Part shown: one piece after another, positions 1 to 64,000 of the stretch
Layout: each line of letters starts with the position of its first letter
Position numbering within the stretch: position 1 is the first letter of the stretch
From: an uncultured Fibrobacterota bacterium
GTDB taxonomy: Bacteria > Fibrobacterota > Chitinivibrionia > Chitinivibrionales > FEN-1185
Assembly: GCA_963753345.1 (NCBI GenBank)
Contig: CAVWBU010000036.1
Coordinates: 13,477 to 77,476 of the forward strand
Reading direction: 5' to 3'
Length of the DNA: 64,000 nt
Translations under genes and position numbers: made by a program
The notes under the pieces: model-generated
What the model saw: only the letters and a program-made list of their open reading frames with translations
Told to the model about the DNA's origin: nothing
Database searches by the model: none

Positions 1-203
1 CGCGGCTGCGGTCGGCGTTGCCCCGTCGGAACTTCACGCATGGTACAGCGATCTTCAGGAAGGCCGCAACCGCACTGTGGGCCGCCGATACATCGGCCCG
101 GTAGTCCGGTCTTCACCCCGCCGCACGGGCGGTTCTTCTTTTTGACTTGGACGCCGGCAGCGGCGATTTTATATTTGAAAAGGAGAGGATCCGGAGATTC
201 ACC

Positions 204-1073
204 ATGCCTACCTTCACCATTTCGGTAAACAACAAAGTGCTGGGCACGTATGTTGTCAAAAAAACGGTGATTACCGTCGGCAGGTCCCGCACCAACACGA
301 TCTCCATCGCGAGCAAGGCAGTATCCCGCACCCATGTCCGCATCGAGCTTTCCCGGGAAGGGTGGACCGTCACCGATCTCGGGTCGCTCAACGGAACGTA
401 TGTAAACGACATCAGGATCACCAATGCGTTTCTGTCCGAAGGCGACAAGGTGACGATCGGTGCCTATGCCATCATGTTTTCGCCGGAGCCCGCGCAGGAG
501 GCTTCGGAGGAGGAATTGCGGCCTGCTGCCGCCCAGCCTGAATCGGAAGAGGCGGACGCCGATGTCCGCGTGGAAGGCTCGCCGCCTTCCACCGAGACGG
601 CTCTGGAACCGCCGAGAGACCAGCCGATACCCGTCGCGGAACCGCAGCCGTCTGCGAGGGAATTCCGCGCGGCGGAAGCTCCCGCTCCCGCCGCCGTGCA
701 GAACACGGTTGAGGGCGACGCGGTTGAGGCCGATACCGGACCGCCTGCTCATCCAGACACGAAGGCATTCACGATTGCCGACGGCGCCGACATTGACAAA
801 AAAGGAGAGGTTGACGGAGGACAATCTTCAGACAACGGGAAGGAAGCGCGACTGGCGCTCCTCCGGAGCAATCCGGCCGGCCTCCAACTGGAGGACAGGG
901 TTCGTCTGGCGGTCATCGAAAATCCTCTTGCCGATGAGGCCGATATCAGGAAACGGCTTTCGGATCCCGATTTCGGGGGTGCAAACGTCGGCAAATCGGA
1001 ATTGCAGGCAATACTCAAGGCCCTCGGCCTTGAAACCAAAATCAAGCGGTACAACTATTTTCTGCATTCGTAA
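204..1073 (+). CDS. FHA domain protein with acidic Pro/Ala-rich linker and small C-terminal domain
   Basis: FHA motifs GRS..N, SRTH, DLGSLNGT; ATG at 204 chosen within ORF 147..1073. Confidence 0.85.
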   Translation: MPTFTISVNNKVLGTYVVKKTVITVGRSRTNTISIASKAVSRTHVRIELSREGWTVTDLGSLNGTYVNDIRITNAFLSEGDKVTIGAYAIMFSPEPAQEASEEELRPAAAQPESEEADADVRVEGSPPSTETALEPPRDQPIPVAEPQPSAREFRAAEAPAPAAVQNTVEGDAVEADTGPPAHPDTKAFTIADGADIDKKGEVDGGQSSDNGKEARLALLRSNPAGLQLEDRVRLAVIENPLADEADIRKRLSDPDFGGANVGKSELQAILKALGLETKIKRYNYFLHS

Positions 1074-1152
1074 ACAGGCGGGGTCGCTTGCCTGTGCATC
1101 TCGGGCGCAAGCCGCCTTGCTGGGGGAATTCTCTTTCTCTCCGCGGGTCCTG

Positions 1153-1488
1153 CTAAGCGGCTGGAGGCGGGGAAGACTCGGACGCAGGATTTCTTTTCCA
1201 GTAGTTGTCGTTCACACGTTTCCTGAGTTCCTTTGAGGCTTCGAACACCGGTTTATATCCTGCCTGCACCTGAATATGTTCGTTGGTACGAGGATTCCGG
1301 GCGCTTCTTGCGCGCCGCTCCTTAATCTTGAACCTGCCGAACCCCCGGATTTCGATGTTTCTTCCCTCCTGAAGCGACTTGGAAACCGCCTCCAAGAGAC
1401 TTTCCACAACAATCTTCGTGTCGACTTGGGTGAGGCCGGTCGTATCTGAGATCTTTTCCACAAGATCCTTTTTTGTGATGTTACTCAT
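1153..1488 (-). CDS. HU/IHF-family nucleoid protein
   Basis: TKKDLV, IEIRGFGRF, ARNPRT motifs. Confidence 0.93.
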   Translation of the reverse strand: MSNITKKDLVEKISDTTGLTQVDTKIVVESLLEAVSKSLQEGRNIEIRGFGRFKIKERRARSARNPRTNEHIQVQAGYKPVFEASKELRKRVNDNYWKRNPASESSPPPAA

Positions 1489-1972
1489 GGGCGTTGCTCT
1501 TTCGCTGGGAAGTTAACGTACCTTATCCTGTCTTAGGAGGGTTCAAGTAAGAACCAGGATTATAGTAACTGCTTTATGTCTTTATCAAGAAATAGAATAT
1601 ATTTGGTTATCCGCCAAAATCAAGGTTTTTTTTAAGATTGGAACTGCCACAAGTAACTGAAAAGGGGTGAGTTAAGGAAAGGCCACGATATATGGTGTAT
1701 GGCGCAATGAGCAGCCACTAGAGGGCAATTTTGATTTCGAGCGCGGTGCATTAAATGAAGCTGCTCCATACTATTGTGAAACCGCGGATGGCATTCGCAA
1801 GTGTGCGGAAGCACATTAGTCTTGAGAAAGCGATTCCCTTTTGTGAAGAAAAGGCGGCCTTGTCACGACAGCCGCCGGGATTATGGCGCCTGCTTCCAAG
1901 ACATTGCATCACCGGCTGCTGGAAGGATCATCACAAACCCAGCCGGGAACATTCGTATTTGCTCAAAAATTC

Positions 1973-2001
1973 TTGACACCTCAATACAGTTGTGTTATAT
2001 T
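1973..2001 (+). promoter_or_regulatory. sigma70-type promoter of groES operon
   Basis: TTGACA (1973-1978), 17-nt spacer, TATATT (1996-2001) preceded by TG extension. Confidence 0.85.
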
Positions 2002-2002
2002 A

Positions 2003-2029
2003 TTAGCACTCATTTACGATGAGTGCTAA
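2003..2029 (+). promoter_or_regulatory. CIRCE operator (HrcA site)
   Basis: Perfect TTAGCACTC-N9-GAGTGCTAA directly after the -10 box; hrcA lies downstream. Confidence 0.97.
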
Positions 2030-2089
2030 TAATTCTCTTATCAAAACGTAATTCTGTCAAACTTAACCACATTTCAAGGAGGAGTTGTT

Positions 2090-2374
2090 ATGAACGTCAA
2101 GCCTTTGGCCGACCGGATTGTTGTAATGCCGTTGGAAGCGGAAGAAAAGACAAAAGGCGGGATCATCATTCCCGACAATGCCAAGGAGAAACCTCAGAAG
2201 GGTGAAGTGATCGCCGTGGGACCCGGCAAGATTTCCGACAATGGAGCGAAGATTGCCATGGAACTCAAAAAGGGCGACAAGGTGCTGTACGGCAAATATT
2301 CAGGGACCGAGGTCACCGTGGACGGCAAGGAATACCTTATTGTAAGAGAAAGCGACGTGCTGGCGATAATCTGA
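2090..2374 (+). CDS. groES: Co-chaperonin GroES
   Basis: [34 protein letters not shown]. Confidence 0.98.
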
Positions 2375-2448
2375 TTTTTACCGAAGGAAGCCGGAACTAT
2401 CGCATCAGAAAGAAATTCATCCCATCAAATAAACAGGAGTGAGTAACC

Positions 2449-4098
2449 ATGTCAGCAAAGCAATTAGCGTTTGATGTCGTTGCGAGGGAAAAACTGCTCA
2501 GGGGAGTGGACGTCCTTGCCAATGCGGTAAAGACAACCCTCGGTCCCCGCGGCCGCAACGTTGTTCTTGACAAAAGCTTCGGCTCTCCCACCGTCACCAA
2601 GGACGGCGTGACCGTTGCCAAAGAGATCGAGCTTGAAGACAAGTTCGAAAACATGGGCGCCCAGATGGTGAAGGAAGTCGCGTCCAAGACCTCAGATGTT
2701 GCCGGCGACGGTACAACCACCGCCACGGTGCTCGCCCAGGCAATTTCCCGGCAGGGAATCAAGACGGTAACCGCCGGTGCGAATGCCATGGCCGTAAGGC
2801 GCGGCATTGACAAAGCGGTGAAGGCCGTTGTGGAAGACCTGAAAAAGCAGTCCAAGCCCATTGCCGGCAAAAAGGAAATTTCGCAGGTCGCCGCGATTTC
2901 GGCAAACAACGACCAGGAAATCGGCGAGCTTATCGCAGATGCCATGGAAAAAGTGGGAAAAGACGGCGTCATCACCGTGGAAGAGGCCAAGAGCATCGAT
3001 ACGACGCTCGAAGTCGTCGAGGGCATGCAGTTCGACCGCGGCTACGTTTCCCCGTATTTCGTCACCAACACCGAGACCATGGAATGCATTCTCGAAGAAC
3101 CGTATATCCTCATCCACGACAAGAAAATCAGCGCGATGAAGGACCTTCTGCCCCTGCTCGAAAAAACCGCGCAGTTGGGCAAGGGCCTCCTCATTATCGC
3201 CGAAGAGGTCGAGGGCGAGGCGCTGGCGACGCTCGTGGTGAACAAGCTCCGCGGAACGCTCAAGGTCGCGGCTGTAAAGGCTCCCGGCTTCGGCGACCGC
3301 AGAAAGTCGATGCTCGAAGACATCGCGGTCCTCACCGGCGGCATCGTGATCTCCGAGGAGGCGGGCTTCAAACTCGAGAACACCACCGTGGATTCGCTCG
3401 GCAAGGCCAAGCGCGTGACCATTGACAAAGAGAACTCAACCATCATCGAAGGCGCGGGCAAGAAGGAAGACATCAAGGGCCGGGTGAACCAGATTCGCAA
3501 GCAGATAGACGAAACGACCTCCGATTACGACAAGGAAAAACTGCAGGAACGCCTTGCCAAGCTCGCCGGCGGCGTCGCCGTGATCAACATCGGCGCAGCC
3601 ACCGAGACCGAGATGAAGGAAAAGAAGGCGCGCGTGGAAGACGCACTGCACGCGACCCGCGCCGCGGTCGAGGAAGGCATTGTGGCGGGCGGCGGCGTTG
3701 CTCTTATCCGCGCCGCGGCGGCGCTCGATTCGCTCAAGACCGAGGGCGATGAGAAAATCGGCGTTGACATTATCCGCAGGGCAATCGAAGAACCGCTCCG
3801 CTGGATCGTGCAGAACGCCGGCATGGAGCCGTCGGTGGTCGCCAATGAAGTCAAGAACCATAAGGGCGGGTACGGTTTCAACGCCTACACCTGCAAGTAC
3901 GAAGACCTGCTCGCGGCCGGCGTCATCGATCCGACCAAGGTCGTGCGTTCCGCGCTCGAAAACGCGTCGAGCATCGCGGGCCTTATCCTGACAACGGAAT
4001 GCATTGTCACCGAGAAGCCGAAAGAGGAAAAAGAGCCTGCGACGGGAATGGGTGGCGGCGGCATGGGCGGCATGGGCGGTATGGGCGATATGTATTAG
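2449..4098 (+). CDS. groEL: Chaperonin GroEL
   Basis: [20 protein letters not shown] tail. Confidence 0.99.
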
Positions 4099-4125
4099 AC
4101 CGTTAGTCTGTTTTAGAAAAGGAAG

Positions 4126-4151
4126 CCATGGGGAGGCGTTTCTCCCCATGG
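4126..4151 (+). terminator. Stem-loop between groEL and hrcA (partial terminator or mRNA stabiliser)
   Basis: CCATGGGGAG-6nt-CTCCCCATGG; no U-tract. Confidence 0.5.
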
Positions 4152-4166
4152 TCCTATATAAAAGCC

Positions 4167-5204
4167 ATGAGTGAAGACCGATTATCAGACCGTGAGCATC
4201 ATGTCCTTGAGGCGGTGGTGCGGAATTACATTCTGAGCGCGTCGCCGACAGGCTCGCGATTTCTGTCCAAACAGCCGGATTTCGATTTCTCTCCGGCCAC
4301 GATCCGGAACATCATGGGCGACCTGGAGGAGCGCGGGTTTATATCGCAGCCGCACACCTCCGCAGGCCGGGTCCCCACGGACAAGGGATACCGGTACTAC
4401 GTGGACAGGATGATGAGCTCCATGGAGCTCCCCGGGGAAGTCAAAGAGCAGATAAAGACCTACTTGACAAAGGTCGAACCGTCGGACCTCCATCTCCTTA
4501 TGGAGGCGACGTCAAAAGCGCTGTCGCGCGCTACGCACCAGCTTGGCATCATTCTCGCGCCGAAGCTCAGCAGCGGCGTATTTCGCCATGTGCACATCTT
4601 TCCCATAGATTCGCAGCGCGTGCTGATGCACCTCACCATAGATTCCGGTTTTGTAAAGACCATGGTGCTCGAGCTCAAGACCGAACTGTCTCCGGACAGG
4701 CTTCAACGCGCCTGCCAGGTGATCAACGAGCGCTTTTACGGGCTCACGCTTGAGGACATGCTCGTGAAGGAAGACACCGTATTCAAAAACGTCGAACCGT
4801 TCGAACTCGGCCTCATCCGCCTCTTTGTGCCGTCGATAAAGCGGCTCATAGAATCGGAGCGGGACGAAGCGGTGTTCGCCGAAGGCGAAACTAATATCAT
4901 GGTGCAGCCGGAGTTCTTCTCCAGGGACCAGGTGAGCGGGATCATTGAGATACTGGAGGAGAAAAAGCTGCTCCTTCATCTGTTCGAAATGGAACAGGCG
5001 AGCCAGTCCGGCGTGGTTATCTCCATCGGCGGCGAAAACAAGGAGGGACAGCTGCAGTCGTTTTCCGTTGTCAAGACGCAGTATCAGCTTGGACACATGG
5101 AAGGGACGCTGGGGGTTATCGGCCCAACGCGCATGCCGTACCCGTTCCTGGTGAGCGCGGTTGACTATACGGCAAAACTGCTCGGGCAGTTGTATTCCAC
5201 CTGA
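4167..5204 (+). CDS. hrcA: Heat-inducible repressor HrcA
   Basis: SPATIRN, QPHTSAGRVPTDKGYRYYVD, GVIGPTRM. Confidence 0.97.
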   Translation: MSEDRLSDREHHVLEAVVRNYILSASPTGSRFLSKQPDFDFSPATIRNIMGDLEERGFISQPHTSAGRVPTDKGYRYYVDRMMSSMELPGEVKEQIKTYLTKVEPSDLHLLMEATSKALSRATHQLGIILAPKLSSGVFRHVHIFPIDSQRVLMHLTIDSGFVKTMVLELKTELSPDRLQRACQVINERFYGLTLEDMLVKEDTVFKNVEPFELGLIRLFVPSIKRLIESERDEAVFAEGETNIMVQPEFFSRDQVSGIIEILEEKKLLLHLFEMEQASQSGVVISIGGENKEGQLQSFSVVKTQYQLGHMEGTLGVIGPTRMPYPFLVSAVDYTAKLLGQLYST

Positions 5205-5225
5205 TCCGGGGGTGAAGGAAGGACC

Positions 5226-6026
5226 ATGGAACAGCATACCCATAATCACAAGCACGACAATCCCGAACATCCGCATCCGCACAATCATCATGCAGGCGGA
5301 AGCCATGGTGATGCGGAGAAGATGCATCCTGAACCGGACCAGCAGAAACCGGCAGGACATTCGGATGATGCGCAGCCTAAGAATTCCGATGCAAAGGCAG
5401 GGGAGCAGACGGCGGCTCAACCGGCAGAAGGCCGGCAGCAGAACAAGGACAAGGAAAAAATCGCGGATCTCGAATCCCGGCTCGCCGCTGCAAACGACAA
5501 GTATCTGAGGCTGATGGCCGAATTCGACAATTTCAAACGGCGAACCGCCAAAGAGTATCAGCAACTCATAGAACAGGCGAACGAAAAGCTTATCAAGGAC
5601 ATCATTGATGTGCGGGAAAATTTCGAACGCGCGTTCAAGACCCATAAGGAGGGTGCTGATCCCAAGCCGTTTGTGGATGGAATGAAGATGATTTTTTCGA
5701 AACTTGACGGTGTGCTCCACAAACACGGGCTCGAGGTGTACTCAGAGGCCGGGCAGGAATTCGATCCGCAGTTGCACGACGCGATGATGAAATCGGCGCA
5801 CGAAACGGTTCCCGAGCACCACATCGCCGAAGTATGCGAGAAGGGATACAAGCTCAGGGGCAAGGTGATCAAGCATTCGAAGGTCATCGTTTCGAGCGGG
5901 AAACCCTTGCCGGGCGATGAAAAGCAGGCTGCACCCTCGTGCGTGGATACGGGAGACGAAACGGTCTTTGAAGTGTCGGTAAAACCGAAAGAAGAGGGAA
6001 CAACTGACGATACGGCAGGCGCCTGA
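5226..6026 (+). CDS. grpE: Nucleotide exchange factor GrpE with His-rich N-terminal extension
   Basis: LRLMAEFDNFKRR, FDPQLHDA, KGYKL; position before dnaK. Confidence 0.95.
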   Translation: MEQHTHNHKHDNPEHPHPHNHHAGGSHGDAEKMHPEPDQQKPAGHSDDAQPKNSDAKAGEQTAAQPAEGRQQNKDKEKIADLESRLAAANDKYLRLMAEFDNFKRRTAKEYQQLIEQANEKLIKDIIDVRENFERAFKTHKEGADPKPFVDGMKMIFSKLDGVLHKHGLEVYSEAGQEFDPQLHDAMMKSAHETVPEHHIAEVCEKGYKLRGKVIKHSKVIVSSGKPLPGDEKQAAPSCVDTGDETVFEVSVKPKEEGTTDDTAGA

Positions 6027-6084
6027 TCGCCTTACAATACTGCGTCAAGATGCACGTTATTCATAGAGAACAGAAGGAGTTTTT

Positions 6085-8038
6085 ATGGCTAAGATAATAG
6101 GAATAGATCTAGGCACCACGTTCTCGTGCGTGGCGATCATGGAAGGCGGAAAACCGGTTGTGATCCCCAACGCCGAAGGCGAGCGCACCACGCCCTCGAT
6201 GGTCGGGTTCACCAAGGCGGGAGAAAAACTCGTTGGTTCGATCGCGCGCCGCCAGGCGATCACCAATCCGGAAAACACCGTGTATTCAATCAAACGGTTC
6301 ATGGGACGGCGCCACAGCGAGGTGGAGAACGAGGAGAAACGCGTTCCCTACAAGGTGACCGGCGGGGCGAATGAACTTGTCAAAGTGGAAGCCGGCGGCA
6401 AGGAATACACACCTCCCGAAGTCTCGGCGATGATTCTCCAGTACCTCAAGAAGGCCGCGGAGGACTATCTTGGCCAGGAAGTCAAGGAAGCGGTCATTAC
6501 GGTGCCGGCGTACTTCAACGACGGCCAGCGCCAGGCCACCAAGGACGCGGGCCGCATCGCGGGGCTCGACGTGAAGCGCATCATCAACGAGCCCACGGCC
6601 GCGTCGCTCGCCTATGGGCTCGACAAGAAGAAGAACGAGACCATCGCGGTGTACGACCTGGGCGGCGGCACGTTCGACATATCGGTTCTTGACATCGGAG
6701 AAGGCGTGTTCGAGGTCCGCTCCACCAACGGCGACACGCACCTCGGCGGCGACGACTTCGACCAGGTGCTCATCGACTGGATCGCCGACGAGTTCCAGAA
6801 GCAGCAGGGCATCGACCTGCGCAAGGACCGCATGGCGCTCCAGCGGCTCAAGGAAGCCGCCGAAAAGGCCAAGCGCGAGCTGTCAAGCGCCATGCAGGTG
6901 AACATCAACCTGCCGTTCATCACGGCCGATGCGAGCGGCCCCAAGCACCTCGACATGAACCTGACCCGCGCGAAATTCGATCAGCTCACCGCGTTCCTCG
7001 TGGAACGCACGGTGGAGCCGTGCCGCAAGGCCATCGCCGACGCGAAGGTGAAGCTCGAGGACATCGACGAGGTGATCCTGGTGGGCGGACAGACACGTAC
7101 CCCTGCGGTGCAGAAAAAAGTTGAGGAGATATTCTCAAAAGTTCCGAACAAGAGCGTGAACCCCGACGAAGTGGTGGCGGTGGGCGCGGCGATTCAGGGC
7201 GCCATACTCGGCGGCGACGAGACCGTGAAGGACATTCTGCTCCTCGACGTGACGCCGCTTTCGCTCGGCATCGAGACGCTCGGCGGCGTGATGACCAAGC
7301 TCATCGAGCGCAACACCACCATTCCCACAAAGAAAAGCCAGATCTTTTCCACCGCGTCGGACAATCAGCCCGCCGTGTCGATCATGGTGTTCCAGGGCGA
7401 GCGCGAGCTCGCGTCGCACAACAGGCTGCTCGGAAAGTTCGACCTCGTGGGCATCCCGGCCGCGCCGCGCGGCGTGCCGCAGATCGAGGTGACGTTCGAC
7501 ATCGACGCCAACGGCATCCTCAAGGTGAACGCCAAGGACCTTGGCACGGGCAAGGAACAGCAGATTCGCATCGAATCGTCGAGCGGTCTTTCCGAATCGG
7601 AAATCAAGAAAATGGTCAAGGAGGCGGAATCGAACGCGGAGCGCGACAAACAGGAACGCGAAAAAATCGACGTGAAGAACCAGGCCGACCAGGTGATCTA
7701 CCAGACGGAAAAGACCCTGTCTGAAGTAGGCGACAAGATTCCGCTCGACGACAAGAACAAGATCCAGTCGGCCGTCGACGACCTGCGGAAGAAGCTCAAG
7801 GGCGACGACATTGCCGCGATCAAGGCGAGCATGGATGCGCTCATGAAAGCGTCCCACAAGATGGCAGAGGAAATGTACAAGAACGCGGGTGCGCAGGCGC
7901 AGGGCGGGCCGCAGGGTCAGGCCGGGACCCGGACCGCAAGGGCAGGCAGGACCGGGGCCGCAGCCTGGGCAGCAAGATGGGAAGAAGGACGGAGAAGGGC
8001 CGGTGGATGCGGATTTTACGGTGGTAGACGACAAGTAA
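6085..8038 (+). CDS. dnaK: Chaperone DnaK (+1 frameshift near 7925; true end [11 protein letters not shown])
   Basis: [24 protein letters not shown]; canonical acidic C-terminus is in the +1 frame, TAA at 8036-8038. Confidence 0.97.
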
Positions 8039-8256
8039 AAGGCATTCTTAGCGCACTGGATATTTTGAAAAATAAAATTCAAGATATGGAAGGGCCTCGC
8101 TGGCCCTTAGACCCGGCAAGGAAAATGCTTGTTATAACGCCCCACCAACCTCCCCCCGGGGAGGCTATTTATAAAGGGTTTATTTTCGTGAAGAAATTCT
8201 TGTAAATAGTCGAGTAATTTCACCTGGTCTATTTTTTATAAAAAAAGAATTGATCT

Positions 8257-9132
8257 ATGAATTCGGAAAAAGATTTACAGCAGGAAACCCCAGCAATTGG
8301 ATTTGCTGAATTTCTTGAAGAAATCCCGCCGGGACAGTTAAAAAAAATTTCGGAAATTTCGGAAATTATTTTTTCAGGTAGATTCGGGCGGGATATTGAT
8401 GTTTTAATTTGTCCAGAAATACAATTATACTGTGATAATGAAACTTGTAATGGGAATAGGTTTTTTAGATGCACAGGCAAAGAACCTCCGTGGATAAGTA
8501 CAGAAAAGTTTGATAATTTATATATAAACTACTTATGTTCAAATTGTCAAAAAACCGCGAAAACATTTTCTGTTGCAGTCCTCAAAGATAAAGGAACAAC
8601 CTCAGGTCAAGCATATAAATTTGGCGAATTTCCGAATTTCGGTCCACCTACTCCTTCAAGATTAATCAAACTTATTGGCCCAGACAGAGAATTGTTTCTT
8701 AGTGGAAGGCGATGTGAAATTCAGGGTTTAGGTATTGGCGCATTTGTTTATTATCGCCGCGTAATAGAAAACCAAAAGAATAGAATATTTGATGAAATTA
8801 TTAAAGTGTCAACAGTGCTAAATGCACCACAAACAACATTAGATGTCCTTAAAATAGCCAGAGATGAAACCCAATTTAATAAAGCAATGTCCGCAGTAAA
8901 AGATGCAATTCCCCAGGTGCTTCTCATTAACGGTCATAATCCAATTACGCTTCTTCATTCTGCTTTAAGTGACGGTCTTCATGAAAGAACAGATGAACAT
9001 TGCCTTGAATTAGCCACTAGCATAAGGGTTGTCCTTGCAGAACTATCTGAACGCATTTCCCAGGCTTTGAGAGACGAATTAGAGATAAAAACCGCTATTT
9101 CTAGACTGTTAAAAAAAGGTCAGCAACAATGA
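8257..9132 (+). CDS. AT-rich hypothetical protein, Cys-rich N-terminus plus DUF4145/HEPN-like helical domain
   Basis: 291-aa ORF; CDNETC/CSNC; GIGAFVYYRRVIE and LHSALSDGLH resemble DUF4145-like proteins (family is inference). Confidence 0.6.
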   Translation: MNSEKDLQQETPAIGFAEFLEEIPPGQLKKISEISEIIFSGRFGRDIDVLICPEIQLYCDNETCNGNRFFRCTGKEPPWISTEKFDNLYINYLCSNCQKTAKTFSVAVLKDKGTTSGQAYKFGEFPNFGPPTPSRLIKLIGPDRELFLSGRRCEIQGLGIGAFVYYRRVIENQKNRIFDEIIKVSTVLNAPQTTLDVLKIARDETQFNKAMSAVKDAIPQVLLINGHNPITLLHSALSDGLHERTDEHCLELATSIRVVLAELSERISQALRDELEIKTAISRLLKKGQQQ

Positions 9133-9202
9133 TTATTAGTTCGAAAGAATTCTACTGATTTATAGGCGCGTATTTATCATAAAAGAATTTTAGAAAGCAA
9201 CT

Positions 9203-10366
9203 ATGGCCTTACGCGACTTCTACGAAGTCCTCGGCGTCCCCAAAAACGCCTCCGAAGACGACATCAAGCGGGCCTACCGCAAGCTCGCCATGAAATACCA
9301 CCCGGACAAGAACCCGGGCGACAAGAGCGCCGAGGAGAAGTTCAAGGAGGCTACGCAGGCGTACGAAGTGCTCAAGGACCCCAAGAAACGCTCGCAGTTC
9401 GACCAGTTCGGGACCGCCGCGTTCGAGGGGCCGGGCGCACAGGGCGGAGGGTTCGGCGGATTCGGCGGCGCCGGGTTCGACATATCCGACGCGCTGCGCG
9501 CGTTCATGAACGATTTCGGCGGCGACTCGTTCTTTTCCGATCTCTTCGGCATGGGCGGCGGCGGCAGGCGGCGTGGCGGCAGGCGGGGCGGCGGCTCCCG
9601 CGGCAACGATCTGCAGGTGCACCTTTCGCTCAAGCTTTCCGAAATAGCAACCGGCGTCACCAAGACGCTCAAGGTGAAGCGCAAGGACGCCTGCACCGAA
9701 TGCAAGGGGACCGGTTCGAAAAGCGGCAGGCGCGGCACGTGCCAGCAGTGCAACGGGTCGGGCCGCGTTCAGCACGTTTCGAATTCATTTTTCGGCCAGC
9801 TCGTGCAGGAATCGGTGTGCCCGGTGTGCAGGGGCGAAGGCCAGTTGGTGACTGATCCGTGTGCGAAATGCTCGGGCAGCGGCCGCCAGGCCGCGGAGAC
9901 CACGGTATCGGTCGACATTCCGGCGGGCGTGTCGGAAGGCAATTACCTGACCGTGAACGGCAAGGGCGACGCGGGTCAGGGCGGCGGGCCTGCGGGAGAC
10001 CTGATTGTGGTGATCCAGGAAGAACCGGACACGTTTTTCGAGCGCCACGGCATCGACGTGGTGTGCTCAATCGATATATCGTTTTCCGAGGCGGCGCTCG
10101 GCGCCTCAACAACGGTGCCGACGCTTGACGGAAAGGTAAGCCTCAAGATCCCGCCGGGCACGCAGTCCGAAAAGATATTCCGGCTCCGCGGCAAGGGCCT
10201 GCCCGCGCTGCACAGCTCCCAGCAGGGCGACCAGCTCGTGCGCGTGCACGTGAAAACGCCGGAGCGGCTTTCCAGAGAGGAAAAGGAGCTGTTTGAGAGG
10301 CTGGCAGGGCTGGGGACAAAGGACAAGGGGAGTTTTGAGAAGTTGAAAGGATTCTTTGCTCAGTAG
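9203..10366 (+). CDS. dnaJ: Chaperone DnaJ
   Basis: HPD J-domain, G/F region, four CxxCxGxG repeats. Confidence 0.98.
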
Positions 10367-10372
10367 GCACGA

Positions 10373-10672
10373 CTAATCAATCTGATCGCGATTCGGAATT
10401 CTCCTTGAATGAACGATCCCGATGATTGCCACTCTGTGCTCGGTCAGAATCTTATAGAGAATTCGGTAGTTGAAGACTTTCAATTCCCTGTACAAATCCT
10501 CCCGCAATTCGGGAATCATATGCCCAATACGAACATTGACCCTTAAGCGGCTTGATTCCTTGACGACAAGCTGTACAACGCGCCTTGCCTGAAACGGCGA
10601 ATCCTTTGCAATGTATTCTCCGATTTGGTCAAGGTGTTCGTAGGCCCGAACCGCCCAAATCACTTCAGCCAT
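10373..10672 (-). CDS. RelE/ParE-family toxin
   Basis: MAEVIW..A..L..I.EYIAKDSP, G..IPEL, YRILY, IVHSRR. Confidence 0.85.
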   Translation of the reverse strand: MAEVIWAVRAYEHLDQIGEYIAKDSPFQARRVVQLVVKESSRLRVNVRIGHMIPELREDLYRELKVFNYRILYKILTEHRVAIIGIVHSRRIPNRDQID

Positions 10673-10842
10673 TTTGCCAGCTTTCGGCGTACCTCGTTTT
10701 CCGTAAGCACTTTTCCCGTTTCGATATCTTTCTCGCCCCGCTCGATACATTCGAGTACATACAGATGGTACTGGATGTCATCTAAGGTTGCCTCCTCGGG
10801 CAAACCGGAAATAACTTTCTGGGCCTTTTCTTTCACCGTCAT
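10660..10842 (-). CDS. Putative antitoxin
   Basis: 60 aa, LPEEATLDDIQYHLYV..IERG; overlaps toxin start by 13 nt. Confidence 0.8.
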   Translation of the reverse strand: MTVKEKAQKVISGLPEEATLDDIQYHLYVLECIERGEKDIETGKVLTENEVRRKLAKWLK

Positions 10843-11122
10843 ACAGCGCTCCTTTGCGTCGGGTTCTCAGGAACAATGCTGGCTCAAAAGGAAAATATAC
10901 CACCGGACGGGATAAAAATAAAGGTTGTTTGTCATGATTTGGTGATGTTGGAACACAACATCCAAGACTTCAATTCGAGGTAAAAAGCACAATTATCCCC
11001 GGGCGGGGAAATGCACGGCATCGAAGCGCATAGCGGAATATTGCAATACTGACGCTTCGTTAACAGGAACCTGAGCCAAAGCTAAGGTTGATTTTAGATA
11101 AAAATTATAGGCCGCCATTAGC

Positions 11123-11686
11123 CTAGCTGAAGTTCACCTTCTCCAGTTCCTTCTTCATCTGTCCCACCCGCTCCATTATTTCCTTGTTCCCCGCCGCGCC
11201 CTGTTCAATCAAGGCAAGTTCCTCATGTATCTTTTTAAATACCAGCCTGTAATGCTCGGCCATGGCGTTACACTCCTCGGTCAGTTCCTTCATTTCCTCG
11301 TCTTCCCTGAATGAAATCTTCGTATTGAGGTTGCCGTTTCTCAACTGGGTAACCCATTTCTCGAATTTGTAAATCGGCACGGCCATTTTTCTCGAGGAAA
11401 ACAGCCCGATGCCCAGGCCGATCACGATGCTGAACACCTGTGCCGCCACCACGCTCGGCAGAATGAATTCGAGGATGTTCTTGAGCTCGAGGTCCTGCCG
11501 GGTGTCGTTGCTCATGTAGTAGAAACTGCCGTTGCGCGATTTGCTGTCGTACAGGACGGTGAGCGCGGCGGTGGTGATCACGGCGGAAAGGAGCACCACG
11601 AGAAGGATTCTAAAAATAATTTTGAGCTGCAGCGACTTCTTGATGAAGAAGTTACGCACCGGTCGGCGTTCATTTCTCTGCGGCAT
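11123..11686 (-). CDS. Two-TM HAMP-domain membrane protein
   Basis: RNFFIKKSLQ, two hydrophobic helices, SRKMAVPIY..GNL..REDEE HAMP pattern. Confidence 0.75.
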   Translation of the reverse strand: MPQRNERRPVRNFFIKKSLQLKIIFRILLVVLLSAVITTAALTVLYDSKSRNGSFYYMSNDTRQDLELKNILEFILPSVVAAQVFSIVIGLGIGLFSSRKMAVPIYKFEKWVTQLRNGNLNTKISFREDEEMKELTEECNAMAEHYRLVFKKIHEELALIEQGAAGNKEIMERVGQMKKELEKVNFS

Positions 11687-11771
11687 GATGGCACCTGCCT
11701 GCACCGGGCGGTCTCCCACGATCGCTGTGTGCGGCACAAATAATATACGTTATGTGAAGCAGACGGCAAAA

Positions 11772-14000
11772 CTACGTGCCGGCGCGTGTCCGCGTTATGG
11801 TGAAAAGGGCCGTGGCCGCGGTCCAGACGAAATCCTTGTTGTCAAGCTGTTGATGCAGGAATGCACGTAGCCCGTCCGCGGCGTCGGGGCCGAAAAGCGT
11901 TGCGGTCCTTTCGCCGAGCGATTTTCTTTCGCCCTCGCCGCTGCGGCGGAACCAGTGTTCAACGAGGTCGGGCGTGATGCGGCGGCGGGCGGCTGCCGTG
12001 ACGGTTCGCGCGGAAAACGCACACGGAAGAGCCTCGGCGCATGCCTTTTCAAGGCCGGCCGGAGTCCAATTGACAAGCGGGTCATTCGGGTCGCCGAACA
12101 GCGCATCTTCCGCCGAGGCCAGATGGGACACGCGTTCGGCGTTTCCGGCGCCCTCCGGTACGAGGTTTGAAAGTCTCTGACCCTGGGCATAAACGGTTTC
12201 CGCAAGCACCACGCACCCTGCGGCGCCGGTGAGGCCAAGGGCCTTTTTGACGACGGCAATCTTGTCTGGAAGCGCCGCGATAACGTTTCTGCCCACCACC
12301 GCGTCGAAAACGACGCCGGCGTCTGCGGCTTTCCGGACGTCGGCGTCAAACGTTGACAGAGAGGACCGTACCACCGTGGGCCTCCGGAGCGTCTCGTACT
12401 GGCGAGCCATGGCGGTGACGGTCTCGAATTCCTTTTCGTCGTGGGCGAGCGCCCACACGCTGCCCTCGGGCGCGCGGCGCACGGCCTCGAAGGTAAGCAG
12501 ACCGGTGCGCGCATGGAGATCGAGCACGAGCGAGTCGCGCTTGACCCCGGCGCTCTCGAATATCAGGTCGCGCGTCTGGGCGAGCTTGTCTCCGCCGCTT
12601 GCGCGGCGCGCCCATTCGGCCCGCACCGGCTTTGCTCCACCGGGTTCTTCCCGGGGATCGGCTTCGTCCGCGGTCATTGCCTCGACCATGGCTTCGCGCC
12701 TGCGCGTCACGGCCAGCGCGATTTCCTTTTCGTAGCCGATGTCGGCGGGCTGGTAGAAAAGTTTTCCCTGCAGGGCAGGCGGCAGATACTGCTGCGCCAC
12801 CCAGTGGTCGCGGTACGCGTGCGGGTACAGATATCCTTCGCCGTGGCCGAAACCTTCCTTGTCGCGTGAGGAATCCTGCAGATGAGAAGGCACTTCGTCG
12901 TTCGTTTCCTGCGACACCGCTGCCAGCGCGTCGAAAAAGGCCATGGACGAATTGCTCTTCGGCGCGGTGGCGAGATACAGGCACGCGTGGGCCAGGTGGT
13001 AGCGGCCCTCGGGCATGCCGACGTAGTCGAACGCGGCGGCGGCGTCGGCCACCACCGAGAGCGCGCGCGGGTCTGCCATGCCGACGTCTTCACAGGCGAG
13101 AATGAACATGCGCCGGAAGATGAAGCGCGGGTCCTCGCCGGCGTATACCATTTTTGCCATCCAGTAAAGTGCGGCGTCCGGGTCCGAGCCGCGCACCGAC
13201 TTGATGAACGCGGAGACGGTGTCGTAATGCGCGTCGCCGTCCTTGTCGTAGAGCACGGCCTTCTGCTGGATCGACTCCTCGGCGACTTTGCGCGTGATGC
13301 GGATGAGACCGTCCGGGCCGCGGCCGGTGGTCTCGACGGCGAGCTCCAGCGCGTTGAGCACGCCGCGCGCGTCGCCGTTGGCGACCGCCACAAGATGATC
13401 GAGCGCGTCATCGTCGATCACGGCGTTGCGGCCGCCCAGGCCGCGTTCCGTGTCGGCGAGCGCGGCGCGCGCCACGGCGCGCAGGTCGTCCTGCGAAAGT
13501 TTTCTGAGCTGGAAGATCCGCGAACGCGACACGAGCGCCTTGTTCACCTCGAAGTATGGATTTTCGGTGGTCGCGCCGATAAGGATGATGACGCCGTTTT
13601 CCACGTGGGGGAGCAGCGCGTCCTGCTGCGCCTTGTTGAAGCGGTGCACCTCGTCGATGAACAGGATGCTTCGCCGTCCGTAGAGCGAGAGCGTCTTCTT
13701 CGCGCTGTCGATAGCGTCGCGGATGTCCTTGACACCCGCGAGCACCGCGTTGATGGAAAGGAACTGCGCCTTGGTGGTCTGCGCGATGATGCGCGCGAGC
13801 GTGGTCTTCCCGGTGCCGGGCGGCCCGTAGAAGATGAGGCTGGAAAGCTGGTCGATCTGGATGGCGCGCCGCAGGAGCCGTCCGGGACCAACGATGTGCT
13901 CCTGCCCGAAGAACTCGTCGAGCGTGCGCGGCCGCATGCGGTCGGCGAGCGGGGCGGTCTTCGCGAGCAGGTCGTCGCCCCGTTTTTCGAACAGGTCCAT
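11772..14000 (-). CDS. rarA: Replication-associated recombination protein RarA with C-terminal methyltransferase-like extension
   Basis: [48 protein letters not shown]. Confidence 0.9.
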
Positions 14001-14251
14001 CGGTATCTCTTTGGCCGGACTGGTTTTCTCTCCTACGGCCGCAGGCTGCGACCGGCAGACAACATCCGGTACAAAATACATTGGGTGACCCGCAGTTTGC
14101 GTCTGCCCCATCCGGGCACCGGTCCTTCGCCGCAGAATTCACTGTCTGGTTGATCGTCGAATCACTATTTTATATTTTCGGATTCAGGGAGGCGTTGTCC
14201 GCCGGTCCGGGGAAGCCTTTTCACAAACCGTCAAGCAAGTCAAATCCCCCT

Positions 14252-15553
14252 ATGAAAGTACGCAACGATATCCTCAAACTCCTCTACGCCACGATGCTGG
14301 TGGAATTGCCTTCCGAGCAGGTGAAGGAATTCTGGCTCGACCATCCGCTGGAAAGCGGGGGGAAGGTCATTCGGGACGCGGACCTCCTGAGGCACCTCTG
14401 GGAAGAGGACAGGCACGCCGACCTGGCATACGTATTGTCGGTGCTCAATTCGGTTGAGCCCTTTCTTGTTTCGCACGGCATCCCCACGCTGGAATTTGTC
14501 GACAAGTTCATCGCCGGCCTCAACGGGGGTTCAATTGTAGGGGTCGGGCCCCTTCTTGGCGCCATGGCGCCGTTTTTGCGGCTGCTGTTCTCATCCACGG
14601 ACATCGTGCATTTTGCAAATAAGAATGTCCTGCCCTCTATCCTGCGGAAGGTTGTGCCGTCGATCCGTTGCCAGATGGTGAAACACGAGGCCAGGGCAGG
14701 CAGGGCGACATCGGTGCTCCTTCTGAATTTCGACAAGTCTTCCAGGAAGGAATTGCCGTCCTACGATCCTTACCTCTACTTTGCGCGGCCCCTGCAGCTC
14801 GGTCCTACGCGGATCGGCATGGCGCCTCTGGAGGAGGTTCGGCTCCTGAGCGACATGAGAACGGTCGAGGGGATCATCGAAAAGGGACTGGTTTCCATTG
14901 ACAAAGATGAAGTCCGCATCATGGGCCGGCCGGCAGGTTCTCGTATCGGATTTCACGAGCACTGCCGCAAGAACGGCATTTCGGTCCGCGGCCTCGGCGT
15001 TCCCGACAAGCCCGTGGTCGAGATGTCGAGAAGCTACGTGTGTCCGGTAAGAAAACGCGAGGTGCTTTCCAAGGGATGCGCCTACGGCGCGCCGCTGTGT
15101 CTCGTGGGGGTGCGGTACAGGGTCAATGCCCGGCAGCCGGAGCACTTCCTCGCGCCCATCATCGCCGAGGGCGTCTCGGGCAAAAACGATGCATGGCGGA
15201 AGGCCGCCGACAGGCACGCGGCCCTCCTGAACGATCTGGAGCGGAAAATCGTGTTTGCCTTCGACCGCTCCGCCGAGACAATCTCGGCGAACGGCCGTCG
15301 GCTGGCAAAATCGGCCCCGGCTCTTATCCTCAGGAACATTGTCCGGCAGCACGTGTCCGGGGGAAAGACCGAGTTTTCGAACAGCGATTTCACCGGCGAC
15401 GGCACGGGCACGCCGCCGGACAATTTTTCCCTCAGGCTGCAGCGGCTCTCGGCGGTTCTTTCCGAAAAGCTCCCCGAGGTTGCCATTGTAAAGTCCGGCC
15501 GCGGGCAGTTCAGGTTCCAGGCGCCCTGCAGGGTCGAACTCAAAGAGTTGTAG
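14252..15553 (+). CDS. Hypothetical protein, possible C-terminal winged helix
   Basis: Long ORF with typical codon usage; C-terminal LRLQRLSAVL..IVKSGRGQFRF resembles OmpR-type wHTH. Confidence 0.55.
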   Translation: MKVRNDILKLLYATMLVELPSEQVKEFWLDHPLESGGKVIRDADLLRHLWEEDRHADLAYVLSVLNSVEPFLVSHGIPTLEFVDKFIAGLNGGSIVGVGPLLGAMAPFLRLLFSSTDIVHFANKNVLPSILRKVVPSIRCQMVKHEARAGRATSVLLLNFDKSSRKELPSYDPYLYFARPLQLGPTRIGMAPLEEVRLLSDMRTVEGIIEKGLVSIDKDEVRIMGRPAGSRIGFHEHCRKNGISVRGLGVPDKPVVEMSRSYVCPVRKREVLSKGCAYGAPLCLVGVRYRVNARQPEHFLAPIIAEGVSGKNDAWRKAADRHAALLNDLERKIVFAFDRSAETISANGRRLAKSAPALILRNIVRQHVSGGKTEFSNSDFTGDGTGTPPDNFSLRLQRLSAVLSEKLPEVAIVKSGRGQFRFQAPCRVELKEL

Positions 15554-15662
15554 ACGTTCCCCGTACCGCCCTGTATTCTTGTCAAAAATACCCCGCAGGA
15601 AGTATCTTTATTTAATTTTGCGTTTCTAATTCCAGGCGCCTGCGCGCCGCACAGGAAAGACC

Positions 15663-16997
15663 ATGTTCGAAGAACTCACCGGCAGGTTTGAGTCGATTTT
15701 CCGGAAGATCCGCGGCCAGGGCAGGATATCCGAGGAAAACGTGGCCGAGGCCATGCGCGACGTCAAGCGCGCGCTTCTTGAGGCCGACGTCAACTACAAG
15801 GTCGTCAAGAAGTTCACCGCCGCCGTTTCGGCCAAGGCCCTGGGGGCCGATATCCTTGCGAGCATCACGCCGGGCCAGCAGTTTGTCAAGCTCGTCTACG
15901 ACGAACTCGCCGCCCTCATGGGCGGCAGCGCGCGCGCCATCAGGTTCCACACCAACCGCCTCAACATCGTGGCGCTGGCGGGCCTCCAGGGCTCGGGAAA
16001 AACAACCACCTGCGCGAAGCTCGCGCTCTACTACCGAAAACAGGGACACCGGCCGCTCCTTGTCGCGTGCGACACGCACCGCGCCGCGGCAATCGACCAG
16101 CTCGAAACGCTGGGAAAATCGCTCGGCGTTCCGGTGTTTTCCGACCGGACAAAATCGCCGGTTGAAATCTGCAAAGAGGCGCTCGCGTATGCGCAGCGCG
16201 AAGGGTTCTCGCTTGCCGTTGTCGACACCGCCGGCCGGCTGCATATCGACGCCGGCATGATGGCGGAGCTCAAAGAGCTCTGCGCCGCAGCAAGACCCGA
16301 CGAGATCTTTTTCGTCGCCGACGCCATGGCAGGCCAGGACACGGTGAACGTTGCCGCCGAGTTTCACAAAGAGATAACGTTTTCGGGCGTCATCCTCACC
16401 AAGATGGACGGCGACGCACGCGGCGGCGCCGCGTTGTCGATCCTCGACGTGGTCGGCGTGCCGCTGCAGTTCGTCGGCGTGGGCGAGAAGCCCGACGGGC
16501 TGGAGCTTTTCCACCCGGAGCGTATGGCCTCGCGCATCCTCGGCATGGGCGACATTGTCTCGCTCGTGGAAAAGGCGCAGGAGAATTTCGACCTCGAAGA
16601 AAGCAGGAAGCTCGAAAAGAAGTTCAGAAAGAGCACGTTTTCGCTGCAGGATTTTCTCGACCAGCTCCGGCAGATCAAGAAGATGGGCTCGCTTACGGAT
16701 CTCCTTGCAATGATCCCGGGCGCGGGACCGCAGCTTTCCGGCGCCGATGTGGACGACAAGGCCCTGTCGCGCATCGAGGCGATGATCTGCTCCATGACCG
16801 CGGAAGAGCGGGACCGGCCGAACATCATCGACGGCAACAGGCGGCGCAGGATAAGCACGGGCAGCGGGACCACGGTGCAGGACATCAACAAACTGCTCAA
16901 GCAGTTCGATTCGATGAGATCGATGATGAAGCGTATGAACAAGATCGGCTCCCGGCGCGGCCAGACTGCCGCGCTTAAGAGCATGTTTCCCTATTGA
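15663..16997 (+). CDS. ffh: Signal recognition particle protein
   Basis: GLQGSGKTT, DTAGR, TKMDGDARGG, M domain. Confidence 0.98.
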   Translation: MFEELTGRFESIFRKIRGQGRISEENVAEAMRDVKRALLEADVNYKVVKKFTAAVSAKALGADILASITPGQQFVKLVYDELAALMGGSARAIRFHTNRLNIVALAGLQGSGKTTTCAKLALYYRKQGHRPLLVACDTHRAAAIDQLETLGKSLGVPVFSDRTKSPVEICKEALAYAQREGFSLAVVDTAGRLHIDAGMMAELKELCAAARPDEIFFVADAMAGQDTVNVAAEFHKEITFSGVILTKMDGDARGGAALSILDVVGVPLQFVGVGEKPDGLELFHPERMASRILGMGDIVSLVEKAQENFDLEESRKLEKKFRKSTFSLQDFLDQLRQIKKMGSLTDLLAMIPGAGPQLSGADVDDKALSRIEAMICSMTAEERDRPNIIDGNRRRRISTGSGTTVQDINKLLKQFDSMRSMMKRMNKIGSRRGQTAALKSMFPY

Positions 16998-17057
16998 CGG
17001 AAAGTAAAATCATCCTGAGATTGTTTTTTTTCACCTTTCACCAAAGAGGAGTAACTC

Positions 17058-17432
17058 TTGTCTGTAAAAATCCGTCTGGCCAGAACAGGGCGTAAGAACG
17101 TGTCCCGATTCCGCGTCGTTGCGATTGACGGCCGCACGCAGCGCGACGGCAAGTTTCTGGAAGTGATCGGCACGTACAATCCGCAGGCGACCCCGAAACA
17201 GTTCACGCTGAACGCCGACCGCATAGCGTACTGGATCGAAAAGGGCGCCGAAGTTTCGGAGACCGTGCACAACCTTCTCAAGCAGGACCGGTTTTACGAA
17301 AAGCTCGAAGGAAAGAAGAAAGGCCTGGGCATCGAAAGCATGAACCTTGAGCGCCTCCCGGAACGCAAGAGAAAGCCGAAGAACGTCTCGAAGAAGTCCA
17401 AGGAAGAAGCGCCCAAGCCCGCGGCCGCATGA
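17058..17432 (+). CDS. rpsP: 30S ribosomal protein S16 (TTG start)
   Basis: VKIRLAR, RDGKFLEVIGTYNP. Confidence 0.96.
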   Translation: MSVKIRLARTGRKNVSRFRVVAIDGRTQRDGKFLEVIGTYNPQATPKQFTLNADRIAYWIEKGAEVSETVHNLLKQDRFYEKLEGKKKGLGIESMNLERLPERKRKPKNVSKKSKEEAPKPAAA

Positions 17433-17974
17433 GCGGTACTGCCGCTGATATCGGCGCCGATTCGCTTGTGGCGATCGGCATGGTGCGGAGGCCCGTTGGT
17501 CTGAAGGGCGAGTGTTATGCTGAGGCGTTCGGCGCAACCCTGGAGTCGCTCTCGCCGCCGGCTGCGCTGAGGGGCGGAACCGATCCCGCCACCACGCGCG
17601 AACTTGTCCTGCGGACAATGCGAAAAACCCCGCGCGGTCCGGTGTGCAGCTTCGAAGGGATCGACGATGTTGACGCGGCGGGAACGCTGCGCGGATGGTA
17701 TCTGTTCTGCGGCCGTGACCTCCTTCCGCCGCTTCCCAAGGGCAGGCACTATCATTTTGAGCTGGAAGGGCTCACGGTTAAGGGCGCGGAATCGGGACGG
17801 GTGATAGGCACCGTTGCCGCGGTCCGCAGCTATCCGACGGTTGACGCGCTGGAAGTGAGAAAAGGGGACGGCTCGACGATTTTGATTTCGATGACCGGCG
17901 AGACCGTTAAGGCCGTCGATACTGCACGAGGCGCGGTGACGGTTGCGGAATCCGCGATCGAGGAGATCGTGTAA
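17429..17974 (+). CDS. rimM: Ribosome maturation factor RimM
   Basis: IG...[14 protein letters not shown]; synteny. Confidence 0.88.
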
Positions 17975-17997
17975 CATGTTACCGGATTTGTGCGGCA

Positions 17998-18702
17998 ATG
18001 CTCTTTGAGATACTCACCCTGTTCCCCGCGATGTTCGACGGCCCGTTTTCGGACAGCATCATCAAGCGCGCGGTTGACAAGGGGCTGGTTGCGATACGGT
18101 TTGTCAATTTCCGCGACTTTACGGAAGACAAGCACCGCACCGTGGACGACGCGCCGTACGGCGGCGATCCCGGCATGCTCTTGACGCCCGAGCCGCTGGC
18201 AAAGGCGATTTGCGCGAGCAGGGAGCGGCTTGCAAGCATGTCGCCGAAGGTGGTCTGCCTCTCGGCGCAGGGCGAAACGCTTACGCACGGGACCGTGGAG
18301 TCGCTTGCGGGCGAGCAGTCGCTCATTCTCGTGTGCGGCAGGTACAAGGGCATGGACCAGCGGGTGATTGACAAATACGTCGACCGGGAGGTTTCGGTCG
18401 GCGATTACGTTCTGTCGGGCGGCGAGATCCCGGCCATGATTCTTGTGGACGCGGTCACGCGGCTCATCCCCGGCGTTCTCGGCAACAGCGAGAGCGCGGG
18501 AAAAGACTCGTTCTTTGACGGCCTTCTGTCGCCGCCGCAGTACACGCGGCCCGAAGTGTTTGAGGGTATAAAGGTCCCCGACGTTCTGTTGTCGGGCCAC
18601 CACGAGAACATCAGGAAATGGCAAAAGGAACAGGCGGAAAAGTTGACGCGGGAGCGAAGGCCGGATTTATGGGAGAAGTACAATAGGAAAGTTGAAAGTT
18701 GA
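17998..18702 (+). CDS. trmD: tRNA (guanine37-N1)-methyltransferase
   Basis: [23 protein letters not shown]. Confidence 0.98.
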
Positions 18703-18725
18703 CGGTTTGCAGTTGACAGGTGAAG
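18691..18725 (+). repeat. Degenerate 7-nt tandem repeat (GTTGAMR)
   Basis: gttgaaa gttgacg gtttgca gttgaca ggtgaag, spanning the trmD stop. Confidence 0.75.
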
Positions 18726-18762
18726 ATAAATATCATTTATCAATACAACCCAGGAGGTTATT

Positions 18763-19116
18763 GTGCAGGGACTTCAGGAAATCATCAAACAGGTGGAAAA
18801 AAAGTATCTGACGAAGAACGCCGCCGATTTCAAGCCGGGCGACACGGTTTCGGTGTCGCTGCGGATTCTCGAGGGAGACAAGGAGCGGCTCCAGGCGTTT
18901 TCCGGCGTGGTCATCCAGAAGCGCGGGACCGGCATGGGCCGGACGTTCACCCTCCGGAAGGCGTCGGGGAGCGTGTACGTTGAAAGGACCTTTCCGCTCC
19001 ATTCGCCGCTTGTCTCCGAAATCAAGATCATCCGGAAGGGAAGCGTGAGAAGGGCGAAGCTCTTCTACCTTCGCAACATCAGCGGAAAGTCGACAAGGAT
19101 AAAAGAGAAAAAGTAA
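18763..19116 (+). CDS. rplS: 50S ribosomal protein L19 (GTG start)
   Basis: FKPGDTV, ERTFPLHSP, VRRAKLFYLR. Confidence 0.98.
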   Translation: MQGLQEIIKQVEKKYLTKNAADFKPGDTVSVSLRILEGDKERLQAFSGVVIQKRGTGMGRTFTLRKASGSVYVERTFPLHSPLVSEIKIIRKGSVRRAKLFYLRNISGKSTRIKEKK

Positions 19117-19278
19117 ATTTTATATTGTGATGAGACGCAATGACTCATCAATTGAGAGAACAATTTCCGCTCGGACGCAGCAGCCCGGGCGGATTTTATT
19201 TTTAGCAAGCGGCGCCGTTCACCACGAACCTTGTTCGGTTTGCCGCATTTGCTTTTTGCCTAATACTATTTTCACTGC

Positions 19279-19860
19279 ATGGTCCCACACGACCCGAAAA
19301 AACCCTTCAAAGGTTCGATTTTCACCTTTCTCTCGGATCTGTTTGCGAGGCACGGCGTGACCGGTGTCCTGGTGGGCGGGTACGCACTCATTGCCAACAA
19401 AGTCCAGAGGATGACATTTGACATAGACTTTATCACCACGGCTGAGGATTGCGCGAAATTGGAACCGGACCTGTTTTCCGCGGGCTATTCCGTGCGCAAC
19501 CGCATGGAGGCGTTTGTCCAATACAAGAGCGAAACAGCCGGGCTGCGGGACCTCGACATTCTCATCTGCGACCGGAAGACGCTGGACGCGCTTATTGCGC
19601 AGGGGAGGCAAATAACCATTGCGGGGAAACAATTTATTGTACCGTCGCCGGCGCATCAGATTGCCATGAAGCTCCACGCTGTTTCTTCCAACAGGGGAAG
19701 AGAACCCAAAGACTTTCCCGACATCGTCAGGTTGATTTCCGCAAATTCGATTGATCCGCGGTCGGAGGCAATCAAAGAACTTTTTGTACGATACAAGGCC
19801 ATGGATTTATTCGACAGGGTCCTCAAAGCGACAGGAACTGGCTATGGAACCGGATCTTGA
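19279..19860 (+). CDS. Pol-beta-superfamily nucleotidyltransferase (DUF6036/AbiEii-like)
   Basis: VGGYAL, RMTFDIDF, DLDI, MKL..R.PKDFPDI. Confidence 0.75.
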   Translation: MVPHDPKKPFKGSIFTFLSDLFARHGVTGVLVGGYALIANKVQRMTFDIDFITTAEDCAKLEPDLFSAGYSVRNRMEAFVQYKSETAGLRDLDILICDRKTLDALIAQGRQITIAGKQFIVPSPAHQIAMKLHAVSSNRGREPKDFPDIVRLISANSIDPRSEAIKELFVRYKAMDLFDRVLKATGTGYGTGS

Positions 19861-20017
19861 TCTGCCCCGGCTCGAACGCGAACCCCTTGATCCCTCGCTT
19901 CGCTCTATCGACGAAATAAACGAATGGATAGAGCAGGATTACTTGTCTCTATTCGATCGTGAAGCCTATGAAGAAGAAAAGAAGCGGATGTCCGTTAATG
20001 TTCCGTTCAGATTGTAG
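19844..20017 (+). CDS. Small acidic protein, possible partner of the nucleotidyltransferase
   Basis: 57 aa, overlaps upstream gene by 17 nt. Confidence 0.6.
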   Translation: MEPDLDLPRLEREPLDPSLRSIDEINEWIEQDYLSLFDREAYEEEKKRMSVNVPFRL

Positions 20018-20199
20018 CAATCCCCACACCCCGCACTCGCGCTGCCCCATTTTCTTCTTGTCAAAGTTGATTCAAACTCCAAAAAACCTTATATTCTCAA
20101 TAAGGGCCCGCACAGCCAAGGCCGGGAATGCCCGGACCGGCCAACGAACAGGCCTCATATATTAAATGTCAATGAACAACAGCGACAGGGGGGTGCTCG

Positions 20200-22323
20200 A
20201 TGAAGTTCATGTCACAATGGTTTTTGATTTCGGCATCAGTAGTCACACTCCTAGCCTTTCCGCCGGCTTCCCATTCCCAGCCCTGGTCAGGCATAGTTTC
20301 CGCCCCGCGCGCCATTGATTGGAGCGGGGCTGGCGTGCAGGGCGGCATCGTGAACCGGACAACCGTGTATCAGACGCTGAATCCCGGCGTGACGGCAGAT
20401 CAGATCAACGCGGCCATCGCCGCCTGTCCGGCAGACCAGGTGGTCTACCTGAACGCCGGGACCTACAATTTGACAAGCGGCATCGTGCTGAAAAGCGATG
20501 TCACGGTGCGGGGCGCGGGCGCCGACAAGACGTTTCTTGTCTTTTCCGGGGTCAATGCCTGCTTCGGCGGGTACAGCGCGGTTTGCTTCACAACAGAGAA
20601 CCATGTCTGGGGCGGCGACGCCGACGCCCTGCCCGGCGGGTCCAACGCCGCGCTCTGGACCGCCGGGTTCGCGCCTGGAACCACGCAGGTGACCCTCACG
20701 AACGTGGGCAGTTCGGGCCTTGCGGTGGGGCAGTACATCATCCTCGATCAGGCGAACCTTGGGGCGGACAACGGCGAGTTTTTCGTCTGCGACAACACCA
20801 ACTATCCCTGCTCGCTCGAAGGAGGCAACGGCGGCCGCGTGATGAACGGAATCCAACACGGCCAGACTCAAATAGTGAAGATCACGGCAATCAACGGAAG
20901 CACCTACACCATAGCGCCGGGCCTGTATGCTCCCAACTGGAGCGCTACGCTTTCTCCGGGCGCGTGGTGGGTGCACATGATCCAGTTTGCCGGGCTCGAA
21001 AACGTTTCAATCGATCACAGCGCGGCCAGCGGCGAGGTCAACGGCATCAGCATGTACGGCGCGATCAACTGCTGGGTGAGGGGAATCCGGTCGCTTCGGC
21101 CCAACCGCAATCATGTTCAGTTCTGCCTGTCTGCACACAACACCGTGGCCGACTGCTATTTCAACGGCACGCAGCACGGCCAAACGCAAAGCTACGGCAT
21201 GGAAGTGTACCTTGCATCGGACAATCTTGTTGTCAACAATATTTTCCAGCAGGTCACCGCGCCGCAACTACTGCAGCTGGGCGTGGGAAACGTGGTTGCG
21301 TTCAACTTTTCCATCAAGGACTCCGAGGTCGCTTCCGCCGATTTCATGTATGGAAGCGCGACCGACCACAATGAGGGCAATGAGTACAACCTGTTTGAAG
21401 GGAACGACGGGTCCATGTTCGGCGCAGATCTTTTCCACGGCACCGGCGGCATGAATACGCTATTCCGCAACCGCTTTACAGGATGGGAATTCGGCAAGCT
21501 GAACAACCTGATTGCGATCCGGCTTGACTCCTACAAACGGTACTGCAATGTCGTCGGCAATGTTCTGGGTACGAAAGGAATCACGACAAGCTATCAGATA
21601 CTGGCCCCGTACGGGAGCGGCACGGTCTATTACCTGGGCAGCGGAAATTCGGAAGGCACAGTGACCGTTCCCGCCGACCCGAAGGTGGCCGCCACCATCA
21701 TGCGCTGGGGCAATTACGATGTTGTCAACGACTCCGCGCGGTGGGAGGCATCGGAGGTCCCGAGCGGGATCGCCAAGTACGCCAATCCCATTCCCCCAAA
21801 CCATACCCTGCCCGCGTCGTTTTTCCTGTCCGGAAAGCCTTTCTGGTGGCCATCCGGCATTGCATGGCCGCCCATCGGGCCCGATGTGGTCGGCGGCAAC
21901 ATTTCGGGCCTTGCAGGTCACGCCAACCAGATTCCCGCGTGTAACTGCTATTTGAATGTGATGAAAGGGCCGGCCGACGGCAGCGGCGCGCCGCTGAGCT
22001 TTAGCGCGGACAACTGCTACACAACAGGCGTTCTGGTGAGTCCGATACCTTTTGTCAAGCAGGGACAAGTGTCCATGTCCGTGCGCCGCATTGCGTCGGG
22101 GCATGTGTGGATGATTTCGGTACGTGGTGTACCGGCGGACTTCCGCCTCTGCGTGTACGATCTCGAAGGGCGCGTGGCAAGGACCCTTTTGTCAAGCGGC
22201 AGACAGGAAGGCATTTTGACGTATTTCTGGGACGGTACCGACGATCTGGGGAGAAGTCTCGCCCGCGGGCTTTACGTGATAGGAACAACGGGTGGGATAA
22301 GGAAGATTATCGGGATATTCTGA
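20200..22323 (+). CDS. Secreted pectin-lyase-fold beta-helix protein with FlgD-Ig-like C-terminal domain
   Basis: Signal peptide; VTVRGAGADKT; Asn-rich repeats; YDLEGR..WDGTDDLGR..GLY tail. Confidence 0.75.
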   Translation: MKFMSQWFLISASVVTLLAFPPASHSQPWSGIVSAPRAIDWSGAGVQGGIVNRTTVYQTLNPGVTADQINAAIAACPADQVVYLNAGTYNLTSGIVLKSDVTVRGAGADKTFLVFSGVNACFGGYSAVCFTTENHVWGGDADALPGGSNAALWTAGFAPGTTQVTLTNVGSSGLAVGQYIILDQANLGADNGEFFVCDNTNYPCSLEGGNGGRVMNGIQHGQTQIVKITAINGSTYTIAPGLYAPNWSATLSPGAWWVHMIQFAGLENVSIDHSAASGEVNGISMYGAINCWVRGIRSLRPNRNHVQFCLSAHNTVADCYFNGTQHGQTQSYGMEVYLASDNLVVNNIFQQVTAPQLLQLGVGNVVAFNFSIKDSEVASADFMYGSATDHNEGNEYNLFEGNDGSMFGADLFHGTGGMNTLFRNRFTGWEFGKLNNLIAIRLDSYKRYCNVVGNVLGTKGITTSYQILAPYGSGTVYYLGSGNSEGTVTVPADPKVAATIMRWGNYDVVNDSARWEASEVPSGIAKYANPIPPNHTLPASFFLSGKPFWWPSGIAWPPIGPDVVGGNISGLAGHANQIPACNCYLNVMKGPADGSGAPLSFSADNCYTTGVLVSPIPFVKQGQVSMSVRRIASGHVWMISVRGVPADFRLCVYDLEGRVARTLLSSGRQEGILTYFWDGTDDLGRSLARGLYVIGTTGGIRKIIGIF

Positions 22324-22378
22324 GGTTGGGCTGCATGACAATGTTTCTGCAGGGGTGCCACCAAGGAGGCAATCAATC

Positions 22379-23773
22379 ATGAGGACGTTCATCAACCTCG
22401 CGATCCGAACCCTTCCAGCTATTGTCCTTATTTTTTTGCCCGTCACAATCCATGCCGCCGTCATTAATGCAACAAGTTGCTCGCAGGCAGACGTGCAGAC
22501 CGCGATAAATTCGGCGGCGAGCGGCGACACCGTGGCAATGCCCGCGGGCACCGGCACATGGACCGGCGTGGTCACCATGCACAAAGGCATAACCCTGCAG
22601 GGCGCGGGGGCAGGCGCAACCATCATCAACAATGCCATGACCGGTTCCTACACCGGCCAGCTTGTCTGCGACACCGGTGCGTTCAGGCGGTTCACCGGCA
22701 TCACCTTCAATGGCAACACGGCCGCGGTCACGGTTTACAATCTGGAAGTAGGCGGCGCGGGCGTGTTCCGCATTGACCATTGCGTCTTTACGGTCCCCTC
22801 GGGCGGCACCGCGGTGCAGCTCTGGGGCGGGACCCTGATCGGCCTCATCGACCACGACACGTTCAATGCCTCGGGCAACGCCGAAATAATCCACAACAGC
22901 GCGTACGGGCCGAGCGACACCAGCGGCTGGAGTTACGACATCGTGCCCGGCAGCGGCGACGCGGTTTACATTGAGGACAATACGTTCTTCAACAACGCCA
23001 CGGGAAATCCCGCCTATTTCTGGGGCTGCTCCGCGGTGCAGTCGTATTACGGCGCGCGCACGGTGTTTCGGCACAACAGCGTCGAGATGGCGCAGATCGA
23101 CCAGCACGGCACGGCCGGCATGATCGGCGCCCGGTGGTGGGAAATCTACGAGAACACTTTCAGCACCACCGTGCCGAACGCAAGCCAGTGCTGCTACATC
23201 ACCCTTCGCGCGGGGAGCGGCGTGGTGTTCAACAATCACCATACCGGCGTCAATCAGGTGGTTGGCTCGATTGATTTGTACGAAGAGGACAGCGGATACC
23301 CGGCGCTGTACCAGATCGGCCGAGGCAAGAACCAGGTGTCCGATCCCGCGTATGTCTGGAACAACGACACCTCCATGCCCGTGGGAAGCCAGACGCCTGC
23401 CATGGTGCAGGTGAACCGCGATTACTATTTGAGCGCAAGGCCTGGGTATGTTCCCTACACCTATCCGCATCCGCTGGCTGCGGGAATCGGAATGTCGGTG
23501 ACCGGACAGCGCACGCGGCAGTCGGCATCCGGGATGATGCTCAGGATCAGTCATGATCAATCAAACCGCACAGTTGCATTTAAATTGCTGAATGTCAATG
23601 GCACCGCGGATATTTCTGTTTTTTCTCTAGCAGGGAAGAGAATCGATTCATTTTCCTGTGCCCCCAATGAAAAGATTCTGCGGGACGCGGCACTGTATCC
23701 AAGGGGCGTATTCGTCGTGAGCGTGCGAGCAGGCACAATCGACCTTGTCAAGCGCGCGCACCTTACACAATGA
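22379..23773 (+). CDS. Secreted beta-helix protein with secretion-type C-terminal domain
   Basis: RBS AAGGAGG; DVQTAINSAASGDTV..PAGT, ITLQGAG, YTYPHPL; FSLAGKRI..GVF tail. Confidence 0.7.
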   Translation: MRTFINLAIRTLPAIVLIFLPVTIHAAVINATSCSQADVQTAINSAASGDTVAMPAGTGTWTGVVTMHKGITLQGAGAGATIINNAMTGSYTGQLVCDTGAFRRFTGITFNGNTAAVTVYNLEVGGAGVFRIDHCVFTVPSGGTAVQLWGGTLIGLIDHDTFNASGNAEIIHNSAYGPSDTSGWSYDIVPGSGDAVYIEDNTFFNNATGNPAYFWGCSAVQSYYGARTVFRHNSVEMAQIDQHGTAGMIGARWWEIYENTFSTTVPNASQCCYITLRAGSGVVFNNHHTGVNQVVGSIDLYEEDSGYPALYQIGRGKNQVSDPAYVWNNDTSMPVGSQTPAMVQVNRDYYLSARPGYVPYTYPHPLAAGIGMSVTGQRTRQSASGMMLRISHDQSNRTVAFKLLNVNGTADISVFSLAGKRIDSFSCAPNEKILRDAALYPRGVFVVSVRAGTIDLVKRAHLTQ

Positions 23774-23886
23774 GGCACCGGATCAGATTACGGCAGCATT
23801 TGGTATTAGGGAAACCTCTATTCGTTCATACGACTTGATTTTGATGTCGCCTGTTTACCAAATGATAAATGACATTGGGGGAAATC

Positions 23887-25452
23887 ATGGACAACCGTTT
23901 TCCGACAACAAGCGCTGCAGCCCGTTCGGTCATGGCACCGGCGCCTTGGGCCACTCTTGTGTTGTGTCTTGGCCTGCTCGGATTCACCCATGGTACAACC
24001 GCTGCAACCTATTACGTCAACAACGCCGCTTCCTCTGCATGCGGAAACGCCGCGGGCGGCGGCACAATGGCCCAGCCCTTCTGCACGATTTCCTATGCTC
24101 TCGGCCGCATTGCCGGAGGCGACACCGTGTATGTACGGTCCGGCACCTACAACGAAGCGCTTTACATAGCGGGACCCGCTGGAAAGACAGGCGCGAACAC
24201 GACCATTTCCGCCTATCCCGGCGACACGGTGGTGCTCCGCGGCGACAGCGTCAACACGGGCAGGTGCAAAATAATAAACACGAGCTTCGTTACGTTTGCG
24301 GGCTTTACGATTACGAATTACAACCAGGGGCTTTTTGTCGACTCGTCGAGCAATATCACCATACGCCGGTGCACCATCCATCATGTCGGGCAGGAAGGGC
24401 TGCACGTCCACGTTAATTCATCCTTCGTTACCATAGACAGCTGCACGGTCCACGATACACGGCAATGGCAGTACAATGGGGAAGGGATTTACATCGGCAC
24501 GGGCGACGCCGCGCCCGTGGACAACACGAACAACGTGACGGTGCGCAATACCACCATTTACAACACCACCGACGAGGGCATTGAGTTCAAGATAGGGACC
24601 CATCACATCACCGCCGACGGAAACAACATCTACAATGTCAACCTGGGGTCCGACTGGTCCCAGAACGGCAATGACGTGGGCGCAATAGAGGTGAACAATG
24701 CCGTCGGGGCCGTCCAGAATTACGGCAGCGATCCGCAGCAGGTGGTGAGGAACAACTACATTCACGACGTCAAGACCGCGATTCGGGCAGGGACGGGAAT
24801 AACCGTCTACAACAATGTCATCCGCAACGTGAGCGGCTACGGGATTTACGTTGACAACCAGTCGAACGATTCCTACACCCGTGCCATGTACCACAATACC
24901 ATCGACGCAGCGGCGGCGAACGCCGTGTTCCATGTGAGCGGAACGCAGGATGTGAGGAACAACATCGGGCCGGCGACGGCAAAGAATCTTCCGACACAGG
25001 ACAGCTTCTATGTGAATAAAGCCGCAGCCGATTACCATCTGGTCAAGGGAGCCCCGCCGATTGACGCAGGCGACGATCTTACGGCGATTGTTCCCACGGA
25101 CAGGGACGGCGTGAGCAGGAAGACGAATGGGCCGCCGGACTTAGGCGCCTATGAATATTCCGGTTCAAGTTTGATAGGTGAACCAGCGATATCTGAACCT
25201 TCTTCTCTGGGAGCCAGATTCTTGAAGGCCGGCATGAATAGAATCGATTTTGCGATACCTCAAACAGGCCAAGTTGATCTTGAAATCATTGACATTTCGG
25301 GAAAAAAGGTCTGCACCCTGGTGGATGCGGAGATGGAAAAGGGCAGACATTCGGTAACGTGGGACAGGCAGGGGTATCATGCCGGGATTTATCTGGTCAG
25401 ACTGGTGGCCGTGGGATTATTGTTGGTGCAGAAAGAAATAATCATGAAGTAA
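23887..25452 (+). CDS. Secreted right-handed beta-helix protein (DUF1565-like start) with T9SS-type C-terminal domain
   Basis: TYYV, PFCTI, GDTVYVRSGTY, DYHL..SPxIDAG-like, DLGAYE; DISGKKV..GIYLV tail. Confidence 0.75.
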   Translation: MDNRFPTTSAAARSVMAPAPWATLVLCLGLLGFTHGTTAATYYVNNAASSACGNAAGGGTMAQPFCTISYALGRIAGGDTVYVRSGTYNEALYIAGPAGKTGANTTISAYPGDTVVLRGDSVNTGRCKIINTSFVTFAGFTITNYNQGLFVDSSSNITIRRCTIHHVGQEGLHVHVNSSFVTIDSCTVHDTRQWQYNGEGIYIGTGDAAPVDNTNNVTVRNTTIYNTTDEGIEFKIGTHHITADGNNIYNVNLGSDWSQNGNDVGAIEVNNAVGAVQNYGSDPQQVVRNNYIHDVKTAIRAGTGITVYNNVIRNVSGYGIYVDNQSNDSYTRAMYHNTIDAAAANAVFHVSGTQDVRNNIGPATAKNLPTQDSFYVNKAAADYHLVKGAPPIDAGDDLTAIVPTDRDGVSRKTNGPPDLGAYEYSGSSLIGEPAISEPSSLGARFLKAGMNRIDFAIPQTGQVDLEIIDISGKKVCTLVDAEMEKGRHSVTWDRQGYHAGIYLVRLVAVGLLLVQKEIIMK

Positions 25453-25558
25453 ATGGGAACCTTGTCACAACCTACGATGAATCGCTATTATGAAATTTAG
25501 CGCCTGGCGGGCAAATACATCCTGCAAAATGAAGAATCGTTTACAAAAGGTAGGTTCC

Positions 25559-27634
25559 ATGAAAAAATCCATTTTCATTTCGCTCATTTTCGCCGGCTCT
25601 GTCTTGGCACAAACAATCCAGTCTCCCATTGCCCCCAGCCGCTGCATCGACTGGACCAAGGCCGGGGTCGAAGGCGGCATCCCGGACCGCACCACCGTTT
25701 ACACCACGCTCAACCCGGGCGCGACCGTTGCGCAGGTCAATGCCGCGCTTGCGGTATGCCCCGCAGGCCAGGTGGTTTATCTGAGCGCCGGTACCTACAA
25801 CTTGACATCAGGGATAGACTTCAACGGCAGGGACAGTATCACCCTGCGCGGAGCAGGACCGGACAAGACGTTTCTGGTCTTCACCGGCAGCTGCACCTGC
25901 CGCGGCATGGGGGCCGACATTTGCGTGGGAGCCGCGAACAGCTCCTACTATGTGGAAACACCGACGCACACCGCAGACTGGACAGCGGGCTTTGCAAAAG
26001 GCACTACCCAAATCACCCTGAGTAACACAACCGGGTTGGCGCCGGACATGGTTCTGGTCATGGACCAGCTCAATAACGATGTGGATGCAGGCGGCGTCTA
26101 TGTCTGCGAAACCAATGGCGTGTGCTCGGACGGCGGACCGGGCGGCGGCGAACAGCCCAACAGGGCGCAGGAGCAGTATGTGAGAGTCACCGCTATCGAT
26201 GGCAATGTGGTCACCATCTCACCGGGCGTGTACATGCCCAACTGGAGCGCTTCGCAGAGCCCGCATGCATGGTGGGGGAGCGCGCAAGGTTTTGCTTTCG
26301 GCCTCGGCGTTGAGGATTTGTCGGTAGACAATACCGGAAACACTTCGACAAACTTGTCGGACATTTACCTTATCTGGGCCTTCGACTGCTGGGTCAAGAA
26401 TGTGGGGGACCTGAATTCCAACCGCAACCATGTGTGGCTGTACCAGACAGCGCACAGCACTGTCCGCGACTGCTATTTCTACGGTACGAAAAATGCAGCC
26501 TCGCAGAGTTACGGCGTTGAATCGTACATGGGTTCCGACAATCTTGTGGAAAACAACATTTTCCAGCATATCACCGGTCCTCTTATGGGCGGCGGCGCCA
26601 CGCCCGGCCTGGTCGAGGCCTATAACTACGCGATTGACGATTACTACACGCCGTCGCTTGCCTGGATGCAGGGCAGCGACTATGCGCATGCGGCCGGCGA
26701 CGGCTATGTTTTGCATGAAGGAAACGACGGCGTCGGATTTACCGCAGACCTTGTCCACGGCACGCACAACTTTCTCACCGCGTTCCGCTGTTACTTTACA
26801 GGATGGGAAACCGGCAAGACCGCGCAGACAGTCCCGATCAACCTTTATGCCGGAAGCAGATTCATGAACATGGTCGGCAACGTGCTCGGTACCCCGAACT
26901 ATCACAACAATTATGAATCGGTTCCGCCCGCATTTACCGGCCACGAGACTTCGATTTACCGGTTGGGCGACAATGGCAATACACTGCCTGCATCGTATGC
27001 GGACCCACTGGTGAAATCCACGCTCCTGCGCTGGGGCAACTGGGATGTGGTGACCGACTCGGCTAGGTTCCTCGCGTCAGAGGTGCCGAGCACCATCAGC
27101 CAGTATGCCAACCCTGTGCCGACCGATCAGACAATTCCGTCGACGCTTTACCTGTCCGGCAAACCAAGATGGTGGCCGTCAACCATTCCGTGGCCGTGCA
27201 TCGGGCCTGATGTGACAGGCGGTGACAGGGCCACCGGACTGGGAGGCCATGCGTATAGGAACCCGGCGCATGTGTGCTACGACAATTCGACCAAGACCAA
27301 CGGTATCCTGAATTTCAATGCGAACAACTGTTATGGAAATTCTTACGCAGATGTGAAACAATTTCCCGGGCTAGGAATTTCAGGTCGGTCAAATGCAGTG
27401 AAGATATTTACAGATGCAGGCCAGAAGATACTATGGTTCGAACCATTGTCGAGTGACATTGCGCTGGTAAGTGTTTCAATGTATGCAATTGACGGGAAAA
27501 GAATATTGCAGAAGTCAATGAATCTGAAGACGGAAAACGTGGTGGATGTGTCGGGGGTGACGGCAGGGGTTTATTTTGTGAGAATAGCCGGGGAGGAGGG
27601 GAAGACGGTACAGAAGGTGATGATTGCGAGGTGA
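25559..27634 (+). CDS. Secreted beta-helix protein, paralog of 20200, T9SS-type C-terminal domain
   Basis: IDWTKAGVEGGIP, ITLRGAGPDKT, WPCIGPDV; YAIDGKRI..GVYFVRI..KVMI. Confidence 0.75.
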   Translation: MKKSIFISLIFAGSVLAQTIQSPIAPSRCIDWTKAGVEGGIPDRTTVYTTLNPGATVAQVNAALAVCPAGQVVYLSAGTYNLTSGIDFNGRDSITLRGAGPDKTFLVFTGSCTCRGMGADICVGAANSSYYVETPTHTADWTAGFAKGTTQITLSNTTGLAPDMVLVMDQLNNDVDAGGVYVCETNGVCSDGGPGGGEQPNRAQEQYVRVTAIDGNVVTISPGVYMPNWSASQSPHAWWGSAQGFAFGLGVEDLSVDNTGNTSTNLSDIYLIWAFDCWVKNVGDLNSNRNHVWLYQTAHSTVRDCYFYGTKNAASQSYGVESYMGSDNLVENNIFQHITGPLMGGGATPGLVEAYNYAIDDYYTPSLAWMQGSDYAHAAGDGYVLHEGNDGVGFTADLVHGTHNFLTAFRCYFTGWETGKTAQTVPINLYAGSRFMNMVGNVLGTPNYHNNYESVPPAFTGHETSIYRLGDNGNTLPASYADPLVKSTLLRWGNWDVVTDSARFLASEVPSTISQYANPVPTDQTIPSTLYLSGKPRWWPSTIPWPCIGPDVTGGDRATGLGGHAYRNPAHVCYDNSTKTNGILNFNANNCYGNSYADVKQFPGLGISGRSNAVKIFTDAGQKILWFEPLSSDIALVSVSMYAIDGKRILQKSMNLKTENVVDVSGVTAGVYFVRIAGEEGKTVQKVMIAR

Positions 27635-27725
27635 GGGGGATTAAAGAGAATATTTTCCTATTTTAGATTTCGACCTTTATTAGGATTTCACGCACGAACA
27701 AAACTGGCAGGGATTGTTCAGAAGT

Positions 27726-27790
27726 GCCGTTCGTGGTGAGCTTGTCGAAGCATGAACGGCCGCCCTTCGACTTGGCTCAGGGCGAACGGC
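27726..27790. repeat. REP-like inverted doublet
   Basis: GCCGTTCG.GGTGAGCTTGTCGAAG paired with CCCTTCGACTTGGCTCAGGGCGAACGGC. Confidence 0.7.
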
Positions 27791-27937
27791 TGTTACCTAT
27801 GTTTTTACCAGAAAAATAGTCTGAACGAAGAAATGCCATTCGTAGTGCACGTGATGAAGCATTGTTGAAGGATGAAAATTATTTTTTCACCAATCTGTTT
27901 TACACGGAATAGGTTATTCTCACCAAAGGAAGACGGA

Positions 27938-29935
27938 ATGAATCATCGATCACTGACACTCTTTGTGGCTCTGTCAATTGCATCCCTTTTCACGTCCTCC
28001 GATCTTTACGCCCAGATAATTCCTGCAAACCGCCGCATCGACTGGTCCCAATCCGGCATTCCAAACGGAATCCCGGCGCGGACAACGATATCCGCAACTG
28101 TCAATGCTTCCACTTTCGGTAATGGCGCAAATGACGCCACTGCCGGAATTCAGGCCGCGCTTAACGCCTGCCCGGCGAACCAGGCCGTCCTGCTTTCCGC
28201 CGGAACGTTCCGCATCAACGCGGGTATCCGAATCCCCAGCAACGTCACCCTGCGCGGCGCAGGGCCTTCACAAACGATACTCGACGCGCACGGAACGAGC
28301 GGCGCGGTTGTCGCGTTCGGCCAGGACGCCACGCCGTACGCGGCGAATTCAATAGCGATTACCGGCGGGACCGCTGCCGGTTCATCTTCCATCACGCTCG
28401 CGAGCGCTGCAGGAGTGAGCGTCGGGTCTTATCTGTTAATTACGGAACTCAACGACACGAGCTTCGTCACCATCAAAGGCGGGGAGGGAAGCTGCACGTG
28501 GTGCGACGGCGGCATCGGCTGGAACGGCACGCGCGCGCTGGGCCAGATCGTGGAAGTCTCGTCCGTGAGCGGCGCGACTATCGGCATTGCTCCGCCGCTG
28601 TACATTGGTTACAGCGCCGCGCTTTCCCCGCTCGCCACGCCGTTTTCCGCCGGCGCAAAGTACGCGGGCCTCGAGAATGTGCAGGTGTACATGAACAACA
28701 CCGGCTATACGGAAAACATCCTCATGAACGGTTCGGCCTATTGCTGGGTGAAAAACATAGAGAGCAATTACGCCGACGGAGACCACTTCCGCGCGTTCTG
28801 GGCGTATCGCTGTGAAATCCGCGACAGCTATTTCCACGACGCGTTTCTCCACTCCCCGGGCCAGACCGACGCCGACGTTTTTGTCGCCGACAAGTCAAGC
28901 GGATTGCTTATTGAGAACAATATCATGAGGCGCATGCATGTGTCAATCATGCTGAACTGGGGCGCGGCGGGCAACGTGATCGCCTACAACTACTCGGCAA
29001 ACGACTTTGACGAAAGCGCCTATAACGTTGTGATGGGCGACCTCAGCATGCACGGTTCTCACCCGATGTTCAATTTGTACGAGGGCAATATCGCAACCTC
29101 GTTCCACCCGGACGGTATCTGGGGATCCAACAGTCATAATACCGTTTTCCGCAACTGGCTTGTCGGAACGACAAAGATATGCAAGCCCCTGTCCGGACGC
29201 GGCGCGGAACAGACAGACTCAGCCTGGTGGGCGTGCCAGGCCAATCGGGCGTGCAATGTTGATTTTGCAGGACGATACTACAATATCCTCGGCAATGCGG
29301 TGGGATCCACGGACCTACTGAATGTCACCTCGTACAACAACGGCACCCATAAAATTCCGTCGGTGCGGATGATCATCGCGCCACAGTACCGATCCTACGA
29401 CGCGACCACCTACTGCTACTGCTTCGGGTACAGCGAGGCGAACGACGACGGCTCCTCGGGCACCTATCCCGAAGACAACACGCTGCCGTACACCACCGCT
29501 TTGCTTCATGGCAATTATGATTTCACGTCCGATTCCATTGTCTGGGACGCGACCATCGCCGACCATAGCCTTCCCGCCTCTCTTTACCTTTCGTCAATGC
29601 CCACCTGGTGGTGCGGTGCGCCGTGGCCGCCCATAGGTCCCGATGTTGCCGGCTATGTAAACGACATTCCGGCCAAGCTTCGGTTTGAGGGCCTTCCGTG
29701 CAATGTAAAAGTTGAAAGGATGATTCTTAAAACTCCGGTTGCAGAATCACGAGAGTGCTACATGATTTACAATGTGCAGGGCAGGCTGATCGCATCTGGT
29801 ATCATCAACGGCGCCGTAACGGCCGCCCGCGTCAAACATCTCGTCGGCCCGATGGGGAGTATGCCCTCTGGAATTTATCTGTGCAGGATGACTCGCAGCG
29901 GTGTAGAGAGGACCGTGAAGGTGCTGGTCAGGTAA
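27938..29935 (+). CDS. Secreted beta-helix protein, third paralog (Pectate_lyase_3/GH55-like N-terminus)
   Basis: RRIDWSQSGIPNGIP, DATAGIQAAL, VTLRGAGP, WPPIGPDV; YNVQGRLI..GIY tail. Confidence 0.75.
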   Translation: MNHRSLTLFVALSIASLFTSSDLYAQIIPANRRIDWSQSGIPNGIPARTTISATVNASTFGNGANDATAGIQAALNACPANQAVLLSAGTFRINAGIRIPSNVTLRGAGPSQTILDAHGTSGAVVAFGQDATPYAANSIAITGGTAAGSSSITLASAAGVSVGSYLLITELNDTSFVTIKGGEGSCTWCDGGIGWNGTRALGQIVEVSSVSGATIGIAPPLYIGYSAALSPLATPFSAGAKYAGLENVQVYMNNTGYTENILMNGSAYCWVKNIESNYADGDHFRAFWAYRCEIRDSYFHDAFLHSPGQTDADVFVADKSSGLLIENNIMRRMHVSIMLNWGAAGNVIAYNYSANDFDESAYNVVMGDLSMHGSHPMFNLYEGNIATSFHPDGIWGSNSHNTVFRNWLVGTTKICKPLSGRGAEQTDSAWWACQANRACNVDFAGRYYNILGNAVGSTDLLNVTSYNNGTHKIPSVRMIIAPQYRSYDATTYCYCFGYSEANDDGSSGTYPEDNTLPYTTALLHGNYDFTSDSIVWDATIADHSLPASLYLSSMPTWWCGAPWPPIGPDVAGYVNDIPAKLRFEGLPCNVKVERMILKTPVAESRECYMIYNVQGRLIASGIINGAVTAARVKHLVGPMGSMPSGIYLCRMTRSGVERTVKVLVR

Positions 29936-29994
29936 ATCAAGGGATTAAAGGTTCCTATCAGTAAATCTGATTATAGATAAAAACAACCGATGCC

Positions 29995-30014
29995 ATTCCC
30001 GCGAAAGCGGGAAT
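29995..30014. repeat. Short REP-like palindrome ATTCCC-N8-GGGAAT
   Basis: ATTCCCGCGAAAGCGGGAAT. Confidence 0.55.
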
Positions 30015-30049
30015 CCATGTATTTTTCTTGTCAGGCATATACAAATCCT

Positions 30050-30799
30050 ATGAAACCCCTGTCCTTCTACAAATCCCTCCGCGACGCCAAGGCTCGCCGC
30101 GAGGCGGACATGTTTCTCGTCGAAGGCGTCCGCGCCGTCACGCAAATCGCAGCGTCGCATCCGGAAAGCATTGTCGAGGTTCTCGTGGAGGAAAAGAAGA
30201 AACCGCCCGCCGGCCTCAAGTATCCGGTGCGGTTTATCTCCCCGTCGCAATTTCGCGCGATATCCACCTCGACGACTCCCTCAGGCCCTCTCGCGGTTGT
30301 CAAGATTCCGGAGGGCGCGTACTCCTCGTCGCTTCCGGCCGACACGGGCGTGCGCGTGCTCGCGCTTGAAGACGTGCAGGACCCCGGCAACGTGGGCGCG
30401 CTTGTGCGCAGCGCCGCGGCGTTCGATTTTTCCGGCGTGGTGCTCAGCGACAAATGCGCCGACCCATTCGGGCCCAAGGCGGTTCAGGCGTCGGCCGGAT
30501 CGCTGCTGTCGCTGTGGGTGCGCAGAACCAGGGAGTTCCACGCCGGGCTGCGCGAACTTGCGGGGAGAGGATTCCGCTGCATTGCAGCGGATGTTCGCGG
30601 GACCGAGCCCCTGCGCTCCGGAGATTCGTCCAGGGTGGTATTGATAATGGGGAATGAGGGAAGCGGCGTTTCCGCCGAAGGCCTTGCGTGCAGTCACAGC
30701 GTAATGCGAATCCCCATAAACACGGCAAAGGCCGAGTCGCTCAACGTCGCGGCGAGCGGAGCGGTGTGCATGTACGCGCTGGCCGGTCTTCGGGGGTGA
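30050..30799 (+). CDS. TrmH/SpoU RNA methyltransferase
   Basis: LEDVQDPGNVG, GNEGSG, ESLNVA. Confidence 0.93.
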   Translation: MKPLSFYKSLRDAKARREADMFLVEGVRAVTQIAASHPESIVEVLVEEKKKPPAGLKYPVRFISPSQFRAISTSTTPSGPLAVVKIPEGAYSSSLPADTGVRVLALEDVQDPGNVGALVRSAAAFDFSGVVLSDKCADPFGPKAVQASAGSLLSLWVRRTREFHAGLRELAGRGFRCIAADVRGTEPLRSGDSSRVVLIMGNEGSGVSAEGLACSHSVMRIPINTAKAESLNVAASGAVCMYALAGLRG

Positions 30800-30816
30800 C
30801 GCGCAGACCGCGCGGG

Positions 30817-31731
30817 TCAGTCGGTGCCGCGCTCTCCCTCATCGACCCTGGTTTTCGTCTCACCATACTCGGTTTCCTTGTACGATACCCCCACCGTCGA
30901 CTTGTATACGTCAACGATCATGTACCCCGACCCCGGGTATTTGTCGCCTATCTTCCAGTTCGGCAGGAGGCGCGCGTTGGTGAAAAAGGGGACGCCGTTG
31001 CGGTAGCCGGACCATCGGGCGTGATAGTGGCCGGAAAAATAGGCGAGAACATTGTGATCGTCAAAGAGCCGGAACAGCTCTATCGAATTGAACACGCCAA
31101 AGCGCGGCGACTCGGGATGAAGCGGATAATGGGAAAACACGATGATCGGCGTTGTTGTCGGGACGAACGCGAGCATCTTTTTGAGCCATAGCTTGGTGGA
31201 CACCAGGACCTCGACCTGTTTCTTGTCGTCGTTTGACAAATCGAGAAATATCAGCACCACGTTCTTGTGAACGACAAGGTAGTCTCCTCGATGTTCTCCG
31301 AACACCGCGAAATAGTTTTTCTTTCCCGAGTCGCCCGGCGCCGTGATGTCGCTGTTGCCGATGACGGGGTAGTACGGCTTGCCTATTTTGTCAAGGTGTT
31401 CCTTGAGCAATTTCATCTTGTCGATGTTGCCGTGGTTCGTAAGGTCTCCCGCCACCACCGCGAAATCCCATTGCTGTACTTCGGTTTTCCATTCGTTGAT
31501 GATCTTCGCGAGCATAACGGCGTCTTTCTCGCCCCGGAAATGGATATCGTTGGCGAAAATAAAGCGGAACCGCCGCTGGGACCGCTGCGCCGGAGATTCC
31601 GGAGGATTGCAGGATTGCACGAGAAGCAAACCGAGGATACATGCCATGCCGAAACCAAGGCAACGTCCCCGCATCAAGCCTGCGAACATGTTCTTCCGTT
31701 CCATACCATGCGTTTTCCTTCCCGCCATCAT
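30817..31731 (-). CDS. Calcineurin-like metallophosphoesterase, probable lipoprotein
   Basis: NDIH, GDLT, GNSD, SHYP, SGHYH; LLVQSC lipobox; ATGA overlap with upstream gene. Confidence 0.8.
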   Translation of the reverse strand: MMAGRKTHGMERKNMFAGLMRGRCLGFGMACILGLLLVQSCNPPESPAQRSQRRFRFIFANDIHFRGEKDAVMLAKIINEWKTEVQQWDFAVVAGDLTNHGNIDKMKLLKEHLDKIGKPYYPVIGNSDITAPGDSGKKNYFAVFGEHRGDYLVVHKNVVLIFLDLSNDDKKQVEVLVSTKLWLKKMLAFVPTTTPIIVFSHYPLHPESPRFGVFNSIELFRLFDDHNVLAYFSGHYHARWSGYRNGVPFFTNARLLPNWKIGDKYPGSGYMIVDVYKSTVGVSYKETEYGETKTRVDEGERGTD

Positions 31732-33461
31732 TCGTTCTGAAACTGCTGCTTTACTTTCGCGTACAGTTCCGAACGCAGGTACGTGCCTCCCCGGAAAGGC
31801 AGAGGCCCGTCTGCGAGGGGAACGTTGAGCAGATTCGTGCCCTTTGTGTGAAGCTGGTACGGAATGCCGCTGGCGGCAAGCACCGTGGGGGCGACATCGA
31901 TAAATGAAGCGGCGCATTTGGTTTCATAGTGCACGCGGGAATCCGGGGTGATGATGAACATGGGCACGAATTCGAAGAGCTTCCCCTCGGCCGTGTAGGA
32001 CGCTTTCTTGAACTCGCGGAACGTCCCGATGGGGGTGTGGTCCCCGTAAATGAATATGTAACAGTTCGGCCGCGCCTTCCGGATAAAGGTGACGAACTTT
32101 TCCAATTCCCTGTCCACGTACGCCATTGATTTTAGGTAGGCCATCGCGTGCTTGTCGGACATCGAGTTGAAGCGATTGTCCTTGTAGTAGGGGTTTACAA
32201 GCGTGAAAGGCTCGTGGCTGCTCATGGTGATTACATGGTACAGAAAAGGGTCGTGCTGCGTGCCGAGCTGGCCTAGAGCGAAATTAAAAACGTCGCCGTC
32301 CGGTGCGCCCCAGCTTATTTCCTTGAGTCCCATGCGGGTAAGATCCCAGAACGTCTGAACACCTATCTTTCCGTACGTTTCATCCCTGTTATCGAAATGG
32401 CCCTGGTTGCCGTGAAAGGCGACAATGCTGTAATCGTATTTGGCGAGCCGCTTGTACATGGAATTGAGATACCGGTAATTCACCAACCGCATCGTCGGAA
32501 AATCTCCGAGAGGTTCAATGCTGTTGATAACCGAGAACTCGCAGTCGGTGGTGAGGCCCGCCTCATGGTAGCTGAACGCATACGGGAAGTAGATGCTTTT
32601 GGTGGTGAGATTGTGAAGAAAGGGCGCCGCATGAGCGCCGTGATATACGCGGTGAATGGCATATGCGCCCATCGATTCCAGCTGGATCAGCACGAAATCC
32701 GGACGCGGCCCCTCGGTTCCCGGAGAGGACACGGTCGGCCCGGCCCGCAGGCTTAACGTCTGCGCTTTTGTTCTCCCGTAATGAATCATATCCATGATAT
32801 TGAATGCAAGCAGTCCGTATTTCTTGACCATGGCGGCGTCGGAGTACTGGGAATTGTCCGGGGCCAGCGTCGGGGAACGTGACAGCGGGTTCCACAGAAA
32901 GAGCGCCGCGACCATGATCAGTGCGGCGAGCACCAGCGTCGGCTTGAAAAACATGCGCTTGTTTGCATTGGAGAACTTCGAATAGACAACAACCATTGCG
33001 ATGAAGAAAGGCAGGTCGACGGCAAGGATCCACAGGCGTGTGTCAAGAGGGATATTCGTGTATTTCACGAGGTCGATGGCCTCCGACTGAAGTCCTACGA
33101 ATTGGCTGAACCTCAGAAAGTCGCCGAGGCTGAGATGATAAATGAGATTGAGAGCCATGTAGAAGGTCTGAACAAGATAGAACCCGGCAAACCAGTACCA
33201 CCGCCGCGGCCTTGTGAGGAGGACCAAGACGAAAGTGAGGGGAAGAATGTCCCTGACAAAATAGAAAACCAGGGTCTGCCAGTCGGATGTTTTGCCGGTG
33301 TCGAGGAGAAGGCAGGAAAAGCATGCGGTCTTGAGCGCGTTGGCGAAAACAAAGAGGACGAAAACAAGGACTGCGACCCCCGTTGGAGATCGCGCAACTG
33401 TCTGAAGACGGCCGATGAAAGATTGCATTGCGGTTTTGCTGATGAAGCGGTTGTGGTTCAA
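31728..33461 (-). CDS. LTA synthase-family / sulfatase-fold membrane protein
   Basis: N-terminal TM helices; IQLES, TTDCEF, TMSSHEPF, YGDH. Confidence 0.85.
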   Translation of the reverse strand: MNHNRFISKTAMQSFIGRLQTVARSPTGVAVLVFVLFVFANALKTACFSCLLLDTGKTSDWQTLVFYFVRDILPLTFVLVLLTRPRRWYWFAGFYLVQTFYMALNLIYHLSLGDFLRFSQFVGLQSEAIDLVKYTNIPLDTRLWILAVDLPFFIAMVVVYSKFSNANKRMFFKPTLVLAALIMVAALFLWNPLSRSPTLAPDNSQYSDAAMVKKYGLLAFNIMDMIHYGRTKAQTLSLRAGPTVSSPGTEGPRPDFVLIQLESMGAYAIHRVYHGAHAAPFLHNLTTKSIYFPYAFSYHEAGLTTDCEFSVINSIEPLGDFPTMRLVNYRYLNSMYKRLAKYDYSIVAFHGNQGHFDNRDETYGKIGVQTFWDLTRMGLKEISWGAPDGDVFNFALGQLGTQHDPFLYHVITMSSHEPFTLVNPYYKDNRFNSMSDKHAMAYLKSMAYVDRELEKFVTFIRKARPNCYIFIYGDHTPIGTFREFKKASYTAEGKLFEFVPMFIITPDSRVHYETKCAASFIDVAPTVLAASGIPYQLHTKGTNLLNVPLADGPLPFRGGTYLRSELYAKVKQQFQNE

Positions 33462-33798
33462 GAATCCTCCAGCCAGTCCCGATGTTTAAAAATAATTCTA
33501 CCCGTTCGTTTGGCCAAAATGCGATTCGGTCCGCACAAGAATATTCGCCTTCTCCTCCTGGTGATCTTCCGCTGATGCTAAGCCACGAACCGGACGGTTT
33601 TGCCCCGTTTGCATTCAGTGGTTATTTATTTTGTGGTATGCACCGTCTTTCATTAATTCCCGGCCCCCATGGATCGTGGCTCCTGCTTCCGGGAGCGGGC
33701 AAAGGTCGGAGAAACGACTGCTGTGATTATATCATTTTAGGCCGCAAAAAGTCCATCACCCTGGAGTCGAATACGAGAAACTTGACAGAGGGACAATC

Positions 33799-35280
33799 AT
33801 GATCCGGGAATTTCGTGAACGTCTGAGATCGGACTGGCCGGTTGTCGGTGTGACTGCTGCGATTCTGCTTCTCCTTCTCCTTCTTCCCCTTTTCTTTGGG
33901 GGACTGAGGGAAGATGGATACTGCACGTACAGGATAATGTGGCTCAATTACCTCGGGCACCGGTTCAAGCTGCCCCTGGAAACCCCCAAGCCGCTGTACG
34001 CTCTGTTGTGCGGCGTCGTGGGCCATGGCGCGCTGTATCCCGTGACGTGCACGCTGTGCGCCGGCATATGCGCGCTGCTGATGAAAATGGCGCAAAGGCT
34101 CGGGGCGAGCGCATGGCAGGGACTTGTCGCGTTCTGCCTGTTCCTTGTCGGCAACGCCATGGTCCTGCCGGAGTTTGTGATGGCGTCATACTACACGATA
34201 CCCTATTTATTCCTCACGCTGGCGGCGGTATATGCTTTTGTAAGTAAACGCCCCCTCCCGGCGATGTTCTTTCTGCTGGGCGCGGGACTCCTCAGGCCCG
34301 AGGCGTGGCTGTTTGCGCCGGTGTTTATCCTTGCATCGGTATTCAGGAAAGAACGGGGGTTTTCCTGGTGGCTTCTGGCCTCTTTGACCGCCCCCCTCAT
34401 ATGGGTTCTGTTCGACGAAAGAATATCCGGAAGCCCCACTTACTCCCAGGATCTCACGGACTACTATGTGAAAACCCTGGGAATCATGCCTGTTTCGTTC
34501 GGCCAATTCTGGGGAGAGGCGGCCCGCGCCACGGCATCGACCTTTTTCCCGCCGACGCATCTGTTCGGGCTCGCGGCGCTGGTCTATGTGGCGGCCAGGA
34601 CGCGGAGGCACGAGCACCTTGTGATGGCAATCCTCGCGGTGGTGCCGTTTATGTTTCTCTGGCTCCTTTCCGCCGGTCATCCCGTGCTGGTTCAGACCAG
34701 ATTTTTTGCTTTCCCGATGCTCGTATGCTGTTTCTACGCAGCGCTTGTCATGAGGGAATTCTCAAAGAACAGGTGGATTCTTGTTCTGCTCTCCGCGGCA
34801 CTCCTCTGCGGTTCGTTTCAATTCGGCATGCTGTCCGACACGGCGCGGCGGATACGGAATGACGGTGCGATAGAAGAGGCGCGAAAAGACCTTGTGGAAT
34901 CCGTTAGAACCATGGAGAGCAATGCCGACGTTATCCTGTGCGGCCGCTCGGCCAGCTATTTTGCCTATCACCTCGGGGAGAGAGCGTCGCGCAAGCTGTT
35001 CATGTTCAGGGAGGCGGAAGCAAGAACGGATTTTGAAAAGAACTTTTCAAACGGGGTGGCTGTTTACATTCAGGACGATATGGCGGGCCTGGACAATGCC
35101 TTCAAGTTTCTTTCCGCACCGCGAATATACGAGGTGAACGGCTACCGTTTCTCGCCAGTGAAGGTGACGACGCGCGGCAACGGGATCGTGTATGCCGTTG
35201 AGAGGCTGCCCCGGCGGCTCATCCCGCCGCAGGGCCTTGGCGCGGCGCCCCCGGCCGACAAAGCAGGCGGCAACCGGTGA
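33799..35280 (+). CDS. Polytopic membrane protein, GT-C glycosyltransferase-like
   Basis: Many TM segments; TPKPL, LLRPEAW motifs. Confidence 0.5.
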   Translation: MIREFRERLRSDWPVVGVTAAILLLLLLLPLFFGGLREDGYCTYRIMWLNYLGHRFKLPLETPKPLYALLCGVVGHGALYPVTCTLCAGICALLMKMAQRLGASAWQGLVAFCLFLVGNAMVLPEFVMASYYTIPYLFLTLAAVYAFVSKRPLPAMFFLLGAGLLRPEAWLFAPVFILASVFRKERGFSWWLLASLTAPLIWVLFDERISGSPTYSQDLTDYYVKTLGIMPVSFGQFWGEAARATASTFFPPTHLFGLAALVYVAARTRRHEHLVMAILAVVPFMFLWLLSAGHPVLVQTRFFAFPMLVCCFYAALVMREFSKNRWILVLLSAALLCGSFQFGMLSDTARRIRNDGAIEEARKDLVESVRTMESNADVILCGRSASYFAYHLGERASRKLFMFREAEARTDFEKNFSNGVAVYIQDDMAGLDNAFKFLSAPRIYEVNGYRFSPVKVTTRGNGIVYAVERLPRRLIPPQGLGAAPPADKAGGNR

Positions 35281-35438
35281 AGCTCCCCGAGCTGCCGCAA
35301 GGAGTTTTCCAGCAGAAAACGTTTTCTTGCGGACAGCCTTGCCAAGGTGCCTCTTTTGTCTTATATTGTAGAGTGATCATTGGAGATTTGATCGGTGCCG
35401 GGACAGGTGCGCAAAAACAACCTTTTTTAGGGGGTATC

Positions 35439-37229
35439 ATGAAAAGACAGTTGTTCATTGGTGCAACGGCATTGATGGCGTTCCTTATTGTTGAGGCCAA
35501 TGCAGGTTTGGTGGCGTACTGGGATTTCAACGAGGGGAGCGGAGCCTTATTGCATGATAAAAGCGGACATGGCAACGATGGGACAATTTACGGCGCATCG
35601 TGGGCCTCGGGATTGACAGGCTCGTCACTCTATTTCAACGGAACAACCAACTACGTCGTACTGCCTAATCCGCTCCCCTTCGAGCTCCCGCGTTTTACCA
35701 TCGCATGCTGGATAAAGCCGCAAGACCCATATGTCGCGCAGTCAAGGGCCTTCTTCAGTAACTTGGAGGCGGTGTCCGGCGTGTCCAATGGCGTTTGCAT
35801 TGAGCTCGATATCAGACATTATCTTCACTTCGTCGTTGCCAGGGCCGATAACCAGGATTACTGGTTGGAAATTAATGCAACAGTTAGCATCTCCGATAGT
35901 TCCTACCATTTTGCCGCCTGTAGCTATGACGGGGCGAGTCTCAAACTGTTTTTCGACGGCGTATTTGTTGCACAGGCACCATACAGCGGCGGCATCAGGT
36001 ATAGCAATGTGATGCCCTATATCGGCGCTTCACCAAATGATATAAACCATCTAGGCTATTATAAGGGAAATATCGACGAAATGCGAGTGTATGACCAAGC
36101 GCTTTCCCTTTCGGAGTTGCTTGCTCTCTACAACAACAGGGGGCAAAGCGCCCTGGCGGAGTTCCTTATTCCGGTCCCGTCGCCCACCTATGACCGCCGT
36201 CCGGTCTTTTTCTGGCATCCCGTGAAAGGCGCAGGCGGATACAACATCCAGATTGACACCACCAGAAACTTCACCAATCCAATTATAAGCGTGGCTACAG
36301 CGGACACCTCTTTCAGGCCGGGTGCGGACCTTCCTATTGACACCATTTTTTGGCGGGTCATGGCAGGCGTCAATGACACACTCACCTATTTCTCGGACAT
36401 CGGCTCCTTCCTCATACAGAATCCGAAGGTGCCGCTTCTCATCCCGTACGAGCCCAAGGTAACCCTGGAGCGGAAGCCCCTCTTACGGTGGCATCCGGTT
36501 GCGGGGGCTTCTTCGTACACGCTCGAGATCGGCAATGATGTCGCCTTTATCAATAATTCTTACATCATTCCTCTCAGCGACACTCAGTATTCGCCAACGG
36601 TCAACCTTCCCTTTGGCGAAACGTACTGGCGTGTGCAATCAAGTCTTGCGCCTGCGTGGTCTGCCTTCGACATGTTCCAGATCGTTCCGGATTCGATACC
36701 CTTCCTGATCCGCTACAACGGGGCCGTGGTTTCGGCAGCGAAACCGTTGTTCGCGTGGCACCCGGTGGTCGGCGCCGCTTCATATACGGTTGAATTCGCC
36801 GGCAACGCTTCGTTTACAGGAGGATATGTCGTGCCTCTCACTGACACGTCTTTCGCGCCTTTGGTTGCTCTATCGAATGGCACGTGGTTTTGGAGGGTAA
36901 GCTCAAGCAGGAACCCTGCGTTGTTTTGCGCCCCGGACAGCCTTGTGATCGCATCGGTGCTGGCGAGGACCGAACGCAGATCAGCGGCCGTACCGTTTGC
37001 CGTGCGGTCCTTTAAAAGCCGTTTCGAGATAACGGCCGACTTCTCCACAAATGCGAACGTGAAAATCACTCTGTTTACGGCGGGTGGAAAGAAGGTTCTG
37101 GAGCGTTGCGTGACCGCCTGCGGTACAACGGTTTCAATCGACGCAGTAGAAGTCCCGACCGGCATTTACCTGATGGAATTAGTGGCAGGGGAGAAGTGCA
37201 TCAGGCAGAAGGTGATGGTGGCACGGTAG
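35439..37229 (+). CDS. Secreted LamG-domain protein with three FN3-like repeats and T9SS-type tail
   Basis: LVAYWDFNEG, GNIDEMRVY; three WHPVxGA..Y..WRV repeats; GIY..KVMV. Confidence 0.8.
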   Translation: MKRQLFIGATALMAFLIVEANAGLVAYWDFNEGSGALLHDKSGHGNDGTIYGASWASGLTGSSLYFNGTTNYVVLPNPLPFELPRFTIACWIKPQDPYVAQSRAFFSNLEAVSGVSNGVCIELDIRHYLHFVVARADNQDYWLEINATVSISDSSYHFAACSYDGASLKLFFDGVFVAQAPYSGGIRYSNVMPYIGASPNDINHLGYYKGNIDEMRVYDQALSLSELLALYNNRGQSALAEFLIPVPSPTYDRRPVFFWHPVKGAGGYNIQIDTTRNFTNPIISVATADTSFRPGADLPIDTIFWRVMAGVNDTLTYFSDIGSFLIQNPKVPLLIPYEPKVTLERKPLLRWHPVAGASSYTLEIGNDVAFINNSYIIPLSDTQYSPTVNLPFGETYWRVQSSLAPAWSAFDMFQIVPDSIPFLIRYNGAVVSAAKPLFAWHPVVGAASYTVEFAGNASFTGGYVVPLTDTSFAPLVALSNGTWFWRVSSSRNPALFCAPDSLVIASVLARTERRSAAVPFAVRSFKSRFEITADFSTNANVKITLFTAGGKKVLERCVTACGTTVSIDAVEVPTGIYLMELVAGEKCIRQKVMVAR

Positions 37230-37479
37230 GCCGCGGCGTTTGAGTACGACTGGGGACTGCTCGATTGCCCCTCTTGCCGGAGAGTGCCGAACTCCGATCG
37301 TGTGCCACGTTCCGGGCGATCCGTATCCCGCCGAAGATGGATCAATAGAAAATGCTTGGAGAATGGGACTTTCGCAACGGTATTGATTCTCTTTTGCAAG
37401 TCACTTTCTGCGCCGCAGTTGCCGTATTCCAACGGCGCTTTGGCTTTTTCTGCCGATTCGTGCACCCGGGAATCCGCAA

Positions 37480-37513
37480 ACCAAAACGTAACTTCCACAC
37501 ACCAAAACGTCAC
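37480..37513 (+). promoter_or_regulatory. Direct-repeat operator candidate (21-bp period)
   Basis: ACCAAAACGTAAC at 37480 and ACCAAAACGTCAC at 37501. Confidence 0.5.
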
Positions 37514-37679
37514 AGAGAGGGACGACGGGTGATAGGTCGTCTGTTTTCACATGGCCAATCGAACATTCTCCCTCTGGCATAGGCTTTGCGGTTACAAGGA
37601 CATTCATGACCCGTGCATGGAACACGGAAACGGTCTATTTGCAAATTCACCAAATCCCTTTCTTCACGGAGGAACTGCT

Positions 37680-38393
37680 ATGCGCAAGCGAATGGCTGGT
37701 TTATTCGTCTGTCTGATCGTCTGCTTTGTTGTGGCGCAGGATCAAGATTCTCCGCGTTTCGGCATTAATGTGACGACCAACACCTTGTCACTGAGTAATA
37801 CCGACTATGGAGCAAAGGGATTGCGGAACACCGGAATGCTCGGCGGAAGATACTTTGTCATTCCGTCACTTGCCGTCGACGCCGCCGTCGGATTCGGTTT
37901 CAGCACCTCGACCAACGCCGATACCGCGGCGCTCACACCCAAAGACCCCGGCATTACGGAAGTGAGCGGGCAGGTGGGCGTGTTGTGGAAGTTGACACCT
38001 GGATCCTGGAAATCATATCTGGGGGTGGTCGTCGACGGCGGCGTTGCCTACCAAAAATGGTATGATGCCATAACACTCAAAGATACGACGAGAGTAATGC
38101 CCGCCCCTCCGGCAAAGAATTATGTGTCCTATACTCTGGTCGAACCCTATTCCGTTGTCATCCCGTTTATTTTTGCAGGCATCGAGCCGGGATTCGCATT
38201 CGACAATCATTTCTCGCTTTTCGCAAGTTTCGGCATAAACGCGATTTTCTACCCCGATTCCAAGGCAATCGATCAACGTTCGGTCAGTACGAATACCACC
38301 TATATAACCTCGCTTCCCCTTATCGAACGTAAAGACGCCAGTATCGAACTGTCGGTCTCCTCGGTCGGCCTCGGGGTCCGCTTTCTTTTTTAG
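37680..38393 (+). CDS. Outer-membrane beta-barrel protein
   Basis: Signal peptide, amphipathic strands, terminal GVRFLF. Confidence 0.7.
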   Translation: MRKRMAGLFVCLIVCFVVAQDQDSPRFGINVTTNTLSLSNTDYGAKGLRNTGMLGGRYFVIPSLAVDAAVGFGFSTSTNADTAALTPKDPGITEVSGQVGVLWKLTPGSWKSYLGVVVDGGVAYQKWYDAITLKDTTRVMPAPPAKNYVSYTLVEPYSVVIPFIFAGIEPGFAFDNHFSLFASFGINAIFYPDSKAIDQRSVSTNTTYITSLPLIERKDASIELSVSSVGLGVRFLF

Positions 38394-38407
38394 CCGCCGT
38401 TATAACC

Positions 38408-38434
38408 GCCCTTTCCGGCATTGCCGGAAAGGGC
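38408..38434. terminator. Hairpin between convergent genes
   Basis: GCCCTTTCCGGCA-T-TGCCGGAAAGGGC. Confidence 0.65.
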
Positions 38435-38464
38435 CCCGATATTCCGTGCCGGCTGATAGTTCCC

Positions 38465-39622
38465 TTACCCTTCCAGCGTTATCCTCGCCCTTCCCTCGCG
38501 CTTTGACCGGTAGAGCGCCTCGTCGGTCCGCTTCACGATGCTCTTTTCGTCTTCGCCCGCCATTGCCTCCGCGATGCCGATGGAAAGGCTCACCCTTCCG
38601 AATTTGAACGCGCCGAACTGCTTGGAGATACGCTCCGCCGCGACTTTTGCCTGGTTCTTGTCGGTGTCGGGAAGAATGACGGCGAACTCGTCGCCGCCGT
38701 AACGGAAGCCGGCGTCGACGTCTTTACGGATGCATACCTTGATTACCTGGCCGAGCGACCTGAGCACCTGGTCTCCCACCTGGTGGCCTTCGGTGTCGTT
38801 GAGCTCTTTGAAGTGATCGATGTCGATGAGCATGATCGACAGCTTGCGCTGCGGGTTGCGCTTGAGCCGGGAGAGCTCGCGCACGATCTGGTCGTAGAAA
38901 TGCCGCACGTTGAACAGTTCGGTGAGGCTGTCGGTGATGGCAAGCTTCGACAGCAGCTCGTTCTTCTTGACAAGCTCGTTTTCGAGCTTCTTCTTCTCCG
39001 TGATGTCCTTGGCCGTCACCACGAGGCCGATGATCTGCTCGGCGTCGTTTTTCATCTCAGAAATGCTCAGGTTGAGAAGGATGATTTCACCCTGTTTGGT
39101 TTTCATGGGGATTTCTTCGTTCACCGATTTTCCGGAAAGAATGACCGCATTGAGGATCTTGCGCTCGTCGGCTTCATTGACAAAAAGTTGCTTGAGCGGC
39201 ACGCCTACGATCTCCTCCTGAATGTAGCCGAAGTGCATTTCCGAGCCTTTGTTGAATTTGAGGATGAAGGCGTCGACGTCGGTGGTGAAGATGATGTCGG
39301 TCGAATCGTCCAGGATGCTCTGGAGATAGTTCGATTTCGCAAGGGTCCTTCGCATCGTAAGCTGGGTCTTCTCCATTCTCTTGACAAATTCCCTGATGTA
39401 CTTGAAGAAGCCGAAGAGGAGGCCGCCAAGGAGTGAGGCGGCGAGCAACGAAACGAATGCGGCCCAGATCCATTGCGGGGACTTAAACAGCCCCAGAAAC
39501 ACCGCGAATACGAGAATCACCGCAAAGCACAATGCTCCCGCAGCGACAATCGTTTTTTGCGGTATACCGCTGTAGTTGTTGTAATTTGGAAGAAACGGCT
39601 TTATCAGGTTCACGTTGTTCAT
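38465..39622 (-). CDS. Membrane PAS-GGDEF diguanylate cyclase
   Basis: Two TM helices, PAS/PAC, TDSLT, DIDHFK, RYGGDEF. Confidence 0.93.
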   Translation of the reverse strand: MNNVNLIKPFLPNYNNYSGIPQKTIVAAGALCFAVILVFAVFLGLFKSPQWIWAAFVSLLAASLLGGLLFGFFKYIREFVKRMEKTQLTMRRTLAKSNYLQSILDDSTDIIFTTDVDAFILKFNKGSEMHFGYIQEEIVGVPLKQLFVNEADERKILNAVILSGKSVNEEIPMKTKQGEIILLNLSISEMKNDAEQIIGLVVTAKDITEKKKLENELVKKNELLSKLAITDSLTELFNVRHFYDQIVRELSRLKRNPQRKLSIMLIDIDHFKELNDTEGHQVGDQVLRSLGQVIKVCIRKDVDAGFRYGGDEFAVILPDTDKNQAKVAAERISKQFGAFKFGRVSLSIGIAEAMAGEDEKSIVKRTDEALYRSKREGRARITLEG

Positions 39623-39869
39623 TCACCTGATGAAATGTATCGTGAAGCGCAACCGCACTTTACAGCTTGCGCATCAACCGTTGAAAAAGGAATCATCTCA
39701 TCTTATTCTACACTAATTTGTTAAATAATAGAAGCAAAAAATGAGACGCTTGGTTTTTCGGTTTGTTTAAGCGCTTATTGATGATTACGAACCATGCTCT
39801 TTTTTCTTGTACGAAATGGACAAGCATATAGTATTTATGTCCAGGTTTGAGCAACAAGTAAGGTAAATC

Positions 39870-40250
39870 ATGCTCGGCAGAATAGACAAGACAAAAGGTC
39901 AGATGGAGGCCGAAATAAGCGACGCCGTCACCCGGTTCGAAAAAGAATTCATGGGACGGGGCCCGCTGGAGACGAGGACCTACATCATAGACGACATGGT
40001 GATCGTCCGGCTCAAGGGCGTGCTTACCAGAGCGGAATACCGCCTTGTGAAGTCGGAGCGCAACTCCAAGGCCCGCGACCTTGTCAAGCAGGTGCGCATT
40101 GAGCTGCTCGAAAACGGCAGGCCGCTGCTCGAGGACATCATCAGGGACGTGCTCAAGCGCAAGGTCAAGAGCATGCACACCGATATCAGTACCATGAGCG
40201 GGGAGCGGATCATTATCTTCACCCTCGACAGGGCCGCTCTGGAAGACTGA
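39870..40250 (+). CDS. DUF2294 / MpsC-family protein
   Basis: TKGQMEAEIS, GRGP, GVLTRAE, MHTDIST..GERIIIFTL. Confidence 0.85.
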   Translation: MLGRIDKTKGQMEAEISDAVTRFEKEFMGRGPLETRTYIIDDMVIVRLKGVLTRAEYRLVKSERNSKARDLVKQVRIELLENGRPLLEDIIRDVLKRKVKSMHTDISTMSGERIIIFTLDRAALED

Positions 40251-40357
40251 TTCCGCATATCGCAGAGTTTTCTTTGTCGCGCCCGGCAACCGTGAGTGTG
40301 ACATTTTTCACCGGCGTGCAATTGCGTCTAAGTTTTTTCTTGCCGTTTTCCCGGGGC

Positions 40358-40366
40358 TGTTATAAT
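40358..40366 (+). promoter_or_regulatory. Extended -10 promoter for pckG leader
   Basis: TGTTATAAT. Confidence 0.6.
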
Positions 40367-40509
40367 TTTTTAGTGCCGTACGGAAGCCGCGTGCAGGCGA
40401 CCTGCTTGGTCGCGGGCGCTTGCGGATGCCGGAACGGACGCGGCCGGTTTGCAACCGGCCCGGTATCAAGCCCGGTTGACTCTTGCTCAAGGGGCAGTCC
40501 GGGGGTGAG

Positions 40510-40552
40510 GGCCAAGGAAATGCCGAAGGGTATTTCTCTGGTCTTTTTTTTT
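40510..40552 (+). terminator. Intrinsic terminator in pckG 5' leader (attenuator candidate)
   Basis: GGCCAAGGAAATGCC-GAAG-GGTATTTCTCTGGTC followed by T9, about 100 nt before pckG ATG. Confidence 0.8.
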
Positions 40553-40655
40553 ACCAGGATATCCGGGATTAAAACCGATTATCAGGATAACAGGGCAACA
40601 GACGGCATCACCGCAGGAATTGCGGTGGCTTCCTGACAAGAAAGAAAGGAATACC

Positions 40656-42464
40656 ATGGATGTGAAGGCGACCGCTTCCAACAAGAAACTCGAGCAGTGG
40701 GTAAAAGACATTGCCGGCATGTGTCAACCTGACGGCGTTCACTGGTGCGACGGCTCGCAGGAGGAATACGACGGCCTGTGCGCCCGGATGGTTTCGTCGG
40801 GCATGGCCACGCAGCTCAATCCGGCAAAGAAGCCGGGGTGTTTTCTGTTCCGCAGCCACCCGTCCGACGTGGCGCGCGTCGAAGACCGTACCTACGTGGC
40901 GCCGCATTCAAAGGATGATGCCGGTCCCACAAACAACTGGATGGATCCCGACGCGCTCAAGAAGAAAATGACCGGTTTGTACACAGGCTGCATGAAGGGC
41001 CGCACCATGTATGTCATTCCTTTTTCCATGGGGCCAATCGGCTCGCCGATATCGAAAATCGGCGTGGAAATCACGGATTCGCCCTACGTTGTGGTGAACA
41101 TGAGGATTATGACCCGCATGGGAAAAAGAGTGCTTGACGCGCTCGGCGCGGACGGAGAGTTCGTTCCATGCCTTCATTCGGTGGGAGCGCCGCTTGCCAA
41201 AGGACAAAAGGATTCCGCATGGCCCTGCGCGCCCGATATCGCCAACAAATACATAAGCCATTTTCCCGAGGAGCGGACCATCTGGTCGTACGGGTCGGGC
41301 TACGGCGGCAACGCGCTTCTGGGCAAGAAATGTTTCGCGCTGCGCATTGCGTCGGTGCAGGCGCGCGATGAAGGGTGGCTGGCCGAGCACATGCTTATTC
41401 TGGGCATAACCAATCCTCAGGGAAAAAAGAAGTACTTTGCGGCAGCTTTTCCAAGCGCCTGCGGCAAGACCAACCTTGCCATGATGATTCCCACGATTCC
41501 CGGCTGGAAAGTGGAAACCGTCGGCGACGACATCGCCTGGATGAAGTTCGGCCCGGACGGAAGGCTGCACGCCATCAACCCTGAATCGGGTTTTTTCGGC
41601 GTGGTGCCGGGAACCTCCATGGATTCGAACGCCAATGCCATGCTTTCCATTGAGAAGAACACGATTTATACCAATGTAGTGCTCACTCAGGACAAAGATG
41701 TCTGGTGGGAAGGAATAGGGTTCGATCCTCCTGCGGGAAAAAACATCGACTGGACCGGACAGGAATGGGACATGACCATGCGCCGGACAGGCGCGCATCC
41801 GAATGCGCGGTTCACGGCCCCGGCCGCGCAATGCCCGGTCATTGATCCGGCATGGGAGGATCCGCAGGGAGTTCCGATAAGCGCGATCCTTGTCGGCGGC
41901 CGCAGGCCGACAACAATACCGCTTGTGCATCAGGCTTTTTCGTGGAACCACGGCGTTTTTCTCGGATCGATTGTCGGCTCTGAAACCACCACGGCAAACA
42001 TCGGTGCGGTCGGCGTGGTCCGGCGCGACCCGTTTGCCATGCTTCCGTTCTGCGGATACCACATGGGCGACTATCTGGCGCATTGGATTGAAATCGGCAA
42101 GAAGACCGCGGCCGACAAACTGCCCAAGATTTTTTATGTGAACTGGTTCAGAAAAAGCGACGACGGCAAGTGGCTGTGGCCCGGCTACGGCGAAAACAGC
42201 CGGGTGCTCAAATGGATATTCGAGCGCACCGACGGCGCGACCAATGCCGTTGAATCTCCAATCGGCTACCTGCCCGCTCAAGGCGCCATAGACACCAGCG
42301 GTCTGCCGGTTGCGGCCTCGGACATGAAGGAGCTGTTCAGGGTGGACGCAGCGGAGTGGAAGAAGGAACTGGAGGGGATCAAGGACCATTACAGGAAATT
42401 CGGATCAAGGCTGCCTGCGGCTCTTTCCGGCGAGCTTGCGGCTCTTGAGAAGCGGCTGGGATGA
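40656..42464 (+). CDS. pckG: GTP-dependent PEP carboxykinase
   Basis: [44 protein letters not shown]. Confidence 0.97.
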
Positions 42465-42592
42465 CGGGCTACGATTGTTCACCAGGCTAGGGGTTTATTA
42501 TATATTAATGAACCAGGCCACAATCGCCCTTCCGGCTTGGCCAAAACCATAAAGAAACATCGCACTGCGACCACAACAGAAGGACATGAGCC

Positions 42593-43429
42593 GTGCCTTG
42601 GTTTATCAAGTCTAAGACTGCGGAAAAGCAGACCAAACCGGTCAAGGACGACATCTGGGTCAAGTGCGATTCCTGCAGCGCTCATGTTTTTAAGGAAGAC
42701 TGGTACAATTCCCTCAATGTCTGTCCCAAATGCGGATTTCACGGCAAGCTCACGGCGTATGAGCGCATCGGGCAGATCCTCGACATTGAGACGTTCAAAG
42801 AAATGTTCGCCTCAATAACTCCGTCCGACCCACTCTCCTTTGTGTATGCCAAGGGCAGTTACAAAGACAAGGTGAAAGAAACCCGCGATAAAACCGGGCT
42901 CAATGAATCGGTCGTGTGCGGCACGGGAGAAATCCATGAAATTCCCGTTTCGATAGCCGTAATGGATTTCCGGTTTTTCGGCGGCAGTCTGGGCAGCGGT
43001 ACCGGAGAAAAGATCCTGCTTGCCTCAAACTACGCATACGAGCACAAAATCCCGTACATCATTTTTTCCGCCTCAGGCGGCGCGCGCATGCACGAAGGGA
43101 TCCTTTCGCTCATGCAGATGGCCAAAACATGCGCCGGCATTGCACGGCTTCGCGAAAAGAAAATCCCCTACATTTCGGTCCTTACGGATCCGACGACGGG
43201 TGGCGTCGTTGCTAGTTATGCCATGGTAGGCGACATCAACATCGCGGAACCAGGTGCGCTGGTCGGCTTTGCCGGCAGGCGCGTGATAGAGCAAACCATA
43301 AAGCAGAAACTGCCCGAAAATTTTCAGACCTCAGAGTACTTTCTTGAGCATGGCTTCATCGACCTTATCGTTGAGCGCAAGAATCTTAAAGAAACCTTGA
43401 AAAACGTTCTCCTCTACTACACCCGGTAA
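42593..43429 (+). CDS. accD: Acetyl-CoA carboxylase carboxyltransferase beta (GTG start)
   Basis: WVKCDSC..CPKC zinc finger, SGGARMHEG, PTTGGV.AS, GFAGRRVIEQT. Confidence 0.96.
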   Translation: MPWFIKSKTAEKQTKPVKDDIWVKCDSCSAHVFKEDWYNSLNVCPKCGFHGKLTAYERIGQILDIETFKEMFASITPSDPLSFVYAKGSYKDKVKETRDKTGLNESVVCGTGEIHEIPVSIAVMDFRFFGGSLGSGTGEKILLASNYAYEHKIPYIIFSASGGARMHEGILSLMQMAKTCAGIARLREKKIPYISVLTDPTTGGVVASYAMVGDINIAEPGALVGFAGRRVIEQTIKQKLPENFQTSEYFLEHGFIDLIVERKNLKETLKNVLLYYTR

Positions 43430-43453
43430 AAGGTCCCAGCGGGGCAAATTCAT

Positions 43454-44404
43454 ATGAGCGATTATCTTGAATTTGAAAAGTCGATTGCCGAGATGGAGAA
43501 AATGATCGAGAAGCTCAAATCGATCTCTCCCGACGAGAATCATTACAGCGACGAAATCGCCGAGCTTGAGAAAAAATGCCTCCACCAGAAGCAGGAGCTA
43601 TACTCCAGCCTCACACCCTGGCAGACGGTCCAGATCGCAAGGCATCCAAAGCGTCCCGTGCTGCAGGATTACATTTCGCTTATTTTTTCAGATTTCATCG
43701 AGCTTCACGGGGACCGCTGTTTCGGCGACGACCAGGCGCTCATCGGCGGGTTCGCCACCATCGGCAAGCGCCGGGTGATGCTTGTCGGCCACAACAAGGG
43801 CAAGAACGTCGACGAAAACGTATTGCGCAATTTCGGCCAAGCAAAGCCCGAGGGATATCGCAAGGCGCTCCGTCTCATGAGGCTTGCCGAGAAGTTCAAT
43901 CTGCCCATACTTTGCTTTATCGACACGCAGGGCGCGTATCCAGGCGTCGACGCCGAAGAGCGCGGTCAGCCCGAAGCCATTGCCACCAACCTCACCGAAA
44001 TGGCGCGTCTCGAAGTGCCCATAATAGCCGTGGTCACCGGCGAAGGCGGCAGCGGCGGCGCGCTTGCCATCGGCGTGGGTGATTCGGTGCTCATGCTGTC
44101 GCATGCGGTGTATTCGGTGATTTCTCCCGAAGGGTGCGCATCCATTTTATGGCGCGATGCGTCATTTTCGCCCCAGGCCGCCGAGGCGATGAAGCCCACG
44201 GCCCAGTCGCTTCTGTCGCTGGGCGTGATAGACGAGATAATTCCTGAGCCCCTTGGAGGCGCCCACCGTAACCACGAACAGACCGGCCAGGAAATCAAGC
44301 GCGTGCTTCTCAAGCACCTCAAGAAACTGTGCGCCCAGTCTGCGTCGAGACTGGTGAGACACAGGTTCGAGAAATATTCAGCGATGGGATTGTTTGCAGA
44401 TTAG
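43454..44404 (+). CDS. accA: Acetyl-CoA carboxylase carboxyltransferase alpha
   Basis: ARHPKRP, ELHGDR, PEGYRKA, GEGGSGGA, YSVISPEGCASILW. Confidence 0.96.
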   Translation: MSDYLEFEKSIAEMEKMIEKLKSISPDENHYSDEIAELEKKCLHQKQELYSSLTPWQTVQIARHPKRPVLQDYISLIFSDFIELHGDRCFGDDQALIGGFATIGKRRVMLVGHNKGKNVDENVLRNFGQAKPEGYRKALRLMRLAEKFNLPILCFIDTQGAYPGVDAEERGQPEAIATNLTEMARLEVPIIAVVTGEGGSGGALAIGVGDSVLMLSHAVYSVISPEGCASILWRDASFSPQAAEAMKPTAQSLLSLGVIDEIIPEPLGGAHRNHEQTGQEIKRVLLKHLKKLCAQSASRLVRHRFEKYSAMGLFAD

Positions 44405-44431
44405 GTGCGCGTTTTTATGATCTGACCGCAA

Positions 44432-44545
44432 AATCACCACAGAGACACAGAGGCCACAGAGAAAACGAGAGCGAGAATCAAGAATGAAATTCACCAGGTG
44501 CACCGTTTTTTCAAGGCTTTCAACTTCCAACTCTCAACTTTGAAC
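44432..44545. repeat. Short tandem repeats between accA and carboxylase gene
   Basis: cacagag x3 (caccacagagacacagaggccacagag); tttcaac ttccaac tctcaac tttgaac at 44518-44545. Confidence 0.65.
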
Positions 44546-44603
44546 TCTTCTTCTCTCCACGGGGTGAAAGTATTTTAGTTTTTCAAACCAACAGGATACA
44601 ACC

Positions 44604-46595
44604 ATGGCCGCCATAAAAAAACTGACCATAGAAAACAAACTCCACAAGATCCCGCTGCGCATCACCGACACCACGCTGCGCGACGCGCACCAGTCGCTGT
44701 GGGCCACCCGCATGCGCACCGCGGATATCGAAAAAATCATCGACGTCATCGACAACGTCGGCTATTATTCGCTGGAATGCTGGGGCGGCGCGACGTTCGA
44801 CGTGTGCCTCCGTTTTCTCCGCGAGAACCCGTGGGAGCGTCTGAGGCTCATCAAGTCGAAGGCGAAGAAGACGCCGCTGCAGATGCTTCTGCGGGGGCAG
44901 AACCTTGTGGGATACCGCAACTACGCCGACGACGTCGTCGACCGGTTCGTGGCCCTTGCCTGCGAAAACGGCATGGATATCTTCCGCGTGTTCGACGCGC
45001 TTAACGACACGCGCAACATCGAAGCAGCAGTGAGGGCGGTCAAGAAACACGGCGGTCACGCGCAGGGGACGCTGTGCTACACCATAAGCCCGGTGCACAC
45101 CATCAAGAAATTCGTGTCGTACGCGCGCGAGCAGAAACAGCTCGGCGTGGATTCGATTTGCATCAAGGACATGGCGGGAATTCTTTCGCCCATCATGGCC
45201 GAGCGGCTCGTGAGCGCGCTTATCAAGGAGCTTGAAATACCCATCCAGCTCCATTGCCATGCCAGTTCCGGCATGGCGATCTCCAGCTACGTTGAAGGCG
45301 TCCGCGCCGGCGCGGGCGCGATCGACTGCGCCATTGCCGCAATGGCCGGAACCAGCAGCCAACCGCCTGTTGAGACCATGGCCGCCATTTTTTCGGAGAC
45401 CGACTATCACGCCGATCTCAACCGTGATGCCATGCTCCGCGTGCACCGGTACTTTGCCGACCTGTACGCTCAGCGCAACACCGACACGTCGCTCGTGTTC
45501 TGCATCGACCCCCAGATCCTCATCCACCAGATCCCGGGCGGCATGATCTCGAACTTCCGCTCCCAGCTCGCGAAGCAGAATGCGCTTGACAAACTGGAGG
45601 ACGCGCTCACGGAAGTCACGCGCGTGCGCGAGGACCTCGGATGGCCGCCGCTCGTGACGCCCACGAGCCAGATCGTGGGGACACAGGCGGTGATGAACGT
45701 GCTTTCCGGCGAGCGATACAAGATCGTCCCCAACGAGGTGAAGGACTATTTCCGCGGCCTGTACGGCCGCGCGCCGGCAAACGTGAACCCGGAACTGGCA
45801 AAGAAGATCCTCGGCGACGAGAAGCCCATCACCGTGCGGCCCGGCGACACCATCGCTCCCATGCTGCCCAAGGCGACCGAGGGAATAGATCCCAAGTACA
45901 TCAAGAACGAGGAAGACATTATTTCGTACTGCATTCTTCCCGAGCCGAGCCTTGAGTATTTCAAGTGGCGCGACATGCCGCCGGACAAGCGTCCCGAAAC
46001 GCCGGCGGACCTGGAGCTTAAGAAACTGAGCGCTGCCGCAGAAAAGAAAACCGCGGTGACAACGGAGAAGAAAGAGGAGGCTCCTTTCCTCGACCAGATA
46101 CTGCACCCCGAAGATTACCGCGGACTCGGCGAACTCCTCAACAGGGCCGGAGGGCTTCGGCTTGACGAATTGACAGTTAAGAAAGGCGATTTTTCCCTGT
46201 CGCTCAGATCGGACACCACGAGAATGCCTGTAATTCCCAAACCGGTTCCAACTGCCGCTCCCGGGGAGGCTTCTACAAAAAAAGAGGGCAAACCGGCAGA
46301 AGCCGGACCCGCGGCCGCAAAGGAAGAAAAGAGCGCGCCGATCCCAACGGTTGGACCGTCGATCAAGGCGCCTCTGGTCGGCGCGTTCTATTCCACGTCC
46401 GGACCGGGCAAGCCGAAGCTTGTGAACGTGGGAGACGTGGTGGAGGCCGGGACCAAGGTGTGCATCGTGGAGGCCATGAAGCTGTTCAACGAGATAGTTG
46501 CCCCTGTCAGGTGCAAGATCCTTCAGTTCCTCGTGGAGGACGGGACCACGGTGGAAAAGAACCAGCCGCTGATTGCCATAGAAGAATTAAAGTAA
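44604..46595 (+). CDS. Pyruvate/oxaloacetate carboxyltransferase (PycB/OadA/5S-like) fused to AccB-type biotin carboxyl carrier
   Basis: RDAHQSL, WGGATFD, IKDMAG, HCH, PPLVTPTSQIVG; C-terminal APLVGAFY..EAMKLFNEI. Confidence 0.9.
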   Translation: MAAIKKLTIENKLHKIPLRITDTTLRDAHQSLWATRMRTADIEKIIDVIDNVGYYSLECWGGATFDVCLRFLRENPWERLRLIKSKAKKTPLQMLLRGQNLVGYRNYADDVVDRFVALACENGMDIFRVFDALNDTRNIEAAVRAVKKHGGHAQGTLCYTISPVHTIKKFVSYAREQKQLGVDSICIKDMAGILSPIMAERLVSALIKELEIPIQLHCHASSGMAISSYVEGVRAGAGAIDCAIAAMAGTSSQPPVETMAAIFSETDYHADLNRDAMLRVHRYFADLYAQRNTDTSLVFCIDPQILIHQIPGGMISNFRSQLAKQNALDKLEDALTEVTRVREDLGWPPLVTPTSQIVGTQAVMNVLSGERYKIVPNEVKDYFRGLYGRAPANVNPELAKKILGDEKPITVRPGDTIAPMLPKATEGIDPKYIKNEEDIISYCILPEPSLEYFKWRDMPPDKRPETPADLELKKLSAAAEKKTAVTTEKKEEAPFLDQILHPEDYRGLGELLNRAGGLRLDELTVKKGDFSLSLRSDTTRMPVIPKPVPTAAPGEASTKKEGKPAEAGPAAAKEEKSAPIPTVGPSIKAPLVGAFYSTSGPGKPKLVNVGDVVEAGTKVCIVEAMKLFNEIVAPVRCKILQFLVEDGTTVEKNQPLIAIEELK

Positions 46596-46610
46596 GACTA
46601 CGAAAAAGAT

Positions 46611-47105
46611 GGGCGTTCCCCCGGCTGTGCAGAGGCGTAGCGCGCTACGCCTCTGCACAGCCGGGGTCGGTCTCCCTACGGGCTCGGCTATTCGCCTCGT
46701 TGCCGGACCGCCCCTAGTCGCCTTCGGCGAGGGGTCGGCCGGCAATGCGCTCTGGCGCACCCTCCGGTCCCCCTAACGCGGCGGCAACGGAATTCATTTC
46801 AGTCAATTACTTCTTCTTGCGCCAATTGGTATCCACCTAGTCAACGTTATTTCTTCTCAACTCCTCAACTTCTCAACCTCTCAACTAATCTTCTTGGTGC
46901 CCCCGCGACCAAGGTTTCTTTCTTGCAAATTTACTCTCTAGGGGGCTACCCAAGAGAGGAAAGCGCCCGCCCAACAGGAAGGGCGGAAAGCGCTGCCGAG
47001 GACCGCGAAGAGGGCCGAGGCCGGGGGAGACGACCCTTGGAAGTATGCCCCTTCGGGCATCCCTGAAGAGGGACCCGACGGGGTATACCTCTCCCCCGAC
47101 AAATC
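46611..47105 (-). repeat. Composite structured intergenic element (modules A + 8-mer array + B), inverted copy
   Basis: Reverse complement aligns with 59961-60381 and 62735-63152; includes perfect 48-bp palindrome 46619-46666. Confidence 0.85.
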
Positions 47106-47290
47106 TTTTGATGTAATAGCAACCCTGCCTGCCGGAATTGTTGATTTTTCGCCCCCGACAGAGTAATTTTTAAGCGTTTTAGGGGGGTAATCAAATCCTC
47201 GATTTGTGGGACGGCGCAACCAGACGTAAATGATTGCGGCGGTATGTGTTGACTACTGCGACATCACATGAGTCGGAAGCCTGGAAAACC

Positions 47291-49262
47291 ATGATATCGT
47301 CATCAATAAAAACTCGGGTGGGGCTGCGCCGGGGTGTCGGCAAGAATGCAGAGCCTTCAGTCACCCAACGAACTTGTACCGCTCTGGCTTTTTTCCTTCT
47401 CGCTGCGGCGCTGTTTGCCGGCAGCAGTGCGCAATCTCCCGACGAGCCCATCATAACTCCTTTTGGCCAGACGGGGCTCAAGTACACCGAAAGCGCGAAA
47501 ACGCTCGGCGCCGGGAGGCTGGTTTTTTCGGCGTTCGGCGATATGAGCCTTGACGCTTCGGAAATAGATTATGTCAATATCAACAACCTCAGCGTCGACC
47601 GAGGACTAACGCCCAAAAGCAACCAGTACTCCCTTATGCCCGCGTTGGGGTTGGGCATTACCCGCATCCTGGATTTTTCCGCCGCCCTTCCATTGAACAT
47701 CGACTGGACGTCACGGTACGCGGATACAATTTTCGGTCATGTGGAAGGTTACGGAGGTCTGCAGGGCGGCATCGGCGATCTGGAAATGAAGCTCAAACTG
47801 CAGGTGCCTCCGCGCAACGGCCCGCGTGTTGTCGATATGGCGCTGCTGGCGGGAATGAGCGTGCCCACGGGCAGCAAGACACAGGGATTTTTTCCCCGCC
47901 ACACTTACTACCTTCTTAAGGATTCCTTGTTGACGAACACGCCCAGCGGCGACACCGCGCAGGCCATTTCGGAATATTATTCGTCGGGCGCCGTGGAAAC
48001 CGAAGGGAAAATCATCCTTACCTTCAACTGCTGGGAACACGGCGCCGTGATTCCGCTCCAATTGCATCTCAATCTCGGGACCCGGCTCATTTTGGCGCGC
48101 GGATTCGATGAAGTCATCCTTTTTGATGCCGCAGCCGAATACAGGCCCGCGCCGTGGTTTTCACTGTATGCGGAATTGAGCGCGGAACCGAGGCTGGGCA
48201 GCATCACAAACGGATTCAAAATCGGCGAACGACCCGCTCAGGATTTCTCCGGGTTTCACCATGCACCTCCCGGAAGGCATGTTTATCTCGTTGGGCGGCG
48301 ACTGGGGACTTTCCTCGCACGATCCCATCACCTACGAAAAGGACGGCTCCTTCACCGAGGCGCGGCTGCAGCCCGATTGGATGGTGAGCGTGGCGGTGGG
48401 ATGGACCGGGTTCCTTTACAAGGTTGAACCCGGGAAGAAAGTGGTAAAGAGCGGCGACAGCGACAACGACGGAATCCCGGATTCAATTGACAAATGCCCC
48501 ATGGTTCCCGAGGACTGGGACGGGTTTGAAGACCAGGACGGGTGTCCGGATTACGACAACGACAAGGACGGCATCGCCGACTCCGTCGACGAGTGCCCCG
48601 ACGATCCCGAGGATTACGACGGGTTCAAGGACAAGGACGGATGTCCGGACCCGGACAACGATAGGGACGGCATCTGCGATCCTTGGGTCGCCGACCAGCA
48701 CCGCGAGGACCAGTATGCAAAGATCTGCACGGGCGTTGACAAATGCCCCAACCTGCCTGAGGATTTCGACGGGTTTGAAGACCAGGACGGTTGCCCGGAC
48801 TACGACAACGACCTTGACGGCGTTCCCGACAGCCTCGACAGGTGCCCCAACGAACCCGGCCCTGCCGACAACCAGGGATGCCCCAAGCCAGTGGAGGCTC
48901 CGAAGGTAAAAGAGATCAAACACGGCAGGCTTATTCTCAAAGGCGTCGAATTCAAGGGAACCTCCGCCGATCTTACGGCAGAGTCCTTTCAGAAACTCGA
49001 CGACGTTTTCGAATCGCTCAAAGCGTATCCGGGAACAAAGATTGAGATTTGCGGTTACACCGACAACACCGGCAACCCGGCCGCCAACAAAAAGATTTCG
49101 CTGCGCCGCGCCGAAACCGTCCGGGCCTACCTTATTCTGCGCGGGATAGATTCCTCCCGCATCACCGCCGTAGGCAAGGGCCCGGAGGATCCGATCACCA
49201 ACAATACGACCCCCGAGGGCCGCGCGTTCAACCGTCGTATCGAAATGAAGCGCATCGACTGA
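47291..49262 (+). CDS. OmpA-family protein: beta-barrel, TSP3 repeats, OmpA domain (+1 frameshift near 48228; start uncertain)
   Basis: Two ORFs join to match the downstream paralog (DPLRISPG vs DPLSLTPG); DxDxDG repeats; GYTDN, RRAETV, NRRIE. Confidence 0.85.
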
Positions 49263-49312
49263 CGCAGGGATTCGGTGCGGCCGCGATCGTTAGTACAACA
49301 GGGAACAATGCG

Positions 49313-51214
49313 ATGAACCTGGCCGGGAGAATCCGTTTGTGTTTCGTGTTGTGGTGGTGCGCCTGCGCCGCGTCGCACGCGACCGACAACACCGACGGCC
49401 TGGACGGCGTGGTGCGCGTCCAGTCGGCAAAGACCCTCGGCCGCGCGAAAATGAACGTGGGGCTGGGCGTGGAGTTCCAGCAGTCCTCCGATTATGTAAA
49501 GGGCCCCACCTGGGATATCACGCGTATTGAGCCCCACGACACGACATTGACAAACGTGATACAGGACCCGGCCAAGATCATTTCCGGCAATTTCTTCCTG
49601 TCCATGGGACTGCTTGATTTCTGGGACCTTGCCGCGTCCCTGCCGCTGTACTACGACTGGAGCGGGTTCGGGCCGTACGACGCCGGGCTCGGCGACGTCG
49701 AGGTGATCTCCAAGTTCATGATGCCGCCGGTCTCGTTCAACAAGCTGTTCTACGAGGCTGTTATCATTGCGGCGACTCTCCCCACCGGCATGAAAGGCAA
49801 CGGCCTCTTTCCGCGCCATCTGCACTTTGCCGCCGACGCCGACACCAATCCTGCCAAGGATTTCTACACGGTCGGCTACGCCACCGTGAAACCGATGCTG
49901 GCGCTCACTCTCGATCTTGGAAAGCGGCACGTGCCGCTGCAGATCCACGCCAATCTCGGCGGCGTTTTCGCGGAAGTCAACACGGAGAATACGGTCGTGG
50001 GCGGGCTGGCCGTTGAATACACGCCGGCCGAATTCGTCACGCTTTTTGCCGAGATCACTGCGGAATCCCGCTGGAGCAACATTTCGTCCGGGTACGACAT
50101 CCGGAAGGACCCGCTGTCGCTCACTCCCGGGATAAGGATCAGCGCGCCCAACGGACTTTACTTCTTTTTGACCGGGGATTTCAGCCTTTCGTCGAAGGAC
50201 GACCGGTACCGGTACAACTGGGACAAAAAGGGATACAACTATTCCACCGGGATCCAGCCGGACTTCGGCGTGCAGTTCACGTTCGGATGGTCCGGGTTCG
50301 TGACAACGCAGGACCGGGACCACGACGGCGTTCCCGACAACGTGGACCGCTGTCCCGACGATTCCGGGCCGGCGGCGAACAACGGCTGTCCCGACCCGGA
50401 CAACGACAAGGACGGCGTCTGCGATCCGTGGGTCTCCCAGAAACACCAGGAAAGCAAGTACGCCGACGTGTGCAAAGGCATTGACAAATGTCCAACACAG
50501 CCCGAAGACATGGACGGGTTTCAGGACGAGGACGGCTGTCCCGACTTCGACAACGACGGCGACGGTAACCCCGATCTCAAGGACCAGTGCCCGAACGAAC
50601 CCGAGGACTTTGACGGGTTTCAGGACGAGGACGGCTGCCCCGACCGCGACAACGACCACGACGGTATCCCCGATATTGTTGACAAATGCCCCAACGAGCC
50701 GGAAGACATCGACGGCTTCGAGGACGAGGACGGCTGTCCCGATTACGACAACGACCACGACGGCATTCCCGACCTCATGGACAAGTGCCCCAATGTTGCG
50801 GGCCCGGCCTCAAACAACGGCTGCCCCGATACCACGCCTCCTCCCAAGCCGCCAAGGAAGGAACCGGATTTTCCGAAACAGCAAGTACTGCGCGGCGTCA
50901 CCTTCCAGGGAAGTACGGCCGAGCTCACGTTCGAATCCCTGCAATGGCTCGACGCCGTTGCCAGGACCATGAAGGAGTTTCCTGAGATCGAGATTGAAGT
51001 GCACTGCTATACCGACGGCTTGGGAAAATACGCGACGGTTATGCAGATCACCCAGATGCGCGCGGAGGCGGTGCGGCAGTACATCATCAATCAGGGCATA
51101 GACCCCGGCCGCGTGCGGGCCGTGGGATACGGGTCGGCAAGCCCCATTGCCGACAACAGGACCGCAGCGGGAAGGGCGCTCAACCGCAGAGTGGAAATCG
51201 TTCGCACCAGGTAA
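49313..51214 (+). CDS. OmpA-family protein with TSP3 repeats (tandem paralog)
   Basis: Signal peptide, SAKTLG, repeated DxDxDG.PD..DKCP, GRALNRRVEI. Confidence 0.9.
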   Translation: MNLAGRIRLCFVLWWCACAASHATDNTDGLDGVVRVQSAKTLGRAKMNVGLGVEFQQSSDYVKGPTWDITRIEPHDTTLTNVIQDPAKIISGNFFLSMGLLDFWDLAASLPLYYDWSGFGPYDAGLGDVEVISKFMMPPVSFNKLFYEAVIIAATLPTGMKGNGLFPRHLHFAADADTNPAKDFYTVGYATVKPMLALTLDLGKRHVPLQIHANLGGVFAEVNTENTVVGGLAVEYTPAEFVTLFAEITAESRWSNISSGYDIRKDPLSLTPGIRISAPNGLYFFLTGDFSLSSKDDRYRYNWDKKGYNYSTGIQPDFGVQFTFGWSGFVTTQDRDHDGVPDNVDRCPDDSGPAANNGCPDPDNDKDGVCDPWVSQKHQESKYADVCKGIDKCPTQPEDMDGFQDEDGCPDFDNDGDGNPDLKDQCPNEPEDFDGFQDEDGCPDRDNDHDGIPDIVDKCPNEPEDIDGFEDEDGCPDYDNDHDGIPDLMDKCPNVAGPASNNGCPDTTPPPKPPRKEPDFPKQQVLRGVTFQGSTAELTFESLQWLDAVARTMKEFPEIEIEVHCYTDGLGKYATVMQITQMRAEAVRQYIINQGIDPGRVRAVGYGSASPIADNRTAAGRALNRRVEIVRTR

Positions 51215-51277
51215 ACTCTCGGGGGCCCGGTCCGCGCACCCTTGTCCCATTGCAACCCTACGGGATTGTTTCCCTTC

Positions 51278-53549
51278 ATGAAGTCATTGTTTTCATTAGT
51301 CAACAAATGCCGCGCGCCGGCCGCACGGGCGGTCTCCTGCGCGGCGATCGCAGCCGCGTGCGCATCTGGTTCGTCCTCCGCGGCGGTCCTTCGCAAGAGC
51401 CTTGCCGATCTCGCCGAAAAAGACACCGTGTGCAAGGTGTGGGTCATATTTACGGATAAGACCGGTTTTGTCGGCGCGGCATCGGTGACGCGCGATGCGC
51501 AGCGGCGGCGGCAGCGCGCCGGCATCGGCGGGACGACCTGGGCAGACGTTCCGGTTCCGCAAGAACGCATACGTGACGTCGAGCGGATCGGCGGAAGGTG
51601 CGCGAACATCTTCAAGTGGGCCGATGCGGCGAGTTTTGTCGTTCCTTCGTCGCGTCTTGCCGAACTTGCGCGGCAGCCATATGTGCGCGACCTGGTGCCG
51701 GTGCGGACGTTCGCATCTGAAAAGAAGCAGGTGCCGCGGGCGGGCCTCGGGAAATCCCGCTCGGCCGCCGATCTCCTGTACGGATGCGCCTTAACGCAGC
51801 TTTCCGTTCTGAATGTCCCTCCGGCGCACCGTTACATCCGGGAAACGGCGGGCGCGCCGCCGGGCCAGGGCGTGCTCATCGGCATGTTCGACAGCGGGTT
51901 CAGGTTTACCCACCCGTGCCTGAAACGCCTGGTGAGCGACCACCGGGTCGTGGCCGACAGCGATTTCGTCGATCATGACACCACCGTGGAAGACCCGGAT
52001 TCCGTGGTCGATAACCCGCTGAATCTCTATTGGCACAACGACGAGCACGGCACCGAAACGCTGTCGCTCATCGCCGGGTACGACTCCTCGCGTTTCACCG
52101 GCGACGCGTATGCCGCGCGGTTCGTTCTCGCGCGCACCGAGGATTCCCCGGTCGAACATCACGTCGAAGAGGACAACTGGGCCGCAGCAATGGTCTGGGC
52201 CGAAAGCCTCGGTGTGAGCATCGTGAGCAGCTCGCTGGGGTACAACACGGGCTTTACGCCGCCCGACACCGATTACACGTTTCAGGATATGAATGGAAAC
52301 ACCACCATCATATCGAAGGCTGCGCGGCAGGCGGTCGCCTTCGGCATGATCATCGTCAATGCCATGGGCAACGACGACCCCTTTCTGGTCGCGCCCGCCG
52401 ACGTGGACGGGGTGGTGTCGGTGGGTGCGATTGACACCAACTTGACAATAGCGAGTTTTTCCGACCGGGGTCCCACGGCCGACGGCCGCATCAAGCCCGA
52501 CTGCGTCGCGCCGGGAGTCCTCGATGCGGTGCCGGCAGTGTACGATCCGTACGGCGGCTACACCGCGGGAAGCGGGACCTCGTTTTCAACCCCGCTCGTG
52601 GCGGGCGTGTGCGCGCTGATCCTTCAGGTCGACAACGGTTCCTCCGCCGCTGCGGTCAGGCAGCGGCTGTATTCGTCCTGTTTTTACGTTCCCGGACAGG
52701 ACACCATGAACAACACGTACGGCCGCGGCGTGCCCGACGCCCTGCTTGCCGTGCTTCCCGATTCCCAGGGCTATATCACGGTGGCCGATTCATTCGGACA
52801 GGCGGTGGCGGGCGCAACGGCGCGCACCACCGGCGGGCACCGTCGCCGGAACGAGCGACAGCTCTGGATACGCAATTGTCAACATAGCCGGGCCGTTTCC
52901 GGAGACGCTCGTGGTGAGCCACCCTTCGCATATACCGGCGCAGGCGGCCATACCCTCGCGTCATTCGAGGATGAGGGTCCTTCTCGCCGACCGATACGTG
53001 CTGCGCGTCGTTCTGCGCGATTCGACCGATGCCGCGGCCGTGACCGGCACGGTGTTCTGGAGGACAACGGGCGCCGCCGCGTTCGTTGCGCAGAAGACCG
53101 ACTCCCTCGGCGTCGCCCTGATCACGGCGGCGCAATCGCCCGACGTGGACTTCTACGGCGAGGGGCCGGGGTATTTCGGCTCGGCAACGGTTCACCTGAC
53201 CATGACGGCGGGCGTCACCGCGAGCGATACGCTCCGTCTCGGGCCGAGGACCGCTTCACAATTCGTCATCTATCCCAACGTGCTCAATATCGCCACGAAA
53301 CATCAGCGCCTCACCTTCGAATTCACGTCCTCTCCGGACAATCCGCGCGCGTACTCGCAGGTATTTTCGGCCGCGATCCGGTCCATCGACGGCACGCTTA
53401 TCTGGAAGTTCAGCAAAGTGCTTGCGGAGCAGACGCCCCTCGTGCTCACGTGGCCCGACGCGGGCGCAACCGTGGCCCCGGGCGTGTATTACTTCGTGGT
53501 GATGTACGGCGGGAAGGTTTACAAAAAGAAGTTCCTGGTCATTGGATGA
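51278..53549 (+). CDS. Secreted S8 subtilisin-like peptidase with C-terminal Ig/secretion domains (+1 frameshift near 52830)
   Basis: Catalytic GMFDSG, HGT, GTSFSTPLVAG; continuation in ORF 52746..53549 ending IYPN..PGVYY..KKFLVIG. Confidence 0.85.
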
Positions 53550-55635
53550 TCCACGCAAATCCCCACCTGAAGGTGATCCCGGGCATAAAATAGCCCGGAA
53601 CGTAGGCATACTTGCGGTCCAGGATGTTGTCCACTTTGTAAAAGATGTTGAACGCCTTGATGTGCACCGCCATGCGCAGCGACAGGCTGGTAAGCTCCCT
53701 GCTCCAGAGGTCGGTCCCGCCGTACGGCACCGGGTCCCGCGCGCTCCAGTAATCGTACATCAGGTCGACCGTGATGTGCTCGCTCACGCCGAGCGGCTGG
53801 GCCGTGTAGTTGAGCGTGGTCTGCGACTTGACATACGGCTTTACGTCTGACACGATACAGCGCGAGCCGAGAGAGAATCCCAGCCACCTTCCGAACAGCG
53901 GCGCGGCAAGAACAGCGACGTGCGGCTGCTTGTAGGGCATGGTGCCGTCGGGCCAGAAGCGCGCGGCGGCGGCTGTATCCACGCCCGAAGCGCCGCACAC
54001 GCCCAGGGCGAGGCCGACCTTTTTATACCCGAGATACAGTTCCGCGCCGTAGACGTTGTAAACGTCGAAATAGGAGGTGAGCGGCGCGGCGATGGTGTCG
54101 AACGGCAGCAGGTAGGGAAGATGGTCGCGCAGGGCGAACAGGCGCAGCGTCTGGCCGTCGGCGGCCGCGGAAATCTCGGCCGAGTACACCAGGGAGTGAA
54201 CGGCCCCGCCCCCCTGCGGCGCCATGACGCCGTCGCCCAGGGTTGCCTTGACTGATGCGCTTATGCGCGAAGAAGAGAACCCGCGGCGGTATCCGGCGCG
54301 GGCGTCGCCCACGGTGGCGGCCGCCGCGGACCCGTTGTACAGGCCGCGTTCCTCGCGCTCGGCGGAGCCGGAGATCGCGATGGTGTCGTTGCCGAGCGGG
54401 AAAAACGGCTCAAGGGAAAGCGCGGCGTCGGTGTTGCGGCCGATCTTGAGCGCCGGGGTCAGCGAATTGACATTCGGGATAGTCGCGGTGTGGCCCTCCC
54501 ACACGGCGCGCGCGTCGGCGTTAAGCATGAGCCTGCCCGCCGGCATCGCCGGTATCGAGTGCGCCTGCGCCCGGAGGACGTTCGCGTAGCGCCACAGAGA
54601 CTCCCACGCAAGCCCGGCCGTGTCGTTCGTCGTATCCACCTGCTGCACGGCGAGATCGTCCCTGGCGTCCTCATACGAATACGAAATCCACGCGTTTCCC
54701 CAGGGGCCGGTGTGCGACGCAAGCACGAGCGACATGTTTGTTTCGCTGGACGTGGGATTTCTGCCGCCGTTTTCGAGGAGCGAGGTGTCGGCGATGAAAT
54801 AATCGTACAGCGAGGTCATGTCTCCCGCGGTCTCGTAGGTGTAGGGGGCGAAATAGCGGTAATTCGAGGACAGGGCGAAGTCGGTCGTGCGGGTGATCGG
54901 CCGTGAGAACCTCACGCCGAGAACGTTTTCGCCGAAAACGCCGTTTTCCCACAGCAGGCCCGTTTGGGGAATAACGAGCCCGGACGGCGCGCTGCTCACA
55001 TCGAGCCCCCGGGGACCGTTGCAGGAAACCTGCGTGACCTGGGTGGAGAAAACATTGTCGGTGCCGGTCATTGAGGTCGGATTCTCCGGAAACACATTGT
55101 TGTCGAAATACACGCCGTTCGGCAGAAGGGGAAAGCCATAGTACATGAACCGGTTAACGCCGCTGGACAGCGCGAAAGGCACGGCGACAACGGAAGGAAT
55201 TGTCCGCGCGGCTTCGGAAATGCCGATTGCGTCGGTGTGAAGGAATTGCCATGGACCAAACCCGCTGATCCCGAAGATCGAATCGGGCGACGACGGAAAC
55301 TTGAGGTACTGCTGCTTGGTGCGGGCGATTTCACGCATGAGCGAGTCGCGTTTGGCGGCCTTGCGCAGAGAGTCCGCGGCAGCGGCGGCCTGACTTGGCT
55401 GCCGCGGCGTCAAGGGGGGTGCGTTTGCAGGAACCGCTCGCTTGAGCGAATCGGCGTGGACTGCGTCGGAGGGCGCTGCGCCGCTGTCGGGCATTGCCTT
55501 CACCATGGCCGGCGATGGCGTCTGGCCGCTAATGGAAAGCGGCGCCGCGAGGAAGGCGGCGAGAAGCCCGCATGAGAGCGGAAGAAAGATGCGTCGCTTG
55601 GTGCGCGCGCATCCGAAGAACAATCGAACGGTCAT
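53539..55635 (-). CDS. Putative outer-membrane porin / TonB-receptor-like beta-barrel
   Basis: Signal peptide; C-terminal VDNILDRKY..PGY.MPG..FRWGFAW. Confidence 0.65.
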   Translation of the reverse strand: MTVRLFFGCARTKRRIFLPLSCGLLAAFLAAPLSISGQTPSPAMVKAMPDSGAAPSDAVHADSLKRAVPANAPPLTPRQPSQAAAAADSLRKAAKRDSLMREIARTKQQYLKFPSSPDSIFGISGFGPWQFLHTDAIGISEAARTIPSVVAVPFALSSGVNRFMYYGFPLLPNGVYFDNNVFPENPTSMTGTDNVFSTQVTQVSCNGPRGLDVSSAPSGLVIPQTGLLWENGVFGENVLGVRFSRPITRTTDFALSSNYRYFAPYTYETAGDMTSLYDYFIADTSLLENGGRNPTSSETNMSLVLASHTGPWGNAWISYSYEDARDDLAVQQVDTTNDTAGLAWESLWRYANVLRAQAHSIPAMPAGRLMLNADARAVWEGHTATIPNVNSLTPALKIGRNTDAALSLEPFFPLGNDTIAISGSAEREERGLYNGSAAAATVGDARAGYRRGFSSSRISASVKATLGDGVMAPQGGGAVHSLVYSAEISAAADGQTLRLFALRDHLPYLLPFDTIAAPLTSYFDVYNVYGAELYLGYKKVGLALGVCGASGVDTAAAARFWPDGTMPYKQPHVAVLAAPLFGRWLGFSLGSRCIVSDVKPYVKSQTTLNYTAQPLGVSEHITVDLMYDYWSARDPVPYGGTDLWSRELTSLSLRMAVHIKAFNIFYKVDNILDRKYAYVPGYFMPGITFRWGFAWIIQ

Positions 55636-55847
55636 CCTGCACCTGCTCCAATGCGGCGTTGCCCGAACAAAAAATCTGCGCTGCAACCGCCGGCCCGTTT
55701 TGATGGGATTGCGACTGAAGAAAAATACAAAGCGCTCTTGCCCGGCGTGAAAAATACCCTCGCGCGGCAATCTTTTCCGCGCACACCCGTAGTATTCTGC
55801 GTCGATATATATTTCTGCATAAGCAACTTTTTCGGCGCAAGTTTTTC

Positions 55848-58019
55848 ATGATGGATCGACACGAGAACGGTTTTGCTCACCTTTCGGCCGGACGTCTCTT
55901 TTTGTTAAGGTCGGCGCTGCCGCTTGCATGCGTGATGATTCTCTGCTCAGGCTGCCTTTACTTTAATCTCTTTTACAATGCGGAAACTTCCTTCGACACG
56001 GCCTTCAAGGCGCACCAGAAGCTCCTCAAGAACAACCCGGACTCGGCCTTGACGCTTCCCGCCGAGATCGAAACCGGGTACAAGAAGACTGTCGACAAAT
56101 GCCTGAAACTGTTCGAAGTGTATCCGAAGGACAAGAAATGGCACGACAAGGCCCTCTTTCTCATGGGGAAGGCGGATTTCTACCTTGGCGAGTACGACAA
56201 GACGATCCGCATCTGCGCGCAGCTGCAGCGCGAGTTCCCGGCAAGTCCGCTCATACCGGAATCGTACCTGTATATGGGCAGGGCCCAGCTTAAGAAAGGG
56301 AATCTCGAGGAGGCCGAAAAGACCCTTTCAATCGCCTTGGAGCGATACCCTGATCTTGACAAAAGGCAGGACGTGAGCATGCTGATGGCCGAAATCGTTG
56401 TTCGCAGGCAGGGAAAGTCGCAGGCCGTGGCGTTGCTCGAAGCCACCTACAAGAGCGCCAAAACGGCCGACAGGAAAATGGAGCTTGCCATTAAGATCGC
56501 GCAGCTCTACCGCGACCTCAAGCTGTTCGACAAAGCCATCGCGGTTCTGCGCGGGTGTCCGCGCGAACGCGACCTTACCGACCAGCTGTACCGCATGGAC
56601 TTCCTGCTCGTTTTGTGCCTTGGAGACAAGGGGGAATACGTCCAGGCGCTCGACCTCGTCAATTCGATGCTCGTTAACAAACAGTACTACTCGCGGTTCG
56701 CGATGCTGATGCTGCGGAAGGCGGGGCTTCTCGAGAGCCTTGACCGGCTCGATCCTGCGCTGGCGGTTTACAAACAGATCACCGAAAGCGCGAACGGGGG
56801 CGACGCCGTGGGGGTCGCGTGGTTCGAGATGGGGTGCGTGTACCAGACGCGTCGCATCGATCTCAAAAAGGCGAAGGAATGCTTCGACAAGGCGCTATTG
56901 TCCCTCAAGGACGCCGACCTCAAGGACGCGGCCACGAGGCGGAGCAAGGCCCTCGATATCATCCTCAAATACGGCGAAGGCAAAGCGCCCCCCGACACGG
57001 CAAAAGGTGAAGGAGCGTCGGGCCCTGATTTCAAGGTGGGCGAGCTGTACTGGCTGGAGCTTGACCGTCCGGATTCCGCCTACCGCTATTTCTGCGCGGC
57101 GGTGCGCGACACCCATCACCGCGCGCTGGTTCCCAAGGCGCTGTATGCCGCGGCATGGATCGCACGGTACTCTCTCAAGGACAGCGTGCGGGCCGACAGC
57201 CTGTACCGGCTTTTGCTTTCGCGGTATCCGTCGAACCTGTATTCGAAGAAGGCGCAGGAGGCGCGCGGCGAAAAGATAACCGTGTTTACGCGGGCGGATT
57301 CGGCGCGGGCCGCGTTTGAGGAGGCCGAGGAAATCTTTCTGGAAGACAACAACCCCGATTCGGCCGCCGAGGCGTACCTGGAAGTGTACCGCAGGTTCCC
57401 GGATTCCGACTTCGGGCCAAAGAGCCTGTACGCCGCGGCATTTATCTACGACAATGTTCTTGACAAAAACAGAACCGCCAAAGGCATCTACGAAATGTTG
57501 TGCGATTCGTTTCCCAAGTCCTCGTACTGCCTCGACGAAGCGAAACCCCGGCTCAAGACGGTCGCCGATTCGGTCGCGGCCATGAAGAACAGGCGGAAAT
57601 CCGGCGGACCCGTTGCGCAGGCTTCGGGAAAACCGCCGCAGAACCAGGCTGCGGCCGCAAAGGCGCTGGCCGACACGGCCCTGCCGCTCTTGACGGACAA
57701 GGATTCGGCGTCGGCCGGGCGGCATGTTCCCCTTTCGCAACCAGGTCCGGGGATGGCGCCGGGCGTGCCCCCCGGATATATGCGCGGGATGTATCGCGGA
57801 AGCGTGCCCCCGGGCACGCCGCAGACGGCCGTGGAATCAACCGCCCCGGTCGCGTCAACGCAGCCCGCCCTGGTAAGGCCCGATTCCGCAGCCGGAATCC
57901 ATTCAACGGCGCCCTCCGCCGTTCCTGCCGCCATCGTGCCTCCGGCCGTGCAGCATACGAGCGCGGCCATTCCCGACACCATCGGCAAGAACACGCCCGC
58001 GGCTGCGGGCGGCAAGTAG
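55848..58019 (+). CDS. TPR-repeat lipoprotein with Pro/Ala-rich tail
   Basis: LCSGC lipobox, YFNLFYNA, repeated FPxS and ALY/AxF TPR motifs. Confidence 0.8.
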   Translation: MMDRHENGFAHLSAGRLFLLRSALPLACVMILCSGCLYFNLFYNAETSFDTAFKAHQKLLKNNPDSALTLPAEIETGYKKTVDKCLKLFEVYPKDKKWHDKALFLMGKADFYLGEYDKTIRICAQLQREFPASPLIPESYLYMGRAQLKKGNLEEAEKTLSIALERYPDLDKRQDVSMLMAEIVVRRQGKSQAVALLEATYKSAKTADRKMELAIKIAQLYRDLKLFDKAIAVLRGCPRERDLTDQLYRMDFLLVLCLGDKGEYVQALDLVNSMLVNKQYYSRFAMLMLRKAGLLESLDRLDPALAVYKQITESANGGDAVGVAWFEMGCVYQTRRIDLKKAKECFDKALLSLKDADLKDAATRRSKALDIILKYGEGKAPPDTAKGEGASGPDFKVGELYWLELDRPDSAYRYFCAAVRDTHHRALVPKALYAAAWIARYSLKDSVRADSLYRLLLSRYPSNLYSKKAQEARGEKITVFTRADSARAAFEEAEEIFLEDNNPDSAAEAYLEVYRRFPDSDFGPKSLYAAAFIYDNVLDKNRTAKGIYEMLCDSFPKSSYCLDEAKPRLKTVADSVAAMKNRRKSGGPVAQASGKPPQNQAAAAKALADTALPLLTDKDSASAGRHVPLSQPGPGMAPGVPPGYMRGMYRGSVPPGTPQTAVESTAPVASTQPALVRPDSAAGIHSTAPSAVPAAIVPPAVQHTSAAIPDTIGKNTPAAAGGK

Positions 58020-58157
58020 GGCCGCGGTTTACATCCAGGAAACCCTGGCGCGGCGGCGCGGCACAACAGATATTATTTTCATACTGCCGCACGCCACGCC
58101 CGGTTGCGGGCGGCCGGATGCGGCCAACGGTCTGCAAACGTACGAAAGGTTGATTCC

Positions 58158-59937
58158 ATGCGAAAAATGTTTCTTCTGACTGCCGCCGTGCTGTGCATTG
58201 CTGCCGGTGATGGCGGCCGGCCAGGCGGTGTCCACGAAGGAAGCCGGAGCGTACGAGCGCAAATCGGTGACCTACATCGACGCGCTGTGGCTCATGGACG
58301 AATCGGTGCGGGGCTTGCCTCCCCATCAGGTGAGGGAGATTCTCGACGCCGTGAAGCGCGCGCTCTTTATGCGGCGGTTCGACTACAATCCTGTTCCCGA
58401 TTCTCTGCTGCGCGATTTTGTCGCCCAGGCAAACGCGATAAAATACCCCTATGTCAACGAAGCCATCGCCACGGCGGGCGGCGCCGATCCCATGCTCGAC
58501 AGCATCGCGGCCGTCATGGAGCGGACCGTGGTCGCGCGCGTGCTCGAAATCGTTGACCTCAACAAGGAACTGCGCGCCGCCAACCTCACCAGCGAACAGG
58601 AGCGGAATTCCTTTATCGCCGACAAGGCAAAGACCATGGGCATCACCGTGGACGACATCGAGAAGGTGATGAATTCGGCGTACATTTTCCTGCCGCTCAT
58701 ACGGGGCTATACGGCCGAGCTCAAAGACAGCGCGTATTCGACCGGCCTGGCGGCCGGCATCGTCTGGTTTCGTATCTCGACAAAAGGGGAAAAAGCGCGC
58801 GCGATCCCGGTGGTGAAGAGCATCACCTATTCGTCCGGTGTTTCGATGAAGGACCGGCACTACGCGACCGGATCGGGCATGGTTGACTACAGGGAATTTG
58901 CGTTCCTCTCGGCGGTCAAGAACGCCGCCCGCAATCTGACGGTCGCGACGCAGCAGATCCCGGATTTCAGGCTCTCCGGGCAGGTTGTCGACAAAGGGTT
59001 TATGAGCGTGGGGTTCAACCTGGGAAAGCGCGAGGGGATCTCGGTCGACGACAAATACCAGATCGTCGAGATTACCGAAGACGAAAGCGGCAAGCAGACG
59101 GCCAAGAAATCCGGATGGGTGATGGTGACGTCGGTGGCGGATTCCTCATCGAAGCACGGGTACAAGTCGTCGGCTGAGGTGATCGGCGGAAGCCCGTACA
59201 TGGGCGCGGTGCTCAGCGAATACCCGAGACTGCCGCTCGATCTGATCATCCGGGGACGCATGTTCGCCTTTTCCGCAAAAGACACCGTTACCGACCTCAT
59301 CGACCACCTCACGCTTGCAAACGGCTACGGCGGCGGAATTGACATTCAGTACAACCTCGGCAGGCTGTTCGGCCTCAATCAGTTCTTCTTCGGGCTTTCC
59401 GGCGGCGTTGGAACGGGCGCGGTGTCGGGATACAAAGACAGCCTGTACGACAGCATAAACGGCCTTGACCACGGCGGGGCAAAAATAAGCAGTCTCCTCA
59501 ACTGGTCCGTCGAGCTGTCTCTTGTCAAGAAGTTTTACATCGGCCGCCTCGCAATCGTGTTGCAGCCGGAGGTGGGGTATCAGTCGCTCATTCTCCAGAC
59601 CGACAAATGGACAAATGGGAGCGGCGACGACGAATACTACATGCTCACCAACGCCGCGCTCGGGTTCGCGGCAAACGGCGGGCTGGAATTCGCGCTGTCG
59701 CCGAGCGTCAACCTCGGGGTCGGCGCAGGGTACCAAATGTACGGCACAAGTTCAAACTGGGACTATTCGTATAAGACCGGCAGCGGCGGCAACTGGCAGA
59801 AAATCGCAACGGTCAACAATAGCACGCCCGTGAACCAAACAGGAGTGACGGCGAGCGCGTATCTTGTCTGGTCGCTGCCGTCGATTGCGTTCGATCCGCT
59901 CGATGCTCTGCGGGGAGTGGCGGGGGGAGTAAAATAA
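58158..59937 (+). CDS. Secreted/outer-membrane protein with C-terminal beta-barrel (+1 frameshift in signal peptide near 58195)
   Basis: MRKMFLLTAAVL in one frame joins LLPVMAAGQA of ORF 58198..59937. Confidence 0.65.
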
Positions 59938-59960
59938 AGAGATTCAAATAAATGTAAATC

Positions 59961-60381
59961 TGGTGGGGGAAGGTTCCCCCTGGGGTGCAACCAACCGGCG
60001 AATGAAAAATATGGTTCCAAACCGCGCCGGTTGTTTGCACCCACACCCCCTCGTGGGTAGCCCCCAAGGAAGTTGATTGGCGAGAAAGAATCCAAAGCTG
60101 CGGGGGCACCGAGAAAAAGCGTTGAAACGTTGAATAGTTGAAGAGTTGAGAAATTTAATAGAATCTTTGATTGCTTTATTTGGACAGCGATTGGCGTGAG
60201 AATGAACACTTGACTGAATAGAATCCATCTGCCGCGCGTTAGGGGCGACGGAGGGTGTGCAAGAGCACATTGCTGGCCGACCCCGCCGTCAGGCATAGGG
60301 GTGGACCGGCAACGAGGCGAATAGCCGAGCCCGGAGGAGAACCGACCCGACCCCGAGCTTTGTCGAGGGGGAGGGGAACGC
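59961..60381 (+). repeat. Composite structured intergenic element (A + 8-mer array + B)
   Basis: GGGGGAAGGTTCCCCC..GGGTAGCCCCC..GGGGGCACC; gttgaaac gttgaata gttgaaga gttgagaa; GCGTTAGGGG..GGGGAACG. Confidence 0.85.
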
Positions 60382-60433
60382 TAGAATCCAATTTGTTTTG
60401 GCAATCTATTACTCACCAGAAAGGATAAGCCAT

Positions 60434-61651
60434 ATGAAAAAGCTTCTTCTCTCCTGCATTGCAATGTCGTTGTGCATTCAGCCTTCTCACGCCAAAGACT
60501 CAAACCTTCCCGTCTCAAACCAGGCAACCTTCGTGGAAACGTATTCTCCCTCGGAGGTAACCATCCAAGCCACGGGCCTGGGCCGCAGCGACAAGGACGC
60601 GATTCTTGACTTGCGCAAATGCGCCGTCAATTTCGTCCTCACCCTCGGCACCGACCCCCTTCTTTCAACGCAGGCCGCAAAGAACCAGTTCGGCGGTATC
60701 GCCGAGGAGTTCTTCGACAACGCAAATGTAAACAAGTACATTTCCTGGGAGGCGAACGCGGTAGTCTCGGCCGTAAAGACGCGTCTGCCAAACGGAAAAG
60801 ACGGCATGAAGATCACCAAGGCCGTGCGCGTCAACAAGAAACTGCTCACCGACGACCTGGTCGCCAAGGGCATCATCTCCTCCCATGAAGATTTGTCAAG
60901 CGCCATCGGCATGCCCACCATCATGGTGATCCCCGACGTGCCAAAGGACCAGACCCCGCTGCAGGTGTTCGAGGCCAACCCGCTCGCCAAGCACGCGGCC
61001 GCGGTCATCGAAAGCTACCTTACGGCGCGCAAGTACGACGTGGTGGTGCCGCAATCGGCCGACCAGATAAGCCAGATGACGCGGCTGCACGGCGACATCA
61101 AGGGCGCCGAGGAAGACATGGGATACCAGCTCGCCCTCGCCCTGGGATCGGACATCTACATCGTGTTTTCGGGCATGGTGTACGCGCAGAACAAGGTGAC
61201 GCTCCAGATAAAGGCCTACGAGACCACCACGGCGCGGCTGCTCGGCACCGAGACCGGGTACAGCGCGGCCCGGCCCGGCCCGGCCGAACCGCTCGTCGAA
61301 GAGGCGGTGAACAGCGCGATTGACAAAGTGTTGCAGCGGCTTGTCAACTACTGGCAGGACGACGTGAAGAAGGGGATCCAGTACAAGCTGGTCTTCAAGA
61401 GCCTGTCCGGCGCCATCGACGAAAATCTCAAGGACAAGATTTCCGACCTCATGGACTCCACGTTCGCCTTGTCGAAAGACAACATCATCACCGACAAGAC
61501 GCTCGACTACAACGTGTGGGCGAAGAAGACGGAGTTCAACAAGTCGAGAAATATCTACCGGAAGTTCCGGGATGCGCTCAAGAGTTCGGCGAAATTGTCG
61601 GAGATCGTCGTGAATAGAAAACTGATTATTATTGGTATTGAACCGTTATGA
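60434..61651 (+). CDS. Secreted protein, DUF6175-like
   Basis: Signal peptide; MPTIMVIP, LGSDIYI, KAYETTTARLLG. Confidence 0.6.
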   Translation: MKKLLLSCIAMSLCIQPSHAKDSNLPVSNQATFVETYSPSEVTIQATGLGRSDKDAILDLRKCAVNFVLTLGTDPLLSTQAAKNQFGGIAEEFFDNANVNKYISWEANAVVSAVKTRLPNGKDGMKITKAVRVNKKLLTDDLVAKGIISSHEDLSSAIGMPTIMVIPDVPKDQTPLQVFEANPLAKHAAAVIESYLTARKYDVVVPQSADQISQMTRLHGDIKGAEEDMGYQLALALGSDIYIVFSGMVYAQNKVTLQIKAYETTTARLLGTETGYSAARPGPAEPLVEEAVNSAIDKVLQRLVNYWQDDVKKGIQYKLVFKSLSGAIDENLKDKISDLMDSTFALSKDNIITDKTLDYNVWAKKTEFNKSRNIYRKFRDALKSSAKLSEIVVNRKLIIIGIEPL

Positions 61652-61672
61652 AGATAATCAAGAATATTTGAT

Positions 61673-61931
61673 GGGGGAAGGCTCCCCCTGGCCCCACGCC
61701 TCCTCGGCCTCTGGCCTGCGGGGTCTTGGGGCACACCCCCTCCTGGGTGCACCCCAAGTGAGTGTAGTTGCAAGAGTCAAGCTTCGGTTGGGGGACACCC
61801 GCGTGGAGCAGTGGTAAAGGGAACTTTCTTTACTTTGTATCTTTGTTGCTTTGTAACTTTGTAACTTCTAGTTCTGCGGGGGCACCGAGAAGAGTGGTTG
61901 AAAGTTGACGGTTGACAGTTGGCAGTTGACG
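61673..61931 (+). repeat. Module A copy followed by 8-mer and 7-mer arrays
   Basis: Core 61736-61801 nearly identical to 62795-62860; ctttgt 8-mers; gttgaaa gttgacg gttgaca gttggca gttgacg. Confidence 0.85.
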
Positions 61932-62003
61932 GCAGGATGAAGAACGCAATGTGCCATTGCGAGCGGCCCGAAACACCACAAAGCGTCTTCCCCTGCGGGT
62001 GTT

Positions 62004-62438
62004 CTATTCTTTGCTGCAGGTATCCACCGACTTGTCGGACGAGAAGATGATTTCTCCCGTTGAGTATCGCGACAACGCGTACCTGGCGGTGTCGTTTGCC
62101 GTTCCCGACAAATCTCCCGGATAGACTAAAAGAGTGTCGTGCCTGGTTGTCCATCGTTGCATGAAAGGAATGCAGACAGGCAGCGGAATTGTGCCGCACG
62201 GAGAACGCACTATCTGCCGTATGCATATTCCTATGCTGTCCGGATAAATCCAATAGGTGCTCTTGTAAACGGCGGTGTCGGGCGCCAGGACGACGCCATT
62301 CGCAACGCAGCTTTCAACGGTTACATACGAGGCACTCCAGATACCAATCAAGTCCTGCCGCTGTATATACGGATTGGCGTTCTCAACAGGATTGCAGGAA
62401 ACCAAGGCGACAACGGCGAAAAGCATCAGTTTCTTCAC
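62004..62438 (-). CDS. Small lipoprotein (GTG start)
   Basis: GGAGG RBS, KKLMLFAVVALVSC lipobox, LIGIW lipocalin-like motif. Confidence 0.65.
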   Translation of the reverse strand: MKKLMLFAVVALVSCNPVENANPYIQRQDLIGIWSASYVTVESCVANGVVLAPDTAVYKSTYWIYPDSIGICIRQIVRSPCGTIPLPVCIPFMQRWTTRHDTLLVYPGDLSGTANDTARYALSRYSTGEIIFSSDKSVDTCSKE

Positions 62439-62734
62439 TGGGTTTTCCTCCATTCTTCCTGGTCTTTTGCGGGGCGGCAGGTTGCGCACCCTGCAATGAT
62501 AGTCGCAGCTTTGCGGAGAAAAGTTCACCGCTTCAAAATACATACCTGCCCCAAACGACGCCGAGCGCCTACTTGTGCCTGTAAAATAGCCTTACCAACA
62601 TCGAATAAACAGCCCTTGACGCCAGACAGGGGCTGACGAAATCGATTTCGTTGCATTTAGCCAGTACCTTTTGTATACTGAATGCAGATACCATGTCTGC
62701 CCTTTGTACGAGTTGACGGATACATGAAGCTGGC

Positions 62735-63152
62735 GGGGGAAGAATCCCCCTCGCTCCGGCCTCCTCGGCCTTCGGCCTGCGGTGTCCTGCGCTACCCCCT
62801 CCTGGGTGCACCCCAAGAGAGGGTAGTTGCAAGAGTCAAGCTTCGGTTGGGGGGCACCCGAGGAGCGCAGTGGCAAAAAAAGGAAATTGAATAGTTGAAT
62901 GGTTGAAAAGTTGATGAGTTGAAAACTTAAAGAAAAAAACCGTCGGCTGATTTGCTGCGGATACCGATTGGCGCGGGGAGAAGTAATTGACTGAATAGAA
63001 TTTCCCTGCCGCGCGTTAGGGGCGACTGGAGGCCGCGTTGGAACGCGGTGCCGCCCGGACCCGCCGCTACTGCGGCATAGGGCCGTGGCGGCCCGAGGGC
63101 AGAGCCCGAGACCGGAAGGAGAACCGACCCGAGCGAAGCGAGGGGAACGCCC
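62735..63152 (+). repeat. Composite structured intergenic element (A + 8-mer array + B)
   Basis: Same module order and terminal GGGGAACGCCC as other copies. Confidence 0.85.
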
Positions 63153-63199
63153 ATTATTTGTATGTTATATATTGTAAACGACACAAATGAAAGGATTGT

Positions 63200-63859
63200 A
63201 TGAGCATGAAGAAAAATGTCATCCTGATCGATTACGAGAACGTCCAGAAGCACAATCTGAGGCCGTTGCTCGAACATGATGTCCTGATAAAGGTTTTTCA
63301 TGGCGAAAACCAGAAGTTCACGAGCGAATTTACCAGACTTGCCCTGGAATTCGGCAAGGAGAAATTCGAGCTGGTGGGAATAAAGGGACAGGGCAAGAAC
63401 GCGGCGGATTTCCACATCGCCTACTTTATCGGCAAACTTTCAAAAGAGATCCCGAATTCGTCCTTCCACATAATCTCAAGAGACACGGGGTTCAAGGTGC
63501 TTGCGGATTTTTTGAATCAAGTGCAAAGCATACCCTGCAGGGTGGAGTCGTCCATTGCAGACATGCCGCTGCTGAAACCGGTTGCGCCTGCGATAAAACC
63601 ACACGAGTCTGCGGCGAAGCCCTTTTTACCCATGGCCAGGCCGGTTGCGGCCAGGACGAGTGAGGATTGGTATGCATTGGTCAAAGGCAGATTAACTGAT
63701 GTAAGGGCCCACAAACCGAAGAAGAAAAAGACGCTGCGGAACCAGATAATAAGTATCTGCAAGAGAAAGATAAATGAGATTGAAGCGGACGGGATTATAC
63801 AGAGGCTGGTTGACAATAGGGTGATTGAATGCAGGGGTGAATCGATAATTTATAAGTAA
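63200..63859 (+). CDS. PIN/NYN-like domain protein
   Basis: LIDYENV, GKNAADFHIAY, IISRDTGF. Confidence 0.85.
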   Translation: MSMKKNVILIDYENVQKHNLRPLLEHDVLIKVFHGENQKFTSEFTRLALEFGKEKFELVGIKGQGKNAADFHIAYFIGKLSKEIPNSSFHIISRDTGFKVLADFLNQVQSIPCRVESSIADMPLLKPVAPAIKPHESAAKPFLPMARPVAARTSEDWYALVKGRLTDVRAHKPKKKKTLRNQIISICKRKINEIEADGIIQRLVDNRVIECRGESIIYK

Positions 63860-63895
63860 TGAGTTTCATGAAGGACAAAACCCAAGTAAATAATT

Positions 63896-64000
63896 GGTGG
63901 GGGAAGTTTCCCCGAAGGAGTTGAAAAGCTAAAAGTTGGAAGTTGTGAGCTGGAAGTTGAAAGAAATAGAGAAAAAGCAAGAAGATTTGGAGGGGGAAGC
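63896..64000 (+). repeat. Truncated module A start, 7-mer array and start of another copy at window edge
   Basis: GGGGAAGTTTCCCC; gttggaa gttgtga gctggaa gttgaaa; gatttggagggggaag. Confidence 0.65.

Follow-up and report, generated by a model that had tools for sequence, protein, structure and literature searches.

A cluster of canonical AccD and AccA with a carboxyltransferase-carrier fusion protein probably acts as an ATP-independent oxaloacetate:acetyl-CoA transcarboxylase that feeds the type II pathway that makes fatty acids (FAS II), with AccC as an optional component in some relatives. In bacterial fatty-acid synthesis the committed step is taken by acetyl-CoA carboxylase (ACC) with its biotin carboxylase, an antibiotic target that is regarded as universal and essential and that costs ATP. 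What was observed directly is which genes and domain types are present, how well they are conserved and how they are distributed among relatives; from this we infer the reaction, its direction and the physical complex. The cluster lies in a 64,000-nucleotide stretch of DNA (the window) from an uncultured Fibrobacterota bacterium, a sediment dweller whose order is given in public records as Chitinivibrionales/Chitinispirillaceae.

Genes of the cluster and domains of the fusion protein

Five open reading frames, all on the + strand, occupy positions 39870-46595, as the preliminary description had placed and oriented them, with family assignments that are borne out by profile scores. The first encodes a small MpsC/DUF2294-family protein of 126 aa (39870..40250; PF10057, 128.9 bits), a frequent cluster neighbour that is found upstream of accD in 9 of 20 examined relatives and also in L051. 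It is followed by a 614-aa GTP-type phosphoenolpyruvate carboxykinase (GTP-PEPCK; 40620..42464; NF003253, 971.8 bits, cut-off 504), the proposed oxaloacetate source, and by AccD, the carboxyltransferase beta subunit of 278 aa (42593..43429; TIGR00515, 372.9 bits, cut-off 317.45; PF17848), in which the Zn ribbon residues C25, C28, C44 and C47 are invariant among 20 sequences. AccA, the alpha subunit of 316 aa (43454..44404; NF004344, 477 bits, cut-off 357; PF03255, 472 bits), precedes the 663-aa fusion (44604..46595), which carries HMGL-like, PYC_OADA and Biotin_lipoyl domains.

The fusion passes the model NF006761, 'pyruvate carboxylase subunit B' (755 bits, cut-off 402), which is of domain type, and stays below the cut-offs of the equivalogs NF010644 and NF010645, of TIGR01108 oadA (676 against 756.5), of the 5S equivalog NF008984 (502.5 against 827) and of TIGR00531 (104 against 115.2). 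Its carboxyltransferase domain (residues ~15-465; 44646..45998) combines a TIM barrel with the PYC_OADA helical part and is predicted by AF2 with a pLDDT mostly above 90. By phmmer it matches OadA (2NX9, 480 bits), PycB (5KS8, 459) and 5S (1RQB, 409), with the motifs LRDAHQS, IKDMAG and LHCH retained in the alignments, and Foldseek superposes it on 2NX9 (TM 0.93, rmsd 2.0) and 1RQH (TM 0.90).

The preliminary description had the protein ending in a biotin carrier. The carrier is indeed there, and can be defined further: residues ~508-660 align with E. coli AccB (4HR7_B 26-176) over 151 residues, so that by alignment the C-terminus is a complete AccB-like unit, with N-terminal module and ACC-type thumb, and more than a biotinyl domain alone. 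The biotinyl domain itself (residues ~581-661; 46344..46586; pLDDT 83-95) is of the AccB type, as its thumb stretch aligns without gaps to 1BDO/3BDO, while the 1.3S, MmdC and PycB carriers align only past the thumb. In the EAMKL motif for biotin attachment, E623, A624, M625, K626 and L627 are invariant among 106 sequences; the attachment lysine is residue 626 (46479-46481). The AccB N-terminal-like module (residues ~500-536; 46101..46211) consists of a helix and two strands (502-518, 522-527 and 530-535 in the AF2 model; pLDDT 55-73) and aligns with the N-terminal part of 4HR7_B. In E. coli AccB this module is the biotin carboxylase binder (4HR7). It is kept in relatives with and without accC (dN/dS 0.07-0.09), and in accC-less genomes it could serve another partner, or merely dimerisation or anchoring. 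Every module of the fusion is under purifying selection in the accC-less genomes: dN/dS runs from 0.03 to 0.11 in the carboxyltransferase domain and from 0.06 to 0.18 in the biotinyl domain, values that are rough at a dS of ~1.

Biotin carboxylase in the genome and across the order

The genome that includes the window is 94% complete and not closed. No biotin carboxylase was found in it: in six-frame HMM searches the top TIGR00514 match was CarB, which with 66.6 bits falls far short of the cut-off (626.5), Biotin_carb_C had no match at E<=1, and tblastn with AccC from three relatives returned CarB and PurD only. The same profile and tblastn searches found no PycA biotin carboxylase subunit, and OadB (OAD_beta, PF03977) had no match at E<=1; the lack of accC, pycA and oadB first noticed in the window extends to the genome. 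AccD/AccA is the sole Carboxyl_trans locus and the sole CoA carboxyltransferase of this genome, from which the 12S-type single-chain enzyme is absent (TIGR01117 mmdA, 59 bits against a cut-off of 998.8). The fusion is likewise its sole biotinyl protein, the remaining PF00364 matches being an E2, GcvH and a lipoyl-type domain on FabH. The presence of FabD (329.9 bits, cut-off 260.9), FabH and BirA indicates that malonyl-CoA is required and biotin is used. Since no biotin carboxylase was found and accDA lies beside the fusion, malonyl-CoA synthesis is probably ATP-free.

The order was sampled with 67 genomes, each at least 85% complete, with a family subset of six genomes that are 94-99% complete. 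accC is absent from 50 of the 67, several of them at 98-100% completeness, and from all six members of the window's family, counts that overstate the independent events because relatives share ancestry; at E<=1e-60, the control search for accC was positive for 13 of the 14 reference genomes. This absence across family and order indicates that its absence from the genome under study is no assembly gap. Stand-alone AccC is retained in 17 of the 67, so the picture of a cluster without accC holds for the family and most of the order and fails in these relatives, where the complex may also run in an ATP mode; the architecture is thus compatible with ordinary ATP-dependent charging.

The fusion is present in 65 of the 67 genomes (E<=1e-100). 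AccA lies immediately upstream of it at 28 of 30 loci and accD-accA at 19 of 20 extended loci, an adjacency retained across the order at 59-86% protein identity. The linkage to accDA assumed in the preliminary description is therefore conserved and, together with the lack of accC and pycA in the genome, supports the transcarboxylase reading at the level of genome sequence. On the fusion tree, presence and absence of accC are interleaved, with six changes on a quick tree, at least two of them forced by well-supported branches; G036, which has accC, is sister to G019, which lacks it and is 100% complete. The accC-bearing G017, G036 and G010 have no carrier candidate besides the fusion, and accC is solitary, without accB, at all six loci of accC-bearing relatives. 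The interleaved pattern and the fusion as the only carrier candidate suggest that the cluster is functional with or without AccC.

We consider it unlikely that the cluster is an ordinary ATP-dependent ACC (plus a two-subunit pyruvate carboxylase) whose biotin carboxylase is unassembled, or has given way to an enzyme that is very divergent or not homologous. Biotin carboxylase ranks among the best-conserved enzymes, and while an incomplete, unclosed genome could hide one, the six-frame and tblastn results, the positive control and the absence from 50 genomes, some of them practically complete, all argue against this. Moreover, no conserved ATP-grasp gene was seen beside the cluster in the relatives' loci examined. 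In favour of this reading, the AccC of the 17 relatives must use the fusion's carrier, and the module with which E. coli AccB binds biotin carboxylase stays conserved where accC is missing.

It is even less probable, and indeed very unlikely, that the fusion is a stand-alone OadA or PycB unrelated to AccA/AccD, with a coincidental adjacency and with malonyl units obtained by another route or fatty acids imported. OadB is missing from the genome and from all six family genomes, and OadB-bearing relatives have a separate OadA paralog adjoining OadB, 26-28% identical to the fusion, which implies that the fusion is not the alpha subunit of the Na+ pump. These paralogs carry a thumb-less carrier in four of four cases, with a PxPG/PLVG-to-EAMK spacing of 22 residues versus 29. 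In public records fusion homologs do bear the names 'pyruvate carboxylase subunit B' or 'oxaloacetate decarboxylase alpha subunit', V. cholerae OadA is the best relative with a solved structure, and the closest homologs outside the phylum show no accDA adjacency; however, the accD-accA adjacency is kept order-wide, the carrier is of the AccB type, and, with the fusion as the only biotinyl protein, AccA/AccD would be left without a carboxybiotin donor.

Proposed reaction and its oxaloacetate supply

For the transcarboxylase, the net reaction would be oxaloacetate + acetyl-CoA -> pyruvate + malonyl-CoA, substituting for ATP-dependent ACC in FAS II. BirA would biotinylate K626, and the OadA/5S-type N-terminal domain would shift the carboxyl of oxaloacetate onto this biotin, with pyruvate leaving. 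The AccB-type carrier, on a predicted disordered tether of ~40 residues after the AccB N-terminal-like module, would then swing to the AccA/AccD site, where the carboxyl would be transferred to acetyl-CoA. FabD and the condensing enzymes would draw this near-equilibrium reaction forward. With a reaction so close to equilibrium, and with oxaloacetate as a rule scarce in cells, flux would hinge on the pull of fatty-acid synthesis.

The co-located GTP-PEPCK could provide the oxaloacetate from PEP, CO2 and GDP, in which case the energy of PEP would pay for CO2 activation while GTP is still formed, so that each malonyl-CoA is predicted to cost one ATP less than by way of pyruvate kinase and ACC. 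The PEPCK link on which the preliminary description built holds, beyond the genome itself, in part of the order: in 28 of the 67 genomes a PEPCK domain shares the contig with the fusion, at a distance of 1.9-2.15 kb, upstream beside accD. accC is absent from 26 of these 28 and present in 15 of the other 39. ATP-type PEPCK was found in none of the 67 genomes, and 17 accC-less genomes are missing both the GTP and the ATP type, so PEPCK is not the general oxaloacetate source; PEP carboxylase was not found in the genome under study.

Least probable of all is a complex that runs in reverse (malonyl-CoA + pyruvate -> acetyl-CoA + oxaloacetate) in an anaplerotic or catabolic role, or a soluble decarboxylase: transcarboxylation is freely reversible, as established for EC 2.1.3.1, but no independent malonyl-CoA source was found (neither biotin carboxylase nor another carboxyltransferase), malonyl-CoA-consuming FAS II genes are present, and oxaloacetate would already be supplied by the co-located PEPCK. 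In AccC-bearing relatives, the transcarboxylase's carrier may also be chargeable by ATP and bicarbonate, and the fusion would then be a hub whose chemistry covers that of ACC, of pyruvate carboxylase and of a transcarboxylase, AccC being an optional module.

Known systems and meaning of the cluster

A precedent is the methylmalonyl-CoA:pyruvate transcarboxylase of Propionibacterium shermanii (EC 2.1.3.1; 12S/5S/1.3S), which is biotin-dependent and ATP-free, as we propose here, and whose 5S subunit is homologous to the N-terminal domain of the fusion (1RQB; 1RQH in the Foldseek comparison). However, its CoA-side enzyme is a 12S-type hexamer instead of split AccA/AccD, for a carrier it uses the small 1.3S, which lacks the thumb, instead of an AccB type, and physiologically it acts on methylmalonyl-CoA, in propionate fermentation. 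With E. coli-type heteromeric ACC (EC 6.4.1.2) the cluster shares AccA and AccD above equivalog cut-offs and a carrier spanning the whole of AccB, including thumb and MK motif; it differs in that AccC is absent from the genome and the family and AccB is fused behind an oxaloacetate carboxyltransferase. Similarly, the carboxyltransferase domain is nearest to V. cholerae OadA (2NX9), then PycB (5KS8), yet the OadA/B/G Na+ pump and PycA/PycB are set apart by the lack here of both OadB and PycA and by the AccB-type carrier, which contrasts with that of the OadB-linked paralogs.

A functional parallel comes from protists, for whose transcarboxylase Jordan 2003 and Barbosa-Cabrera 2012 are said to be the primary papers. 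The reaction itself is not new, and the novelty presumed in the preliminary description is less than assumed, as a single-chain transcarboxylase of Entamoeba and Giardia is reported to form malonyl-CoA from oxaloacetate (PMC8136499, PMC7985675). As these two articles describe it for Entamoeba histolytica, Giardia, Mastigamoeba and retortamonads, the enzyme has the net reaction that we propose here (acetyl-CoA + oxaloacetate -> malonyl-CoA + pyruvate), and joins two carboxyltransferase activities and a biotin carrier in organisms without conventional malonyl-CoA synthesis. By that description, and not by sequence, it is set apart as one fused polypeptide serving eukaryotic fatty-acid elongation, whereas here we see three bacterial genes, connected with FAS II and often with PEPCK, that encode canonical AccD/AccA and a complete carrier of the AccB type. 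In our searches of the literature, neither a split bacterial transcarboxylase built on AccA/AccD nor the loss of accC across a whole lineage was found described.

We also lean, if only slightly, towards a broader proposal: biotin carboxylase would be dispensable order-wide, and possibly also in Fibrobacter-like genomes, some Kiritimatiellae/Lentisphaerae-labelled gut MAGs and Thermotoga, which have the same parts-list signature. Malonyl-CoA destined for membrane lipids would be made without ATP, the carboxyl of oxaloacetate being handed on via a hub protein, an oxaloacetate carboxyltransferase joined to AccB, that is docked to canonical AccA/AccD. PEPCK would fix the CO2, with PEP bearing the cost, and AccC would be an optional plug-in that has been repeatedly lost or gained. 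If true, the annotations of the fusion as oxaloacetate decarboxylase or pyruvate carboxylase subunit B would be corrected, along with the metabolic models that derive a sodium pump or pyruvate carboxylase from it. Moreover, the cluster would offer ready parts for ATP-neutral malonyl-CoA supply in metabolic engineering, where transcarboxylases have already been discussed (PMC8085960). Finally, AccC would not be a universal requirement, and the cluster would explain how energy-limited anaerobes may save one ATP per C2 unit.

The gene cluster and the anatomy of the fusion

The five co-oriented plus-strand genes that the preliminary description placed at 39870-46595 are borne out by the open reading frames and by Pfam/NCBIfam assignments. 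They encode an MpsC/DUF2294 protein (39870-40250, Pfam/NCBIfam), a GTP-type PEPCK (40620-42464; NF003253, 971.8 bits against a cut-off of 504), AccD with a Zn ribbon (42593-43429; TIGR00515, 372.9 against 317), AccA (43454-44404; NF004344, 477 against 357) and a 663-aa fusion with HMGL-like, PYC_OADA and Biotin_lipoyl domains (44604-46595). The flanking genes (35277-39622 and 47234-51214) appear to have no relation to the cluster. On one side lie genes for a LamG-domain protein that ends in a T9SS sorting tail (35277-37229), for an outer-membrane beta-barrel protein (37551-38393) and, on the minus strand, for a PAS-GGDEF diguanylate cyclase (38465-39622); on the other side, two OmpA/TSP3-repeat proteins are encoded (48261-49262 and 49049-51214). 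A promoter and terminator scan of 39400-47300 did not rise above shuffled sequence (4 versus 3.7; 16 versus 9.9, sd 3.1) and is silent on operon structure. The stretch is contained, in full or in part, in 13 sequencing runs, all of them DNA metagenomes from peat, freshwater sediment and soil.

The carboxyltransferase domain spans residues 15-465 of the fusion, approximately, and its closest solved structures are V. cholerae OadA (2NX9, 480 bits), PycB of a two-subunit pyruvate carboxylase (5KS8, 459 bits) and the 5S subunit of the P. shermanii transcarboxylase (1RQB, 409 bits). Alignments to solved relatives place LRDAHQS, IKDMAG and LHCH in the fusion, which we take, from the 5S and OadA structures, to be the metal- and substrate-binding motifs. 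An AlphaFold2 model built from 106 homologs (mean pLDDT 84.2) superposes on 2NX9 with a TM-score of 0.93 (rmsd 2.0 Å) and on 1RQH with one of 0.90. The C-terminal biotin carrier described previously is indeed there, but that description was too narrow, as the C-terminal third aligns with nearly the entire AccB: residues 508-660 match E. coli AccB essentially whole (4HR7_B 26-176). The biotinyl domain is gapless against 1BDO through the thumb, a feature of ACC-type carriers, and the alignments of the 1.3S, MmdC and PycB carriers to the fusion start only past this stretch. In the model, a small helix plus two-strand module (502-535), a disordered tether (537-577) and a confidently predicted biotinyl domain (586-661) can be distinguished, and the EAMKL motif, which includes K626, is invariant in 106 sequences. 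As judged from these alignments, the fusion is an oxaloacetate/pyruvate carboxyltransferase joined to a complete ACC-type biotin carrier protein (BCCP).

The best 120 of 2394 longer relatives of the fusion were single-chain pyruvate carboxylases and one OadA-OadB fusion, which is weak as evidence of absence; the best 120 of 7742 longer relatives of AccA were AccD-AccA or unrelated fusions. A complex prediction with AccD, AccA and residues 495-663 of the fusion, each with its alignment, returned a score of 0.00 and no model, an outcome that is uninformative either way.

Biotin carboxylase in the genome and across the order

The preliminary description reported neither a biotin carboxylase nor OadB, the membrane beta subunit of the oxaloacetate decarboxylase sodium pump, and both absences extend to the whole assembly (4.5 Mb, 55 contigs, 94% complete). 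In six-frame searches of this genome, the top matches to the biotin carboxylase model TIGR00514 were CarB (66.6 bits; cut-off 626.5) and a 441-aa PurD, Biotin_carb_C had zero matches at E<=1, tblastn with the AccC of three relatives returned CarB alone at 24% identity, and no OadB was found. The two carB matches (G000:C15:90288-95666 and G000:C55:1388-6766) have identical scores and spacing, which suggests a duplicated stretch or redundant assembly contigs.

The only Carboxyl_trans locus of the genome is the accD-accA pair of the cluster. Biotin_lipoyl has four matches, namely the fusion, a 2-oxoacid dehydrogenase E2, GcvH and a domain on FabH; since the last three are E2, GcvH and of lipoyl type, the fusion is the sole candidate for a biotinyl protein. 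The FabH-fused PF00364 domain on contig C49 was considered as a second biotin protein and rejected, being of lipoyl type (its motif is ESAKAS, and it matches E2 models). The 440-aa protein that carries it (G000:C49:94544-95863, plus strand, equal to L008:1468-2787) combines an N-terminal lipoyl-type domain with FabH/KAS III, an unusual placement of a swinging-arm domain on an initiating condensing enzyme, and PF00364 also lies on similar-sized frames in G004, G019, G017, G036, G010, G024 and G035. FabD (329.9 bits; cut-off 260.9), FabH and BirA are encoded in the genome. By its gene content, this cell requires malonyl-CoA and has one biotin protein, two carboxyltransferases and no recognisable enzyme that carboxylates biotin from bicarbonate.

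We extended the search to the order, using 67 genomes of at least 85% completeness. The absence of accC holds for 50 of them, including all six members of the own family (94-99% complete), but not for the other 17. No accC was found in families f7 (0/1), f8 (0/2) and f9 (0/7), and it occurs in 7/39 genomes of f5, 2/3 of f2, 3/3 of f3 and 5/6 of f4. At E<=1e-100, 65 of the 67 genomes have the fusion. AccA lies immediately 5' of it at 28 of 30 loci, the other two being a second copy in G020 and a locus at a contig end, and the order accD-accA-fusion, whose conservation the preliminary description had proposed to examine, is kept at 19 of 20 extended loci (exception G021). Close homologs carry the public names "Chitinivibrionales", "Chitinispirillaceae" and "Chitinispirillales bacterium" MAGs, with one "Fibrobacteres bacterium"; among cultured bacteria, Chitinispirillum and Chitinivibrio have the names closest to these labels.

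A quick maximum-likelihood tree of the fusion mixes accC-bearing and accC-less genomes and needs six changes, at least two of which are forced by well-supported branches; for example, G036, which has accC, is sister to G019, which lacks it and is 100% complete. Three genomes were left out of the alignment and tree: G002 (ORF taken from the wrong strand), G008 (414 aa, in-frame TAA) and G001 (partial, contig end). Where accC is found, it is a lone gene in a variable context with no accB (6/6 loci), and G017, G036 and G010 offer no carrier candidate other than the fusion, therefore AccC there must use the BCCP of the fusion. Across the order, the accD-accA-fusion cluster is the constant element and AccC an optional one.

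The main rival to a transcarboxylase is a biotin carboxylase that is hidden or non-homologous, and selective constraint bears on it. Nei-Gojobori dN/dS values in the accC-less genus, which are rough with dS about 1, are 0.03-0.11 for the carboxyltransferase domain, 0.06-0.18 for the biotinyl domain and 0.29 for the tether. At 0.07-0.09, the AccB N-terminal-like module is conserved, which refutes the idea that it is relaxed in genomes without accC; by this measure, every functional module of the fusion is maintained without AccC. This module is the counterpart of the AccB part that touches biotin carboxylase in 4HR7, and its conservation is the only feature that might point to an unseen partner; dimerisation or docking would explain it too. 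Overall, we regard such a carboxylase as improbable.

A role of the fusion as alpha subunit of the sodium pump is very unlikely, as its own family has no OadB (0/6) and OadB is elsewhere paired with its own paralog. In genomes at least 95% complete, OadB occurs in 11/23 of f5, 6/7 of f9 and 2/3 of f4, adjoining a distinct OadA paralog, about 600 aa long, with 26-28% identity to the fusion. The carriers of these paralogs are thumb-less, with 22 versus 29 residues before EAMK, and end in EAMKME (4/4 examined); within a genome, the ACC-type BCCP is confined to the AccDA-linked protein.

Oxaloacetate supply and occurrence beyond the order

The position of PEPCK beside accDA and the fusion, which the preliminary description took as part of the route, is found in the own genome and in 28 of the 67 genomes but not in the other 39. 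In those 28, the contig of the fusion also holds a PEPCK domain at a distance of 1.9-2.15 kb (combined coordinates), a spacing with room for accD and accA. Two of the PEPCK-linked genomes (G029 and G054) and 15 of the other 39 have accC, and the 17 genomes with accC comprise one with the close PEPCK type, five with a divergent type and 11 with none; the genomes are related, and this association of PEPCK linkage with accC absence is a tendency, not a statistic. In three relatives, this place upstream of accD is taken by a divergent PEPCK (31% identity to that of the window; about 310-356 bits, PF00821), at L155 (G029), L167 (G014) and G013:C123:5-661.

No PEP carboxylase was found in the own genome and no ATP-type PEPCK in any of the 67; therefore PEPCK is the only recognised C3-carboxylating enzyme, which fits the proposed pathway. 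A gap in the PEPCK-fed scheme is that 17 accC-less genomes lack both the GTP and the ATP type of PEPCK (G011, G025, G030, G050, G051, G053, G069, G073, G019, G020 and seven of f9).

Among further genomes with the full cluster (L051-L054), whose completeness is unstated, three of four lack biotin carboxylase. The nearest homologs of the carboxyltransferase domain outside the phylum (L055-L062, in G236-G243; 58-61% identity, about 565 aa) come from genomes labelled Kiritimatiellae, Lentisphaerae, Verrucomicrobia (gut MAGs) and one 'Gemmiger'; they have a plain carrier, no AccB N-terminal module and do not lie beside accDA. AccA is present in 8/8 of these genomes (55-59% identity) and biotin carboxylase in 0/8, their completeness being unstated. 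In the Fibrobacter-like family f13, the fusion is absent (0/110), OadB is present in 71/71 genomes and biotin carboxylase is absent from 74/110. The three f13 genomes checked lack AccA/AccD and have a 12S-type carboxyltransferase (520 aa), a small carrier (about 130 aa) adjoining OadB and a remote 5S-like protein of 525 aa (G147:C1 about 2401061-2402430, 63624-65075 and 1491739-1493316; G179:C1:1757915-1761759; G089). In f13, malonyl-CoA might be formed by a transcarboxylase or by a sodium pump running in reverse. One genome counted in the phylum-wide tallies (G199, family f16) is unpublished, and the claims on the order are independent of it. One of 14 control genomes, Thermotoga maritima, matched FabD, Carboxyl_trans, PYC_OADA and OAD_beta, with no match to Biotin_carb_C and none to TIGR00514 at E<=1e-60; on these profile searches, this bacterium likewise combines FAS genes with the absence of biotin carboxylase.

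A candidate ATP-free route to malonyl-CoA

ATP-free transcarboxylation through biotin is classical, the P. shermanii 12S/5S/1.3S enzyme being the known case. Malonyl-CoA-forming transcarboxylases are already reported in anaerobic protists, as excerpts of two papers indicate (PMC8136499, PMC7985675). In contrast to these enzymes, that of the window would be bacterial and made from three genes. Its CoA-side partner would be canonical AccA/AccD, its oxaloacetate-side enzyme carries a full AccB as a fused part, and it would be coupled to FAS II and PEPCK, in a lineage where AccC is repeatedly absent across the order. The full-text literature searched, consisting of main texts outside subscription journals, described neither a bacterial oxaloacetate transcarboxylase built on AccA/AccD nor Fibrobacterota that lack accC, and the available part of the Chitinispirillum genome paper discusses the oxaloacetate decarboxylase sodium pump alone (PMC4814513).

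Every genomic test that could be run falls in favour of a transcarboxylase. From the gene inventory and the phyletic pattern, we infer its reaction, direction and physical complex, and consider this interpretation likely. K626 would be biotinylated by BirA, and the OadA/5S-type domain would transfer the carboxyl group of oxaloacetate to biotin, releasing pyruvate. The tethered AccB domain would then carry the carboxyl group to AccA/AccD, where acetyl-CoA would be carboxylated in a reaction drawn forward by FAS II. Together with PEPCK, the net conversion would be PEP + CO2 + GDP + acetyl-CoA to pyruvate + GTP + malonyl-CoA, and by the stoichiometry of the textbook reactions this would cost the cell one ATP less than pyruvate kinase plus ACC.

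Follow-up and report, generated by a model that had tools for sequence, protein, structure and literature searches.

We describe a leader RNA that lies between a DUF2294/MpsC-family gene and pckG in an uncultured Fibrobacterota bacterium, within a 64,000-nt stretch of DNA analyzed as a whole (hereinafter the window). It is very probably a real, conserved and uncatalogued cis-regulatory leader carrying an intrinsic terminator, and represents a family of transcription-attenuator RNAs not described before; the RNA family and its proposed protein partner are new, whereas the type of mechanism is known. As to how it works, we favor a cis-acting terminator/antiterminator switch operated by the DUF2294 protein over a self-sufficient riboswitch, and give the DUF2294-operated switch roughly an even chance of being correct. 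A literature search covering titles, abstracts and main texts recovered no account of the leader RNA, and none that links DUF2294 to an RNA; likewise, the main texts of PMC5737381 and PMC11109978 mention no carboxykinase, carboxylase, bicarbonate or DUF2294, although their supplements could list such a motif.

Layout of the locus and its conserved core

The features of the region, in window coordinates, are as follows:

39870..40250 (+): DUF2294/MpsC-family gene coding for a basic protein of 126 aa (Pfam PF10057, E 1.1e-37)
Spacer of about 405-410 nt (+): from the DUF2294 gene (39870-40250) to the pckG ATG (40656)
40313..40338 (+): weak terminator-like hairpin (40313-40328) and T-run 3' of the DUF2294 gene (consensus scan: 6-bp stem with 3 GC pairs)
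40337..40366 (+): promoter-like element with a poor -35 and an extended -10, TG-n-TATAAT, at 40358-40366 (read from the sequence)
40373..40441 (+): 5' domain, a long multi-tier hairpin in the minimum-energy (MFE) fold that includes the hairpin at 40397-40413
40442..40460 (+): variable second hairpin GGCCGGTT/AACCGGCC, not conserved outside the genus
40462..40513 (+): core hairpin P3, with a 2x2 purine loop below the pairing of UCA (40466-40468) to UGA (40506-40508)
GGU 40462-40464 with GCC 40511-40513 (+): possible extension of P3, the proposed antiterminator (MFE fold of the fragment)
40509..40552 (+): intrinsic terminator with an interrupted 15-bp stem, a GAAG loop and nine U
40609..40627 (+): small hairpin just 5' of the pckG ribosome-binding site AAAGG (40645-40649)
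40656..46595 (+): operon predicted to be controlled by the leader (Pfam, NCBIfam), with the four genes below, each identified by Pfam and NCBIfam
40656-42464 (+): pckG, GTP-dependent PEP carboxykinase (PEPCK)
42593-43429 (+): accD
43454-44404 (+): accA
44604-46595 (+): PycB/OadA-like carboxyltransferase with a biotin carrier domain (663 aa)

A structured attenuator-like leader had been proposed at this position in an earlier sequence-only reading, all of whose coordinates proved correct when checked against the DNA. The extended -10 on which it drew is read directly as TG-T-TATAAT at 40358-40366, and the two hairpins that it named, GCGACC/GGTCGC and GGCCGGTT/AACCGGCC, are equally read directly at 40397-40413 and 40442-40460; its strong terminator with T9 is likewise present before the pckG ATG at 40656, as a stem at 40509-40543 followed by nine T at 40544-40552. 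The whole ~410-nt spacer folds at -162.4 kcal/mol as against -143.7 ± 5.8 kcal/mol for shuffled sequences (z -3.25; none of 100 shuffles as good), with z -3.7 for the 5' domain at 40373-40461 (0/200 shuffles as good) and z -3.3 for the core at 40462-40552 (1/200). The segment 40509-40552 combines a stable stem-loop with a U-tract, the hallmark of an intrinsic (Rho-independent) terminator, and when folded alone reaches -20.8 kcal/mol (z -4.3; 0/200 shuffles as good). A generic consensus scan returned three terminator-like sites where 1.9 ± 1.7 were expected, which is not significant by itself, and left the leader promoter unflagged because its -35 is poor. Across the family, a naive search for the best sigma70 match over 230 nt was too noisy, and a window-restricted search was used in its place; this recovered an element of the form TTGxxx, 16-18 nt, TAxxxT at 65-121 nt 5' of the core in 43 of 46 copies.

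Some further features of the locus may be recorded here. The small hairpin at 40609-40627, which might affect translation or mRNA stability, has a similar counterpart, judged by eye, in the congener G002. A gene for a PAS-GGDEF diguanylate cyclase (38465-39622, minus strand) is divergent from the DUF2294 gene, and the AT-rich spacer between these two holds the region's only match to the sigma70 consensus (39681-39709). The stretch was found in 13 sequencing runs, all of the DNA type and from peat, freshwater sediment or soil metagenomes.

The main support for the element comes from its conservation among relatives, a comparison that also showed which part of the leader defines the family. A DNA search recovered window positions 40465-40573 as the conserved stretch, and not the two 5' hairpins; the covariance model matched the window at 40462-40552 (87-100 bits) and found this family-wide element in relatives. 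Hence, of the key elements put forward in the sequence-only reading, the leader itself is conserved, whereas conservation of both 5' hairpins and of the 'GCAGGCGACC' motif is limited to the genus. The 5' domain forms a long hairpin in every leader folded, yet its sequence varies between families, compensatory changes in it being seen within the genus. In the core, the terminator stem covaries across families and the U-tract is kept in 60 aligned copies. Among 58 distinct sequences, including metagenomic ones, 91.5% of the cells in modeled pairs are paired as against 69.4% in shuffles, with 0/500 shuffles equaling the observed values and only 40-54% pairing when partners are slid, although these statistics are favored by the fitting of the alignment to the covariance model. 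Compensatory changes occur in all 30 modeled pairs across the same 58 sequences, all P3 pairs among them. A structured, covarying domain lies upstream of an expression platform and is predicted to overlap it, which is the general layout of a riboswitch; support for this overlap, between the extension of P3 and the terminator's 5' arm, is moderate.

The absence of a known Rfam class, which the sequence-only reading had suspected, was borne out when the window segment 39500-41000 was compared with the 4227 models of Rfam 15: the best E-value was 1.3, and the two matches touching the leader, at 15.2 and 11.2 bits, fell short of their gathering scores, 60 and 57. The same comparison for 16 other member loci gave no match at E ≤ 0.05.

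Phyletic range, gene neighborhoods and the DUF2294 protein

We recovered the core in 36 of the 81 genomes of the class (covariance model R2; 32/81 with the earlier model R1), the class being represented by one order in the genome collection used. Most RNA-positive genomes have a single copy, and three (G008, G016 and G027) have two or three. Seven further weak members came to light when the neighborhoods of MpsC or pck genes were searched unfiltered (G022, G029, G078, G018, G024, G007 and G075). Two of these, in G007 (L285, 1915-2011, minus strand) and G075 (L286, 3337-3429, minus strand), are real members with 33-34 bits upstream of pck, and since they were missed by the strict-filter whole-genome searches, the counts for the class are lower bounds. 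In G007, genes are inserted between the DUF2294 gene and the leader. One whole-genome match, L049, was discarded as false, as it lies inside an ORF on the other strand.

Beyond the class, the core was matched in none of 79 genomes sampled from the rest of Fibrobacterota. Among the matches listed for public genomes, the 15 above 54 bits all bear Fibrobacterota-type names (Chitinivibrionales-type and Chitinispirillaceae-type) and all others score 34.5 bits or less; the underlying pattern scan returned at least 120 stretches, 80 loci of which were fetched, so that these figures set no bound to the taxonomic range. Model R2 scored only 22-25 bits on three DUF2294 loci of one Planctomycetota genome. 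Two near-identical elements, each a rod hairpin plus terminator, lie near two of the three DUF2294 genes of the Planctomycetota genome G166 (L197, 1164-1268, and L199, 2120-2225, both on the minus strand); judged by their score, these are a different RNA of similar architecture (only 22-25 bits with the model). The sole match of model R3 among 151 Planctomycetota genomes (37 bits) was judged spurious: it is a short hairpin plus terminator, and its locus has no DUF2294 or PEPCK match.

The association of the leader with DUF2294, noted at first for the window alone, is tight across the class. In 33 of the 46 tabulated copies the leader is immediately preceded, at 123-454 nt, by a DUF2294 gene on the same strand; five of these 33 loci were fetched around the DUF2294 gene itself, and without them the figure is 28/41. 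A comparison of the covariance model with Pfam over the 81 genomes found PF10057 in 54 of them, including all 36 RNA-positive genomes, and found the RNA in none of the 27 that lack PF10057. The three genomes with two or three leaders (G008, G016 and G027) have one DUF2294 gene, beside the accD-accA copy. Conversely, 10 of the 54 DUF2294-positive genomes have no recognizable class-1 leader, and an eleventh, G013, has only a diverged one, seen by eye. G039 was considered as a natural co-loss of DUF2294 and the RNA and set aside as probably an assembly gap, its pck being cut by the contig end.

A metagenome scan with the DUF2294 alignment recovered 592 relatives, and among the best 80 of these the RNA follows at 130-330 nt downstream on the same strand in 26, while many of the remaining contigs end too early to tell. 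Of these 26 matches, at 24 distinct loci, 20 have a scannable next ORF. These ORFs code for PEPCK (6), accD (2), biotin carboxylase (1), the large chain of carbamoyl-phosphate synthetase (1), hexapeptide proteins resembling gamma-carbonic anhydrases (2), SAICAR synthetase (2), biotin ligase (1), a DUF2294 paralogue (1), or a product with no family (4).

After other DUF2294 paralogues in the class comes a different hairpin-plus-terminator RNA, and then a second paralogue and DUF4914; three genomes (G017, G023 and G035) have both modules, with the class-1 leader and the second RNA each after its own type of DUF2294. We observed the second RNA between tandem DUF2294 paralogues at L185-L188, L192 (~2390-2650, locus coordinates), L280, L281 and L283, and in the last three a further terminator-ending element follows it. 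A literature search on DUF4914 found nothing. At L179 (G018:C76), DUF2294 is followed by a hairpin plus terminator, a putative carbonic anhydrase (Pro_CA_2) and citrate synthase. In Domibacillus mangrovi (L196, 4989-6151), the DUF2294 gene and the start of an ORF that appears FdhD-like by eye overlap, no leader follows the DUF2294 gene, and this gene is divergent from a 991-aa ORF.

The statement in the sequence-only reading that DUF2294/MpsC proteins are encoded with MpsAB-type genes has to be narrowed to staphylococci. In the window, the DUF2294 gene is not encoded with MpsA/MpsB (DabB/DabA-type) genes; its Pfam-scanned neighbors over 35277-46595 are the GGDEF-PAS gene, pckG, accD, accA and the PycB-like gene. 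Fan et al., 2019 (PMC6689103) confine the association to staphylococci, with mpsC not collocated with mpsAB elsewhere, and report that mpsC deletion gives no phenotype and that mpsC is dispensable for MpsAB function.

The genes downstream of the leader form a coherent set. Every one of the 46 tabulated copies is followed by a same-strand gene, which codes for PEPCK in 31 (GTP-PEPCK in 25, long PEPCK in 6), starts an accD-accA pair in 12 and a fabD-fabG pair in 3. Leaving out two copies with miscalled start codons, the U-tract and the start codon lie no more than 72 nt apart in 31 of 44 copies, and in 14 of these 44 the distance is 32-47 nt; gaps of 32-47 nt are too short for a separate promoter, which suggests that these genes are read through the terminator. 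The window's own gap of ~103 nt could hold a promoter, and the consensus scan, which also missed the leader promoter, found none in it. The sequence-only reading had allowed that the terminator might only end the DUF2294 mRNA; however, 13 of the 46 copies have no DUF2294 gene upstream, so that the element is not merely the end of such a transcript. Taken together, these comparisons support the earlier proposal of a cis leader, with a promoter-like element and a terminator, before pckG and other carboxylation genes.

The pckG-accD-accA-PycB/OadA-like operon of the window has no biotin carboxylase in it, and from its domain content we speculate that it could constitute an oxaloacetate-driven transcarboxylase route to malonyl-CoA. 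Long or divergent variants of GTP-PEPCK stand behind the leader in families f2, f4 and f8 (L040, L048, L182, L012, L020 and L028); three that were scanned with Pfam are 652-700 aa long with an N-terminal extension before the PEPCK_N domain, and in some lineages the variants share 35-39% identity with either reference PEPCK.

The DUF2294 protein of the window is a full-length member of PF10057 (128.9 bits, cut-off 23; all 111 profile positions covered), and NCBIfam has no name for it. Its pI is 9.3, the median over 47 aligned homologues being 9.6. As PF10057 is its only Pfam match, no known DNA-binding or enzymatic domain was detected in it. The AlphaFold model is confident (pLDDT 90.6), and the protein has no sequence relative in the PDB. 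Foldseek returned no clear relative (best E 0.02, TM ~0.42, for YslB, TRAPP Bet3/TPC6 and H-NOX), the best VIA-align score (Z 6.9) was within the noise range, and the ESM Atlas gave no usable match for DUF2294. With no clear fold relative, RNA binding by DUF2294 draws no support from structure.

A possible antitermination switch and its alternatives

In folds of transcripts cut before the 3' arm of the terminator, a helix forms between the GGU(U) that immediately precedes the UCA and the G-R-C-C with which the terminator's 5' arm begins, and this alternative helix extends P3 across a purine mismatch. It is the minimum-energy fold of window positions 40462-40513, recurs in the truncated-transcript folds of 31 leaders (by eye, uncounted), and competes for the same bases with UGGUC of the terminator's 3' arm. 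Its mean duplex energy in the leaders is -4.2 kcal/mol, compared with -2.7 kcal/mol for their other 9-mers, a difference for which the Wilcoxon p of 4e-6 overstates the case because the sequences are related. The helix ranks in the best quartile in 30 of 58 copies and in the best decile in 12, whereas 10 of the 58 have it only weakly (no stronger than -1.8 kcal/mol) or lack it. With 3-6 bp that are nearly invariant, it shows little covariation; one compensatory change within the genus, from U-A to C-G, fits it.

We envisage the region as the promoter-proximal leader of the pckG-accD-accA-pycB-like operon, on which transcription would start a few bases past the extended -10, at ~40373, and would by default stop at the terminator at 40509-40552. 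Read-through would need P3 to be held in its extended form, with the GGU 5' of the UCA paired to the G-R-C-C of the terminator's 5' arm, in which case, going by the way intrinsic terminators work, the base of the terminator stem could not form beside the U-tract. Gene linkage points to the small basic DUF2294/MpsC protein encoded just upstream as the most likely holding factor; the same linkage suggests that it would serve one to three leaders per genome as an RNA-binding antiterminator. Because the regulon consists of CO2/bicarbonate-dependent and biotin-linked steps, the signal is probably, if speculatively, inorganic carbon supply or carboxylation demand; for CO2/bicarbonate in particular, we infer it from regulon chemistry only. 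The 13 copies that are not next to a DUF2294 gene count against this reading, as do the DUF2294-positive genomes with no recognizable class-1 leader, the leaderless Domibacillus locus, the shortness and uneven strength of the alternative helix, the fold searches and the room for a promoter in the window's own gap. The linkage itself is non-independent evidence because the genomes are related.

The same 13 copies favor the strongest competitor, a metabolite- or ion-sensing ON riboswitch, which we consider a serious though less probable explanation. Here the conserved internal loops at the base of P3 and the conserved lower terminator stem would form the aptamer, DUF2294 would be merely co-located or co-functional, and candidate ligands are bicarbonate or metabolites linked to carboxylation, for instance oxaloacetate, PEP, malonyl-CoA or acetyl-CoA. 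The covarying structure, with its conserved unpaired nucleotides, directly abuts the terminator, and metagenomic variants, by eye, keep further conserved loop nucleotides inside P3. A riboswitch would also suit the occurrence of several copies per genome before functionally related genes with one chemical theme: PEPCK, the ACC carboxyltransferase and fabD-fabG in the class genomes, to which the metagenomic relatives add biotin carboxylase, CPSase, hexapeptide (gamma-carbonic-anhydrase-like) proteins, SAICAR synthetase and biotin ligase. However, the RNA was found in none of the 27 genomes without DUF2294, and a self-sufficient riboswitch would not be expected to keep the fixed order of DUF2294 gene followed by leader or to come in paralogue-specific types; moreover, the conserved core is small and mostly helical, and the 5' domain varies between families.

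A constitutive partial terminator or insulator, which would damp or insulate transcription into the operon and end DUF2294 transcripts with no signal-dependent switch, is unlikely. It would account for a strong terminator right after a gene and for the shortness of the proposed alternative helix, but the conservation across families of P3, with its UCA/UGA pairing and purine loop, goes far beyond what a terminator needs, and the copies with no upstream DUF2294 gene each have a promoter-like element of their own. Still less probable is an independent trans-acting sRNA of ~180 nt that stands upstream of pckG by chance: although its own promoter-like element, its terminator and its sRNA-typical size would fit, the invariable presence of a same-strand downstream gene from one functional set, the short gaps to these genes, and the placement of the two or three copies of a genome each before a different operon of the set all speak for action in cis. 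Leader-peptide (ribosome-mediated) attenuation is highly improbable, since the 17-codon ATG frame from ~40423 in the window's leader (by eye) lacks a ribosome-binding site before it (by eye) and lies in the 5' domain, which differs in sequence and length between families with indels that are not multiples of three.

Parallels with known systems and biological significance

The DUF2294-operated switch that we favor has parallels in three kinds of known systems. In the BglG/SacY/LicT systems, an imperfect RAT hairpin, interrupted by internal loops, shares sequence with the 5' arm of an intrinsic terminator; the gene for the regulator is often found immediately before the leader and operon, and one regulator can serve several leaders. 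The hairpin/terminator overlap predicted here is analogous, with a helix of 3-6 bp that is weak or absent in 10 of 58 copies; however, the DUF2294 protein, with PF10057 as its only Pfam match, lacks CAT and PRD domains, the RNA, whose 5' domain spans 70-120 nt, is longer, the sequence is unrelated, and the regulon comprises carboxylation genes in place of sugar uptake. In the hut operon of Bacillus subtilis, HutP is a small regulator encoded just upstream of a terminator-containing leader through which it permits read-through. The present locus resembles it in having the gene for a small protein just upstream of a terminator leader before metabolic genes, and differs from it in that DUF2294 is not of the HutP family by Pfam (PF10057 only), with fold searches showing no clear relative, and in the promoter-like element between the DUF2294 gene and the RNA. 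In ON riboswitches such as HMP-PP (thiS), Na+ (DUF1646 motif) and guanidine-I, the aptamer overlaps the terminator. With these the leader shares a covarying structure that abuts or shares nucleotides with the terminator, and several copies before a coherent gene set; in contrast to them, it matches no Rfam family (window and 16 other loci) and is strictly nested within DUF2294-positive genomes.

To our knowledge, CO2/bicarbonate sensing in non-photosynthetic bacteria is largely an open subject, and DUF2294/MpsC is an orphan family. As a tentative generalization, which we hold with distinctly less confidence than the existence of the leader, DUF2294/MpsC proteins may be a new class of RNA-binding antiterminators that act as sensors of inorganic carbon (bicarbonate/CO2) or of carboxylation demand and activate a 'carboxylation regulon' through cognate leaders that differ between paralogues and phyla. 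In this class the postulated regulon would consist of PEPCK, acetyl-CoA carboxylase and fatty-acid starter enzymes; in metagenomic relatives and paralogues it would take in carbamoyl-phosphate synthetase, purine carboxylation steps, biotin ligase and carbonic-anhydrase-like proteins. If true, this would give an orphan protein family a function and reveal a CO2-responsive system of gene control in bacteria.

The locus offers a testable pair, namely a conserved RNA core of ~90 nt with its terminator and a basic protein of 126 aa. If DUF2294 binds the RNA, a new family of antiterminators would be defined; if it does not, the RNA would become a riboswitch candidate whose ligand is linked to carboxylation. 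In both cases the result would be a new family of regulatory RNAs absent from Rfam 15.

Follow-up and report, generated by a model that had tools for sequence, protein, structure and literature searches.

The window, the whole 64,000-nucleotide stretch of DNA analysed here, contains a plus-strand gene cluster in the order GTP-PEPCK, accD, accA and a fusion gene. The gene for a GTP-dependent PEP carboxykinase, a proposed oxaloacetate supplier (40620..42464; PEPCK_N 345 bits, PEPCK_GTP 563 bits), is followed by accD (42593..43429), which encodes the carboxyltransferase beta subunit with its N-terminal Zn ribbon (TIGR00515, 372.9 bits against a cut-off of 317.45; Pfam Zn_ribbon_ACC and Carboxyl_trans), and by accA (43454..44404), which encodes carboxyltransferase alpha (PRK05724, 477 bits, cut-off 357; TIGR00513, 444.9 bits, cut-off 319.3). 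The fusion gene (44604..46595) is a 663-aa ORF in which a 5S/PycB/OadA-type carboxyltransferase precedes what is, by its sequence, a complete AccB. The Pfam matches of the protein are HMGL-like (residues 19–281), PYC_OADA (305–488) and Biotin_lipoyl (587–659), and its AlphaFold2 model has a mean pLDDT of 84 and a pTM of 0.78.

In 30 of the 31 genomes of the order, the gene immediately upstream of the fusion is accA, and the full order PEPCK-accD-accA-fusion recurs in 10 of 31 relatives, drawn from four families. Between accA and the fusion there is a gap of 199 nt with a promoter-like site at 44393..44421, which weighs against assuming a single transcript; the promoter/terminator scan returned three promoter-like sites where 2.6 were expected. 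A search of positions 40000–48000 with Rfam gave no match.

The pyruvate/oxaloacetate carboxyltransferase part (44658..46067) consists of the TIM barrel (residues 19–281) and the PYC_OADA domain (residues 305–488). This part of the protein is intact and retains the conserved motifs RITDTT (19–24), IKDMAG (187–192) and HCHASS (217–222). Its relatives in the PDB are OadA (2nx9, 481 bits), PycB (5ks8, chain 5ks8_C, 440 bits) and the transcarboxylase 5S subunit (1rqb, 410 bits). The top NCBIfam model for the whole protein is PRK09282, 'pyruvate carboxylase subunit B' (755 bits), and the carboxyltransferase part reaches the cut-off of none of the equivalog models: the fusion protein scores 502.5 bits on the 5S model NF008984 (cut-off 827) and 676 bits on the oadA model TIGR01108 (cut-off 756.5), and it does not reach the cut-offs of PRK14041 and PRK14042. 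Database names for the fusion homologues vary among 'oxaloacetate decarboxylase alpha', 'pyruvate carboxylase subunit B' and 'AccB'; most carry the JGI label 'oxaloacetate decarboxylase alpha subunit', and two are labelled 'Bacteroidales bacterium' by NCBI.

The carrier tail of the fusion protein

Positions 46101..46595 hold the codons for residues 500–663 and the stop codon. The initial annotation took this tail for a whole AccB and not for a PycB/OadA tail, and by its sequence that is what it is. An AccB-type N-terminal segment (residues 501–537; 46104..46214), made up of a helix and then the LDELTVKKGDFSLSLR hairpin region, lies inside the TIGR00531 match; it is followed by a flexible linker rich in Pro and Ala (residues 538–585; 46215..46358), recognised by its composition and low pLDDT, and by an AccB-type biotinyl domain (residues 586–663; 46359..46592) with the thumb at about 597–605 and the biotinyl-lysine at K626 (codon 46479..46481). 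Along the tail we find LHPEDY (500–505), LDELTVKKGDFSLSLR (520–535), PLVGAFY (590–596), STSGPGKPK (597–605) and EAMKLF (623–628). Prolines and alanines account for 19 of the 48 linker residues, and in the AlphaFold2 model pLDDT falls below 50 over residues 537–578, which are predicted to be disordered.

On the BCCP model TIGR00531 the 164-aa tail scores 108 bits (104–108 bits for the protein), with profile positions 6–155 of 156 matched by residues 508–660, compared with 57.5 bits on the tail of the PycB model (PRK09282) and 26.4 bits on oadA. The TIGR00531 score is just below the curated cut-off of 115.2 bits, which orthologous fusions exceed in 11 of the 31 genomes of the order and which 4 of 12 stand-alone look-alikes also miss. 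Stand-alone proteins of 150–180 aa align with the tail end to end. Among solved structures, its best match is to full-length E. coli BCCP (4hr7_B; query 10–161 against chain 27–176), in an alignment that crosses the thumb without a gap, and the match between the 5ks8 tail and the fusion carrier amounts to only 23.9 bits.

The geometry of the biotinyl domain points the same way. A PxxG-to-AMK spacing of 34 residues is shared by all 25 fusions and all 31 stand-alone AccB counted, and all 7 conventional carriers counted (PycB/OadA/PC/1.3S-like, with the motif EAMKME) have one of 27 residues; two rows that broke the pattern, one from AccB and one from the conventional group, are left out of these numbers. 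E623, A624, M625 and K626 are invariant across 106 homologues. The carrier tree separates the 8 conventional carriers from the 57 rows of AccB and fusions at a support of 100/99, so that the tail groups with AccB and away from PycB/OadA/PC carriers; the fusions nest inside AccB, on an 84-column alignment too short for the inner branching order.

The N-terminal segment carries AccB character of its own. With the biotinyl domain removed, it reaches 17.7 bits when scored against an HMM of N-terminal parts from 31 stand-alone AccB; none of 2000 composition-preserving shuffles gets that high (maximum 15.4), and conventional carriers score at most 4.2 bits. Pairwise identity is 0.40 in the segment versus 0.14–0.21 in the flanking linkers (0.14 in linker 538–585). 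The AccB N-terminal segment is described as alpha/beta/beta in the available part of PMC11160672; in the AlphaFold2 model a helix spans residues 502–515, and the strands are modelled at low confidence. A predicted complex of four copies of the segment (residues 497–542) gave a self-association score of 0.22 against a mark of 0.42.

By way of correction to the initial annotation, the motif EAMKLFNEI is not peculiar to the fusion: it occurs at no fewer than 120 loci in genome contigs, and 119 of those listed are ordinary stand-alone AccB, from Bacteroidota, Bacillota and other hosts. The only fusion among the matches listed (at least 120) is L102 ('MAG: bacterium'). What sets the carrier apart from a free small AccB subunit is its position behind a 500-residue carboxyltransferase.

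Biotin carboxylase and the partners of the fusion

The source genome is a 55-contig draft, 94.3% complete, and contains a single PYC_OADA gene, a single accD/accA pair and a single AccB-type match, namely the fusion. Biotin carboxylase was not found in this draft with two HMMs and tblastn, and drafts cannot prove absence. The best TIGR00514 matches (66.6 bits) were to carB-like 1095-aa ORFs; Biotin_carb_C gave no match, with the control positive in 13 of 14 genomes; and three AccC proteins from relatives, used as tblastn queries, returned only ATP-grasp matches at 23–32% identity. Biotin carboxylase was likewise found in none of the eight genomes of the same family, several of them 96–99% complete, was not found in 21 of 31 relatives, and was missing from 50 of the 67 genomes of the order that are at least 85% complete; the names of homologues identify this order as Chitinivibrionales, in the phylum Fibrobacterota. 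An AccB-type match is present in 65 of these 67 genomes, in a frame of 587–713 aa in all except G008, and among the 31 genomes of the order the fusion is the sole full-length AccB-type carrier in every one.

The remaining 17 of the 67 genomes have a biotin carboxylase. The seven inspected are all orphan genes that score as accC above the cut-off, and in these relatives the fusion is the only AccB partner for the orphan accC. Presence follows families (f3 3/3, f4 5/6, f1 0/5, f9 0/7), and because this pattern is non-random, it argues for a lineage-wide absence and not an assembly gap. These data bear on the explanation that the fusion supplies the beta subunit to an ordinary two-subunit pyruvate carboxylase, the carrier to an ordinary ATP-dependent ACC, or both, the biotin carboxylase having been missed by the assemblies or replaced by an unrecognised enzyme. 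That PRK09282 tops the whole-protein models, that orphan accC genomes offer no other AccB and that genes can be missed in drafts all speak for it; we nevertheless consider it unlikely, given the three independent negative searches of the source genome, the many genomes of the order and family in which the enzyme was not found, and a family-wise distribution unlike that of random assembly gaps.

The initial annotation had further concluded that the fusion wires the carboxyltransferase into acetyl-CoA carboxylase. The tie to the acetyl-CoA carboxyltransferase holds up, through the adjacency of accA and the status of the fusion as the only AccB-type carrier. The ATP-dependent ACC that was assumed does not fare as well, with no biotin carboxylase found in the source genome or its family; it may apply to the 17 of 67 relatives with an orphan accC, in which the carrier could additionally work for ACC and for pyruvate carboxylase.

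A second explanation is that the protein serves as alpha subunit in an oxaloacetate decarboxylase, whether Na+-pumping or soluble, and that the accD-accA adjacency is incidental. Vibrio OadA is the nearest solved carboxyltransferase, JGI names most homologues accordingly, and a Na+-pumping oxaloacetate decarboxylase has been proposed for Chitinispirillum and Chitinivibrio in the available part of PMC4814513. However, OadB (PF03977) was not found in the source genome, so that a Na+-pumping decarboxylase is unsupported there, and the TIGR01108 score is below its cut-off. Furthermore, where relatives have a conventional OadA-like gene, it is a distinct paralogue (26–28% identity) with a thumb-less EAMKME carrier, none of the seven conventional carriers examined is of the thumb-bearing AccB type, and accA adjoins the fusion in 30 of 31 genomes. 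Together, these observations make a decarboxylase very unlikely.

Two other roles were rejected. The 2-oxoglutarate carboxylase family needs a biotin carboxylase subunit, which argues against a role of that kind, and a Malonomonas-type malonate decarboxylase needs an OadB-like membrane subunit, none of which was found in the source genome. The fusion was also rejected as a phylum-wide trait: three f10 genomes have only a 531–535-aa relative of 24–25% identity, and families f12–f19 carry ordinary accB-accC.

A candidate transcarboxylase for malonyl-CoA

In the source genome, two carboxyltransferases of differing specificity and a biotin carrier lie in one cluster, and no biotin carboxylase was found. 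Gene content suggests that AccA/AccD and the 5S-type carboxyltransferase-AccB fusion probably act as an ATP-independent oxaloacetate:acetyl-CoA transcarboxylase for malonyl-CoA; we infer the reaction, its direction and a physical complex from this gene content. The N-terminal carboxyltransferase would move a carboxyl group from oxaloacetate to biotin at K626, with release of pyruvate, and the carrier, on its long flexible Pro/Ala arm, would swing to AccA/AccD, which would hand the carboxyl to acetyl-CoA to give malonyl-CoA for fatty-acid synthesis. Neither ATP nor biotin carboxylase would be required. Since AccA/AccD is an ordinary ACC carboxyltransferase, the carrier would have to be AccB-type, with the thumb. 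The adjoining GTP-PEPCK could convert PEP and CO2 to oxaloacetate, and because it conserves GTP, one ATP would be saved per malonyl-CoA relative to pyruvate kinase plus ACC. In the source genome, the product would be needed, since fabD is present (329.9 bits, above the cut-off), and the carrier can presumably be loaded, since birA was found. The classical ACC reaction presumably cannot run there, because searches of the genome and family turned up no biotin carboxylase, and the domain set appears to fit a transcarboxylase better than an ATP-dependent ACC. Oxaloacetate can indeed give its carboxyl to acetyl-CoA in a side reaction of transcarboxylase, according to the available part of an energy-conservation review (PMC8085960, citing Swick and Wood, 1960).

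The same complex could in principle run in reverse, from malonyl-CoA and pyruvate to acetyl-CoA and oxaloacetate, and so serve anaplerosis or the use of malonate; like the methylmalonyl reaction treated in that part of the review, this one should by analogy be near equilibrium and reversible (PMC8085960). Without biotin carboxylase, however, no alternative malonyl-CoA source was found with the tools used, fabD shows that malonyl-CoA is consumed, and the adjoining PEPCK already supplies oxaloacetate, all of which leaves the reverse direction highly improbable as the physiological one.

Several observations count against the proposed transcarboxylase. PEPCK adjoins the cluster in only 10 of the 31 genomes, and six of the 21 relatives in which no biotin carboxylase was found (G011, G012, G015, G019, G020 and G025), as well as the 73% complete G001, gave no match to the models applied for GTP-PEPCK, ATP-PEPCK and PEP carboxylase, which leaves their oxaloacetate source unexplained. 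Conservation of the N-terminal segment is 0.37–0.40 in genomes in which biotin carboxylase was not found versus 0.43 in those that have it, a pattern that the transcarboxylase model does not explain. The sub-threshold scores of the tail on TIGR00531 and of the carboxyltransferase part on the equivalog models are also to be set on this side.

ACC with biotin carboxylase is regarded as essential and as the first, committed step of bacterial fatty-acid synthesis, at which ATP is spent; it is an antibiotic target, and to our knowledge the ATP-dependent reaction is usually treated as universal for the bacterial type II pathway. On balance, we lean towards the broader view that Chitinivibrionales have mostly given up biotin carboxylase and start fatty-acid synthesis with a dedicated AccA/AccD and 5S-AccB transcarboxylase that makes malonyl-CoA without ATP cost. 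If so, the ATP-dependent ACC reaction would be dispensable in nature, transcarboxylase would gain a new physiological role in which oxaloacetate replaces the ATP-dependent half-reaction, and a way in which strict fermenters lower the ATP cost of lipid synthesis would come into view. Searches of open-access papers and bioRxiv found none naming an oxaloacetate:acetyl-CoA or malonyl-CoA:pyruvate transcarboxylase and none on bacteria lacking biotin carboxylase. The three genes would also offer a ready module for ATP-neutral malonyl-CoA supply in metabolic engineering, an application to which, in the available part of the energy-conservation review, transcarboxylation had not yet been put (PMC8085960). 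Reading the protein as an AccB fusion would correct its annotation in databases. Direct testing is possible in the cultured Chitinivibrio alkaliphilus, whose NCBI protein (P0093) is the same fusion, letter-identical to the gene of G026, a genome in which the search for biotin carboxylase was negative.

Comparison with known systems

The OadA subunit of the Na+-translocating oxaloacetate decarboxylase (Vibrio, 2nx9) provides the nearest solved carboxyltransferase domain, whereas the carrier here is of a different type, no OadB was found and the equivalog cut-off is not reached. The PycA plus PycB pyruvate carboxylase (Methylobacillus, 5ks8) likewise has its carrier behind the carboxyltransferase in a single chain; it differs in that no PycA was found in the source genome and that the carrier here belongs to the AccB type and has both the thumb and the N-terminal segment. 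With the E. coli-type heteromeric ACC (AccA, AccB, AccC and AccD) the locus has in common AccA and AccD, which are equivalog-level members, and every AccB sequence feature examined, all present in the fusion carrier. However, no AccC was found, AccB is fused behind a second, unrelated carboxyltransferase, and the proposed carboxyl donor is oxaloacetate instead of bicarbonate plus ATP.

The methylmalonyl-CoA:pyruvate transcarboxylase of Propionibacterium (12S, 5S and 1.3S; EC 2.1.3.1) is likewise a biotin enzyme without biotin carboxylase, and it also combines a 5S-type carboxyltransferase (1rqb) with a CoA-ester carboxyltransferase. The CoA-ester transferase is the 12S subunit in Propionibacterium and the two-gene AccA/AccD here, and the carrier is a free 1.3S in the former and a complete, thumb-bearing AccB fused to the 5S-type subunit in the latter. 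Whereas the Propionibacterium enzyme serves fermentation, the physiological pair proposed here is acetyl-CoA/malonyl-CoA, which would place the proposed complex in biosynthesis.

The fused carrier is AccB

The fusion is a 663-aa frame on the + strand (44604..46595, with 46101..46595 as its 3′ end) in which Pfam places HMGL-like at residues 19-281, PYC_OADA at 305-488 and Biotin_lipoyl at 587-659. The motifs RITDTT, IKDMAG and HCHASS are conserved in its carboxyltransferase part, and D22, H217 and H219 (fusion numbering) are invariant or almost so among 106 homologues. An AlphaFold2 model (mean pLDDT 84) is confident for the carboxyltransferase and biotinyl domains, contains a helix at 502-515 with moderate confidence, and is disordered at 537-578.

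The initial annotation described the tail as a whole AccB, and the sequence strings that it cited are all found in the fusion. Five independent checks, namely HMM scores, structures, protein search, thumb spacing and the N-terminal segment, agree with this assignment. The 164-aa tail matches positions 6-155 of 156 of TIGR00531 (BCCP) at 108 bits, slightly below the curated cut-off of 115.2 bits, which orthologous fusions exceed in 11/31 related genomes, and it scores 57.5 bits against the PycB model tail and 26.4 bits against oadA. Among solved structures it is closest to full-length E. coli BCCP (4hr7_B; query 10-161, thumb ungapped), and the PycB chain 5ks8_C reaches only 23.9 bits. In a search of 1.84 billion protein representatives, 150-180-aa proteins aligned end-to-end rank first after copies and fragments of the fusion; TIGR00531 is the best family for all 12 of those tested, eight of them above the cut-off. 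Two hits of this search have an unusual multi-carrier architecture: in P0127 (353 aa) and P0165 (546 aa), biotinyl domains of the AccB type follow one another in tandem, two to four per protein, and match TIGR00531 over several stretches (235 and 218 bits).

PxxG and AMK lie 34 residues apart in 25/25 fusions and 31/31 AccB (two off-pattern rows excluded) but 27 apart in 7/7 conventional carriers (PycB/OadA/PC/1.3S-like) from related genomes, whose motif is EAMKME. EAMKLFNEI does not mark the fusion as had been suggested; it is a common AccB variant, and among the matches listed 119/120 loci are AccB of Bacteroidota, Bacillota and others. Nor does the tail cluster with PycB/OadA carriers: when 65 carrier domains were placed in a maximum-likelihood tree, 8 conventional rows split off from the 57 rows of AccB and fusions (support 100/99), and the fusions fall inside AccB, within-group order not being fixed by the 84 columns.

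With an HMM built on 31 stand-alone AccB stripped of their biotinyl domains, the fusion's inter-domain region scores 17.7 bits, a value reached by 0/2000 shuffles (maximum 15.4). The best shuffle is exceeded by 10/28 genome fusions and 50/106 database fusions, and five conventional proteins score at most 4.2 bits. Conservation of this N-terminal segment is 0.40, twofold that of the adjoining linkers (0.14-0.21), and is equal in genomes with biotin carboxylase (BC; AccC/PycA) (0.43, n=9) and without it (0.37-0.40, n=13-19); docking of BC therefore cannot be its sole role. In the accessible part of PMC11160672, a preprint describing filaments of E. coli ACC, the segment is modeled as a self-associating alpha/beta/beta unit, and by analogy self-association could be why it is kept here.

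Genomic setting and distribution of the fusion

Upstream on the + strand lie a GTP-dependent PEP carboxykinase gene (PEPCK; 40620..42464), accD (42593..43429; TIGR00515, 373 bits) and accA (43454..44404; TIGR00513, 445 bits), the latter two above their cut-offs. The 199-nt gap between accA and the fusion contains a weak promoter-like site in a promoter scan. In the ~640 nt 3′ of the fusion (46596..47233) there is no + strand ORF of at least 80 aa, no Rfam match and no + strand terminator-like site; two short − strand ORFs overlap this stretch. Beyond it, a porin-like protein (thrombospondin-type-3 repeats, OmpA C-terminus) seems split into two overlapping frames (47234..49262): the ORFs 47234..48427 and 48261..49262 align with residues 97-376 and 364-719, respectively, of the adjoining intact 721-aa paralogue (49049..51214), which points to a frameshift near 48261-48427, genuine or a sequencing error.

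Database names of near-identical proteins place the organism in the order Chitinivibrionales of the phylum Fibrobacterota. The full-length fusion occurs in 31/31 relatives in this order, counting G001 (two contigs) and G008 (in-frame TAA). In all 31, nothing but the fusion tail matches the BCCP profile in its N-terminal part, and accA lies immediately upstream in all but one (30/31; exception G021). More broadly, 65/67 order genomes have an AccB-type match, in a frame of 587-713 aa in all but G008. In that BC-positive genome (L167; G008:C3:18900-21100) a TAA interrupts the fusion within PYC_OADA, leaving the AccB part in a 267-aa frame; decay to a pseudogene, a naturally split gene and an error in sequencing are all possible explanations. 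A free 186-aa AccB (L025; G119:C56:640-1158; 140.9 bits) accompanies the fusion in a sole order genome, on a 3.4-kb contig of an assembly with 6% contamination.

Outside the order, accB is free and adjoins accC in families f12-f19. Family f10 is mostly without both free accB and accC: BC was not found in 58/89 genomes, an AccB-type carrier was not found in 82/89, and the fusion was not found in the three searched. The f10 genomes sampled have small thumb-less EAMKME carriers in 137-186-aa frames (e.g., L037, G071:C1:84300-85200; L038, G073:C1:1758900-1759700).

Biotin carboxylase in G000 and its relatives

The window's own assembly, G000, comprises 4.5 Mb in 55 contigs and is 94.3% complete. 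TIGR00514 found only carB-like ORFs there (66.6 bits), Biotin_carb_C gave no matches (13/14 control genomes positive), and tblastn with three AccC from relatives returned only ATP-grasp matches at 23-32% identity. The BC domain is present in 10/31 relatives and 0/8 genomes of the window's family, in 17/67 order genomes (at least 85% complete) and in 90/201 across the phylum; the phylum tallies take in one unpublished genome, G184, on which no conclusion depends. Judged from these sequence searches, the missing BC in draft genomes is probably not due to an assembly accident. G000 has one PYC_OADA gene, one accD/accA pair and one AccB-type match, the fusion itself, together with birA and fabD; OadB was not found in it. 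The proposal that the fusion is wired into acetyl-CoA carboxylase thus stands in part: the AccB tail and the adjoining accA favor it, and the lack of a BC match in G000 speaks against a complete carboxylase.

In seven BC-positive relatives inspected, the BC gene is an orphan with no adjoining carrier or transferase, and its accC assignment is above cut-off in all seven. In such genomes ACC, pyruvate carboxylase and the transcarboxylase could all draw on the one fused carrier.

Two side observations arose from these searches. G000 has two copies, with equal scores, of a 1095-aa carB-like ORF of the carbamoyl-phosphate synthase large chain type (C15:91566-94166 and C55:2666-5266), either as a true duplicate or as one region assembled twice. 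Of the 14 control genomes, only that of Thermotoga maritima gave no match to Biotin_carb_C; it has matches to BCCP, PYC_OADA, OAD_beta and Carboxyl_trans, and the species may be a further bacterium without BC.

A proposed transcarboxylase and known systems

With one carboxyltransferase acting on pyruvate/oxaloacetate, another on acetyl-CoA/malonyl-CoA, a single biotin carrier and no BC found that would charge biotin from bicarbonate, transcarboxylation is the only closed catalytic cycle. On gene content, we consider it rather probable that AccA/AccD and the fusion form an ATP-independent oxaloacetate:acetyl-CoA transcarboxylase, which would catalyze oxaloacetate + acetyl-CoA = pyruvate + malonyl-CoA. 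An AccB-type carrier makes sense here, AccA/AccD being a transferase of the ordinary ACC kind, and the Pro/Ala arm of ~48 residues would be long enough for the carrier to reach either active site. The direction would be toward malonyl-CoA, since fabD uses malonyl-CoA and no other source was seen. The position of PEPCK fits a line from PEP through oxaloacetate to malonyl-CoA in which GTP would be conserved, and from this we infer a saving of one ATP per malonyl-CoA.

PEPCK lies directly upstream of accD-accA-fusion in 10/31 genomes from four families, that is, in 10/16 of those with a GTP-PEPCK match. PEP carboxylase is matched in 3/31 relatives (G021, G026 and G030) and ATP-PEPCK in none of the 31. 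With the models used, neither PEPCK type nor PEP carboxylase was matched in the BC-negative genomes G011, G012, G015, G019, G020 and G025, nor in the incomplete G001. In two families, a divergent GTP-PEPCK-family protein (G029:C1:22566-24311 and G014:C97:9362-11116; 709-713-aa frame; PF00821, 345-356 bits) with 32-33% identity to the window's PEPCK occupies the PEPCK position.

Full-text searches of the open-access and bioRxiv literature turned up no description of such an enzyme, nor of BC-less bacteria keeping AccA/AccD; subscription journals, outside this scope, could hold one. The accessible part of the Chitinispirillum genome paper (PMC4814513) considers a membrane oxaloacetate decarboxylase (CHISP_0486-0488) and does not mention the fusion. 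The fusion falls below the cut-offs of the OadA, PycB and 5S equivalogs, and OadB and PycA, the partners of OadA and PycB, were not found with it in G000. The mode of working proposed for AccA/AccD and the fusion is like that of the classical transcarboxylase. In the Propionibacterium enzyme, according to the accessible part of PMC8085960, which refers to Swick and Wood (1960), the methylmalonyl reaction is near equilibrium and the oxaloacetate/acetyl-CoA reaction is a side activity. However, the classical enzyme uses 12S and a free 1.3S carrier, whereas here AccA/AccD would act with a full AccB fused to the second carboxyltransferase, in a biosynthetic role.
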